From: Mantamonas sphyraenae STR306
Lineage: Eukaryota > Protista > CRuMs
Assembly (NCBI GenBank): GCA_026936335.1
Contig: JAPMXV010000033.1
Span: forward strand, 186,001 to 250,000
DNA length: 64,000 nt
Reading direction: 5' to 3'
The notes beneath the pieces were generated by a model. That model made no database searches. It had not been told where the DNA came from and saw only the letters and a list, made by a program, of their open reading frames with translations. Within the stretch, counting starts at the first letter, position 1. Each line of letters opens with the position of its first letter. Made by a program: the position numbers and the translations under genes. Positions 1 to 64,000 of this stretch are shown here, piece by piece.

Positions 1-412
1 GCAGAGACGTTGGTGATGCACTGCGTGCCCTTGCGGTTGGTTCGGGGAATGCCAGCCAGACGGATGGCCGCGTCGGAGATGGCATCGAACTGTTCGTGCA
101 TGGGCGAGTGGAGGTCCTGCAGCTCATGGGTGCGGAAACAGGTTCGAATGTAGGGAGTGGCAGCACGCACAAACTCCTCAGGGTCGGTGATGTGTTGCAA
201 CGACCAGTTTTCCAACAGCTGCTCAAACACCACAGAGTCCACCTTGGACACAATCTGGTCGGGCACACGTGCACCCACAAGGGACAAGCCACCCGGGATG
301 AAGTAGGGGCGAGGGGAATCCACCATGCCACGCAGGGAAAAGGTGTGTTCCACAAATGTGCGATACGCTTGTGCCAGCACATCCTCCTCCTGCTCCTCCT
401 TCTCGCTGCTGC

Positions 413-447
<35 letters not shown>

Positions 448-1901
448 TTGCCACCATCTTCTGCCTCGTCACCGACTTCCAGGGGCATGCAGCGTCCGTT
501 GCAGACCAGATCGTGGGATTGGTAGTGCAACAGTTCCATGATCTGGGTGACGGTATCCACATACTCATCCTGTGCAGCCTGGAACACCTCTGCCAGCATC
601 TGAAGACGATCAATGGTCACCTGCAACTGATGCGACGCACGTGCACGTTCCACCAGACGGTTGATGGCCCCCTTGTAGGTGCGTTCGTCGTCTTGACGTT
701 CCATGCACATCAGTTCCAACTGGGCAGAGGCAGGCCAGTAGTCCTTGCTCTCATCGCCTGCCACAGATTGGATGCTCAGGTGTGCCAAGTGGCGGAGTTT
801 GGGCAGACGTGCCTCCAAGCCCAGCAGTTCCGTCTTGTCCAAATCCTCCTCGGCCTGATGCTTGCTGTGCAACTCACGCAGGGTCTGTGCACGCTGCATG
901 CCCAGTGTGCACTGACGCACCAGGGGTTCAAAGCTTCCCGTGAGCTCAAAGTGGTTCTGGTAGGCGTCACATGCCAGTTGGTAGGCCTGCGCGATGGTTG
1001 CTTCCAGAGCCCCCTCATCCGGTTCCTCGGTGCAATCCTTGACCCACACAATGGGCGTCATGTCACCAGGCAACGTGTGTGCGTCGTCTTCCACCTTGTC
1101 CAGCAGGTACTGGGCATAGGTGCGCCTAGCAAGCTGCAAGGAGGCCGTGTCTTCGTTATCCGAAGCCTCCTCGTTTGAGCCGGTGCCGCAGGATCGCATG
1201 GCAGCCAGGAGGGCACGTGCAGCCGAGTATTGCATGAGGTGAGCGTCGCCGAGGAAGTTCCATGCGTTGTGGACGGTGGAACCGAGGGTGAAGTTGGCCA
1301 AGACGTTGCGAAGGACAGCCACAGAGACACAGGGACGACGGTGGGACTGGTCGCATCGCATAAAGGCCATGGCAAAGCTCTCCTGCACCCGGACATTGTT
1401 GTGGAAACGAGAATCGGTGCAGGTGGCAAAGAGTTTGATCATGTTGCCCTGGCTGCTGAGCAGACCAAAGGCATTGAACAGGGCCATCAGTTCAAACAGG
1501 TTGTACTGAGACAACACCGCCTGGGCTGCATCCACGTCGTCGGGATTGTCACCAAAGGCAAGCTGGGCCACGTTGGCGGCGTGAAAGTCGCGCACCGTGG
1601 CTTGTTGGGATTCCCTCTCTTGGACCTTGCTGACGAGGGTGGAAAACGACGGGGCTACCCCCTGGTCCATGCTACGCCTGGCCACAAGGTCCCTCCATGC
1701 ATTCTTGATCTTGCTGGAGGCCACCTCTTGTTCCTGCTCCTCCGTCAACTCGCTACGACGACGGTTGAGGGTTTGCAGAAACTCGGTCATGCGCTGCACG
1801 TCCTCGGTGCGCTGTGCACACAGGTTGCTCAGATCATCGATGCTTGTGCCATTCACAAGTGTGTCAAAGAACACAGACTGGGATTTGGAAATGTATTGCA
1901 T
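1..1901 (-). CDS. DUF4071 / MAP3K TRAFs-binding (TPR-S-like) domain protein, 3'-partial (>630 aa, runs off the window edge)
   Basis: Minus-strand frame from ATG 1901 (MQYISKSQ...) reads open to position 1, so the ORF track omits it. NMIKLFATCTDSRFHNNVRVQESFAMAFMR and KDYWPASAQLELMCM...LQVTIDRLQML resemble the ASK1-type TRAF-binding/DUF4071 motifs (MIKLV...VKFHYAFALNRR and DYW..AT.LEL). Confidence 0.65.
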
Positions 1902-2006
1902 TTCCCCTTGGTTTTGGTTGGGTTGAGTGGCAGCGGCGGCACAAACACAACAACACACACACATACACACATACACACACACACATCCAGGGGGTGCTCT
2001 TCACAA

Positions 2007-3424
2007 ATGGCAGATTTGTTTCGGGAGCAACTGAATGCCATGATGGGCAGGGACAGGAACCTGTTGCCGTCGGAACGTGCGCAGCGGAAGAAGCGGTGGA
2101 GCGACAGGGATGTGTGTCCCTACTACCTTGTGGAGTACTGTCCATACAAACTGTTCAAGAGCGGACATCGTGCTGGGCTGGGTGAATGCGATCTGTTGCA
2201 CGACGACGATCTGAAGAAGCAGTATGAACGGGAGGCAAGCCCACGAGAGCGGGACGACTTGCGCAGGGACTTTGTACGCGTGTTGCAGGACGCCATGCGC
2301 AAGGTGGAACGCAGGTGAGTGAATGGGAGGACGAGGGATATGGAGACGGGGAGGGGGGTGGAGATGGATAGGAGGAGGGACTTTGGGTTGTGGACGTGTG
2401 TGTGGGGGGGGGAAATGAGGGAGAGGGGTGGAAACTGACGCATGCCTTGCCCTGACAACCACCCACACACACACACACACACAGGATCCGAGAGCAGGTG
2501 AACCGAAGGCAGGACACGATTGGAATGAACGAGAAGCATGCAACACGGAAGCAGGTGCCTGCAGAGGTGGGCACCATGCGTGCAGAGGTGGCAAAGTTGG
2601 TGGGCCAGATCCAGGTGGAAGGTGAGGCCGGGAATGTGGAGAAGGCGCTGGAACTGCAGGGGAAGGTGGAGAAGCTGCAGGAGGCCATCACACAGTTGAT
2701 TGAGGAGGCACCGGAGGTGACCATCAACGACAACAAGATGGATGTGTGTGAGGTGTGTGGAGCATTGGTGTCGCAGAGTGACGGTGTGCGGAGTGCAAGC
2801 CACGAGGAAGGACGACAACACCAGGGGTATGCACAGATCCAGGCCACACTGGACAAGTACAATGCGGAGGAGAGGGGGCGTGGGGGTGGGGGTGGGGGAT
2901 ACCATGGGCAGCAGCAGCAACAGCAATCGCAGCAGCAGCAGTACCGGGGGGGAGGATATGATGACCACCACCATCGTAGGGGACGGGAGTGGGACAGGGA
3001 CCGCGAATGGGATCGGGATCGGGATAGGGATCGGGAATGGCGACGACCCTATGATGACGCACGCAGCAGCAGCAGGGGGGGATACGACCGTCGAGGACCA
3101 CCTCCGCCTCGATACAGAGAGTACAGTCCGGAACGGGAACGGTATGGTCGGTCCATGTATGGAGACACAGGGGCGTATCAGCGACGGGAAAGGCGTCCTT
3201 TGCCAGGGACGACCAGCACCACCAGCTCAAGCTCCAACTCCAACTCCAATTCAAGCTCAAGCTCAAGCTCAGTGCAGAGTGGAGGGGAAGGGGGGGACAG
3301 TCGCAAGAGGGAACGCCCTGTGGTGTTGGCCGAAGATGGGGAGGAAGGGCAGGTGGTGTTGGAGTCAGACACCAAACGCACACGGGTGGCTGTGGAAGGG
3401 GGAGAGGAAGGAGAGATCGCATGA
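2007..3424 (+). CDS. LUC7: LUC7-like U1 snRNP splicing factor; exons 2007-2314, 2485-3424
   Basis: CPYYLVEYCP...ECDLLH zinc finger 1, CEVCGALVS...H...H zinc finger 2, RD/RE-rich tail. The GTGAGT...CTGAC...ACAG intron joins the exons in frame. Confidence 0.92.
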
Positions 3425-3452
3425 AATTGGAGACAGAATCAAAGAGACCAAG

Positions 3453-3458
3453 TTCATT
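3453..3458 (-). terminator. Candidate poly(A) signal AATGAA for the Cramped/TKI1-like gene
   Basis: AATGAA on the minus strand about 104 nt after the stop; the same hexamer recurs at six other gene ends. Confidence 0.45.
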
Positions 3459-3561
3459 ATGATGATGATGAGGAGGAGGAGGAGGACACACGCTGCCGTT
3501 TGGTGTCACCGTCAACCCCGTGGGTGGGTGGGTGGAAGGATTGGATGCATTTGCGCAAAAG

Positions 3562-4856
3562 TCAGATCAGCGACTTTGAGTCTGCGTTGAAGACGGGTTT
3601 GTGCTTGGATGCGTCGTAATGGACCATTCCCACATCCATGGTCTGTACAGTGGAGGGTGGGAGCATGTCTGAGGGTGGGACAAGGTCCAAGGCGCCGCCA
3701 AAGAGCGAATCGTCGTTGCCAGAGGCCAGCATGCTGGCAAGGAGTGAGGATGCCGTGTGAGGAGTGCTGCTTGTGGAACTGCTGCTGCTGCTGCTGCCAT
3801 TGTTGCTGTGGATGGACAGTGCTTGGTGATCTTGTTCCGAGGTGGCCCAGTCGTAGTAGAGATCGAACGAAGGGGGAGACCCCAGGTAGCGATGGACCAC
3901 CTCTGTGGGCACCTTGTCAGATGCCTCCCACACCTGTTTTTCACGCTGCAATGGACTGTCCCTGCTGCTGCCGCTGCCCATGCCAGAGGCGTCTGCGTTG
4001 GTGGCGTGCGGAGGACTCTTTGCGCTTGCGTAGATGCGGATGTTGCTCGAGGCAATGCAGCGTCCATCCACCGTCCACTTTTTGGTCAGATAGTCCACCA
4101 CAGTGGAGATGGGTCGCCATGCACGGTACGTCAGTTGCACAAGCGGGGTAAAGTTGTGATGCGTGACCACCGCCCGAGCTGCCTGGTTCCTGGGAAACAG
4201 ATTCACCACAAGCTTTGTTGAGTTCTTGCTGCGCTTCTTCTTGCGCGACGACGACCTGTGTGACGATGACGACGATGATGACGATGACGATGACGATGAC
4301 GATGATGATGATGATGTGGAGGTGGTGCTAGCTGCCGTCGTCGTCGTTGTCATCGTTGCAGGGGTGTTCACTGGAGTTGACACAGACGGGGTGGATGCCA
4401 ATGACAACCCCGAATCCACCACAGGACTGTCCATGTTGTACACAGACACACGCGAGTCGGAACGGGGCAGAGAAGGCTGCACCGTGGAGGCAGCAGGTGT
4501 GCTCATGCCCTGCTCGTTCATCCCTCCCACACTGTTGCTGTTGTTGCTGCTGCTCGCTCTCCTGTTGATTGTCAGCGAGGTCAACTTGGCTCGTGTGGGT
4601 GACACCTCCTCTCGCGGTGTGGGTGGGCTTGCTCGAGACACTGCTGGCGACGGCGCGGCAATCGAGTCGCCCATCCTGGCCATCATGCGTCGTTCCGCCT
4701 CCTGCACCAACTCCCGTGTGCGTGTGTCACCCAGCTCCTCTTGCATCACCTCCAGCAGAAGCCGTTGCGTCGTGCGCAGAAACATGGCCTCAGTGCCGCT
4801 GAATCCTGAGCCGGTTCCTCCAACAACAGCACCACCGGCACTGCCGCTCTCCAACC

Positions 4857-4891
<35 letters not shown>

Positions 4892-5807
4892 CCAACCCCT
4901 CCGCTGTTGCTCATGGTATCGGGAAAGGGCAGGTCAGGCGTCCGCTCGTTGCGCAGAGTGCGCACAGCTGCGTCGGTTGGATCCCAGGCATTGTTGCACA
5001 GCTGATCAGCAAGATGCTTGCTCAGCAGCGTCCGAAAAGTGACTTCGCTCTCCCACGCTGCCCTGGGCACGTTGCTGAATTCCTTCTGTGTGGACGGGTA
5101 GTTGCGCACGGTGGTGTCCCATTCGTGGAATGTGGCCACGCACATCCACTGGTTGCTCTCGTTCAGCGCGTCAAAGTCAAACGCAGCCCCTGATGAGCGA
5201 CCCGGGTGTCAGTCTCTTTGGCCTCTTGCGCACGCATGCCCTTCGCCTACACTGCACTTACCTCGCAACGCTGCTTTGGTGTGTCGCTTGATACTCTCTA
5301 CATGTGTGCGCACCTGTGTGGAGGCCGAGTTAGCGATGGGGCGTGGGGGGGTGCGCACAAAAAAAAAAGCGCGGGAAAGCTCGAGCAGGTGCACTTTGGC
5401 GCGCTTTTTGGACAACGCACCCGTTCGCCGTCGTGATAGCTGCCATAGAGCTGCTCGATGGTCCAATGGGTCTGCCCCATAGTGGACATGCGTTCGAGCA
5501 GTTTGTGTTCCTCGATGAGTGACCATGCCTGTTGTGGCGGCGACTCGCTGAGAGTGCGTGTCCGCCTTCGTTTAGCCTTCCGTTCCTTGGCGTCGTGGCT
5601 CTTGCCCATAAACAGGTCCAACGTGGCCGACGTTTGCGCCATCTTGGCAGGCATGGGGTCACTGCGCCGTGTCTGTGTCGTGGATCCCCGATTGGCCACA
5701 CCCCCTGTGCTGCCACTGTCTGCTCCTGTACCCGCCAACACCTCATCCATGTCCAACGCTTCCCCCTTGCGTTTGCGTCCGCTTTCCGTTTCCACACTCA
5801 TCCTCAT
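3562..5807 (-). CDS. Cramped / TSL-kinase-interacting protein 1 (TKI1)-like SANT protein; exons 5807-5421, 5313-5262, 5189-3562
   Basis: SANT-like WSLIEEHKLL...VRTHVESIKR; KLVVNLFPRN...FTPLVQLTYRAWRPISTVVDYLTKKW matches the TKI1/CRAMP1 conserved block. Introns GTGCGT..CTAAC..CAG and GTAAGT..CTGAC..CAG restore the frame. Confidence 0.75.
5369..5404. promoter_or_regulatory. Pair of E2F-like motifs (TTTCCCGCGC on minus, TTTGGCGCGC on plus) in intron 1 of the TKI1-like gene
   Basis: Two TTTSSCGC matches within 36 bp; function is inference only. Confidence 0.25.
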
Positions 5808-5941
5808 TTTTTTTCCTCCCTTCCAAAATCCCGGGAATTTCCTTGGCGCCGATGAGGCAACTCAATCCTCGTCTCCAAACGCCACACAGGAGGACCGGGT
5901 CGCTCACACACCCACACACATACGCATACATACACATAGGG

Positions 5942-6932
5942 ATGTGGAGTGCACGTAGGTACGACCCCGTGGTGGCGGGCAGCCTGGACGGATCGGTGGG
6001 CAAGGCACACGACAAAGCGTTGGTGCGTGCCTTGTTGTGGCAAAAGGATCATGCACGCAAGGGCACACGCAGGTGGAAGCAAAAAGACCTGCTGACTGTG
6101 TTTGTGGCACGGATAGGACGTCATGTGAGGGAAGAGGTGGTGCGTGAGAGCATGGCCCAGTTTGGGCAACTGCAGGAGTTTCGTTTGGTGTGCGACAAGG
6201 AAGGCCGTTCCAGAGGCTATGCCTTTGCTGTGTACAAACACGCCGCCAGTGTATTGCGAGCCCATGCAGCTTCACGCACCCTACGCATTGCCACCAAGCG
6301 TGTGCTTGTCGACTTCTGCCGCAAAGCACTGATGCCCCTGTGGGTGCCCCGTCGACACGGTACGTTTCCCAAATCGCCCTCCCCTCGCACCGATGCCAGT
6401 ATTAACACACCCATTCGATGTGTGTGTGTGTGTGTGTGTCCACATACTACCCATTCGATCAGGTGGTGGACTGGGTGGACGTATCGAAAGCGGACAGGTG
6501 CGTGCTGGTGGCGGAGCGCGTGCGTTTGTGCCCCTGCGTGGCGAGGACGAGGACCAACACAAGCGAGTGGCTGTACACAAACAATTGGTGGATGCTTACC
6601 AAGGCACAGGGCTGCCTCCAGAGGTGTATCATGCCCTGCGCAGGCTGCAAGAGACGCAGGAACGGGCAGAACGCAAGCGTTCTCGAGACGCGTGGCAGCG
6701 CGATGAACAGACAAGTGTACATAGGCATGTGCAGGCACAGAGAGGACGATGGCACCATGAGCAGCATGAGCATGTACACCATCATGATGATGGTGGTGAT
6801 GATGATGATGATGTGGAGGAGGGGGAAGTGCGTGTGGCTGGGAAACGACAACGCATCATCATCCCTCCCAACACGAGAACCATGGCAAGGGGACGAGATA
6901 CGCCCGACACACATTCCTCCACAGGGCGTTGA
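5942..6932 (+). CDS. SNRNP35: U11/U12 snRNP 35 kDa protein; exons 5942-6359, 6463-6932
   Basis: YDPVVAGSLDG...HDKALVRA N-terminus, RRM (SRGYAFAVY), and WVPRRHG|GGLGGRIESGQVRAGG signature across a GTACGT...CAG intron. Confidence 0.88.
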
Positions 6933-6959
6933 TGACGATCATTGTGTCATCGTCACCAG

Positions 6960-6965
6960 AATGAA
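6960..6965 (+). terminator. Candidate poly(A) signal AATGAA for SNRNP35
   Basis: About 28 nt after the stop codon; recurrent motif. Confidence 0.45.
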
Positions 6966-7014
6966 CTTGCATGTTCGCATGTGCAACCACCGAAAACCCA
7001 CATACACACACAGA

Positions 7015-7460
7015 ATGAGCTGGAGGGCCGCACGTCTGACCTACACAGAGTACGCCAACGAGTGCGCATCACTGCTGCGCAACGTGCTCAAGGAGCCTGC
7101 CAAGACCAAGGCCTTGAACAAGGAGGTGCTTACGGTGACGCGCTCCATGTGGGAGAGCGGCAAAATCACGGAGAAGAACGGTGAGTCACATTTGGCGGCC
7201 CGGGTCCACGGCGCACAAGCAAGGCCCCCGTACAAGCGCAGGACAGGCGGACGGCACGCATGCTGGACATGTGTACTACAGTGTGCATGTGTGCCACCCA
7301 GTCGTCCATGTCTGCGTGTGCAAGTGTGTGTGTGTGAGGCGTGGATGCCCCCAGGCACGGAACTGACGCGCGGCATTTCCGACTCTCCTTGCGTTTTCCC
7401 CTCCCTTCCCTCGCAGTGCCCCTTGTGCGCAAAGGACTGAACGGATCGGCGTCAGGGTGA
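7015..7460 (+). CDS. ATP5F1E: Mitochondrial ATP synthase F1 epsilon subunit; exons 7015-7180, 7417-7460
   Basis: MSWRAARLTYTEYANECASLLRNVLKEP...WESGK is the epsilon signature; GTGAGT...CTGAC...GCAG intron. Confidence 0.9.
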
Positions 7461-7567
7461 CCCAAATGGAATCTATTCATGAACATACGCTGTCCTGTGA
7501 CGTGGGTATGTGCGAGCAGGGCCATGCAGCTGTCCTCTCGGTGGGAGTCATGGACCGCCGTGCCCCA

Positions 7568-10500
7568 TCACCCATCCGACAATTCGCCGGCGAGGACACC
7601 CATGCAACGATCACACAGCTCGTATTGGCCCTGTGGCAACTGCAAATCCCTGCTCTCCACATATTTGTGGCCACTGTCTTGGGTGTACTTCCAGCAACGC
7701 ATGCACTTGTGTCCATGGGCCTTGTCCACAGAGACCCGGACCTCTTCACGCGGCTGCTCGCCAGGGGCAGTCACCTTGAGAGCCACCTGGGAGGTGTTGA
7801 ACAGTTCGCACAGTGTGTGTTCGTCCACCTGCAACTCACGGTGCATGCTACGATGCATGTGCACAGTCACACGTGCGTCCTGGGAGTGACCAATCACCCC
7901 CGCCTGTCTTGCCTCTTCCAACGCACGCATCACCTTCTCCTGCAACGGTTGCAATGCCACAAACTGTTCCACACGTGCCTGCACGATGCGTGCCGTCGTT
8001 GCATCCTCCCTGTCCTGCAGCAAGCCGTCCTGTTGCCGGCCATACTCGTCCCACGTCTGGTGGAAGAGACTGCTCACGTGTCGTTCGTCACTCTGCATGT
8101 CCTCCAATCGGTATTGGTAGATCTCTTCGGCAGTGTGGCATGTGATGGGTGCAATGGCCATGGTGAGGACGTCCAGGGCAGCGTCGAGCACGGTCTGTGC
8201 AGCACGACGGCTGGGATGGGAGCGACGGTGGCTGTACAGACGATCCTTGGCACGTTCAAAGTACAGATTGGAGAGGTCGGTGGTCACAAAGGACATGATG
8301 GCTTGGAAGGCCTTGTTGTAGGCCATGTCATCGTAGTGGGTCCTGATGGTGTGTGCAAACCGTTGAATCTTGTCCAGCATCACACAGTCCAACAGGGTCA
8401 TGTGGGCCACGGATACCGCATGCTGGTCCGCACGGAAGTCACTGAGGTTGCCCAGCATGAACCGGGCTGTGTTGCGGATGCGACGCATGTTCTCGCCCAC
8501 CTGGGCAATGATGTTGTCTCCCATGTTGACGTCGCGTGTGTAGTCCACAGAGGCCACCCACAGACGTAGCACATCGGCACCGTAGGCCGGTTGTTCCTTG
8601 CGGTCGGCGCCTCCGTTGACAATCAGCGAGGGTTCGATCACATTGCCCAGGCTCTTGCTCATCTTCTGACCCCGTTCGTCAAGCACAAAGCCATGGGTCA
8701 CCAGACGTCGGTAGGGGGACACCGCCTGGGTGGCCACACTGGTCAACAGGGATGATTGGAACCAGCCGCGGTGTTGGTCACTGCCCTCCAGGTACACGTC
8801 GGCGGGGAAAGGATTGCCCTCGGGCACGAAGGACGGCATTCCACGACGACCCCGAGTCGAACCACACATCCATTGTGTCGGTGCCACGACGGAACCTGTC
8901 CCCATGCATGCCTGCCTCCTGACGCAGGTGTGGTGGCAGCAATTGCTGGAGATCCATGGTCCACCACACGTCGCTGCCGTGTTTGGCAACCAACGAGGCC
9001 ACGTGGGACATGCTGGCAGCATCCAACACAGGTGCATCGTCATTCTCCGTGTCATAAAACACAGGGATGGGCACTCCCCATGCACGCTGTCTTGAGATGC
9101 ACCACGTCGTGCGTGACTGCAACATGGCGTCCAATCGATCCAAACCTTGCGCGGGAATGATCTCCACCGAATCGAGAGCAGCCCGTGCCGGCGTGTACAA
9201 CTGTTCCACAGTGGCAAACCACTGCTGGGTGGCACGCAGGATCACCGGTTTCTTGGAGCGCCAATCGTATGGGTAGCTGTGTGTGTACGCCTGTGTGCCT
9301 GCCACCGCCTGGGCTGCCTGCAGCATGGCCAACACCGCCTTGTTGCCCTCCTCCAACACAGGCAACCCCACAAGGCTATCATGGCCCACGGCTTGGGTGA
9401 ATCGTCCCTCCTCATCCACCATCGAATGCAAGGCCACACTCTCCCTGTTGCGTTGACCCAGCTCAAAGTCCTCGTTTCCATGTGCAGGTGCCGTGTGTAC
9501 CACTCCACTGCCCGTGTCCATGGTCACCATCCCATCGTCTGCCAACACGTTTGCCTCCCGTTCCGGGTACATGGGATGCGTGTATCTGGCCCCTGCCAAT
9601 GCTTGGCCTGGAAACGAGGCCAACACACGCGGGTGTCCACCCACCGCCGCTGCCACGGCCTCCACACGCTCCTGTGCCACCACATACACCACAGGCGAGG
9701 GTGATGAGGGGGAGGAGGAGGAGGAGGATGTGGTGGGGACAGCAGCAGAGCCACCCTCCTGCCCGTTGGTAAACTCCACCAACACATAGGGATCACTCTG
9801 GCTGACGGCAATGGCCCCATTGGCAGGGATGGTCCATGGGGTGGTGGTCCATGTGAGGGCAGCCAGACGCTGGCCCGGGCGAAGGTGAGTGGAACGCAGG
9901 GAGGCCAGGGAGTCGGGGAGGTGTGTCAGATCAAAGGAGACGTAGGCACTGGTGCTCACGTGTTGCTCATTGTACTCCAGTTCCGACTCGGCCAGGGCTG
10001 TTTGTGTGCTGGGCGACCAGTAGACGGGTTTGAACCCGCGGTAGATCAGGCCTGCCTCCACCATGGATTGGAACACGCCCAACTGTGCTGCTTCGTATCC
10101 CTTGTCCATGGTCAGGTAGGGTTGCGTCCAGTCGCCCATGACGCCCCACCGGCGAAACTCGCTGGCCTGCGCTCGCACCGCCCTTTCCGCAACTTTTCGT
10201 GCCTTGCGACGCACCCGCATGGCCATTTCTGGCTCACGTGCCTCGTTGATGCTCAAGCCTGCCTCTTGGATGGCCAGTAGCTCGATGGGCAGACCGTGGC
10301 AATCCCAACCGGGCGTGTACGACACCCGCTTTCCCAACAGCAGCTGGTACCGGTTTGTCATGTCCTTCAGGATCTTGTTCATGGCATGACCGCAATGGGG
10401 CACTCCATTGGCATACGGTGGTCCGTCGTGCAGCACAAACTCCTGTGCACCGGCACGCTCGCGCTGCTGCCAGGCGTACAACTCGTCCGCCGCCAGCCTC

Positions 10501-10805
10501 TGGAACATCACTTCCCGCTCGCTGGCGTTGGCGCGCATGGGGAAGCCCGTCTGGGGCAGGTTGAGACGGTAGTCCACACGCTTCTGCTTCTTCTTGTTCT
10601 TCTTCTGCGACGCTTGCTGTGTGCCCACTGCGTGGCTGCTCGCAATGCGACGCACTCCAGACGCCATGGCCACTGCCGACGCCGGCGTCGTCCACGTGAC
10701 GGCACCGTGCATGGCAACCACACCAGCAGAGCTGAGCCTGCTGCTACTGCTGCTACTGACAAGTGCAGCTGCTCCGGGAGCACGTGATGTGACACGAGAA
10801 AACAT
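7568..10805 (-). CDS. IARS2: Mitochondrial (bacterial-type) isoleucyl-tRNA synthetase, ~1,078 aa, with one extra base at ~8804-8810
   Basis: LHDGPPYANG, HCGH (HIGH variant), GWDCHGLPIE, WCISRQR, YLEGSDQHRGWFQSS, KMSKS, C-terminal CMRC...CDRC zinc site, Ser/Arg/Ala-rich presequence. Two overlapping ORFs join by removing one base. Confidence 0.93.
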
Positions 10806-10866
10806 CGAGCGAGCAGAGCTGATGCGGATGGCGCAGGAGCAGCATGACTCAGTTCAGGTGTTCCAT

Positions 10867-12533
10867 TCATTGTTGGATCCCACATCCAATTTGCAACTCC
10901 ACCTGCACCAATTGCGGCCATACAGTGTCGACGAACCGTGTGGCATCGTCATCTCCTAACGCAGCACGCATCTCACGCTCGATTTTGCCAGCACTTGCAT
11001 TCTGCTGTACCAGTTCCAGCACAAAGGCGCGCAGATCTGCATCAGGCGCCCCAAGCAACGAGGCCACGGCAGCATCGATGTGTGTGTTGATCATCGATGC
11101 TGCTGGTTTGACGCGATGCCACAGGACAGGGATGGTGCGTGCCTGCTTGGCGTCTGCTGTGTGTGCTTGAATGATGGCTCGCATCCGCTTCTGTGTGTCC
11201 TCTGCATGACTCCTGCTCCTTCGTCCTCCACGCGACGCCGTCGCTTCTGCTGCCGCCGCCGCTGCTGCCTCTCTTTGCACCTGTTGCACCCTCTGAGCCA
11301 CGGCCTGTTCCTTCTCCTCCTCGCTTAGATCCAACTCCACCCATTCCTGCTGCTTCCTCGACGCGGACAGATCTGCACCGCTGCCCAAGGTTATGTCCTG
11401 GCCAAACCCACTTGCAGCCTTGCGTTTGGAGCTGCTTCGGGTGCCTGACAGAGTCAGTGTGATGCCTGTCGTCTTTGTCTCGGGAGGGTCGGAGGCATCA
11501 TCATCATCATCATCATCGTTGTCATCGTTGTCATCATCTGGCTGCTGTTCCTCTTCCATCTTGTCCTCTCCCTTGCCCTCATTCTCTTTCTTCCCTTCCT
11601 CTTCCCCCTTGGCCCCCTCTCCTTGCTCCACATCCATCCCATCCTTCTGTGCAGCTGCTGCAGTGTTGGCCTGAGCAGCAGCAGCATCCGTCGTTGCCTC
11701 TTTCAACTCGGCCATGGTCTTTTCATACGCCTGTTGCATCTTGATCAGCGTCTCCCCATCCAAAGTACCTTGTGTGGACGACGACGACGATGCACGCCCA
11801 GCATCCTGTTCCTGCTCCTCCTCCGCACGGTCCTTTTCGTCAAAGGCTCTCTCTCTGGCCAGTTCATCCGCACGCTGGTATGGATCAAAGCGTGCCCCTC
11901 GCCAAAGATCCGTGCGCATGAGTTGTACGTTGTCACGTTCGTCGTCATACGAGCCGTTCTGCTCCACCAGTTTGCGTTCCAAAGCCTGTATCCGCGCCTG
12001 TTCCTTGTCCCCCTCTGCACACTGTGCTTCCCATGCCGTCTTTTGCCTCTGCACATCATGCAGCAAGTCATTCCACCTCATCAGCTCCTTCTCATACATC
12101 TCATCCAGATCCCTCTTTCGTGCCTCTGGATGCCACATCATCATGCGCTTCCGTGTGCGGTGGCTGATCTCCGCCTCCACCAGTGCTCGCACAGGGTCTT
12201 TCTCCTCCTCCTCCTCCTCCTCCTCCTCCTCCTCCTCTTTCCCCTTCCCCTTGTCTTTGGTATCCGTGTCATTGCGTCTGCTGTGTTGTTGTTCCTGTCC
12301 CTTGCTTCCCTCCTCCACATCCATGGCATTGCTCTGCACGCTGTGCTTCTGATCCCCGGCCTGCAGCGTCTCGCCAGCCTCAAACGCCTGTCCACGCACT
12401 GCCACCCCTGGTGCCACCTCGACACGTGTCCCCACGGTTGCTTCGTAGTGTTCCACCTTTTTGCGTGCATACTCCCGTTTCGCCTGGGCCTCCCGTTCCT
12501 CTTGCTGCTGCGCGCTTTCCACTCCTTCCCCGC

Positions 12534-12572
<39 letters not shown>

Positions 12573-13137
12573 GCATGCGTTGTCCACTGCTTGTCATCAC
12601 CAGACCGTTCACTTCTGCCAGCTTCTTTACCAGGTTGCTCTTCATGCGCACTCGCTGTGGTGATTCGTTGTTCGGTGAGATTCCTCCCGCGTCGTCACCA
12701 TACACTCTACCCCCCCGCCGCCCACCCCTTCCCACACACCCACCTCTGCCTCCAAACTCTCATCCGCTTGGAATGCATCCATTTGTTCCTTCGACTTGCC
12801 GTCCACCTTGACCAGAAGCCTGTGCGTGCGCACCTGTGCGTTGGACAACCACTCCACCGCATTGGCTGCCCCTGCAGCCTCGGCAAACTCGGCAAACCCA
12901 AACCCTCCCGTGATGGCACTTCCCATGCTTGTTCTCTTCCATTGCACCAGTTCACCACAGCACTGTGTTGCGTGCGTACAGCGTGTCAGTTCAGGGTGCC
13001 ATCGCCGTGATCACTCACCTAGCCTTCACTCCTCTTCCTCCCCCTTGTGGGGCTTCCACACCCACCTTGAGCAACTCCACAAGTTGGTCATCCGTCACCT
13101 GCATGGACAGGCGGCTGATAAACACAGACAGGGTCAT
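10867..13137 (-). CDS. RBM25: RBM25/Snu71-like RRM-PWI splicing factor; exons 13137-13066, 12962-12744, 12654-10867
   Basis: VFISRL...LLK|CCGELVQWKR...GFGFAEF RRM, YDDERD motif, C-terminal PWI-like domain (SLLGAPDADLRAFV...DDATRFVDTVW). Both GTGGGT...CAG introns are in frame. Confidence 0.85.
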
Positions 13138-13195
13138 GGTGCGTGTCTGGATTTGTTGCGACTGGGCAGGCAAAGGAAAACCAGGAAGCACGAGG

Positions 13196-14914
<1,719 letters not shown>

Positions 14915-14964
14915 AACCAACTTTGCGTGTGTTTTTGCCGTCCCAATTTGTTTTCCGAAACCCC

Positions 14965-16255
14965 TCACATCTTGTCTGCAATGTTGCTCAGGTGTGTGTC
15001 GATCTGCTCAGTAGTGAGCTTGACAAAGCCCTTGCTGGTGGACACACCCACCTCGAGCTCGTTGGACTTGAGGTCAGAACCGAGCATGCGCTGCAACGAG
15101 TCGATGGCTGTCTCGATGGTCTCATCCTGGTCCATGTCCTCTGCCTCCGCCATGGTCTTTTCCAGCAGAGTGGTTCCTTCCGTCTCCTTGACTCCCGTGC
15201 ACGTGGCCGTGTATCCGACGGTGTATCCGCCAGGATCAACCTTGTACAGGGCGGGGCCTCCCTCCTCGTCCACACCGCAGAAGATGCAAGTCACGCCCAA
15301 AGGACGCATCCAAGCATGCTGTGTCCACAGCTGTGCCATGTCTGCAATTCGTGCGGCCACCTGATCCACAGGGATCTCGTACCCGTATTTGTACTTGAAC
15401 TCGGCCGCCTCCTGGCGAGCACGCTGCACCAGTACACGTCCGTCAGCTGTTGCACACGGTTATATCACCATCGCACATGTACAGTGTGCACACATGTGTC
15501 TTTGGTGTCAGTGAACAGAGTCTCACGCGCTGCGTGTGTGTGTGTGTGTGCGTCTTTCGGAATAACCCACCAATCATTCCCGTCACCACGCAGCCGATGT
15601 TTGGCGTGATGTTGAACATGTGTGTCACCGTGTCTGCGTCCAGCAGCTTGTCCTATTGGTGAGGTTGCGTGTGCGTGTGCATTTGTGTATGTGTGTACGC
15701 ATGTGTGTGTCAGCAGGAGAAAGGAGCAGCAAAGGAGCTGAGCGGAAACCCTCCCAAACAACGCAACGCACCGGCACACGCTTCTCCGTGACAATGGCCA
15801 CACTGTCGTCGCCACGCACGCCCACAGACGTCAATCCCTCCGACTTGATAGCCTTGAACGCATACTCTGTACACCGTCGCCCACTGTGTGTCAGTTTTGG
15901 GGTCTCCTCCACCCTGCGTTGCTTTGGCCGGAATCATCGGCTCGCTGGCACTGCACCCAAAACAGCCCCTCTGCCATCGTTTTGAGGTTCCTATGGGTGA
16001 CACAATGCCACCCACGTCCTCTCACACAGCCACCATCCACCCACATCACGACGGCGCAGACGCCATGGGGCACATCCGCCCTCCTGGCGCGCGTGTTCAT
16101 GGCCCAGACGGAAATGGAGCCCACGCAGGTGCGCTCCTTCTCACCCCTCCACGCACACACACACTCCAATGCAACCTACCGACTTGGTACAGACGCCCAT
16201 CAGGCGAAAAGATGGTGATGTGCCGATCCCACTGGCCCTGCGAAGCTCTGGACAT
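14965..16255 (-). CDS. PSMA6: 20S proteasome subunit alpha-1 (alpha type-6); exons 16255-16180, 15866-15772, 15652-15571, 15446-14965
   Basis: [47 protein letters not shown]; all three introns are GT-AG and in frame. Confidence 0.95.
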
Positions 16256-16321
16256 GGTCTGGTGGCGTCGGGCGATGCGTTGGCTGGCCCAGAGGAAGCG
16301 AACAGAGAGAGGGTGAGAGAA

Positions 16322-16873
16322 ATGGACGTCGAAGACACAAGTCAGGGCAATGTCGACGCACAGCTCACCTCGCTGGTGGAAGCCATGGACGAGTTTGAAC
16401 CTGTGGTGAGTGTCTGCCCCTCGTGCTATGTGTGTGTGTGTGTGTGCTGTGTGCACAGACGCCCGCGCCGTCAGCAGCAGGTCCCAGAGGAAAACCACCC
16501 GCCTGTGTCAAGCATGGGGTACTGACACCCGTGGACCGTCGTTGTCCTGTGACTACAGATTCCGTCCGAGGTGATTGAGTACTTTCTGGAAAAGGGGGGC
16601 TTCCACTCGTCGGACGAGGACGTGGTGAAGCTGGTGAATGTGGCCACGCAGAAGTTTGTCACCGACCTGGTCAACGACTCGGTCCATTTCACGCGCATCC
16701 GTGAGCAGCGGGAGAGCGGACGCACACGCACAAAGGTCAGCCACAAGCGTATCATGAAGACAGAAGACGTCCAACAGGCCCTGGCGCAGATTGGCATCAG
16801 CGTCAACAAACCCGACTACTTTGCCGACTCGGCCAACGTCGACGTCGAAGAGGAGGAGGAAGAGGAGCAGTGA
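16322..16873 (+). CDS. TAF10: TFIID subunit TAF10; exons 16322-16405, 16559-16873
   Basis: MDEFEPV|IPSEVIEYFLEKGGF.SSD...ATQKFVTDLVNDS...EDVQQAL...GISVNKPDYF histone-fold signature. Confidence 0.9.
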
Positions 16874-16886
16874 GAACACAGAGAAC

Positions 16887-16889
<3 letters not shown>

Positions 16890-16930
<41 letters not shown>
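16890..16930. repeat. (CA)n microsatellite between convergent TAF10 and EML stops
   Basis: About 20 perfect dinucleotide units. Confidence 0.95.
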
Positions 16931-16931
<1 letters not shown>

Positions 16932-16953
16932 GGCATGATGGGATTGCATTCTC

Positions 16954-19812
16954 TCAGAAACTCTCTTGGTCGTCCTCCTCCTCATCCTCAATGTCTCCTT
17001 GGGTGGTGGTGGTGGTGGTGCTGGTGGTATCCCGTCCCGCGGACTCACGGTGCCACAGGGCCACCACTGTGTCCAACCCACCTGTGGAGACCAGGGTGGT
17101 GTCCGAGTGGGTGAAGCGCACGTTGGTGACGTGGCTGCTGTGGCATTCAAACGACACCCCCTGTGCATCCAAACGGGTGGCCGGATACTGATACAGGGTC
17201 ACCTTTCCAAAGTCGTCTCCCAGGGCAACCAGTGTGCCGTCACGGCTGGCGTGTGTGGCGTTGATGTCTGTGCCATCCATCCCGTGCTCCCAGATGCCAA
17301 TCACCGGCCAGCCCAGCACACACGTCCACGTGTGCCAATCACGGTCTCGCACCTGCGATGGGAATGTCACCTTGCGTCCGTTGTCACTGTTCCAGTACAG
17401 GTGTTCGTAGTCGCCGCAGTCGCTCTGCAGCACCTTGCCGTCCTTCGACCAATCCACATGCGTGATGTAGCTGCTGTGGCCCTTGCACACTGCCATCCGC
17501 TTGCACGTGCCTGTCTCTCCGTCAAAGCTGTACAGGTCGATAAAGTTATCATGGGACCCCACTGCCAGGTGAGTGCCATCGGGCGAAAACTTGAGGTCGC
17601 TGATCTGCTCCCGACGGTGCTGCACAACCTCCACCTCCTTCAGGCTCCCACTGTCCGCCTCGTTCAGCAGCACCACAAACGTGCCGTCGTTCAGCCCCAC
17701 TGCCAGCCATCGTCCGTCCGGCGAGAACGCACAGCTGCGTGCCTTGTCGCTCACCGTCGTCATGTACGCCATCCGCTTGCCCTTCACATCCCACACACGC
17801 ACCGTCTTGTCATCCGACACCGTTGCCACCACCTCTTCCGTCGGGTGATCTGCAAGACCCCACGTCTCGCCAAAGTGACCGCTCGCAAGCACCTCCAGCA
17901 CAGGCGCTGCCTTGGCCTCTTGTGCCACGCTCGTGATGCCAGCCTGGCCGGCAGAACCGTCTCCATCACCGGACGAGGAGGAAGAAGAGGAGGAGGACGA
18001 CGACGACGAATCATCGGCGGCCAGTGGCGTGCGCACCTCGACAATCTCGTTTGTGTTGCTGCCTCCCAGCAGACACAGGTGGTTGTCCCGCACGAGGACG
18101 TCCAAGGAGCGCAGGGAAAGGTAGGCGTTGAACACCAGACCCTTGGCGGTGTCGTCGACGAGCGGGGCCAGTTCGATTTGACGCAACACCTGCGTCACTT
18201 CTTCGTCGTACATGCACACCACCGCATCCTTGCCCGCCGTAAACAGACCGTACTCGGGCGAACTGCACATGGCAAACACACCGCCCTTGTGGGCCTGCAC
18301 CGAACGCACCAACACATTGGTGTTCCACACGTAGATCTCTCCCGACCTCGTGCCCGACAGCGTGTACCCCGTGTGTGGCGAGAAGCCCAAGGACAACACA
18401 GTCTGCAGCTCTCCCTTCTTGCCAAACACGCCTCGCTTGCCCTCCAGCCGTCCCTCTTCGTTGAGCTTGAAGAACTTGATGTGTTTTGTGCCGCAGATCA
18501 CCACTGTCTCGTCCTGCGGATGCATGCTCACATGCAACACCTTGTCCGTGTGTCCATTGGCCGACGTCAACGCACGCTGCTTCTGCCAATCCCACAACAC
18601 CACGGTGTGGTTGTTGTCGTTGCCCACAGACACCAGTCGAGTCCCGTCCGCATTGAAAGCCAGGCATGCCACTGCACGACTGTGCTGTCCCTCCAAACGT
18701 GCCACCTGTTCCATGCTATCCACGTCCCACACACAAATGTACGCATCAGTGCGTCCCAGAGGATCCACCTGACCCGTGGCAACCAGCTTGCCCGACGGAT
18801 GCAACGCCAGGCTGCAGATGTCATCGTTGTGCCCGTGGAAGAACCGTTGTTCCAGTGTCTGTGTGTTCATCACCACTCCCACAGCTGCCACGTGGAACAC
18901 AACCTCCTGTTCGTTCCCTGGCAGGTAGAACAGATTCCCGCGCGCGTCATGTCCCCGGTAGCCCATTCTGTACACACACGCACACACGGCCGTCCACCAT
19001 CCATGTGTCCTTTCGTGTCAGTTGACAATTGCCAAGTGTCCAATGCCCCACCTCCTTCTTCTCCTCTCTCTTCTCTCTCCTGTTTGTGCCTTGGATGGTC
19101 CGTGTTTCTTCCCTTCACCGTCCGGACCGTTGACGATTTCGCGCGCCTCAGCGTCATCGTCTTCTGGACGGCGCTGCTGCGCTGCATGCACGTACACAAA
19201 GGCCATGTACACACGGTGGGATCTACACGCATCATCTCAACGTGCTCTGTGCATGTGTGCCCAACAACACGATTGTGGGGGGGGGGCGTCTGGGAAAACT
19301 CACACATGACCCAAGCGCAAACCCTCTTGCGGCGGAGACCCTGCGTTGGCTGGCTCTTCATAGTCCGACCGCGGATACACCGTGGTACGACAGTGGGGAT
19401 ACTTGATGCCCTCCATGTGCTCGTGTTCCACGCGTGCGTGCGTGCGTGCGCTCAGGGGCGCCGTTTGCGGTCGTTGTTTCCCGCGACCCGTCGTCGTCTT
19501 GCTGGAGCTGCCCTTGGGCGACATCCGCCGACCGCCACTGCTTTTGGGCGACGCCAGACTCAGGGCCATGCCACTGCTGCCACCACTGCTGCTTCCGCTG
19601 CCACTGGTTGCCAGAACGCCGCTGGTGTTGAGGGACAGTGTGCTTGTCGACGACGATGAGACGGATGACGACGCCGCTGCTGCCACCTGCAACTTCAGCT
19701 CCTCCACCTGTCCGCTCAGATGGGCCACTGCATGGGTCAACACCAAAATCTGCTCATCCTTGCTCGCCACAACCTTTTCCAATGCTGCGAGACGCTCCTC
19801 CACCGATGACAT
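16954..19812 (-). CDS. Echinoderm microtubule-associated protein-like (EML/EMAP): coiled coil, HELP motif, WD40 TAPE domain; exons 19812-19304, 18967-16954
   Basis: N-terminal VEERLAALEK coiled coil; PPQEGLRLGHV|MGYRGHDARGNLFY HELP motif; GHSSYITHVDWS, WTCVLGWPVIGIW, HSSHVTNVRF. Confidence 0.92.
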
Positions 19813-19868
19813 TGCGAGAATGGGGTGTTGTGTTTTGTTTGGCTCCAGCTGTGCACTCACACTCACTC

Positions 19869-22800
19869 CTACCTCCTGGCCACTCCTGTCTTTTTGCCCT
19901 TTCGCTTCTTCTGTCGTCCACCCTTGCCACTTGCCGTCGTCCCTCCTTCGGGTTCGTACAGGTGCTTGCTCACAGCCTCATCGAAACTCACAGACCGTGA
20001 CTGATCCAACTCACTGCCCACCGGTGTTCCACTGTTGCTGCTACTGCTGCTATTGCTTCCAAGCACCCCGTCACCGCTTTGTGACGTGCTCATGGCCTCA
20101 CTTGCTGCTTTGCGGCTCCTGCCACCGGCTTGCTCTGCCGACGGCGCTCCTTCCTGCGGCGGTTGCGGCTGTGCCGGTGCTTTGCGTTCCCCCGTGCCAT
20201 TGTTCAGCAATGCAGAGCCACTGGCTGTGCGTTCGATGCGTGGCAATGATGGTGTGGCGCTTGCACCGGATCCACCACCACCATCACTTCCGTTTGCTCC
20301 CGGACGCACCACCACAGAATCATCCACAGCTGCAATCTGTGTCATTGTGCTGCTCCCGCCCTCTTCAACCTTTTCCCCATCCTGTGCATCCTCTCCCACC
20401 TCATCGTGGTCGTCGTCCCCCTGTATCTGTCCCGCAGGCTGCTGTTGCTGCGGCCCCTCTGCCTCCTTGCGTTGTGGTTGCATTTTGACTCCTGTCGCCA
20501 ACATCTCATCTGTGCCTTCATCTGTGGCAAACCCAAGTGTGCCTGGTGTGCCTGTGCCACTCTCGTCCACATCGCCGTCGTAATCCACCACCACCTCGTC
20601 TGCCTGATCGTCGCCTTCAGGTCCCTCACGCCCCACAGCCACGATGCGCTTCTTGCCCACCGCACGTGGCTGTCGTGCCACTGTCTTGGGACTGACCCGT
20701 TCGCTCACATGCATCCTTCCCGTCTTCAGAAACTCGCCCGTTTCGTCCTCGCTCATGTCTCCCGATGGGGTCACTCCCGACGCCTGCGTCGACACACCGG
20801 CGCGATCAAAAACCAAAACCCATGCGGCCCGTGCCACCTCCTCCCGTTCCACCTCCTGCCGGATGGTTGTTGTGTGGATGGTTGGGCATGGCTGGCAGAG
20901 TGTAGCCGCTGTCCGAATGGGGCTCGTCGCTCCCGGCTGTCGGCTCTCCAATCATCAGCTTGCGTGCCTCCTCTTCCATCTCTGTGCTGGGCACAGAGTC
21001 CAACCCTCGCGACTGGCGGAAGGTGACGTTTTCACGCATGTTGTGCCTGCGCTTGCGCTGTTGCAGGTCCCTGTTCACCACCGGCCTGAATGTGGGGTTG
21101 TTCACAGGCCTGGGCATCACCGGAATCGGCGCCGCCACCTTGTGCTCATGTGGCAGTGGACGGTTGCACGCCAGACACACCTGCTGGAACGACTTGGAGC
21201 TGCGTTTCTTGGCGCTGCCGTACGTGCTGTCCCCGTCGTCGTCGTCGTCGTCCCCCTTCAGCGCACCTGCTCCGTGCATCATCAGATTGGACTGAAGGTT
21301 CGTAAAGTACATCTGCGTGGTTTCCAGATCCTCCTGCAGCAGGTCCAGATCCGAAGCCACCCGGTCTTCCAGGTCGCCCGTCCGTTCCTTGACAAATGCC
21401 TTCATCTTTTCCAGCTTGTCGTCCACATACTCACGCGACGGCTTCAGTGCCAGCGCCTTTGCGTCGGCCTTGGTGTTGATCTCGTGGTAAAACTCGGTGC
21501 GATCCAACTTGGTCAGGGTCAGCGTGGCAATCTGCTTTGCGTGACGCACCACAAGGTCACGCAGGTACTTGAACGCCGTCGTCGTTTCCTCCATGCTCAA
21601 TGGGTCCACACCCTCGGGCACTGCAGAGTGCAGACCAAACTTGCCACCGGCAGCACCGGTGAGAGACGGTGATGATTGCAACCCACCACCACCACCACCA
21701 CCCTGCTGCTGCTGTTGTTGCTGGCCACCACCACCGCCACCGCCACCCACGTGGCCACCAGAGGTGAGCAGCTCCAGCGTCTGACGCAAGCCGCTGACTT
21801 CCTGTGCCAGGCGTTGGTTGTCGCGGAAGAGCGTGTTGAGGTGTGCCTCCTGCCTGTTCATCTGGGCCATGGTTGTGTTGACGTTGTTGGCCATGGGACC
21901 CCATGCCATGGCAATGGATGTCAAATCCACGTCGGGCAAGTCCTCCTCTTCACCCGTCATCAGTCCGTTGCTCTCGCGCAGGTTGCGCATGCCCACGCGC
22001 ACGTCGTCAATCTCCTCTTGCAGCTTCAGCACCGAGTTGAACAACACCTGGTTGCGCTCTTGGTCGTCGTTCACAGAACGTGTGCGTGTCAACGGCGATG
22101 TGCGATCCAGGTCGGCAAACGGACTGTTGCGTCCGGCGCCGCTTGCGCTTCCTCCACGGCTGCCCGGACGCGGTGTGCGACGGCTGCTTGTGGTGCTGCC
22201 TCTGCTCGACGGACGTCCACTGGCGCCACCGACGCCTCCTCCTCCACGCTCGTCAACCTCTTCAATCACAGACTGCGACAGATTGGACAGCGAACGTTCC
22301 TTGCGTCGTGATCCCGGGCGGTTGCTACCACCGCTGCTGGATTCGGGCCGTGCCGACGTCGTCACCTGCTTGTTCAGATCCAACATCTGCTTGCGCACTT
22401 CCTTGATGGCCTTGACCACACGGTCGACCCTATCCCACGTCTTGGTCATCTCCTCACGCATGTCCACCACGGTCTGGTGATCGTTGACCACAATCGAGCG
22501 CAGGTTGGACGTCGACAGCACATGTGCCGTCGTCTCCTTGATGTATGTCTTGATCTCACTCTTGCTCATGCTCAGGGCCTCACGCGACAATCCGCTGCTG
22601 CCGCCACTCTGTGAAGGCCCTGTCGAGCGCGAATCCTGCGACGCCCCCGACGGCGATGTCGATCGCCTCTTGCTGTTCACCGCAGAGTCACCCAACACTT
22701 CCAACAACTCGGCCGCACTGGGACGTCGTTGCAATGCCAGCCGCTCCCTGCGTGCTGCCATGCGGTCAAGATTCGACTGCGTGGGAGTTCCTCCCATGCC

Positions 22801-24453
22801 GCCACCAGACGTCCCTCCTTCTTCTCCTCCTTCCACTCCACTGGTCGGCGATCCAAGCGTCTTTGCCACAGGCACCGAAGACGCCCATCCACTCGGCGGG
22901 CCTGTGCGTGGCGAGCTGGCACCCATCGACTGTCCACGTTCACGTTCGGTTTGCTGCTGCTGCTGTGTGCTCGTCATCGATGTGTCCACCTGCAGAGGGT
23001 GCTGCGTTTGTTGCTGTTCTCCAGAGGCATCGGTGGCGCTTGCAACTTCGGCAGCCGCCTGTGCCTCGGCTTCACCGGCTGCCGTTGCTGCTGCTGCTGC
23101 TGCCCTTGCTTCTGCTTCGTCATCTGCACGTGTGTGCATGCGTGTGCCCGTGACAGGTCCCACACGTTCGCCCCCTTCGTCGCTTTCTTCGCCCTCCTGG
23201 CTGCCCTGGTCGCTGTTGTTGCTGCCTTCGTTGTCGTTGTCGTCGTCGTCGTCTCGTGCTCGAGCCCCTCCTCCAGGCACAGCCTCGTCACCGGGCGCTG
23301 CCACGTGCTGCTGAGCATCCATGTCTGCATCTCCCTGTGTGCTACTGTCGTGTGCACCCATCAGCACAGGTGCGCTGTTGGTGGAGTGCAACTGCGGCAC
23401 GCTTGCTTTGCGGTCGCCCTTTTTCGTCAGCCACACGTCCACTGTGTTGCGTTTGCGGATCTGATCACGCACGTTGTCGTTGCGATCCAGCATGTTGACT
23501 GTCTTTTCCAAATCGTAGATCTTGTCCTGCATCTCGCGCACTCGCTCCACGCCTGCGAAATTCAGGCTCACGTTTTCAATCGACTGCGCCGTACGCTTCT
23601 CCGCCAGCGCCAACGACTCTTTCAACTCCTCCACCTCCTCCTCCATCTTGAGCACCTGTGTGGAGGTGCGTTGTGCAGACGCAAAGTACACCTCCTGGTC
23701 GGCTTCCAGCTGCTCCATCTTCTCGGCGTGCTCGTTCAGCTGCGCCTGGTACACGTCTTCGTTCTCCATCTTCTTCTTTTCAATCTTAAAGTGTTCCACC
23801 TCCTTTTCCACTGCCTCCACACGGTGCACCACGTCACTCAGCATGCCCATCAGCTTGACTTGCTTCTGCTTCTGCACCAACACGGTCCTCTCCAGGTCTT
23901 CCACCTCCCGTTCCCGCTTGCTCTTCTCCTCCTTCACTGCCTCTTCCAATGCCTCCACACGTGACTCCTGGTCCCCCATCGATTCCACCATCTGCTGCAG
24001 AAACACCGTCAGGTTGGAGAAATTCAACTGCAGCAGATTGTTCAGCAGCCGATCCCCGCCTCCACGCATGCTGGTGCTGCCGCGCAGACCACGTCGTCCG
24101 TTGCCACTGTCACTGCCTCCTCCGTTCTGCCGTTCGCGCCCGTCGTCGCTGTCGCTGTCGCCGGGTGAGCCCGAGCCCTCTGCCGAGCTCGAAATTTGTA
24201 CGTTGCCCCCGTCGAGTTTGTACTCGTCCTCAGGGCCGTCTGTGCTGCCTTCAGATTGCGTGCGCGAGCTCAGCGCCTGCGCAGAGGATGCCTGTGTGTG
24301 CGGCGACCCTGCAAGGCCACCCTCCGATGTCTTGTCGCCGGCACGGGTTACCGACGACTTGCTGCGCCTCATGCTCTTTTTGGTCGTTCCGGGCGAGCCC
24401 AGATGACGCACCTGCTGCTTCTTGGCCGATTCCAACAACGCACGGTCACTCAT
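19869..24453 (-). CDS. QRICH2/DUF4795-like coiled-coil protein (~1,527 aa if joined across an extra T at 20808-20812)
   Basis: KLDRTEFYHEINTKADAKALALKPSREYVD and CLACNRPL resemble DUF4795/QRICH2. The 1215-aa ORF ends at GGT TTT TGA, and removing one T continues into the 19869-20951 ORF. Confidence 0.6.
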
Positions 24454-24543
24454 TGCAACGTGTGGAAATGTGCCTTGCGTGCTGTGGTCTCGGAAAAACG
24501 GTGCTTTTTTTTGTTGGGTGGGATTGGTGGAGCAGCCCTTCGC

Positions 24544-26977
24544 CTAGCAGCACACCTTGCCATGCTTCTGCTTGTGGTCGCGCATGAGCTTGATGATGAC
24601 AATGAGAACGACGAGACCGACGGCAGCGAGAATGGGCACGCCATAACGTTCCCAGTCGAGGAGAGACTGGGCATTGGGGTCGACAATGGGGTTCTCGGGG
24701 TTGTCGGCTGTGATTTCCGTGCCATGCACAATCAACTCCCACGAAGTGAACACTCCAGAGATGCCCGACTTGAGATCACGGACCTGAAGGGTGTACGAAC
24801 CGCGCGAACTTTCGCCCCAATGACGCAGCGTCTTGAAGGACCATCCGTTGTAGTTTGCGTTTGTATCTGCATGTGGGGTGGCCAGAATGGATTCGACTTC
24901 AAACTCGGTGCCCCTGTTCTTGAACAAACGGATGTCCAGGTGGCCTCGCGACGGGTGGAGAATGTTCACCTTGACCTCCACGTACTCTGTGATGATGTTG
25001 TCCTTGTCTTGGACAGCGTATTCGGCAGTCACTCCGTTGCTTCCGTCGTTGTCCGGGATGAACGAGTTGACAATGTTGGACCCCGATGTCTGTGTGCGGT
25101 GTGAGGGGTGTGCGTGAGCATTGTGTGTGTGTGTGTGTCTGATCTTCTGGGGTCTGTGTGGTCACTGTGTGATTGATCACTCACCTTGTTGACAAGAGCA
25201 GGCTTGAGTTTCCAGTCCTTTGCCTTCTTGATGGCTTCGGCCGTGTCGATGAGGCCAAAGCCGTAAATGTGCGAGTGGCGCCATCCGACAGGGTTGGTCT
25301 TCCAGTCGCTGTTGTCGTTGTCAACCTTCTTGGAGGAGACAGAAAGGATGTGTTGTACGTCACGATAGGTGAGGGCATTGTTGGACTGCAGCAAGAGGGC
25401 CATCGTGCCTGCAGCAATGCCTGTCGCAGCACTGGTCCCACCAAATCCAGACAAGCACGTGCCTCCCACGTACCCGGCCGAACCAGACCGATCGGTGGTC
25501 AGAATGCCGGCGGAGTACTGGTCACCCTTGGACGGAGCCACCACAAACATGGCAGCACACGGCTCGGAGCCAACAGAGGTTCCCGATGCCTGCTTGCCAT
25601 CCATGTCGACAGCACCCACGGCAATGGTGTGGATGCTGTTTGCATAGCCATCGTAGTTGCAGTTGTCATTGTTGGGCAAGCCATTGCCGGCAGCAAAGAG
25701 GATGACGGCCCCCTTTCCTCCGCGACCCGTCTGCACAGCCGTCTTGAGGGCATCCGAGGCCAGAGTACCCGGTCCCTGCAAGCGTTGAGCATCGTCCTTG
25801 GGACCCCAACTGTTGGAGTAGATGTCAATCTGCTGCAACTTGTGCGTGAACGCTGCGGCCTCCTGGGAGTCTGTGGTGGGCTCGGCCACCAGACGCAAAC
25901 CAGCAAGGGCAGCCCGAAAGGCAGCACCGACACCGCATTCGTTGTTGTCACGTGCCAATGCACACCCTGCACAGGCCGTGCCATGGTTGTCTGTGCTTGC
26001 CACGGGGGACGGGTCGCTGTCGTCATCGTTGAAGTCGTAGCTGTTGTGGGGTGGTGGGGATGATTGAGTGAGTGAGTGAGTGAGTGAGTGAGTGAGGCAC
26101 ATTGGGTCACACACACACACACACACACACACACGCGTCACACGTACCTCAGGGCGGCGTTGTAGTTGGGCTGCAGATCCGGCTGCGTGGTGTCGACGCC
26201 GTCGTCGACAATGCCAATGGTGACACCCTGACCAAGGATGTCCTGGGTCCTGTGGGCACATAAACACGCGGGTGGGGCAACACAGGTGTGAGCGTTGTGG
26301 CCATGGCTGCGTTTTTTGGGCAGTAGCCGGAAGAGACGCGGGGCAAGGGCAATGTTTGCGTGGTGGCGGCTGGCCGTGTGTGGGGGCACATACCATGCAC
26401 CGAGGACGTTGACGTCAATGCCAGGGGTGCCTGAATTCTGGCCGACGTTGGAAAGGTGCCACTGGTTTGGATAGTAAGGGTCGGAGGGGACCTTGCGTTT
26501 GGAGTGGGCGCGAGCCACTTGCTGCTCGGCCCACTGCACGCCTGGGTGCTGTTCGATCGAGTGAAGCACTGTGGTGGACAGAGCATCGTATTCAGCCTGG
26601 AGGAGCGTGTGCTGCTCTTTGTCCGATGCCTGTGCGTCGCTGGGGCTGTCCTTGTTGAACGAGGCGGCCACCGAGCTCTTGCCCAACGGCTTCTCCAGCA
26701 GGAAGCGACCTTTGAGGGCGCCAACAGGCCCCAGGAAGCGGAGAGAGAGGTCGGCAGCCACCCGACGGGCAGTTGCCTCATCGTTGCAACGGATGGCAAA
26801 CTGGTTGGTGGCCACACTGAGGACGCCATTGGAGTCGGTGGTGGCAAAACGAGCAAGGAGAGCCCGATCATAGGCCAACCTGGGCTGATCCGGGGCTCCA
26901 GCCACACTGCGCATGCCACACAACACACACAGCGCCATAAAGACAAGGCAAACACGAGGGAGGAGTGCACTTGTCAT
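24544..26977 (-). CDS. Kexin/furin-like proprotein convertase (S8B) with P domain and C-terminal TM; exons 26977-26394, 26249-26148, 26040-25185, 25089-24544
   Basis: Signal peptide, prodomain ending RAHSKR, DPYYPNQWHL, catalytic IVDDG / NHGTACAG / GGTSAA, oxyanion AAGNG, IDIYSNSWGP, P domain HPSRGHL...HWGESSRG, TM helix. Confidence 0.92.
26065..26096 (-). repeat. (CTCA)8 tetranucleotide array in kexin intron 2
   Basis: Eight TGAG copies on the plus strand. Confidence 0.9.
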
Positions 26978-27050
26978 GGATGAATGGAGTGGTGACAGGA
27001 AAAGCGTTTGCGGCGACGGCGCCAAAAACGCAACCCACTTTGAGCCCTGC

Positions 27051-30000
27051 ATGAGTCTGCCCTTTGCCTACGCAGTGCAGCCGACGCAGGTGCCCTCCTT
27101 TGGCATCATTTCACAGAGCCATCTGCAGCAGCGGATGTCGCAGACACGAGGACAGCCGCAGGAGGAGGAGGACGACACGTGAGTTGGCAGCCCACGTTGC
27201 TTTTTCCACGCCCCGTGGCACTTTCCGTGTGCTGGAATGCATTGAAACCGTGTGTGGGATGCACATGTGTGCATTGCGGTTGCCATCGGATGCAGCTTGA
27301 TTGTGTTTGGATGTGCTGTGTGGATTCAGAAGCGTGCAAAGGGGGCAGGGCCGTTGCGAGCGAAGGGCAGGCTCTGGGTTATCGCTCACACACACTCACA
27401 CACACACACACGCGGGGCTGGGATGGTGCACATGGCTCACTCTCACACAAATGACCATGCGGGGAACTCATTCAGGGAGAGTGAGATGGACGTGTACGAA
27501 GACGCGGCGGCGTTGGAAGCCCGGCATCCGTTTGATCTGGAACAGCAAGGCCTGCAGGCGGACCATTACGACCAGGTGGGATTCATCGAACGGGATGATT
27601 ACGAGGAAGAGTGGACGGCGCAGCAGCAGGCACAGCTGTACATGGCAACCATGGACAAGGAGCAGGAGGAGGCACGGAAATGGGCGCAACGGGACAGCCG
27701 GCTTGCCGGAACGCAGCAGACACAGGGCCAGAGTGGAGGGCAGCAGGGCAAGAAACGAGGCGGAGGGACGAAAAAGGGACAAAGAGGCGAGCAAGGAGGC
27801 ACACATGGAATGGGAGCAACGATGTCGCCTTCGCGGTCGGGAGAGGATGTGTACAAACGGCGAATGGCCAACCAACTGCTGCTGCATCCAAACTACAGTC
27901 GGACACTGCTCAAGGCGGACGAGGCGAAGGATTCGCAGGCACCGAGCGAGGCAGGATTGGAATCGACGATTTCGTCGGTGGGACCCTATCTGTCGGTGAC
28001 GCAGAGTGTGGCGTTGACCCGGCAGGCACGCGAGGAACTGTTGCGTCCACACGGCGAGCTGATCCTGTCCAAGGTGCCCGCGGTGGTGAACCCATCGTTG
28101 GCGTCGTTGCGATACGACAAGTCGCAGTACCTGGAGGTGTCACGTCTGATGAACAACGAGACGGCCAAGGTGGATTCGTTGACGGTGGAGGGCACACGGC
28201 CTGTGTGGGCGCCGTCATCGACGCGGTTCGTGGTCAACACGATGCCACGGCACTTCTATGCAAGCCAGGTGACGCAACAGGGGATTGTACAGGGCAAGGC
28301 ACAGCAGCAGCAGGGGGATGGGAAGCAGCAAGGGGCAGGTGGACGGTATGCATGGGGAGAGCACGAGCACGAAGACAGGCTTGCAGAGTTACAGGACATG
28401 TTGCACGGGGCCGGCAGCAGTGGCAGCAGCGGATGGGAGACGCCGTCGAGCATTCCGGAGATGTACGAGGACTGGAGCTTTCTGCCTGCGTCGTTCTACA
28501 AAGGTCGCGCAAGCACAGAGGAGCTGCACGACGAGCAGGCAGAGAGGCAAGTGGACCAAATCTTCAACACACTGATGCCTCCGTCGGAACGGGCCAAGGG
28601 CAAGGGCAGGCGGACGTCGTTTGAGGACGATTTGAACCCAAGCACGCATCGGAACGAAATCTACGCGCAGTATCTGGCCACCAAAGATTCACTGAACAAG
28701 TTCCAAATGACCAAACAGCAGCAGATGGAGGCGTACATAGCGGCGCAGCGGGAGCGCATCGAAGAAGCAAGCGGAGAGGAGCGGGCAAGGTTGGCGTCGC
28801 TGTTGGCCCATGCGGAATCCAGCGACGTGGGATTGCTGGAGCGACCCTCAGCAGGCGCAGTGTCGGAGATTGTGACGGGCATTCTGGCAATGCGACGATC
28901 ACCGAATGCAATGGAGATGCAGCAGCAGGGGGGCAGGGTGGATGACGCGGGTGGGTTACAGGTTGTACTGACGGGGGCCGGGGCAGAAGAGTGGATGGGC
29001 GGAGAGGAAGGCATGGACGAGGATGCGTTGGAGGCGTACCGGCGTCGGATGCAGCAACAGCAACAACAGCGACGCGCACACCATCAGTCGGGAGGGGATC
29101 TGGAAGAGGCGTTGGCGGTGTTGCAACGTGCAGCAGAGGGCAACGAGGAGGCAATGGAGCAAGCAAAGAAGCTGAAGGATTCGGCGCAGCTGCGTTGGAT
29201 TTATGAACTGAGCGAAGGCAGGCTGCAAGAGGAACAGCACGGGCTGGGAGCGCCGATTGTGCGGCGGTACGGCGTGGGAGACAACGGCAGTGAGACGGCA
29301 AGCCACATGACCGGGAGCGACATGCAAATGGCGTCGTCGTTGGCAGAGAGCAGCCACCAGGGAGACTCGATTGCTGCGACACGAGCGAGCAGCCACGGGA
29401 CGGCGGAGCTGGAGGAGGGTGGATCGACACGACAGCCACAGAAGCTGAGCAAACAGGTGCTTCTGTCGCGTACCATGGACGCAGGGGCAGGGACAGGGCG
29501 TGGCAAGGTGTCGCCGCAGAGGCCACGAGGTAGCGGGAAAAAGGTGCCGTACTGGCAAAAGACAGGGCAACCGGCGTTGGGCACAGGAGGTGGGACGGGA
29601 GGTGGTGGGACGAGTGTGCCCCACTCGTCGGCGTTGGCGAAACAGAGCTCGTACGGCGCGAGCTCGGGAGGAGGGGTGTCGACGGCAGGAACCGGGGGAG
29701 CACACATGGGCGAGTATGGTGACGCAGGGAGCGACATGGGCAGCGAGTCGTACGTGAGCGGGAGCATGCAGGTGAGCAACACGGTGACGGACAGTGATGC
29801 GTCACATCCGGACGGCCTGCCGAGCAAAGAGGTGCGTGACGCAGCATACCTGTATGCTATTGCAGGGCGGGAGCATGTGTCGACAGAGGGTCTGGGAGGC
29901 ATCGAACCACCGGTGCTGGATGGCCTTGATCCGAGCGAACGTAGCAAGATTCTGAGCCAATTGATCAGCGCACGGCCGGCAGGTGCGGATGCAGGAGGAG

Positions 30001-33000
30001 GCAAGCAACGCGGAGGACGGGCCGGGGAAGGAGGAGGAGGCACCGATGGCGGCGACGGGGCTGGGGACGAACGTCCGACCACGGCCGAATCGGACATTTT
30101 TGGCAAGTTGCTGCGTCCCAAGAGTGTGATGCTGCCCGAGGTGTATGTGACTAGTGCCGAGGGAGAGTCGCCGCTGGAAGAGGAGCCCAAAGAGCAGGAG
30201 CGTGGTGCCGAGGCAGATTACCACCAGGATGGGTCGCATGTGGTGCTGGAAGACTTTGTGGCAAAGGGGCCGCACAACCAGTTTCTGTCGCAGTGGGACA
30301 GTGCAGAAGGGGTGGAGGTGGACGCTGAGGGGATCCCATTGCTGGACAACGAGGCGTTTTCCATGACCCTGCAACGGAGCATCGATCATGACGTGGGTCT
30401 GGAGCGCACAGTGCGGTTCAACGACATGCGCGACGACACGGACGACCGGATGAGTGTGATCAGCGAGACGGAGTACGAGGTGACGCATCAGGACGCCGAA
30501 TCGGAAGAGGTGCTTCTGGAGCGCATTCGAGACAGCCACGCTGTGCAGAACCTGTTGAAGCGCATCCAAACACGAGGAAACGACGACGAAGCAGGGATGG
30601 GTGACGTGAACGCGTTTGAGAGGCAATGGCGACAGAAGCTGCAGCTGGCGCAGTACGAATGGTGCGTGCAACGTGTGCACTCGATGAAAGTTGTGGACGA
30701 GTTGCTGCTTGCGTTGAGCATTGTGTCAGAGGTGGGCAACGCACAGCGGAGCAATCCGCAGATTGTGTTTCTGCAAGCACTGCTGCACTACAAGCTGGGC
30801 CACTTTGGCGAGGCGGTGCGCTTCTTTTCCGAGTGCATTGTGCACAGTCAGGACATGGCCGAGGCATACTGGTTGCGTGCGACGCTACTGGTGGATGCGG
30901 AGCAGTATGACAAGGCGGAAGCCGATCTGAACCGTGTGTTGGAGCTGGACGACAGCCACGCAGACGCACATTTGCAGCGAGGTCTGCTGTTGCAACGGCG
31001 CAGCGACAACAAAAGTGCACTGAAGGACTACAACCGCACACTGACGCTGGACAAGGGCAACGCACTGGCGTACTACCAGCGAGGCACCGTGTACGAGGCG
31101 ATGCAGCTGATGGACCAAGCAGCGAGCGACTACTCGATGGCGATCAAACATGGGATCATGATTGCACATGCGTGGCTGAGGCGAGGCATGCACCTGATGG
31201 AGCAGGGGTCGCTGCAAGCGGCGTACATGGACATCAACGAATGCATCAAACTGGACAAGTCGATCGGCGAAGCGTACGTGCAACGTGGGATCCTGAACGT
31301 GCACTTCAACAAGCCCAACGACGCGCTGCAGGACTTTAACAAGGCGGTGCAGATGAACCCGCGCAACCCGACGCCGTTTCTGTACCGCGGGATCCTGTTG
31401 CGCGACGTCCAGCCGCGCAAGGCGTTGCGAGACCTGAGTGTGTCGATTGCACTGGATGACAAGCAGTTGCAGGCGTTCAGCACGCGTGGCTACGTGTATC
31501 TGAAGCTGAAAAAGTTTGGCAGTGCGTTGGAGGATCTGCGGCGTGCGCTGGAGATGAACCCGTGGGACGTTCCGCTGCGTGTGAACCTGGCTGTGTTGAT
31601 GATCCAAGTCAACTCGCAATACCGTGAGGCTGTGGACATGTTTTCGCAGGCCATCAAGATGGAGCCGATGTACACGCGTGCGCTGTTTTGCCGTGCGCAC
31701 GCGTATGTGCGGCTGGGCCGCATGGAAGCAGCGGTGCAGGACTACAACAGACTCATCCACATGTTCCCCACCAACGATGTCCTGTACCTGTATCGTGGCA
31801 AGTGTCTGCTCAAGACACGGCGTGTGGACCGTGCGCTGAGTGACTTTTTGTCTGCGCTGCAGATCAACCCGACGGCAAACAGCCTGTTTGCCAAGGGCTT
31901 TGAGAGCGTGAACAACCTGAACAAGTTTCCGGACGTGTTTGCGCTGATTGGCATGAGCAAACTGAAGACGGGCGACTACAGCGGGGCGTTGTTGGACTTT
32001 AACGAGGCCATCCGCACAAAGAGCACCGATCCAAGCAACTTTGTGAACCGTGGCCATTGCCTGCAGGCATTGGGCCAGTATGAGGACGCACTGCGTGACT
32101 ACAGCGCAGCACTGAAGCTGAATCCTGCCATGCCCGAGGCGTACTACCAGAGGGGCCTGTGCAAGATGACGTTGCACATTGAGGACGACGGCATGAAGGA
32201 CTTTGAGAGTGCGTGCGGCTGGATCCAAAGTTTGTGGAGGCGTACATGAGCCTGGCCAACCTGCACCACGAGCTGGGCCACGTGCAAAAGATGATGGAGC
32301 AGTACTCGCTGGCCATCTTCCACGAACCCAACCATGCGACGGCGCTGATCAACAGGGGCACCATCAAGAACAAGATGCTGGACGTGCCCGGAGCACTGCG
32401 GGACTTTAGCAAAGCGATCTATGCGGACGGCAACTCGGCGACGGCGTTCTTTGGACGGGGCGTCAGCTACCAACTGCTGGGGCTGGCGTCTGCGAGCGAG
32501 CAGGTGGACGTGCTGGTGGACAACGAGTACACACGACTGGCCATCCGAGACTACAGCATCTCGTTGATGATCAACGCAGACAACGCAGACGCGTACCGCA
32601 ACCGTGGCCTGCTGTACCAACGCAGTGGCAAGTACGTGAGTGCGCTGAACGACTTTCTCAAGGCGTGCGAGCTGTCGCCGTACGACATCCAACTGTTGAC
32701 GGCGCTGGGCCAGTGCTATCACAAGCTGCACGAGTACGAAGACGCCATTGCGGCGTACTCACGTGCCTTGGAGTCGGATCCATCCTACCAGAACGCATAC
32801 CTGTCGCGTGGTTCGCTGTACTACGAAAAGGGCGACCCAGAAAGCCTGGAGCTGGCCAGGAGGGACTTTACGAAACTGATTGGGATCAACCCAACGAACA
32901 CGGCGGCCATGGTGAACCTTGCGTACGTGCTGCAAAGTGAGGGACGCAACGACAGTGCATGGCGCATGTTTTCGTGTGCCCTGGCTGTGGATCCTCGTTG

Positions 33001-33622
33001 CATTCCAGGCGTACGAGGGGCGTGCCGTTGTGAGCGTGTCGCTGGGCGACCGCTTTGCGGCGTTTATGGACATCACGCAGGGAATGGAGTATGCGCCGGA
33101 CAATGCAGAGTTGCTGAACAACCGGGGTGTGTTGCACGAGCTGATGAACGACACGGCAGCGGCGGTGAGCAACTACACGCAGGCGATTTCGCAGAAACCC
33201 GAGTATGCGTTGCCGTACTTCAACTGGCCAACATCTACTTTGCACGCAAGCAATGGCGCAATGCGTTGCACTACTACGACCGTGCTCTGGAGTTGGACGA
33301 CGAGGATGTGAGCGCGATGGTGAACAGGGCGATCACACGGAGTGTGTTGGGCGACCACGACGGGGCGCTGCAGGATCTGGACGCCGTGATTGAGCAGTAT
33401 CCAATGCTGGGCAATGCGTACTTTAACCGGGCAAACATCTACAAGCAACTGGAGAGGTACATCGAGGCGGAGCAGGATTTGAACATGGCGTTGCAGTTGA
33501 TGCCCGACGACGCCAAGGTGTATGTGGGGCGTGCCGACGTGCTTGGCAAGCTCAACAAGGTGGACGACGCCATGGCGGACTATGCGTACGCGTTGCAGCT
33601 TGACCCCGAAGCGGACGGGTGA
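27051..33622 (+). CDS. TTC6-like large TPR protein (~2,090 aa); exon 27051 (or 27135)-27178, then 27476-33622 with three single-base indels
   Basis: Low-complexity N-terminal half followed by more than 20 canonical TPRs. Frame breaks at ~32213 (base missing), ~33008 (extra base) and ~33224 (base missing); the TPR register continues across each one. Confidence 0.75.
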
Positions 33623-33661
33623 GTGGAGGGTGAGTGGAGGGTGAGTGGAGGGAGTGTGGGG

Positions 33662-33667
33662 AATGAA
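33662..33667 (+). terminator. Candidate poly(A) signal AATGAA for the TPR gene (opposite-strand copy for VDAC at 33745-33750)
   Basis: Each of the two convergent genes has AATGAA 40-50 nt past its stop. Confidence 0.5.
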
Positions 33668-33696
33668 GTGGCGAAATGCATCCTCGCCTGACTCAC

Positions 33697-33735
<39 letters not shown>
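33697..33735. repeat. (CAT)13 microsatellite between convergent 3' ends
   Basis: Directly visible. Confidence 0.95.
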
Positions 33736-33800
33736 GACACTTCCTTCATTGCTTGCTTGCCTTGTTGGTTTTGTTTGCGACACGCACAGACAGCATCTGC

Positions 33801-35155
33801 TTAGGCAGAGACGTTGAGGGTGAGGCCGACCTGGGTGGTCTTGGGGTCCTCGAGTTGGCTGAGGGCAGTGGCGGCCGAGACGATCAGAGTGGTGTTCTTG
33901 TTGATCTGGTTGGAGAAGGAGAGGCCGACCTGGGCGTCCTTGTTGATCTTGGCCTTGAAGGTGCTGTTGTCATCGACGTTGTAGGAGACGCCAAGGTCGA
34001 GCGAGGTGCTGTGCTCGTAGCGGGTCTTGTCGTCGTTGTCGTCTTTCTTGTCGCCCTCTGCCTTGTTGTCGGCCTCGGCAGCCACCTCGGTGACCTTGTA
34101 GGAGAAGACGGCGCCGAACTGGGCGTCCGGGTTGATCTCCTGGAAGAGGGAGACGCTGACGGTGTCGAGGTTGGAGCCCTTGACAACGATGCTGGTCTGC
34201 TTGCCAGACACGTAGCCGACAGCCACATCCCAGTCCTTGACGAGGGGCGACTCGTCCTTGGCGGCGTCCTTGTTGTCGTCGTCCTTTGCGGCCTTGTTGT
34301 CGGCCTTGTTGTCGGCCTTGTCGTCAGCCTTGTCGTCCTTCTTCATGGTGCCGAGGTCGAGGTTGACGTTGGCGCTGTGGACGATGGGGTGCAGGAGATG
34401 GATACGCAGGCGTGGGTGTGAGTGTGTGGGCGTGGCACGGGTGTGGCGAGGCAGGGTGGGGCGAAAACGGCCCAGCGTGAAAAAACGCGCGGTGGAGCGA
34501 GAGGGAAATGCGCAAAGGGGGCAAAACTCACCCAATGACGATGTTGTCGACGACACTGAAGGTGCCGTTGACGTTTGCGCCGATGGCATCGCATCCGGTG
34601 AGGGAAGCGTCGGCGACAAACTGGTCCTGAGTAAAGGTGACGCCGGCCTTGCCCGTGTAGGCGGTCGGGGTGATGCTGGTCTCGCCGTACACCTTGAGGC
34701 CCTTGGTGATGCCGTCCTTGTTGTTGGCCTTGAAGGTGATCTTGTCCTTCTTGCCAGACTCGCCCTTGCCCGAGACCTCAAAGCCGTTGGCCTTGAACTT
34801 GCCCTCGAGAGAGGTGGTGGTGCCCTTGGCGCCGGTGACGGCCTTGCCAGTCCAGGTCTTGGGGAAAGGGGAAAACACGTGTCAATGGTGCGCCCGGCAC
34901 GCGTGTGGGCGAGGGTGGGCATGTGGGCGGCACTTACCAGGTTGTCGTTGGTGGTCTTGACCTTGGCGGTGGTGCCGAGATCAAAGTCGTCGCCGAGCAG
35001 GTCTGTGTGGAGCAGTGGCCGGGTGGGTTGTGAGCGCAGGTCGGGCGCATTTCAGGCAGATTTTTCGACCGTTGGCCGCGGAGCGGGACGTCCAGGGGCC
35101 GGCATGCAAACTTACCGTCTGCGCTCTTGGTGAGGTCCTTGAAGATGTTGGGCAT
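33801..35155 (-). CDS. VDAC: Mitochondrial porin VDAC; exons 35155-35116, 35002-34938, 34857-34532, 34374-33801
   Basis: MPNIFKDLTKSAD|DLLGDDF N-terminal helix, alternating beta strands, STFKAKINKDAQVGLSF, C-terminal beta signal QVGLTLNVSA; strongly C/G-ending codons. Confidence 0.9.
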
Positions 35156-35682
35156 CCTGATATCGAATTGGGGTAAGAGGGTAGGTTTGTTGGACTGTGG
35201 TGGGGTGTGAGCTGGGTGCGGGGTTTTTGCTGCGCGAGGCGGGTTGGACCACAAAAAGCGAGGGCACCTTGTTTTTTTGCAACGGAGGTGGCCTTTGCTG
35301 GGCTGGGGATGTGAAGGGAGAATGCAAAGTGGGCCATAGGGACACATATGGATGCAGCACATGCGCTGATGTGTATGGCGATGGTCGTAGGGCATCCCAC
35401 CACCGCGGAAGCAGGGGCGGGAGTTGCTCAACCTTGGGGCCATTTCAAAAATGGCGGGTCATTTCAAGTTGTCCGGGAACTTGGGAGAGGCGGCAACGGA
35501 CGAGGGAGGAAGGCATGGACGACGCAGGAGTGCGGAACAGACACAACGGGGGATGGGCATGCACATGTGTGTTGTGTGATGGGATGGATGGAGCGCGGTG
35601 GTGTTTAGGTGTTTTCTAAACTGACACTGTTCCTGTGGCGACGGGGGCGCATGGCCCGAGACAATCCAAAACACAGTCGGCC
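35156..35682. promoter_or_regulatory. Bidirectional upstream region shared by VDAC and the giant Clu-domain gene
   Basis: Divergent ATGs; contains GCCATTT-CAA-AAATGGC inverted repeat with a YY1-like AAAATGGCGG near 35439-35457. Confidence 0.4.
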
Positions 35683-36900
35683 ATGTCGTTGATCAACTCG
35701 ACGGACATTGTCAAGGTGGCGACCAAGGGTCTTGTGGACACGTTGACGAAGCTGTTGGAGAGCAACCCGGAAAAGGCGAACCGGGTAGACCATGTGGGCA
35801 GGACGGCGTTGATGGCAGCGGCCGAGTTTGGCAACACCGACGCTGTAAAGACGTTGCTGGCACATCCAAACGTCGATGTGAACATCGTGAGCTTCAAAGA
35901 CAACGAGTCGGCGCTGATGCGTGAGTTGCCGTGGGGTGTCCAGGGTTGACGTTGTGTTTGTGTGTGTGTGTGCGCAAAAGTTCTTTTTGCAAGAGGGCTT
36001 GCGGGTGTGACACGAGTGGACGTATGGAGGTGAACGTGGCGAGACAGGTGTGGGAGCTGTGTGTCCGCTGCCATTGTGTGTGTGGGAGGGGCATTGAGGG
36101 CACAAGGGGCCCACAGTGGAGCAGGGGAGGGTCGCTGACAACCAAGACTTGGGGGTTGGGTGCCTGGATTCGTTTCCCGGACATGGACGGCCACAGGAGC
36201 GGCAAGGCGATCCAGAACGGATATCATGAAGCTGCTGCTGGATGCGGGAGCCAACACATACATTAGGAATTCGAGCGGACAAAGCGTGCACGAACTTGTG
36301 GACGAGGCGGGGTTGCAGGTTCTGATCAACGCAAACACAGGACGGGCACCGACGCTGCTGGATGGAAGCGAGAACACATGTGTGGCAAACGAAGTGTGTG
36401 AACTGGCGGCAGAAGATTCAAACAGCGAGGCGTTGCGTGAGCTGTTGGTAGCCAAGCCATGGGCGCTGAACTCGCAGAACCAGGAACGGCACACGGCGTT
36501 GCACGTGGCGGCCAGAGAGTGCAACGTGGAGTGTGTCAAGGTGCTTCTGTCGTGTGAAGGCGTGGATTTGCACGTGGACAGGCAGTACACGCCTCTGCAT
36601 ATGGCGTACATTGCAGGAAGCAGGGGTGAAACGGTGGTGCAGCTTCTTCAGGAGGCAGGAGCGTCACGAGAGATCAAAGACACCTTGTTTGGCATGGCCC
36701 CCGAGGCACTGGGTCGTAAGGTGGAGAGTGGAAGGATTTCATTGGGTAAGAAGGGCTATCCGATGACACACAGCGACCTTGTGACACAGTCGATGCGCAA
36801 GAAGGCCAGCAAGACGGAGGTCTCCGTTGTGGATGAATTGGAGCGTGATGTTGGTGGCAGTGAGAGCATTGATGTGACCAGCAGCAGTAGTAGTAGTAGT

Positions 36901-36943
<43 letters not shown>

Positions 36944-39900
36944 GTGGGTTGATGAGGAAGAGGAGGAGCAGCCAGGAAATCGGCCTGGCCATGACAAAGA
37001 GCTCGCAGATGAGCGAATGGCTGGATGGGAGCTTGTCGAGATCTGAAAGCATGCGAGGCGAGGACAGCCCTGGACGAGAGATTTCCTTTGATCAGACGCT
37101 GCGTTTGCAGGGGCTGTACCGCAAAGCTGAATTGAAGCTGAACGTCGCCGACATGCAGTCGCTGCGCCCGGATATGTCCTATGTATCACGAGGGCGAGAT
37201 TTTATGAAGGAGTTGACGAGGATGCTTCTGTGGAACGACGAACAGATCCAACAGGGAGGGTTCCCGGCTATTGAACAGGTCATCTACTACTGCAACACGG
37301 TGGACTTTAAGAACGCACCACTGTCCAAGGTGACGGAGATGGACTTTGCTCTTCAGAAGTACACCGCCATTCACTATGGCTCCTCCCTGATTGAGGACGC
37401 AGCGATCGCGCAGTCGGAGGCGGCCAAGACGCTTGTGCAGAGCTTGTTGGCCATAATCGAAGGAGCCAAGTATGTGAAAACATTGGAGGAACAAGGTGTG
37501 CGGGTGCCAAATCGATCAGAAGTGATGGAGACGCAGCTCGTGGAACCGCTGAAGCGGTACAAAGTGCAAACAGGCCGGGCTGCGGTCGGGATGGTGGACA
37601 AGGACGAGGAAGATGACGAGGAGGAAGGTCAGCAAGGGGAGGAGAGAGATGTTGATGATGCGCAAGAGGTTGGGGCGGCCACGTCATCCGTGGAGCTGCG
37701 CTGCTCTGTGTGGCCGTACTACACCGCCGGTACGTTTGCAGAAACGCGCAGAGTGGACAAGGTGCATGTGCACGCGGATGCGTGGCCGACGTTGCGCGTA
37801 TGGACTGCGGACGAACGCACGGCCATGATCACCAAGGTGTTGCAACAAGTGGGGCTGGACGCAGGAGAGGCGACGGTGTATGTGCACGTGTATGCGCAGA
37901 CAGAGAACGTGAGCGAAGTGGCACAGGCTCTGCAGGCTGTGGGTTACAGCGGCACGGTGATTGTGGTGGCCGAACAGTCGCTGTGCGACGCTGACGACGA
38001 GACACAGCAGCGTGTGGCCGAATGCGTGCTGCACAAGACCAACTGGGAATGCGTGGTTCACGTACCCATACCAGCGTTTGGACTGCTGTGCGCGTTGATT
38101 CATGCAGCGGTGGACAAGAACGCAGATGCACAGCAGCTGATCCAGGTGGATGTCGCGCAGTACGACGAAATCGTTTCCCAGGAGATGGAGGCGTGTGCCG
38201 CGGTTGCATATCGATACATGCACACAGAAGAGCAGGCGGTGCGTGTGGAATTGAGCTGGCTGTCTGTGGACAAAGACGGATGGAGCTCGTCGGCCATGAA
38301 GGCAGTGTGCTTTCGCGACTCGGACGAGCTGCGTGCGGCGCTCACACGTGGCAACTGGGAGTTGGAACCGGTGACCCTGATGGATGCGCTGCGTGAGGAC
38401 CCACGCGTGCTGTACGTAGAAGAGCGCGGCTCGCCACGTGTACAAACGGTGGAATTGAATGCGCAGGAGCGCAGTGCAGCGGCTCAGACGATGAGGGTAA
38501 AGATGGGCAAGGCCGAGCTTTCATGCAGCGGTCTTCGGTTCCTCCCACCGCCTTGCGTGATGGTGGAGGAGCGCACGTGGAGCACATGGCGGGACTGCGT
38601 CGACGGTGATGTGATGGCAGTCCAGGGACTGAAGCCGTGGGCGCAACGGCGAGTGGGACGGGATATCCTGCAGTACATGTCCAAGTGGAAGTTCCTGGAG
38701 GCATCCAGGGACGCTGATGATCGCGTGGACAATGCGACGCCGTGGCTTCGGGAACGATGCACGCCAACGTCGTTGCTGAACACACCGAGCATGGACTGGA
38801 GGTTGGCAGGAGAGAACTTGTCAGCGCCTGGAAACGATCCAGCTCTGCGGTCACTTCACCACAGGATGCGCAACCTGTCCAAATGGTACGTGAACCACAG
38901 GAGCACGGTGGAGGTGCTTGTGATGATGCAAGAGAGCGTGGAGGAGGTGAACGCGCAGCTGTCGGGAGTGCGCAGCCGTGAAAGGACGCTGGCTGCCCTG
39001 GTGAGCGAATTGCAGCAACCGGGCATGGAAGATGTGGGAACCCTGGTGGCACGTGAACTGGAGCTGTTGAACGGACAAACAGCGACGCAAACGACGTTCG
39101 ATGACCTGATGAGTGCCGAGGGACGCGCAGCGGAGCTTGTGCGGCGAGTGGAGTACTTGGGCTCCGCGGAAAGGAACTACGGGTACGGGCGCATGACGCG
39201 CGAGAGCTTGCAGGAGGTGTGGGAGGTGGCAGGACAGAGGGAGCTGCGCGTGGACGAAGATAGCACGCTAGGCAACACGACTCTGGTGTTGAAACAGATG
39301 CAGCGCATGGTGGTGGCAGCGCTTGCGTTGGAACTGCAGTATGACCGGGATTCGCAATCGAGCAGCGTGGAAAGCGAGGTGGGCGTCGTGGATGTGGATG
39401 TGGGAGCATTTGGGGGATGCAACGACTCGGTCATGGACATGTGTTGGCGTGCGGCCCTCTTCAGCGACGAGCAGCGCATGAACACGGAAGCGGTGACGAC
39501 GCTGGTGGACGAATTGCTTGCAGGTACGGTACCCGGGGAGTTTGATTTGCACCCGGACGTGCTGGAGAAACTGGCGAACCCGAGCTCCGGGTTTTCCGAG
39601 GGATCGACACGACGGTTGAGTCAACGCTGGATGGCGTGGCGAGTACTTGGCGAAGAGGCGTACACGTTCACCGAGCAATTGATGGCGCTGCAGAGAAATG
39701 TGTCCCTGGCGGTTCCTGATGGGTACATGGAGCTGGGACGGTTGTTGGCAAGTGGACATGTGGACGATACGTTGAATCCGCCCGAAAGCGACCCCGAAGT
39801 GCTGCGTGTTTGGATGGCGACAAAGGAGCTGCTGGGTGTGATGGAGCCACTGCTGGGAGAGTGGCACAGGGGCGCGGAGAAGCGCAGGGAGGCACCTGTA

Positions 39901-42900
39901 ATGCCAAAGGAAAAGGCAGAGGCCGAGGCTTGGGAAACGTACGGACGTGTGGTGGACGGTGTTTTCCAGCGTACAGGAGACGTCGTGTCGCAACAGGAGC
40001 TGGTTGCAAGTGTGCTGGGGGTGCCTCAAGCCGAGGTCCAGGATCAGTGGAATGTGCTGATGAGCTGCATGGACGTGTTGGCGACGGGGTACCGCGTGCA
40101 CTGTTTCTTCCGCGTGCGGTTCCTGCGCTGTCGGGACACACGTGTGCGTGCACGCATGGAGCGCGAGTGTGGCACAAACAGGACGCGTGCGTCGAGCGGC
40201 GTTGTCCAGAGCATGATCGAGCGATTTGGAGACGAGCTGGACACGGCGATCGAGGCAAGCAAGATGGACGTGCGCCTCGTAGATGTGCACGCACTGCGTG
40301 CGGAAGACATGCGTGCACTTGGGGAGTGGGAGCATGGGGACGAAGCGAGCGTGCTGTGTGCAACCCTGAGTGTGCTGCAGAGCAGCTGGGAAGGACAGCG
40401 CGTGCGCTTGACACGAGAGGACCTGAGCGGAGGTGGATGTGTGCGCGTGTTGCGCATGGTGCGTGCGTTTGACGTACACCATGTGACACCTGCCATTGTG
40501 GCGGAAATGTGGTGCAGCATGCGGCATGGGTTGACGCTTGCGGGCGAGGCAACACAATGCTGTGCGGCGTTTCTGAGCCTTTTGGGCCATGTGGTGGAAC
40601 TGGTGCGAGTGGCCATGGTGCGTGGTGCGCTAGGGTCCTTTTCGCGGGACCGGGAGCAGGAAATCCAGACGAGCTGGCCCGGCCTGGTGGAGTTTGGGAC
40701 ATGGGTGGAACAGCTGTTGGACGGCCCCAGCCACGACCGTGAGGGTGTACTTGCGGAGCGCTCAAATGCGCCGGTACAATGGACGATGGACGTGCAGCTG
40801 CATGGGAGCCAATGGCTGCGACATTTGCTCGGGGACGAACGGAAGAGCGTGAGCGCGCCCATTCTGGAGCAAGCGGTCGAACAAGGACGAGAACTGGACA
40901 CAGGCTTTGCGCACAATGCGTTGGAGGCGGTGACGCTCTTTAGCGAAAGTCGCAAAATGTATGCGACGGTGTTGGCCCACCTGAGAGGCCAGGATCGTCG
41001 TCCTCTGCAGCGTGTGCAGCGCATGCAGACAAAACAGGGTGTGCACCGGGGTCCAATGAGTGCACGCACACGCGAGCGAGAAGCGTGGTTTGCTGCACGT
41101 GCAAAGCTTGTGCGCAAGTGCACACCCGGCATCATGCAAGATGTGGCGGATCTGAAGATGCAGGTGTCAACAACCGGCGAACGCGGCACGCTCACATCGA
41201 CCAAGACTCTGGACGGGTTTTGGCCCCGATACGGTGAGCTGTTGAATGGCCTGCAAGAGTCTGTGTACCCGCGTGAGCAGTTTGAGGCGCTGTACGCAGG
41301 TGTGGCGAGCGGGAATGGCGTATTCGCTCTGGTGATGGAGGAACTTTGCCTTCTTGCTGGTTTTCAGGGCCGCATGAGTGCCTTGGACGACACGACGTTG
41401 TGTACGTTGCTTCTGGCTGTTGCTCAGGTGCGCCCACAGCATCTGCGCGTGCAAACTGTCGCACGCGTGGCCAAGGTGGCAAGCATGGCGTGGATGCACC
41501 CCGAGAAGCTGTGGAATGTGTCTCCGCTGCTTGCAGACATGCAACAGTACGTGGATGTCGTTCTTGTACAGAGGCTATCCCGCTCACCGTTGTGGCACGG
41601 AGCACCCGTGCTGACGCGCGAGGTGTTGGGCCACGAACGGGCGAGCTTGCGCGAGCGGATGCAGCGTCCTGATGGACGGTACTTTGATGGACGGTACTTT
41701 TCATATACCTTCAACGATGCGGGAGGTGAGGCGCGCGTGGACCAGATCCTGCGCCAGGTTCTGGAGACCGGAGACGTGTGGCGCGAGTCTGGTCTGGCAA
41801 ACGTGGGTCGACAGGTGCAAAAGGAGGGACAAGACCAAGACCAGAACGACTACAACACGAAAGACCTTGCACTTTGGTGGACACACCTCGACCCACACCG
41901 GAAGGCATCGGTGACGGATGCGTACGCCAACTCCAGGGCAAGAGAAAGGCAGGAAGCGCAGAGATTGAGCCCATCCCCGAAACAAGTGCAATTGGAGCTG
42001 GTGATGAAAGCCAAGTTTGGCGATGCGCCTGTAAGCGTGCAAATTCCCCTGGGTACGCCGCATGCAAGTGCCAAGGATTTGGACCAGGTGTTGGGCAAGC
42101 ATGGGGCTCGTGGTACCCTGCATCTGGGCGCAGGGGACATCGCATATGCTGTGGACATGCTTTGGGTGAACACGACAGTTGCAGCAGAGTGTAAACCGGT
42201 GGTGGAGGCGCATCTGCGGGAGCTGCTGTCGTTGCAAGAGCTTGTGTTCAACACGCCGCATTCGACTGTTGTTGCGCTGCAAGAGCGCTCAGCATGGAAA
42301 CCAAGCACGGCAGCGAAAGATCGAGTGTGGCAGCACATGACGCGTCGTAGTGTCGCGCTTAGCAAGGCTGTGTGCGAATGGCCTGACATTCGGCAGCTGA
42401 CGCACGTGCGTGCCGATTGGGTTCTGCAGGCCGTGGCGTTGCAGTTTGGCTGGTCCGCAGAGGCCCTCGGGGCAGCGCTGAACCGGGTGGACAACCATGT
42501 GGACGCAGAACGCCTGGCTGGCCTGTACCACTCGCGCTCTCGCAAGATGCTGGAAGGTGTGGCACGAGGAGATAGCCAGGCGATGGAAACGTTGCGAGAT
42601 ATGGAAAGGGGGATGCGGGAGAGCCGTGGGGATTGGTCACACGTGGATCTGCCCGCAGAGGTATTGCTGAGTGTGGTGGACACGCTTGTGGTGGGACGTG
42701 CCCTGGCAGACATGTGGGAAGGAGGATTGGCAAGCGTATGTGTGCCACTGGGTTTAGACGGCGTAGGCGAAGACGAGGAAGAGGAGGCAGCGGTCCCGGG
42801 AGATGTGGTGCAGTGGCTGCAACGAGGCGACAGCTCGCAGTTGGAAACACATGTGACGGCGATGGCGAGTGATGTGGAGGGAGCATGCGAGGCGGCTGAG

Positions 42901-45900
42901 GAGCTGCTGGAGGAGCTGGGGATGGAGGCGGAGTTGGACTCTGCGTGGGCGGTTTTGGCGGTAGGGCTGGAGATGGAAGCCGGCCTGGGCCAGATGATGG
43001 CACGGCAATCAGACACGTGGTCGGATGAGGGTACCAAGGGGTTAAAAGAGGCGAGTGAGGCACTTTACCGCCTGTGGCGACAAGGGTCAAAGGCGTGGGT
43101 GGGCGAACTGGAGAAGTTGGTGGATGGGCGACAGGGCGGCAACGGCGCGGTTGTGGCGCTGCCCACGGTGGAAGTGAAGGAGGAGGTGCCGTTGGACTTG
43201 GGGTACGGCGATTCGAATGAGCGCATGCGCGGTGGAGATAGCGAGGAGGGTGAAGGTGAACCGAGCGAGTCGGTGCTGTTGCGGATGCACAAAGTGCAGG
43301 AGGAGCTGAGCCGAGTGGTGAAAGAGATGTTTGGAGTGAATGCGATGCGGCGCGTGGCTGCGTTGCAAATCGGCAAGCATGCGGCATGGGAGCGGATGGG
43401 AGAGTTGCTGGATCGGGTGCGCTGTGTGGCGGAGATTGTTGCACGGCGAAGCAGCATGTGCGAGCGTGTGTTTAGAGTGTCACAAGGTCTTGTGGCGGCA
43501 AAGGAGGCGCTGGTTCGAGTACCATGCCAGGCAGATGAGGCCACGAGTCGTTTGGAGGGTGCACTTCAGGAGGCGTGTATGGCCGTGGGTGAAGCGATGA
43601 ACGTGCACAGCGGGACGGGTCTGTACGAGGCGTACAGTGTAACGCACGTGTTGCTTGTATGGCTGCGCGACGTGCGTGCAGATATTCGAATGGTGGTGAA
43701 AGGGCGGTCGTACGGACGAGGCGGTGGTCTGCGGACGCTGACGCGCATGGAATGTGCACGGCGCGTTGCAGAGACACTGCGACAGATGGGACAATGGGAT
43801 GTGTTGGGGCTGGGAGTGCTGGACATGGCGGAGTTGGACGACGGGGTGGAGCGAGATGGTTCAATTGTGGAGGACGTTGAAGAGCTGCAGTGTTTGCACG
43901 AACACGTGATGTCGGTGTTGCATGCGCTGGAGCGCTCGCCCGTGCAGGTGGGGGCGGACCTAAAAACGGGTCGCGTGCGTGCGTTGGAGATGCGGATTGC
44001 ACAGTGCATGCACGTGGGCGTGGTGGGGCGGCTCATGTCCATTCTGGAACGGGGCCTTGGTGAGGGCAGTGGCGGTAGGAAAGGCAGAGAGTGGAAAGAA
44101 TTGCACAGCAGGGTGGACAAAGAGGTGCGGAAACTGCGGCTGGTGGAAGAGGCGCTGGCAACGACGCTGTTTGACCAGCTGCGCACGATGGACAGCAACC
44201 TGGGCTTTGTAAACGAGTTTCTGACGCAGCTGAACAACGGTTCGTCGCTGGAACTGCTGGCGTGGGAGAACTTTGCGCGTGAAGAGGTGCGGAACGTGGT
44301 GTTGTGTGTGTGCAAGAGCGAAGATCTGCAGTGGGTAGCGCGCACGATGGAAGACGTGGGAGCGCTGGAGGAAGAGACGGTGGCCAGGATGATGGCGAAG
44401 GTGGAGGAGGTGTGCAATGAGTCGGACACCGGTGTCGTTGTGGAAGAGGCGCGTGTGACATGGGGTGAAGCAGAACGAAGTCTGCTTGCGGAGTCTGCAC
44501 GCAACATTGGCGAGGAGCAGACGAAGTACGTGGCAGCGAGACTGGCTCCCCTTCGTGAGGAGTTGGAGAAGCTGGATGATGTGGAGATGCGCAAGCAGTA
44601 CCTTGTGGGTGGCTTGTCGAGTGTGTTGGGACTGGGTTTGATGGTGCTGAAGATCCGGCTGCGATTCCAGGGGTGGATGAGGGACAGTCTGATTTCATCG
44701 GAGCTGCGTATGACGCGGGAGGACATCCAGCACCTGTTGCACGTGCGCGTGTCTGAAGGCACGATCCAAGTGGAACATGTGTTGGATGCAATGGGCCGTT
44801 CGTCGCCGGAGGAGTATCGCGCGGACAAGAGCTGCATGGTAAAGGTGATGAACATTGTGCAGGGAACACTTGGGAGCAAGGCAGGCAGTGGACGCCAGCT
44901 GTTTGAAAGCGAGGGACCGGCGCTGCAGGACCGACTGGCGCAAGTGGGTGTTGCGGACGTTAGCCTGGACGGTATGGCAGAGTGCGGCGAAACGCGCCTG
45001 GATCAGGAATTGACGGCGACGAAAATCTTTGCTGTGAGCGAGCGTGCGAGCTTGCTGTGGCAGTGGATCAAGACACTGATGGAACTGCGCTTCATGAGGG
45101 CGATGCAGGATCTGGCGAGCGGCCTGCACAGCGGCGGGCCAAAGTCGAAGAAAGCAGGTGCGAAGCGAGAGTCGAACTACGGCAGCAACTACAAGGGCCA
45201 AGCGACGATGGTGGGGTCTTTGGAAGAGGTGGACGAGTCGCTTGTGGACAGTTTGTACAACAGCGCGTCTGTGATGGCGCAGGAACGAGATCAAGTGGTG
45301 GATGAAAAGGACACCGAGTTGTTCGAGGGATTTGGAACAGGCGACGAGGACGCGTCGATTGCGTCTTTGTATGGGTCGGCGGCGTTGGGGGTCGGGATGG
45401 TTGTTGGCGAGGATGACACAGAGGCGAGTGGTGGGTTGTATGGTGCAGTCAATGTGGTTGACACCGGCGCTGGTGTTGGTGGTGGAGGGTTGTACGGTGC
45501 TGGGGCAGGTGCGTCTGTGTCGGGGTATGGTGTTGGCGCGCAGCAGGGAGGGGGTGTCGGTGGAGGTGTCGGTGGATCCGGGTATGGCGCTGGTTCTGGT
45601 GTGCAGCAGCTGGGTGGCGATGCAGGAGGTGTCGGTGGATCCGGGTATGGCGCTGGTGTTGGTGTGCAACAGCTGGGTGGTGATGCAGGAGGTGTCGGTG
45701 GATCCGGGTATGGTGCTGGTGTTGGTGTGCAGCAGCTGGGTGGCGATGTTGGTGGATCCGGGTATGGCGCTGGTGTTGGTGTGCAGCAGCTGGGTGGCGA
45801 TGTTGGTGGATCCGGGTATGGCGCTGGTGTTGGCGTACAGCAGCTGGGTGGCGATGTTGGTGGATCCGGGTATGGCGCTGGTGTTGGTGTGCAGCAGCTG

Positions 45901-48900
45901 GGTGGCGATGTTGGTGGATCCGGGTATGGCGCTGGTGTTGGTGTGCAGCAGCTGGGTGGCGATGTTGGTGGATCCGGGTATGGCGCTGGTGTTGGCGTAC
46001 AGCAGCTGGGTGGCGATGTTGGTGGATCCGGGTATGGCGCTGGTGTTGGTGTGCAGCAGCTGGGTGGCGATGTTGGTGGATCCGGGTATGGCGCTGGTGT
46101 TGGCGTACAGCAGCTGGGTGGCGATCTAGGTGGTGTTGGTGGATCCGGGTATGGCGCTGGTGTTGGTGTGCAGCAGCTGGGTGGCGATGTTGGTGGATCC
46201 GGGTATGGCGCTGGTGTTGGTGTACCGCAGCTGGGTGACATCTCTGCGGTCGGCGGCTCTGCATATGGCACGGCGGGAACAGTCGAGCAACTTGGAGACA
46301 TCGAACAAACCGTGTCGCTGCCGGGTGAGACCAGCACCATCGGAGGAGCTGCGTACGGGAACCCTGTTGCCCTGGACGATCTAGAAGGGCTCACCAGCAC
46401 CGTTGATGGAGAGGACGATGAGGAAGACGAGTATGGCGACGAGGACGACGAGGAAGACGAAGAAGATATGGAGCGCAAGCGCAAGAATGCGATCAAGCTG
46501 GTCAACAATACGCATTCACAGGTCAACAAGAGGGGAAACTCTCGCCTGCGGAGCGTCTTTCAACGTGGCGTGAATGCCGCACGCATGCTGGGCCAGAAGA
46601 ATAGCACCAAGATGCAGCTGTCGGACGTCGTTCTTGAGGCCAAGCGCCTCGAGGAGAGCGTCAACATCGAAGAGGTGCTCAAAATGGACGCAAAGGGCAA
46701 GACGTCGATGGGAGTGCTGGAGACCAGCGAGAAGCTGAGTTTGTCCACACCGCTGAGTGAGCCGTACAGCGAAAATGTGTGGCTTCTGTTTGCAGAGTTT
46801 GACCGCAACGTTGCCATGGAGGAAGGGGCGCGTCACTTTGGCTTCTCCGGCTCCGCCGTTGGCATGAACAGCCACGATGCCATCTCGGCCATGCTTACCG
46901 CCGATCGCGAGGTGTGGAACAACAGCAAGTTGTTTGGAGAGGCAGTCGTGCGTTCGTGGGACGCAGAGCGCACGGAGGAGCAACAGCAGGCTGCCATTGA
47001 AGACATTGCATCTAAACAAGAGCCGGTGGGTGCGTTTGGCTCAGCCGGCATTGTCCAAGATGTGCGTGACTGGAACGAAGAGTTTCAGCAACTGCTCGAA
47101 TCGCCCACGCTGTCGCCAGAGTCGATCGACGAGCGCTCCAAGGCGATCGCACGCCTGTCGCGTGAATTTGTGGAAGCCATTGCGGAAGGCGTCAAGACGG
47201 TCATCCACGAGATCCACCTGCCAGCATCGCTAAAGTCGATCAAACCCGTCGCAGGCAAGGGCGTAGCTGGAGGCGAGAAGTACATCTACAAGGGTGCGTT
47301 CCTCAAGTTTGCATTTGACGACAAAAATGTGTATGGCAAGAACAGGTATGCGATGAAGGCGGCAGGTCACGAGCTGAAGGGTCTGAACGCGTACATCTCG
47401 TGCGGCGTGGACCATCTACACTTTCCCCTCATGGCTCTGTTGGACTACGGCGGCTACCGCATGATTGCGACGTCGCTGCTGCCCATTGGTGGAAACAACA
47501 ACGAAACTCTTATCTACGGCTCCGACGACGCGGGCGACACTGTGCACACGGACGACGAACGCTTGAATGAGATGATGGAGGCAGCCGCAGCCAAGATTGG
47601 ACTCAAAGCACACACAGTGCAACAGATGAGCCTTCCCATGCAGCCCAAAGTCCTTTGTGGGCCGGTCGACGTCGAGGGACACAGAGGCACGGACGGCCGA
47701 TACTACATCCTGGACACAGCTCGCGTGTTCCCGCCACAGGTGCCTGCAACCAATGCCATGGGAGAGGTGGAAATCGACTGCTACTATTTGATTCGCCTGT
47801 TCCGGCGCGAGTTCCTTGCGCGGTACGATGAGCCGCTGTCGTCGGATGCGCTGAGCCGATTCGTGCCAGACGATACCGAGGCAGAGGCAAACAACATGGG
47901 TGTGTTTCATGCCACGTCGGTGCTGTTAAAGCGGTTTGTGCCTACGCTGGCGCAGCACCTGGACTCTGAGTGGACCAACGGGGAGCTCAAGTTGGAGAGC
48001 GCGGACCAGCTGCGCGAGCTGGTAGAAGTGACCCACCGTATGGGCGTCAACGTGAGGTGGCTGGGTGCGGTGCGTGACCGAACAGAGAACTCCGAGTTGC
48101 GCAAGGCTCTGCTCGTGGAGATGATTGCGCGAACGGCACGAAAGATTCTGGGTCACAAGCTGCGCGGGGCAGCGGGTTCTGTGGTGTATCGGCGCAACGA
48201 ATACGAGAGAATTGCATGCACACTGCTGAACGACATGTTTGGCGTGGGTACGCGGACTCGAGAGATGATGTTGCGCGTGGAAAAGATGGTGATGGAAAAG
48301 TACCCGCGTGCGCTGAGGGACGAAGAGCGAAACATGGGAGGGCATGGTATCAAGACACTGCTTGGGGTGCGAGAACACGATGTTCTGCTAGAGCGCATCG
48401 AGCAGTTGACCGGTATCGAGGTGGAATGCGCGCGGCCTGCGTTTGTGAAGCTGGACGAGAGCGTGCTTGTGGCGCTGGACGAGCGCAGAGGCTTTAGCGG
48501 CCTGGAAGAAGCGAGCAGTAGCTTGGGCGTGTCTGTGAGCAGCGCGTTGAGCAGTGCGTCAAGCAGTGTAGGAGGCGACGGCGATGGGCCGTTGTCGGAC
48601 GTGGCCCTTGGGGTGCATGTGGTGACGTTTGACCACGTGCACTACGTAGGCATGGTGGTGAAGCACGTAGACGCGCAGCCGTTTAGCAAGGACATGGTGC
48701 ACAGCAACAAGCACGACGACATTGTGTCGTTTTACAAGAAGCAGCTGGAGCTGTACGAAGAGTGGTACGGCAGCCAATCGTTGACTCTGTGCAAGCCGCT
48801 GCGCAACCTGGCCATGGTTTACGCCGAGTTTGGCAAGTACAAGGACACGCTGCGCACGCTGAGCCAGCTGTTCAGCTTGGTGGACGACACAGTTGTCCCT

Positions 48901-51900
48901 GACCAGGGCCAGTCGGCAGAGAGCAAGTTGGACGTGACATGGGAAAAGATCGAAGCGTATCTCCTTCACGGACGCATTCTGCTCAAGTTTGGCGAGTACG
49001 AACAGGTAAAGTCGCTGGTGAAGCACGCCAAGAAGCGTGCGCCGCCTGAGCTGAGACTGGAAGCGTATGTGGCCGAGAAAAAGGAGACTGAAGAGCAGCG
49101 AAGAAGCCGCAAGAACAAGGGCATCCGAGCGAAAATCAGAACAGAATATGTGACGCCGGGGCCGGCGATTCTGCGCTGGTTCAAGACGCTGCTGGGGCTG
49201 CGGCAGCTGGAAGATGCAGTGACCTTTCAAACCTCAGGAGGGATTGTGGATCTGCAGCGTGGAAGCATGCAGCGTGAAAACCATTTGTCGCGGATGAGCA
49301 CGCTTATTGAGCCCATGGAAAAGGGGTTTGTGATGAACGTGCCGACGGCGAAGCGGGGAGCCGGCGAACAGGTGCGAAGGAGGCAGAGGAGGCGACGAAA
49401 GCTCAAGTACAGGGTGAAGATGCGCGAAGAGGAGTGGAGTCTGTGCATGCTGATTGAGAACCGAGTGCACCGGCTGGAAGACCCGCGAGCAGATTTGGAG
49501 CTGTTGCAGGAGATGGTTGGGCAGAAGCACAGCAGTGTGGGCAAGTACATGCTGCAGATGGCTGACATGTGGCTACACGGAGTGCTGGCGGATAGGAGCG
49601 TGTCGTCTGTGGACATGGCAGAGAATCTGGTGAAACATAGCGTGGACATCCTTGCAAACTCGTTGGGCTTCCTGACGCAACAGGTGGGCATGGCGCGATT
49701 AACGCTGGCCGCGGTGTACCTGCGACGTATGAAGTACAACGAGTGTCTGAAGCAGACGGAAATGGCGGTCAAGGTGCTGGAGTACGCATTGGGCGAACTG
49801 AACGAGAAAACGCTGGAGGCGCGAACGCGACTGGTCAAGGTACTCGAGACCATGCAGCTCAAGGGGATGGTGGATGGAAAGCGTGTGCGAGAGGAGGAGG
49901 TGCTACTGAACCTGTTGAAGCAGCAAGCAAACCGTGTGCCCAGAGCTGTGGAAGGTGTGGACCGTGCTCGCACGGAGGGTGTGCGTGTGGATCTGCGCGG
50001 GCTGGTAAAGAGTGACGTGTTTGGAATGGCCACGTGGGACATGGACGCAGTGCGGGGTGAGAAGGAGCGGACGTACAAGGCGACAGGCTTGGGAACAGTT
50101 TACTCGATGGAGGTGATCGTGAAAGTGGACGGAGAAACACGGACGGTATCGATGCCCGTTGCAATTGTGGAGCTGGTGGAGGGGGTGGGCAATTCGGAGG
50201 GGGTGATGAACGGAGTGCGGTACTTTGAGACGCTGCCTGGCCATGGTGCCTTTGTGGTGCCTGCATTCATGCAAATGCCGCGTATGCTGTGGAAGGAGGA
50301 GCGCACGAACGAGCTGCAGGTTGTAGTGGACGACCGTGTGATTCCGTGTGCATATGTGACGATGAAGCAGTCGGCGACGCTGAAGGAAGTGCGCGAGGAG
50401 CTGGAGACGCAACGGCATCTTGCAAACGGGTCGGTGCTTGGTCTGCCAGAGACGTTCCAATTTGTGTACCCGAACGCGATGCAAGCGTTTGGTGGAGTGC
50501 AGGCGCCAACGCTGACGGAGGAGTTTGTGCGTGTGGAACAGCTTGCATGGGAAAAGCGAGGGCGGCCAATGGGCCTGTTTCTGCACGTACGCAGCCAGTG
50601 CGACGAGGTGTCTGTGAAACTGGTCAAGGCGGAGCAAGCGCGGGGTGCGCAGTTGCTTGAGGCAGCGAGCAAGAGCCGCGAGGCGGGAAGCAGTAGCAGT
50701 AGCAGCAGCGAGTGGGGAGTAGAGGAGGACAGCACGATGGGATCGGAGGAGTGCATGGTGGAGATCCGGTGTGGCACAGAAACAATGCTCCGTGTGGATG
50801 TGGGTGGCGTGGAGACGTTGCTGGACGAGGTGCGTGAGCTTTGCGGAGACGGAGCGAGAGAGTTGCACTTTGTGTATGCTCGTGGACGTCGCAGGGGCCA
50901 GCGGGTGCCGCGGGAGAAGGAAGGCGGGACAAAGGTGGAGATGTGCATGCCCATGTCGACTTGCAAGGCTGAACGAGAGGAGAGGGGATACACGCATGAT
51001 CACCAGTCGGGGCGACGAGGGGCACCTGCGTCGAGTGTGAGGCGTTGGTGGGGTGCACAGGTGCGACGCAGGCACCACAAGCATTGCCATGAACTGGGAA
51101 AGGCGAGGGAGGATGTGAGTGTACGCAGCAACGTGTTGGCACTGGAGTGTGCCTTGATGCTGGTGTTGACAGAACGCGAGCTGGGCGAAGGAGTGGATGA
51201 TGAGGACGAGGTGGAAGCTGGTGAGGAGATGGTGACATGGCTGCCAGGCGCTCTGGAAGAGGCGTGTTCCACACGTGACATCCAAGAGGTGCGCCGTGTG
51301 GTGGCGGAGATGGGCACAGACGAGCTCGTGTGGCAGGACTGGAAGGGACAGACGATTCTGCATTGGTGTGCACGCGAGGTGGCAAACGAGGCGTGCAGCG
51401 AAGTGATGAAGCGAGCGCGACAATGCATGACCAAGAAGCAGCTGGAGATGTGGTGCGGATTGAAGGACAACAACGGCGTCCTGGCGCTGGACTTGGCGTT
51501 GGCGCATGAATCCATGGGTGTTGTGAAGGAGCTGTGCAGGCACGGTGCACTTGAAAGTACAGAGCTTCTGGGCTTCCGGGTGGGTCGTCTACTGGATCGC
51601 GGGGAGATAGAGCTGAGTGCGGTGAACGCTGTGTACTGCAAGCAGATGGACCACCTGGACGCGTTGAGCGAACGCTTGGACGTGTGGCAAGAGCAATCTG
51701 TGTTTGGCACAGTGATGCACATGGTGTGTGCAGTGGTGAAAGAGAGCGAGACAGTGACGGAGCTTCTGGAGCGTGGAGGACATGTGCAGCTGGCGTCTGT
51801 GAACGGCTTTGGGCAGAACTGTCTTCACGTGGCCATGACTTGTGGCAACGTGGGTGCGACGCGTGCAATCCATGACTGGTACATGCCGAAACAAGAGGCT

Positions 51901-54900
51901 GCGTTGCAGGACCTGCTTGCGGAAGATCGACAGCGGATGATGTACGAAAGGCGCCGAAAAGGAGCTAAATCGGGTTGGAGGGGAATGCTGGAGAAAACGA
52001 TTGCGGCGGGCCACATCGAATGCGCCCTGGTGATGGACGACGTGTACTTGGACGAATGGGAGATCTTCGGCCCGATGGTGAACCGGGTGGCAAACCAGAT
52101 GGGCATTGTGTGGCGCTATGGCGCATCAAAGAAGCGAGGTCTGGACGGACGCGTGTGGGACCCGCAAACGAGCAAGCGCAAGGTTGCGTGGCGCACCGTC
52201 TCACCGTGGGAGACAGAAGATGAAAAGACGCTGGTGGTGAGCAGCGAGACGGAAACACAGTACGCGTGGCAAGATGCAGTATGGGCGGGAGATGTGTCGA
52301 GAGCATCCGCGTGGATGCAGCAAGTGGGCCAGTATGAGGAGTGGGAAAATTTGTGTGCGATGGGTTGGACGCCACTGCTGCTTGCTTGTGAGCGTGGCGA
52401 CACGGAGATGGCGCTGTATGTGTTGTCGGTGGACTTTTTCGATCCGCTGGACGTGACGCAACGAGGTGAAAGTGTTCTCCACATTGCAGGGCGGCGGGGA
52501 CTCGTGAGAGTTCTGGAGAAGCTGGAGGCGATGTTGGAGGACGAGACTTTGGAGGAGATGCAGGGGTTGCAGACGGTGGGCAGTGCGTACACAGCGTTGC
52601 ATGTGGCTTTGTTGGAAAAGCAGTTTGAGGCGTATGAGACACTTCTGCGGATGGGTGTGGATCCGAGTGTGCAGGATGCGTGGAAACGTGCGAGCTGGGT
52701 CCTGGAGGAGGAGCTGCGCGGCGGGGTTGTGGAAGCTATGCTGGCTAGGGACGAGTCGCGGCTTGCGTTCCTGGAAAGGTGGCACCACGGACGCGTGACG
52801 GGGTATGGTACGTGTGCGTACCATCGGGACGAGCTCATGCTGCACCTTGGCCACTATGCGGTGATGGCAGGGTGGCTGGACGGGTTGAAGCTGGTGAAGG
52901 CAGAGTACGGCGTGCGTGTGCACGAGTGCCTCGTCGGCCAACTTTCTTCACAACCGAGTGAGTCGCAAAACGCAACGTCCAAGAGTCCTCAGGAGGCAGG
53001 GACACTGCTGCAGTTTGCACTGACTCAGAGATCGGATGACAGCATTGTGCTGTGGCTACTGGAGCAGGAGGAGGAGTTGGAACATGTGGAGACGCGCAAC
53101 GAGAGCGGCAGGAACGCACTGGAGATTGCATTGGTGTGGAATGCGAGCGATGCTGTGGTCGAACGCCTTTTGGCGCTGATGGAGTCTGCACATTCTGTGT
53201 ACAGCATTGAACCGCGGTCGGAGTGGAGCGCGCTTCACACGGCTGCAGCTTTGGGCCGTGTGGAGTGGGTGCGCACCATGCTTGCATGCAAGGAGCTGGA
53301 ATTGGCAAGTGAGGAGAGCGAGGAGCGGCGAGTGGAGCTTGAACCGAGGGGTTGGCGCGCGCGCGGGGTGACGGAAACAGCACTGGAGGTTGCAGTGCGG
53401 CACGGGCATGCAGAGATTGTGGCGTTGCTGTTGGATGCTGGGAGTGTGGTGAGTGCATCGCGTGTGGTCAAGGCGCTTGCGGGCGGAGGTGCAGTGTCGG
53501 TGGCGGAAGTGTTTGAGCACCGCGGGCTCGAACTGGACGTGTCTGAGCTTGCAGTGGCTGCGTACGACATGCGCGAGATTGAGATGATGCATTGGGCGTT
53601 GGCACGTGGGCAGTGGGCACGCGAGTCTCGGTCAACTCACGTGAGCCGAAGGTGCTGGGGCGAGGAGGAGGACCGTGTGGTGGGCGACATCCTGGAGCGT
53701 CATCAAGATGTGTACGCAGCGATGAGTGCGTGCATGTACAATGTGCACAAAAACGCAGCGTGGCGACAAAGCATGCTGCGTGTGTTGCGTTCTGGTCTGC
53801 TGCCAGGTTTGGCGACCGAGGGGGACGATGTGAGCCGTTTTCTGCGTGACGTGTTGTACCTGTGTTGTGACGAGTTTGACTCGGGCGACGCGGAGTGCGT
53901 TGGCGAGGCATGGGTGGCGCTCGCGCGTGAGCAGGAGAAGGGGTCGCGCACCGATGTATTGTGGCTGAACAGCAGGGTACAGCCGAGCAACATGGTGCTG
54001 TGCGGTTTGGCAGAGAGTCTGCTTGAGATCAAGAGACTGGAAGGGATGATGGATAGTGGGGAAAGCGCATCATCGCCATCAGCATTGGCCGCTGAGGATG
54101 GCAGTGAAGGAAGTGGAAGCGAGGAGGATGATGATGACGACGAGGTGTGGGTGTCCAACGTTCTGAAGGCGTTGAGTGTAGAGGTTGCCCTTGCTTGCAA
54201 CCGCCGCGAAGTGGTGCTGGGCAAGCTGGAGTTGCACACGGGCTGGGTCGGGCGCTACCGGAAGCTGTGCAAAGAGGGACAAGGGATGGCGTGCAGGGAG
54301 ACATTGCAGTGGATGATGGATGAGGTGCTGACGAACGGCGAGGTGATGGGATTGCGAGATTTTGTGCCGCTGATGCACGCTGTGATCGAGTTTGCACAGT
54401 GGGAGGTGTTCCAGTGGGTGTGGCTCCGTGTGGTAGAGGCCGGCGAGGTGTCTACAGAGTATTACCGCGAAAAACTGGTGAGTATGTTGGAGCGTGCGTG
54501 CACGTACGCCGGGTCTGCGTGGATGGCCGACCTGGTGGTGTGTGCACACAGCCGGGGGCGACGTGGAAGCGCACAGGCTGTGGAGTCGATGGTGGAGAAC
54601 GCAGGCATGAGCGTCAGTACGACGGTTGTGGAGAGGCTTGTGCAGGGTGGAAGTATGAAGGAGGCGGAAGCGGTGTTGGAGCGTGCAGACATGAGCAGAG
54701 CAGATGCAGAGACGTATGGAAGAGTGTTGGCGAGCGGCGCAAGGGAAATCTCGTGGACGGATGATCTGTTTTCGCTTGTGCGGGCGCTGGTGAGTCAGAT
54801 GGGCATCGAGTGGATGTACGAGGTGTGGATGTGTGTGATGGTCCGCGGGACCATCGTGGGCGAGGCTCTGCGAACGCCAGACCTGGTCAACTGCATGCTG

Positions 54901-57900
54901 GAATCAGGTATGGTGCGGCATTGCACGGGGCAACAGTCGTTTTTCGGCTTTCTGCGTGGAGAGGATATGTGGAGGCGATGGGCAGAGGTGACGGTGGCCG
55001 AGTTGAGTGTGGACGAGGTGTTGGCGTGGTGGCTGAGGAACATTTACCTGCTGGACACTGGGGCGTGGTTTGAAGGATTCCGGGTGGTGTGTGCACACAC
55101 TGGGACGGAAATCATGCGCGAGCGCGATGAGTACTCCGTGCCGCTGGCGAGTGCGGGGATATTGTTGGCGCGAGCTGGGATGGTGGAGGAGTTGATGTGG
55201 CTGCTGGATCGCGGTCTGTGCAAGGCGGGCATGCGTGAGCTGGGACGGGCAGCTGCAATTTTGCACCGGAGCGATGTGTTTGTGGCGCTTGCGAGGCGCG
55301 GGATGCGATGCGAGCGGAAGGTGATGGTGCGACCCATGGAAGAGGACGGCGAAGTCAGGCGGTGTGTGGAACGTGTTCAAAAGTGCGTGGCAACGTGGAG
55401 TGAGGGCAAAGTGGGAAGCAGCGCACACTATGCTGCGGAGCAGGGCTGGGAAGATGCGCTGGCACTGTTGTTAACGGATGAGGTGCTGGCCGAGGCGGAC
55501 GAGAGTTTCGGGACGGTGTTGGCCGCAGCTGTGCGCAGCGGAGAGCCTGAGATTGTGGCACAGGTATTGGAGAGAGGGGACGGGGTAGATGGGCATGCTG
55601 TGATGGAATGTGCGCTGTTGAAGGAGGAGAAGACGGCGATGGAGCTGTTCCAGACACTTGTGGAAGCAGGCGGGCGCCTGTGGTTTGGTACGGTGAACTG
55701 TGCAGATGGAGACAGGTACCACGGGGCGAGCGTATTCCATGCAGCAGTGGTGCAAGGTCACACGGAGCTTGCCGCGCTGGTGTTGGAGACGTTTGGAGAC
55801 AAATGCGTGCAGCCTGTGCGCTGGGAAAGGGCTGCGGTACGGCCGCGTCCGGGAGGAATGCGTGTGGCGTTTGTGGACATTCGCGAGACGGACGTAGAGC
55901 ATGAGCCGGCCGAAACTAGGTTTGCACACACGGTTTGGCTCGTTGTGCGTCACCTCGGTGTGGCTGGAGAGGCTTTGGCGGCGCAGGCGCTGGAGATGGA
56001 GGAGTGGGAGCTGTCCAAGGATGTGGAGTATGCGGCCGCAGAAGTGTACCATGTTCTGATGAAGAATCGACTGTGGAATCTGTGCATGGAGTGTGTTAAA
56101 AAGGGAGGGATGTCCGAGATTGGGGCTCCGAAAATGGTGGAGTGGCTGTGCGCAGGTGGTAGTCCGGCGGAAGGCGAGCTGCTGGATGCGGCGTTGCAGA
56201 TGGGCGATGAGACGTGGATTGAGAAGGGGCTTTGCGGAGGAGGCAAAGGCGTGTTTACACGCAAGCTGTTGCAGATGCTGCGTGACAGAGGGTCGAGTGT
56301 GCCGTGGTCGGTGGGACGTCTGGGACATGTGTGGGCCGCTGCAGATGAGGGGCAACGCCGATGGATGGCAGAGCAGCTGTGCGACGACGCGAGTGCGGCG
56401 GCAGCGGCGGTGCGGGCGGGTGTTGGCGTGGAATTGCTGAGAGGCATGAGGCTGGAGGGTCGTTGTGTGTACACAGCTCTGGCGTATGGGCGCGTGGATG
56501 TGGTGAGAATGGCGTGGCAGGAGGGAGTGGTGTCTGTGGATGGAGACGAGGCCGGCAGAACGTTGGTGAGCTGGGCGCTGAGTGGCGGTCGAGAGGTGTC
56601 GGCAGAGATGGTGGACCTGTTGAGACAGATGGGCGTGGACACGCACAACAGGGCCATTGTGAAGGATGCACGCGAAATGGGATTGTTGGAGACGGCGAGG
56701 CGTCTGTATGGAGAGCCTTGGGCAGGCGCGAGTGTGTATGGATGGATGGAGCGGCGAATGGGGAGGGAGGAAGCGTGTGAACGTTGGATGCGTTTGACGT
56801 GGAGCAAGCGTGGTGTGCTGGAGCGCTTGACGTTGCTGGACGATGTGGCTGGCATCGAGGCCGTTTTCGGAGCGGAGAGCGTGCTGGAGGAGGTGGAGAA
56901 ACTGGGGTGGCCTCGAGAGGTCGCAACAAAGGCAGGCAAGCCGCTGCAGTTGGGCTTTGTGGGATGGTGGAACGACTCGGATGAGGAGGATGAGGAGGAA
57001 GAGGAGGAGGAGGAAGAAGAAGAAGATGAGAACACGGACGCAGGGACGGTTCAAAAATGGGTTGTGGATGCGGTCAAGGCGGACAGTCCTGGCGTGCTGA
57101 GATGGATCCTGGAGCACAGCAGAGAGGTGGGGCGACATGCAGAGACGATGTTGCAGGCTTTGCAGAGGGCGTTGGAGCTGCCACGTGCCGCATGTGTGGA
57201 GATTGTTAGCGAGAGGTTGTGCGACGACGTGGTGGTGGAGATGATGGAGACCTACGAGTTTTTGCTGCGAGACGTGTGCGAAAGCAAGTGGGGAGCGGGA
57301 GTGCTGGAGAAGCTGGGCGAGTGCGTGGGCGTGCACAACGTGTGCAACGATGTGGTGGAGCAGAAGCTGGCGCTGGTGGCGTGGGGCGTGGGGCGATATG
57401 ACACTGTGAGGCTGATGCGGATGTGGTTTGAGGAACAAGGACGGTCGGAGGAGCTGTTGACGGAGCATCTGGACACCGATTCGGTGTGGAAGCGCGGCAC
57501 GGTGTACGGATTCACCGATGTGGCAATCCGACACAACCCGACAAGCACGGAGGATCACTGGACAAGCAAGTCGGGATATCGTGGAATGCGGACAGTGTGG
57601 GACGCAGTGCGGTACCGGCAGCATCAGTCGCTTGCGGCAGTGCTTGATCTGGAGGTTTTCGACGTGGATGCGATGCGGCACAAGATGAGCAGGGGCAAGG
57701 AGAAGGTGTCGCTACTGGAGTGGTGTGTGTGGTGCTGCAACGAAGAGGCGATGGAGCTTGTGTTGGAGAGGGGAGCCAGTGTGACGCAGAGGAGCTTGAA
57801 CCTTGCCATTGAGCGTCGTTGCGAGAACGCATGGCTGACGTTGTGGCACAAGGGGCAGGAGATGGGCGACGTGTTTGAGACGGACAGTGAGCACATGGAG

Positions 57901-58416
57901 CGGGTGCTGTTCCACGGGATGGAGCGTGTGCTGAGCGTGCTGAATGTGGAAGTGGGCCAGCAGGAGGCGTCGACGATGCTGATGGGAGGCCAGGCGGAGC
58001 TGGTGGGCAGGCTGAGCGTAAACAGCGAGTTGAACATGGAAGAGGATGTCTGGACGCAGCAGTTTGCAAGCGACCTTGCGCTGCAGGCGGGTTTGGAAGA
58101 AGAGGCAGCGGAGAGTGCGGCCGGCAAGGAGGTTGTGCGTCCGGAGAGACCTTTTGCGGTGGATGTGTTTGTGCAGAACCGCAAGCAGGGCAACATGGAT
58201 ATGTTTGATTGCGTGGCAACGTGGGATGCAGACGGTCTCCGAAGGCTGCTGGAGCGTGGACGCTGGCGAGCTGTGCTTGGCAGTGTGTACGGGCAGCGGC
58301 TGTTGGAGTTTGCAGTTCAACGGCGCAGTGCGGAGTGCGTGGCGGTTTTGGGGGAGTTTGGGATGGATGTGAGTGGAGTGGAGATGGAAGAGCGAGCGTG
58401 GTGGGAGGAGGATTGA
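35683..58416 (+). CDS. Giant (~7,485 aa) ankyrin / Clu central domain / TPR / CAP-Gly protein; exons 35683-35920, 36197-58416
   Basis: Ankyrin repeats at both ends (GRTALMAAA, HTALHVAA, GWTPLLLAC). Clu motifs RDWNEEFQ, AMKAAGHELKGL, PLMALLDYGGYR, LIYGSDDAG, VEGHRGTDGRYYILDTARVFPP, HRMGVNVRWLG (~47065-48150). TPRs ~48720-49860. CAP-Gly-like VELVEGVGNSEGVMNGVRYF...HGAFV (~50158-50262). Exon 2 is 22.2 kb without a stop. Confidence 0.88.
45571..46240 (+). repeat. Coding minisatellite, 12 units of 54 bp (three of 63 bp) encoding GGSGYGAGVGVQQLGGDV
   Basis: GGATCCGGGTAT recurs at 45574, 45637, 45700, then every 54 bp to 46078, then 46141 and 46195. Confidence 0.95.
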
Positions 58417-58420
58417 TTGC

Positions 58421-58426
58421 AATGAA
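58421..58426 (+). terminator. Candidate poly(A) signal AATGAA in the 10-bp gap between two convergent stops
   Basis: Lies between the stop ending at 58416 and the opposite-strand stop at 58427. Confidence 0.5.
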
Positions 58427-61400
58427 TCAGTCGAAAATGCCGCGATGGACCACGATGCCCGTGAGGGCGTAGGCGCAGCCGCTGGCAGGTTGCGCCAGGC
58501 TGACGAGGATGACCTCGATGACCGCGGCGGGTACGCTTCCTTGCTGGAACTCCTGGCGGTAGGCGTCGCGCTTCTTCTCGCGGGCTTCCTTGCATGCAGT
58601 GAAGCTTGCTCCCACGATGTCTGAGCCTTCCACGTTGTCTTCGTAGTATTGACGTCCTGCGTCTGAGCCGCAGAGGATATCCTTCCCAATGCCAAGGAGA
58701 AGTTCGCCAGTAGACGCAATGACATTGGCGTAAAGGCGAGCGCGATGGTTGCCACTGTCGATATAGCCACCCTGGAAGACAGTCTCAGGGTCAAGGAGCT
58801 GCAGGTGCTGCTTCGCCGACGCGACGAGGTGCTGCATGAGCTCACCGACTTGAGGGCCGGAATAGGCGTGCACGCGCAGGCCTTCGATGCACACGCGTGC
58901 ATGCCAGTACTCCAGGGTGAGAACCGGGTTGCAGAAGCACAGCCGCTGAGAGACGTTGCTGACATTGGCCACGAGCTCAGGAAGTACGGTCGATGCGACG
59001 GAGATCACCTCGCCCACACGAATTGTGACTTGCTGGATGACGGTTGCAATCTGCTGCTGTGGGACGCCTTCGTCACGCCACTTGGGAATGATGCTGTTGA
59101 CGAGATACATCTGCGTGGTGGCGAGGCTGATGGCGATGTACAGGCTGGCTGTGCGCTGGTAGCCGACGGACCAGATTTCCATCACGGCAGGCAATGACTG
59201 ATTAATGGCCGAGACGTAATGCCAGATGACGTTTGATGGCAGGTCTGGGTTGCGCACAAGAAACTCTTCGATGGACTGTGCCTCGACCCAGGCACGGAGA
59301 GACATGGCCGGAAGGCTGACGAGGCAATCTTGTGTGTTGATGCTCCCGTCCTCAGTGGCGATGTTGATTGCCTGCTCGCAGTACGTGAGGGCTTGTTCGA
59401 TGGCAGCCGCGCCAAGCATGGCAGCGTTCTCCGAGCTTTGGGACTGGTAGTAGCGCTCGATGCGTCCATGGAGGACATGCGCGTTGAGAAGGAGGACAAA
59501 CGCCTTCATGCGGCCGCCGTTCATGTTGCCCCAGATCGAGCTGAGTGCACCATTGTGGGCTTCGTAGAGCTCGAGACAGGTTGAGTTGAAGGCGCGCACG
59601 TGCTGGTCGCGTTGCGTGGTCCACTGCTCCTCAGATTCCATTTCTTGTTGCAGCTGCTCGATGGTTGCGGTGAGTTGGACGGCGGCCTCGATCTCTGCAC
59701 GCCAGGTGTGAACACACGTCGTGACCAGTGCGTTCAGGCTTTTCAGAAGCGGTCCCACCTTTGTCTCGAAACGGCGCACCTCGTCCTGGATGCCGCTGTG
59801 CTTGTCGTCCAGAGCAATCAGGGTATCCAGGACGTTGTCGCTCGCGTGCTCATACTTCAGCATGAGAAACTCGATGAGGTTGAGCATGACCTTGACCAGA
59901 GCCATGTTCGTGTCCATCACTTCGTACATGTAATCGTCCGCATCGAGTTCCCACTCAACCTTGGCGATGATGTCGCGTACCTTGGGGGCCAGGTCAGACA
60001 CCTCTTCCCCAAGCTTCTTGGCCACCTTCCAGTGCGTAAGGTACTGGCTTCGGTTGGAGAAGATCAGCATGCGCATGACGATGGAGGTTGCGTTGAAAAT
60101 GGCCAGGAAACCCATCACGGTGTCCACCTCAACATCGTCGTCAATCTGGTCCCACCCCTCGTGCACGATACTGTGCATCTCCTCAAACATCGACTCGTCA
60201 AAGAACGGACTGAGGTCGTTCCACACCGCCTGGATGCTCTGCAGCTCGCTGTCCGTGACCCCCTGAGAGGCGATGATGTTCAGCGTCGCCACTGTGAACA
60301 CCATCTGTGTAAACGCGAGACGACACGACATGTTCCACTTGTCGACTTCCTTCAGGGTGTTGACCTCGGTGCTGCCAAACATCTGGCCCTCCTTCGTGTC
60401 TGCAGGCTGGTCTGTCGCGCTGGAGCTCATCCGAGGCGAAGGCTCGTTGAATGTGGCCCCGCGGTGCACCACGTCGTCTGCATCCTGCTTGTTGGCATGG
60501 ATCTGTACGTTCATGTTGCGCCACTTGCGGTCGTACGTGATGACGAGCGTGTCCAGGAGCGGGACTGACGAGTTTGTGCACGAGTTGCTCATGAAGATGG
60601 GGTCGCCGAGAAGGGCGCTGCGTGTCAGGCTGTTGATCTGGGCGTTGTAAACAGCGAGGAGGTCGAACTGACGGCCCTCTGCGAGGAAGGAGTGGTAGAC
60701 GTGGAGTTGGACAGGAAGCCAAAGGGCAGCCGAGGAGGATGACGAGGATGAGGATGACGAGGATGAGGAAGAGGTAGACGAGGTGGAGGAGGACGAGGAC
60801 GTGCGGATGAGAGGGGAGGTGGTGGCGGCGGCGGTCGTCGGAGGGTTGGCCATGCTGGCGGCTGTGACAACACCGGAGGGTGCGTTCGGTGTGACGGCGA
60901 GGCCAACGGCAGTGGCAGCAGTGGCGGCAGTGGCAGCAGTGGCGGCAGTGGGTGTGGAGGAGGATGAGGATGAGGACGAGGCATCTTGATCGAGCACTCC
61001 GACAGCGTCGCCTTCCCCTTCCAGGTCGCCCCAGGAGAAGCCAGTGACGTCTGCAGCATAGGTATAGACACGCATTGTGACGCCAAGGACACGAGCACCC
61101 ATGACACACGAAAACCCAATGCTGTCCCGGACAAGAGAGTACTCTGACGGCACGAGTTTCTGCGCAATCAGCTTCTCCTGCTCCGTGACCGTGATCTTCA
61201 GGTTGCTCGAGGTGTGCACCGAGAGCTGGGCCTGACGGAAGGCCAGCCGCGCAAGCGTCATCTCAATGTCGTCCAGATCGATGTCCTTCTCGGCTGTGCT
61301 GGTGGGCCACACGTCGTCCTCGATGCCAAACTGCTGAACCAGCCGTTGCAGGTCGCCCGAGTCGTCCTTGGACTCCTGCACATTCAGCCCTTGCAGGGCA

Positions 61401-62548
61401 GTGCTCACAGCGGCCAGGACCTGTGCCTCGATGTCAGCTTCGGTCACCTGTGCGTCTGAAGCCCCCTGCGCGTTGGAGCTGCTCTCTGTGGCAAAGGCCT
61501 GGTTCATCATCTCGCGCAGGCCGATGGCAGCCAGCGTAGAGGCAGACTGTTCGGTATCGTTTGCCGTGGCAGGGGCTGTGCCCGGAGGAACGGGTGCACC
61601 CCCACCTGCTGCTGCCTGGGCGGCTGCCTGCGCTGCCTCGTCTTCAGCTTGCTTCTGGCGGAACCGGCCCTTCTGGCGGTCTCGGATCATGCGTGCGCCT
61701 TGGCGCAGACCCGTAAGGAGGGCGTCCCGCTTCGACATGCGCAGCACCTCTTGGGAGACCTCGCCAGCCGGAGCCGAGGCCGCTGTGGCCATCAGGGAGT
61801 CATCCACGCGGCGCAGTTTGTGCTTGACAAGCGTGACAATGCCGCTGATGTCGCTGACCTCAACGAGCAGCAGCGTCTGGGCATCTCTGAGGTGTGTGAC
61901 AAGGAGGGTAGAGGGGGGAGGTGTGAACCAGAGGCAGAGAGGAGGGTGATGCACGCAGGCAAAAAGAGGGAAAAAAGGGGAGTATGCGCAAGAACCACGG
62001 GCAACGTACTGCAGTCGAAAGGAATACACGGACACAAGCTGGTTGTCCCTCCACATCGCAAGGACGGGCGGGTTTGTGTTGAAGAAGACCGTGTACATGG
62101 CAGTGGAGCGCTCCTCTTCAGCGAGGCGCCACGCTGACACCTGCAGATCAGCGTCAAAGTCAAGGTACATGGTCATACGCTGGCTGTCGGAGGCCCATGT
62201 GCCCAGGATCTTTGTGAACCAGGAATAGATCTCGCCCGCGTTGGATGCGGCAAGGATCTCATCGTATTCGCCTTGATCCGCAATCAAGGTGCCCAGCTGG
62301 TTCACGTTACGCAGGATCTCTGTGGACATGTCTGTAGCATCCACGAGGACAGCGAGTTTGGGCAGATACTCGAGGAATGGGCGGACATATGAGGAGAGCT
62401 GGGTGTGCACCTGCTTGGCCCTCTGGATCTGCTCCGGGGTGGCCTGGGGCGCCGTCACACGGGATTCGCCGGCGGCAGCATTGGCATCCTGGTCTTCTTG
62501 GCCCTTGGCAGTGGGTTTCGTGTCCTTGGTGGGCTTGTTGCTGCTCAT
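58427..62548 (-). CDS. Uncharacterised ~1,332-aa protein with helical/TPR-like C-terminal half; exons 62548-62010, 61886-58427
   Basis: Long ORF; likely start MSSNKPTK; 123-nt GTACGT...CAG in-frame intron. No family recognised. Confidence 0.75.
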   Translation of the reverse strand: MSSNKPTKDTKPTAKGQEDQDANAAAGESRVTAPQATPEQIQRAKQVHTQLSSYVRPFLEYLPKLAVLVDATDMSTEILRNVNQLGTLIADQGEYDEILAASNAGEIYSWFTKILGTWASDSQRMTMYLDFDADLQVSAWRLAEEERSTAMYTVFFNTNPPVLAMWRDNQLVSVYSFRLQYVARGSCAYSPFFPLFACVHHPPLCLWFTPPPSTLLVTHLRDAQTLLLVEVSDISGIVTLVKHKLRRVDDSLMATAASAPAGEVSQEVLRMSKRDALLTGLRQGARMIRDRQKGRFRQKQAEDEAAQAAAQAAAGGGAPVPPGTAPATANDTEQSASTLAAIGLREMMNQAFATESSSNAQGASDAQVTEADIEAQVLAAVSTALQGLNVQESKDDSGDLQRLVQQFGIEDDVWPTSTAEKDIDLDDIEMTLARLAFRQAQLSVHTSSNLKITVTEQEKLIAQKLVPSEYSLVRDSIGFSCVMGARVLGVTMRVYTYAADVTGFSWGDLEGEGDAVGVLDQDASSSSSSSSTPTAATAATAATAATAVGLAVTPNAPSGVVTAASMANPPTTAAATTSPLIRTSSSSSTSSTSSSSSSSSSSSSSSAALWLPVQLHVYHSFLAEGRQFDLLAVYNAQINSLTRSALLGDPIFMSNSCTNSSVPLLDTLVITYDRKWRNMNVQIHANKQDADDVVHRGATFNEPSPRMSSSATDQPADTKEGQMFGSTEVNTLKEVDKWNMSCRLAFTQMVFTVATLNIIASQGVTDSELQSIQAVWNDLSPFFDESMFEEMHSIVHEGWDQIDDDVEVDTVMGFLAIFNATSIVMRMLIFSNRSQYLTHWKVAKKLGEEVSDLAPKVRDIIAKVEWELDADDYMYEVMDTNMALVKVMLNLIEFLMLKYEHASDNVLDTLIALDDKHSGIQDEVRRFETKVGPLLKSLNALVTTCVHTWRAEIEAAVQLTATIEQLQQEMESEEQWTTQRDQHVRAFNSTCLELYEAHNGALSSIWGNMNGGRMKAFVLLLNAHVLHGRIERYYQSQSSENAAMLGAAAIEQALTYCEQAINIATEDGSINTQDCLVSLPAMSLRAWVEAQSIEEFLVRNPDLPSNVIWHYVSAINQSLPAVMEIWSVGYQRTASLYIAISLATTQMYLVNSIIPKWRDEGVPQQQIATVIQQVTIRVGEVISVASTVLPELVANVSNVSQRLCFCNPVLTLEYWHARVCIEGLRVHAYSGPQVGELMQHLVASAKQHLQLLDPETVFQGGYIDSGNHRARLYANVIASTGELLLGIGKDILCGSDAGRQYYEDNVEGSDIVGASFTACKEAREKKRDAYRQEFQQGSVPAAVIEVILVSLAQPASGCAYALTGIVVHRGIFD

Positions 62549-62592
62549 TTGTGTGTGTGAGCTGGCGCAGTGTCGGGCAGAGAAACGAGTTG

Positions 62593-63507
62593 ATGAAGAC
62601 AACGCACAAGATTGCCATCGGCGTGGGCACGGCCGTCGGATTGGCGCTACTGTGTGCCTACATTGGCGTGCAGGCGACAAAACTGGCGGAACTCGCACGG
62701 ACGCCCGTTGTCTCGTCGCAGCTGAAGGTGGAGACCAACTTTTCGATGCCTGACATGGCGATTTTCATCACGGGAGAGCAGGGATTCCGCATGCGGCTGC
62801 GGCAGGTGTCGTTCCTGCCAGAAGGGCCGACGCATGGGGCTCAGACGAATGCGTCGCTTGGGGATGTGAGTGGAGGGGCGAGGGAAGGATGGAGTGTGGG
62901 TGGTGAGTGAGGTTGGCTGACGCAAGAGGTGAGAGTGCAGTCAGCGTGCCATGGTGACGGATATGGTGACAAGATCTGCTGTCTGTCGAATGGGCCGGTG
63001 GGCAAGGATGCACGTGCGTCGATGCTGTTTGACGTGGCGACGCTGTTTGCGGAGCCGCCGGATCCCATGGCGACAACGTTTTTGACGCTTCGCACGGCGC
63101 CACGGGGCTCGTTCAAGGACTGTGCAGCGGTGCTGGCGAACCAGACGGGCTTGATTGGGACGGATATCGTGCCGGTGCCGCTGAACGAGACGTCATACGT
63201 GAGGTTTGGGCATCGGTTTGTCCAGAACGGGACTCGGCTGACGGGGTCGACACAGGGAGTTCGGGAAGAAAGTTTCCCAATCTCTGGCCTCTCGAAAATC
63301 GGGGAATGGAGGGGTGCGAGGATTCTGGCTGCTTTCCAGCAGGCAAGCTACGAAGAGGTGACGCTGTTGCCGAGTGGGCTGTCTGTGGTGGATCTGCTGG
63401 GCCAGGTGGCCGGCCTCCTGGGCCTGTTCATCTCGTTTGCCAACGCGGTGCGGCTGACTGTGCAGGCAGCGCAGACGCGGTCGGACATGGAGAGGCCATT
63501 TCGGTGA
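62593..63507 (+). CDS. 279-aa two-TM protein resembling DEG/ENaC and PAC (TMEM206) trimeric channels; exons 62593-62865, 62941-63507
   Basis: TM1 (IAIGVGTAVGLALLCAYIGV), post-TM1 TPVVSSQLKVETNFSMPDMAIF, five N-glycosylation sequons, YEEVTLLPSGLSVVDLLGQVAGLLGLFIS into TM2; GTGAGT...CTGAC...CAG intron in frame. Confidence 0.65.
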
Positions 63508-63544
63508 AAGTGTGGGAGTTTGAGTAAAAGGTGGTGAATGGGAT

Positions 63545-63751
63545 TCATTGCGTGTGGTGTTGGTTGCTGGAGGCCTGTGTGTCCGAGTCGGCCTCCGCAG
63601 AGGCGATGCTGGCGGCAATGGCGGCGTCCATCTCTGCGTCGAGGGAAGCCTGCATGGCTTGGCGTGTGGCCTGTGCCTCACGGCGGGCCTGGCGAGCGCG
63701 CATGGCAGCCTGGATGCGCGTGGCAGCTTCGTCGAGGTCGCGACCGCTCAT
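63545..63751 (-). CDS. 68-aa microprotein with IQ calmodulin-binding motif and UIM-like motif
   Basis: AATRIQAAMRARQARR (IQ) and DAEMDAAIAASIA (UIM pattern); AATGAA overlaps the stop. Confidence 0.6.
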   Translation of the reverse strand: MSGRDLDEAATRIQAAMRARQARREAQATRQAMQASLDAEMDAAIAASIASAEADSDTQASSNQHHTQ

Positions 63752-63889
63752 GTTGGGTTGGGTTGGGTTGGGGTGGGGAGTGGGTGTGGGAGGATGGGGA
63801 TGGAATGAGAGGTGGGGGGGGATAGGTTGGGAAGGGGTTTGCAGTGTCGTGTATTGCTTGTGGGTGTTGAAGAAAGCGCGAGGACTGAG

Positions 63890-64000
63890 TCACGCCGCAC
63901 TGGACTCGGTCGTCTTCTTCTTGCGTGGCGGTTTGGTGCAAGGTTTATAGTAGCAGGTGCCAAGAGAAAAGTCGGCGAGGATGTCCTTGATGACATCCAT
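63890..64000 (-). CDS. Probable 3' end of a gene entering from the right edge (...DVIKDILADFSLGTCYYKPCTKPPRKKKTTESSAA*)
   Basis: 37 open codons ending in TGA with coding-like composition; too short to identify. Confidence 0.4.
   Translation of the reverse strand: MDVIKDILADFSLGTCYYKPCTKPPRKKKTTESSAA

Follow-up and report, generated by a model that had tools for sequence, protein, structure and literature searches.

A predicted 7,485-residue Clu-domain protein of Mantamonas sphyraenae, the largest member of a diversified non-canonical Clu family

The genome of Mantamonas sphyraenae holds a big and diversified family of non-canonical Clu-domain proteins, and the largest of its ~27 Clu-core genes, hereafter the giant, lies at 35683..58416 of the window (the whole stretch of 64,000 nucleotides that was analysed; all coordinates refer to its + strand). 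The locus is best explained as a single two-exon gene whose product probably works as a multivalent scaffold, and we hold this reading with good, though not full, confidence.

A single two-exon gene model

Exon 1 (35683..35920) starts at the first ATG downstream of an in-frame stop and, with 79 codons plus one nucleotide (phase 1), encodes the first ~2.5 ankyrin repeats (Pfam Ank_4/Ank_2/Ank, E 4e-10 to 7e-8). It is followed by a predicted GT..AG intron of 276 nt (35921..36196; GTGAGT...CACAG), placed by the frame and the continuity of the ankyrin repeats, in which GTGAGT begins at 35921, CAG closes at 36196, and three in-frame stops and a (GT)n run can be read directly. The exon 1/exon 2 junction completes an ankyrin repeat. 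A second AG at 36198-36199, 3 nt downstream of the intron end, offers a possible NAGNAG alternative, so that the predicted protein would have 7,485 residues, or 7,484 with the downstream AG. Exon 2 (36197..58416; 22.2 kb) supplies 7,405 codons and the stop. It belongs to one uninterrupted ORF of 7,418 codons (36160..58416), in which chance alone would produce ~269 stops (P of no stop ~1e-119) and in which GC1/GC2/GC3 stay at ~0.65/0.43/0.70 throughout, as they do in the neighbouring genes. These two properties uphold the proposal, made in the first-pass annotation, of one very large gene with a 22.2-kb exon. Because of the ORF length, the coding statistics and the ankyrin repeat completed across the predicted intron, we regard the locus as a genuine single gene of two exons predicted to encode 7,485 residues. 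In the domain searches reported below, the products of exon 1 and exon 2 were queried separately.

The same frame could in principle comprise several shorter genes or products, generated by internal promoters, polyadenylation or proteolytic processing, or it could be a mis-assembled chimera. The start, the intron and the lack of internal processing in the gene model are predictions from the DNA sequence, and the parts flanking a low-complexity Gly-Tyr repeat have no known mutual link. Nevertheless, we find this reading very unlikely, as 7,418 stop-free codons with one uniform coding signature require selection on a single reading frame, while a row of separate genes would be interrupted by their stops. 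In addition, the published transcriptome contigs of the species reach 32.28 kb, showing that transcripts as large as that of the giant do get assembled, and the polished long-read assembly, near chromosome scale, speaks against a chimera (PMC10492846).

The Clu core and its relatives

The Clu domain (aa 3637-3861; 47068..47742) matches Pfam CLU (PF13236) with E 3.5e-61 over profile positions 1-223 of 225, scoring 212.6 bits in the profile scan of the organism's own genome. Behind it, an eIF3_p135-like CLU-central region extends to aa ~4126 (47743..48537; Pfam eIF3_p135 E 6e-7), a partial match that covers only positions 9-67 of the 171 in the PF12807 profile. The kinesin-light-chain-like TPR region (aa ~4184-4590; 48709..49929) passes the TPR_12 cut-off (31.1 bits against 30.1), gives a further weak TPR_12 match and resembles the KLC1/KLC2 structures in the PDB (E 2e-4). 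The Clu core and kinesin-light-chain-like TPRs noticed at first reading are therefore confirmed, and the profile matches show that Clu and CLU-central form a conserved ~500-aa cassette (aa ~3605-4130), which TPRs follow.

The assembly (25.06 Mb in 78 contigs, the longest of 751,365 bp, GC 59.19%; PMC10492846) yielded 30 CLU profile matches, corresponding to ~27 loci. Among the paralogs the cassette is combined with LRR-Roc-COR (ROCO), RCC1, LamG-Arm-SPRY, beta-helix, ankyrin or TPR partners, these architectures being one-sided as the flanks were partly read. Similarity between the giant and its paralogs is confined to aa ~3613-4225. A quick Clu tree, in which most forks are unsupported, so that subfamily placement is weak, and which served only for finding nearest paralogs, points to a gene on contig 32 with the order Clu-central-TPR_12 as the nearest; another paralog, on contig 42, carries the Clu-central cassette followed by ankyrin repeats and groups apart from the giant, in another branch of weak support. 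The flanks of the giant occur only once in the genome, and among 1.84 billion protein representatives its aa 310-1500 have no real relative. The earlier idea of a family of Clu scaffolds is thus not supported, and on sequence comparison the giant appears to be a singleton, with a Clu core embedded in ~6,500 residues that we found nowhere else.

The 79 Clu relatives retrieved from outside this genome, Amoebozoa and Thecamonas among them, all align to aa ~3605-4130 only, and none of them carries a CAP-Gly domain. In these amoebozoan, apusomonad and other protist proteins the cassette is joined to LRR, E2, kinase, SH2, PH, DEP, RCC1 or ankyrin domains. The closest are non-canonical Clu proteins (E 1e-75 to 1e-34), with CLU_N-bearing canonical CLU proteins far behind (E 1e-25 to 1e-8). 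This distance bears on whether the giant is simply the CLU/CLUH orthologue of the organism, enlarged by terminal accretion and keeping the function in mitochondrial distribution and mRNA. Its strong Clu domain, CLU-central and kinesin-light-chain-like TPRs do follow the canonical order of CLU, CLUH, Clueless and FRIENDLY. However, canonical proteins measure ~1,300 aa and bear CLU_N and GSKIP, and whole-protein Pfam scans of the giant returned neither CLU_N (PF15044) nor GSKIP (PF05303), although the former is less informative since the genome as a whole gave no CLU_N match. Moreover, a separate gene on contig 21, with a frame of 1,300 aa, combines the only GSKIP_dom match of the genome, adjoining its Clu match, with TPRs and a full-length eIF3_p135 match (profile 4-171, E 8e-33), and by its predicted domains this gene is the canonical CLU orthologue. 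An accreted orthologue is therefore hardly credible, the least probable of the readings considered here, and the giant is better placed among the non-canonical Clu proteins.

Non-canonical multi-domain Clu proteins are already published, namely CldA, CldB and ComB of Dictyostelium (PMC2906285) and FLAM3, a giant Clu protein that forms part of a cytoskeletal structure, the flagellum attachment zone of Trypanosoma brucei (PMC4541047), and the kind of protein proposed at first as undescribed is therefore not new. A search of the literature available for this analysis found no description of a Clu-family expansion. The giant resembles CldA and CldB in placing Clu in a non-CLU context beside interaction or signalling domains (with TPRs after Clu in CldA) and, like them, combines the cassette with unrelated domains in a genome that also encodes a canonical CLU, CluA in Dictyostelium and the contig-21 gene here. 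Indeed, amoebozoan proteins of the CldA/CldB type are its best database matches (31-46% identity). CldA and CldB, in contrast, have 1,300-1,500 aa with an SH2 domain or no other domain, whereas the giant, five times larger, carries ~4,500 unique residues together with ankyrin arrays, the Gly-Tyr repeat and a relic of CAP-Gly, and aligns with them over the cassette alone. With FLAM3, compared by its published description, it shares very large size and a Clu domain accompanied by long lineage-specific sequence. In FLAM3, nevertheless, Clu sits at the N terminus and 2-3 copies of a 567-aa repeat come after it, while the giant has Clu in the middle, long regions that are not repetitive, an 18-aa Gly-Tyr unit as its sole tandem repeat, and TPR, ankyrin and CAP-Gly-like parts. 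Two public Clu-ankyrin proteins, P0066 (1,376 aa, metagenome) and P0070 (Clu, Ank and RhoGEF, transcriptome), also have the cassette followed by ankyrin repeats, but these and the contig-42 paralog are short, without N-terminal ankyrin, CAP-Gly or orphan regions, and only their cassette is similar to that of the giant. In the size class of 4,080-12,980 aa, the search found neither a protein whose Clu region is related nor a FLAM3-like match. The architecture, unrecognised at first reading, has accordingly kept that status, as its end-to-end arrangement recurred neither in the relatives nor in that size class.

The sequence surrounding the core

The N-terminal ankyrin domain begun in exon 1 continues to aa ~185 (36197..36715; Pfam Ank_2 E 3.4e-13), with Pfam matches in exon 2 at aa 82-172 and PDB matches to ankyrin, NOMPC and DARPin structures (E down to 2e-18), which bears out the repeats first annotated there. 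It is followed by an orphan region (aa 190-3060; 36727..45339) containing a poly-Ser run at 36879-36942, for which no family, structure, repeat or genome copy was matched. Pfam searches with the whole region and with ten overlapping pieces gave no family at E<=1, the N-terminal 2,870 aa had no NCBIfam match, and phmmer with the 2,871 aa of the region had none in the PDB; self-BLAST in 200-aa chunks revealed no internal repeats, a search of the own genome found no second copy, and ESM Atlas features are blank for aa 300-2300. For aa 310-1500, the part searched with HMMER against the representatives mentioned above, the single hit is a chance resemblance to a repeat protein, multiplied by the 12 repeats of that protein. 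The four dynein stalk or microtubule-binding (MTBD-like) modules proposed in this region were thus recovered neither by Pfam at E<=1, whether whole or in ten pieces, nor by the PDB search or self-comparison.

Between the orphan region and the Clu core lies a Gly/Tyr-rich tandem repeat (45559..46237), made of 18-21-aa units with 13 [G/S]Y[G/S] motifs and set in a ~400-aa low-complexity stretch with 34% Gly. TRF resolved a 54-nt period in 10.9 copies with 92% matches, in agreement with the GYG repeat reported from the first inspection.

Beyond the TPRs, a degenerate CAP-Gly-like domain (50107..50274) matches Pfam CAP_GLY with 26.6-31.4 bits against a cut-off of 26.5, over profile positions 28-62 of 65 only. 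The 71-aa piece retrieved 29 PDB matches, all of them CAP-Gly domains (E 0.002-1.6), so the segment appears truly homologous to this family. As in CLIP-170, p150Glued and TBCB/TBCE, the C-terminal half of the fold is recognisable, GVRYF core included; in contrast to these proteins, the N-terminal half is unmatched, and GNSEG stands in place of GKNDG, with the loss of its K and N. According to published structural work on CAP-Gly and EEY/F, this K and N are required for binding EEY/F tails. In an alignment with CLIP-170, V/A occupies the position of the CLIP-170 Trp. Of the CAP-Gly domain first proposed, therefore, a half-domain just above cut-off and its GNSEG motif stand, with the canonical binding residues altered.

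These observations concern the suggestion that the giant is a Clu scaffold anchored to microtubules by dynein-stalk MTBD-like modules and the CAP-Gly domain. The homology of the CAP-Gly-like segment is in its favour, as is FLAM3, which shows that a giant Clu protein can belong to a cytoskeletal structure (PMC4541047). However, the MTBD left no trace in any test (Pfam at E<=1, the PDB over 2,871 aa, internal repeats), and the CAP-Gly match, besides being a half profile with altered motif and Trp position, is the weakest among the five CAP-Gly genes of the genome. The description as cytoskeleton-anchored is thus unsupported, and we consider microtubule anchoring unlikely.

TBCB and TBCE combine a CAP-Gly domain with a ubiquitin-like one. 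In the giant, the two neighbouring ubiquitin-like stretches (50311..50964; aa ~4718-4935) are putative only, as they have no family or PDB match and correspond to a strand-strand-helix-strand-strand pattern in a low-confidence, single-sequence AlphaFold model of aa 4600-4960 (pLDDT 35, without homologues for alignment), which leaves the ubiquitin-like fold suggested at first unconfirmed.

The C-terminal third as a whole gives Pfam Ank_2 with E 5e-40. Per-piece Pfam Ank matches place an ankyrin array at aa ~5055-5765 (51322..53454), followed by ~1,650 aa (53455..58413) with scattered LLxxGA-type motifs and an acidic run at 56979-57030, whose ankyrin identity is unproven. Only a weak Pfam Ank trace at aa ~6455-6545 was found beyond aa 5765. 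A single-sequence AF2 model of the last 1,199 aa (aa 6220-7418) consists of repeat-like helices only (pLDDT 46), and Foldseek retrieved with it generic alpha-solenoids at TM ~0.1, which we do not count as fold evidence. Atlas language-model features of this part point to ankyrin proteins at 0.95, with low recognition, and it has no second copy in the own genome. Therefore, the ~2,400 aa of ankyrin-rich sequence claimed at the outset hold for aa ~5055-5765 and not, apart from the weak trace, for the last ~1,650 aa.

A possible multivalent scaffold

In the scaffold that we favour, the Clu-central-TPR core would supply the binding activity common to the family, most likely toward ribosomes or mRNPs and in granule formation. 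This is by analogy with canonical Clu/CLUH, for which a role in granules and at ribosomes is described (PMC12262889, PMC4210445). The two ankyrin arrays and the ~4,500 unique residues, termed mostly helical on low-confidence structure models (pLDDT 35 and 46), may provide specificity for partner or location, and the FUS-type [G/S]Y[G/S] repeat adjoining the core could favour self-association into an assembly. On this view, the CAP-Gly-like segment would be vestigial, its canonical mode of EEY/F-tail binding probably lost. Taken alone, the giant is chiefly of curiosity value, with a unique, very large architecture and ~60% of its length without detectable relative, and does not open a new kind of system.

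To our knowledge, 25 years of studying clustered-mitochondria mutants have not revealed what the Clu domain does at the molecular level. On a broader and speculative reading, to which we give little, though some, credence, Clu plus CLU-central would be an ancient, freely combinable adaptor of protists of Amorphea/CRuMs grade, not specific to mitochondria, that docks ROCO/RCC1 GTPase regulators, E2 enzymes, kinases, SH2 proteins and the giant ankyrin/low-complexity scaffold onto a common partner such as ribosomes or mRNPs; the FUS-like Gly-Tyr repeat might then let the giant act as organiser of a large condensate or of an assembly at the cortex. One cassette wired to ~27 domain sets in a small genome argues for a general docking module. 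The Mantamonas lineage lies near the base of Amorphea (PMC10492846). If the adaptor reading were true, no organism would suit the search for the partner of the Clu domain better than Mantamonas, with its ~27 Clu genes in 25 Mb, and features conserved across all ~27 loci should mark its binding surface.

Gene structure of the giant Clu-domain protein

The main open reading frame (36160..58416, +) is a single run of 7,418 stop-free codons, in a window from whose base composition approximately 269 stops would be expected (probability of no stop ~1e-119). Its GC content by codon position (GC1 ~0.65, GC2 ~0.43, GC3 ~0.70) is constant in 500-codon blocks, with the exception of the glycine repeat, and agrees with that of four neighbouring genes. 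Therefore, the lack of stops together with the uniform codon-position GC shows that this frame is coding over its full length, as one unit under selection. Upstream, an ATG at 35683, in the same frame but separated from it by three stops, starts 79 codons of ankyrin repeat. The sequence predicts an intron of 276 nt between the two (35921..36196, +), with GTGAGT from 35921 and CACAG finishing at 36196, and joining 35920 to 36197 restores both the codon and the ankyrin repeat (…SALM-R-AARRS…LLLDAGAN). According to this predicted model, with an ankyrin-coding exon 1 (35683..35920, +) and exon 2 (36197..58416, +), the protein is 7,485 aa long, the same total as in the first-pass annotation. In addition, published transcriptome contigs of M. 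sphyraenae reach 32.28 kb (PMC10492846), so very long transcripts do get assembled in this organism.

Some local features of the gene can be mentioned. The 3' end of the intron presents two in-frame acceptors 3 nt apart (CAGGAG, a NAGNAG, at 36194-36199), whose products differ by one residue (R-A vs P), the downstream AG giving 7,484 aa; the intron also contains an imperfect (GT)n microsatellite (35950-35975). Two trinucleotide runs lie in the coding frame, (CAG)21 at 36879-36942, read as poly-Ser, and one of GGA/GAG type at 56979-57030, which translates as a poly-acidic stretch, and both are likely length-polymorphic. The stop codon and the end of a convergent 1,423-codon ORF (58427..62698, -) are separated by 10 nt (58414-58427); therefore, unless they are extremely short, the 3' UTRs of the two must overlap.

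Conserved core, Gly-Tyr repeat, and flanking regions

Searches were conducted with each exon separately rather than with the joined product, and residues follow the ORF numbering, in which residue k begins at nt 36160+3(k-1). The conserved core (+) is composed of a Pfam CLU domain at aa 3637-3861 (E 3.5e-61), a partial eIF3_p135/CLU-central after it, and TPR_12, marginally above the cut-off; this TPR region matches kinesin light chain TPR structures in the PDB (E 2e-4). Immediately upstream of the core lies a FUS-type, Gly-Tyr low-complexity tandem repeat (+) of 10.9 copies of a 54-nt unit, 92% identical, displaying 13 [G/S]Y[G/S] motifs spaced 18-21 residues; the high DNA identity between copies shows that it is a young expansion. 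The Clu core, the kinesin-light-chain-like TPRs, and the GYG repeat reported in the first-pass annotation were all recovered. Pfam also detects ankyrin repeats (+) at the N-terminus (aa 82-172, plus exon 1) and in an array at aa ~5055-5765.

The remaining regions were less informative. The MTBD-like modules proposed for aa 190-3060 did not hold up: with ten overlapping pieces, Pfam gave nothing at a threshold as loose as E<=1, and there was no NCBIfam match, no PDB match with the 2,871 residues, no internal repeat, no second copy in the M. sphyraenae genome, and no ESM Atlas neighbour for the orphan N-terminal region. A search of aa 310-1500 against 1.84 billion protein representatives gave one marginal match, dismissed as a 42-residue chance similarity multiplied 12 times within a repeat protein. 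The suggested ubiquitin-like fold found no family or PDB match and its single-sequence model (pLDDT 35) is unusable, the strand-strand-helix-strand-strand pattern seen there at aa 4866-4926 being only a hint of such a fold. Regarding the ~2,400 aa of ankyrin sequence previously proposed, the array was confirmed, but past aa ~5765 Pfam detects only a weak trace at ~6455-6545. Language-model features of this C-terminal region resemble those of ankyrin proteins, with low recognition; its model (pLDDT 46) presents short helices throughout, and Foldseek retrieved only generic solenoids (TM ~0.1). At most, this segment can be called a helical repeat, perhaps of degenerate ankyrin type.

The CAP-Gly-like motif deserves separate consideration. 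The profile match is borderline (26.6-31.4 bits, the cut-off being 26.5), covers positions 28-62 only, about half of the profile, and scores the lowest among five CAP-Gly genes in the genome. Nevertheless, the homology itself is real: when the 71-residue piece was compared with the PDB, CAP-Gly domains made up all 29 matches, among them CLIP-170, TBCB, CEP350, and dynactin. Aligned to CLIP-170, the giant has GNSEG in place of GKNDG, as initially read, and V/A at the position of the Trp. The Lys and Asn of GKNDG are required for EEY/F tail binding, as seen in CAP-Gly/EEY-F structures, and because of these substitutions we regard the domain as degenerate. The idea that the giant is anchored to microtubules, to which the CAP-Gly homology would lend itself, is unlikely.

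Relatives of the giant and its possible role

Outside the genome, 79 Clu relatives (570-4,095 aa) were retrieved from Balamuthia, Physarum, Pelomyxa, dictyostelids, Thecamonas, transcriptomes, and metagenomes, and the 4,080-12,980-aa class of public sequences yielded no protein whose Clu region is related. Their partner domains include DEP, PH, SH2, LRR, kinase, WD40, C2, FHA, globin, Mob1, YEATS, LRR+E2, RCC1, villin headpiece, amidase, Ank, and Ank+RhoGEF, CAP-Gly being present in none of the 79; in every one, the alignment to the giant is confined to aa ~3605-4130. The best matches, P0045-P0048 (1,934-2,367 aa), are fusions of LRR, Clu, CLU-central, and UQ_con (ubiquitin-conjugating E2), an architecture for which we found no description in the literature searched.

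Non-canonical Clu proteins match the Clu region of the giant at E 1e-75 to 1e-34, whereas CLU_N-bearing canonical CLU does so at E 1e-25 to 1e-8. On contig 21, a frame of 1,300 codons (~183,700-187,000, -; 7749-9998 of the extracted stretch L025) holds the only GSKIP_dom match of the genome and, just downstream of it, a Clu match, followed by a full-length CLU-central (E 8e-33) and TPRs. By its domains, this gene, and not the giant, is likely the canonical CLU/CLUH orthologue. Current reviews centre on mitochondrial and plastid CLU subfamilies (bioRxiv 10.64898/2026.03.13.711532). Non-canonical Clu proteins are already published: Dictyostelium CldA (SH2, Clu, and TPR), CldB, and ComB (PMC2906285), and Trypanosoma brucei FLAM3 (PMC4541047), a large protein of the flagellum attachment zone that combines a CLU domain at its N-terminus with 567-aa repeats. 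With these precedents, and an architecture that is a singleton, the giant is not a new family, as had been proposed, nor a new system.

The giant is one gene in which a common Clu-central-TPR core is surrounded by flanks that are unique and abound in protein-interaction repeats. We consider it probable that the gene is real and single, that it is a non-canonical Clu paralog, and that its architecture is a singleton. It could function as a multivalent scaffold, in which the core would carry out a docking function common to the family, the ankyrin arrays and orphan regions would specify binding partners and location, and self-assembly would be promoted by the Gly-Tyr repeat. Canonical Clu/CLUH proteins are described as binding ribosomes or mRNPs and forming granules (PMC12262889, PMC4210445); by analogy, docking might involve similar activities, although we hold this granule/mRNP mechanism as rather doubtful.

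An expansion of the Clu cassette in Mantamonas sphyraenae

The M. sphyraenae assembly (25,061,354 bases in 78 contigs) corresponds to the published genome (25.06 Mb, 78 contigs, longest 751,365 bp, GC 59.19%; PMC10492846). The CLU profile gave 30 matches above the cut-off, about 27 separate loci with open frames of 447 to 7,425 codons, in a genome of ~9,400 genes. Examples over the Pfam cut-off lie on contigs 71 (112334), 72 (141656), 32 (152245), 29 (324803), 9 (171530), 56 (274178), 57 (214403), and 42 (384292). Their overlap with the giant is limited to aa ~3613-4225 (26-47% identity). Partner domains, recorded only where flanks were readable, are very diverse and comprise LamG-Arm-SPRY (contig 29, 4,999-codon frame), RCC1/RLD (contigs 9 and 72), LRR-Roc-COR (ROCO; contig 56), a right-handed beta-helix (contig 57), Ank (contig 42), and TPR (contigs 9, 38, and 32). 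A quick Clu tree, poorly resolved, places the giant beside the contig-32 (Clu-central-TPR_12) and contig-56 paralogs and disperses the Mantamonas paralogs among foreign sequences. We found no published account of a large Clu-cassette expansion in the literature searched, and this one is apparently undescribed; a family of ~27 genes in a 25-Mb genome is a more useful result than the giant alone. In the second-largest paralog (contig 29, 315000-324999; stretch L012), the cassette is followed by Laminin_G_3, an Arm/ARMC5-like array, and three SPRY domains.
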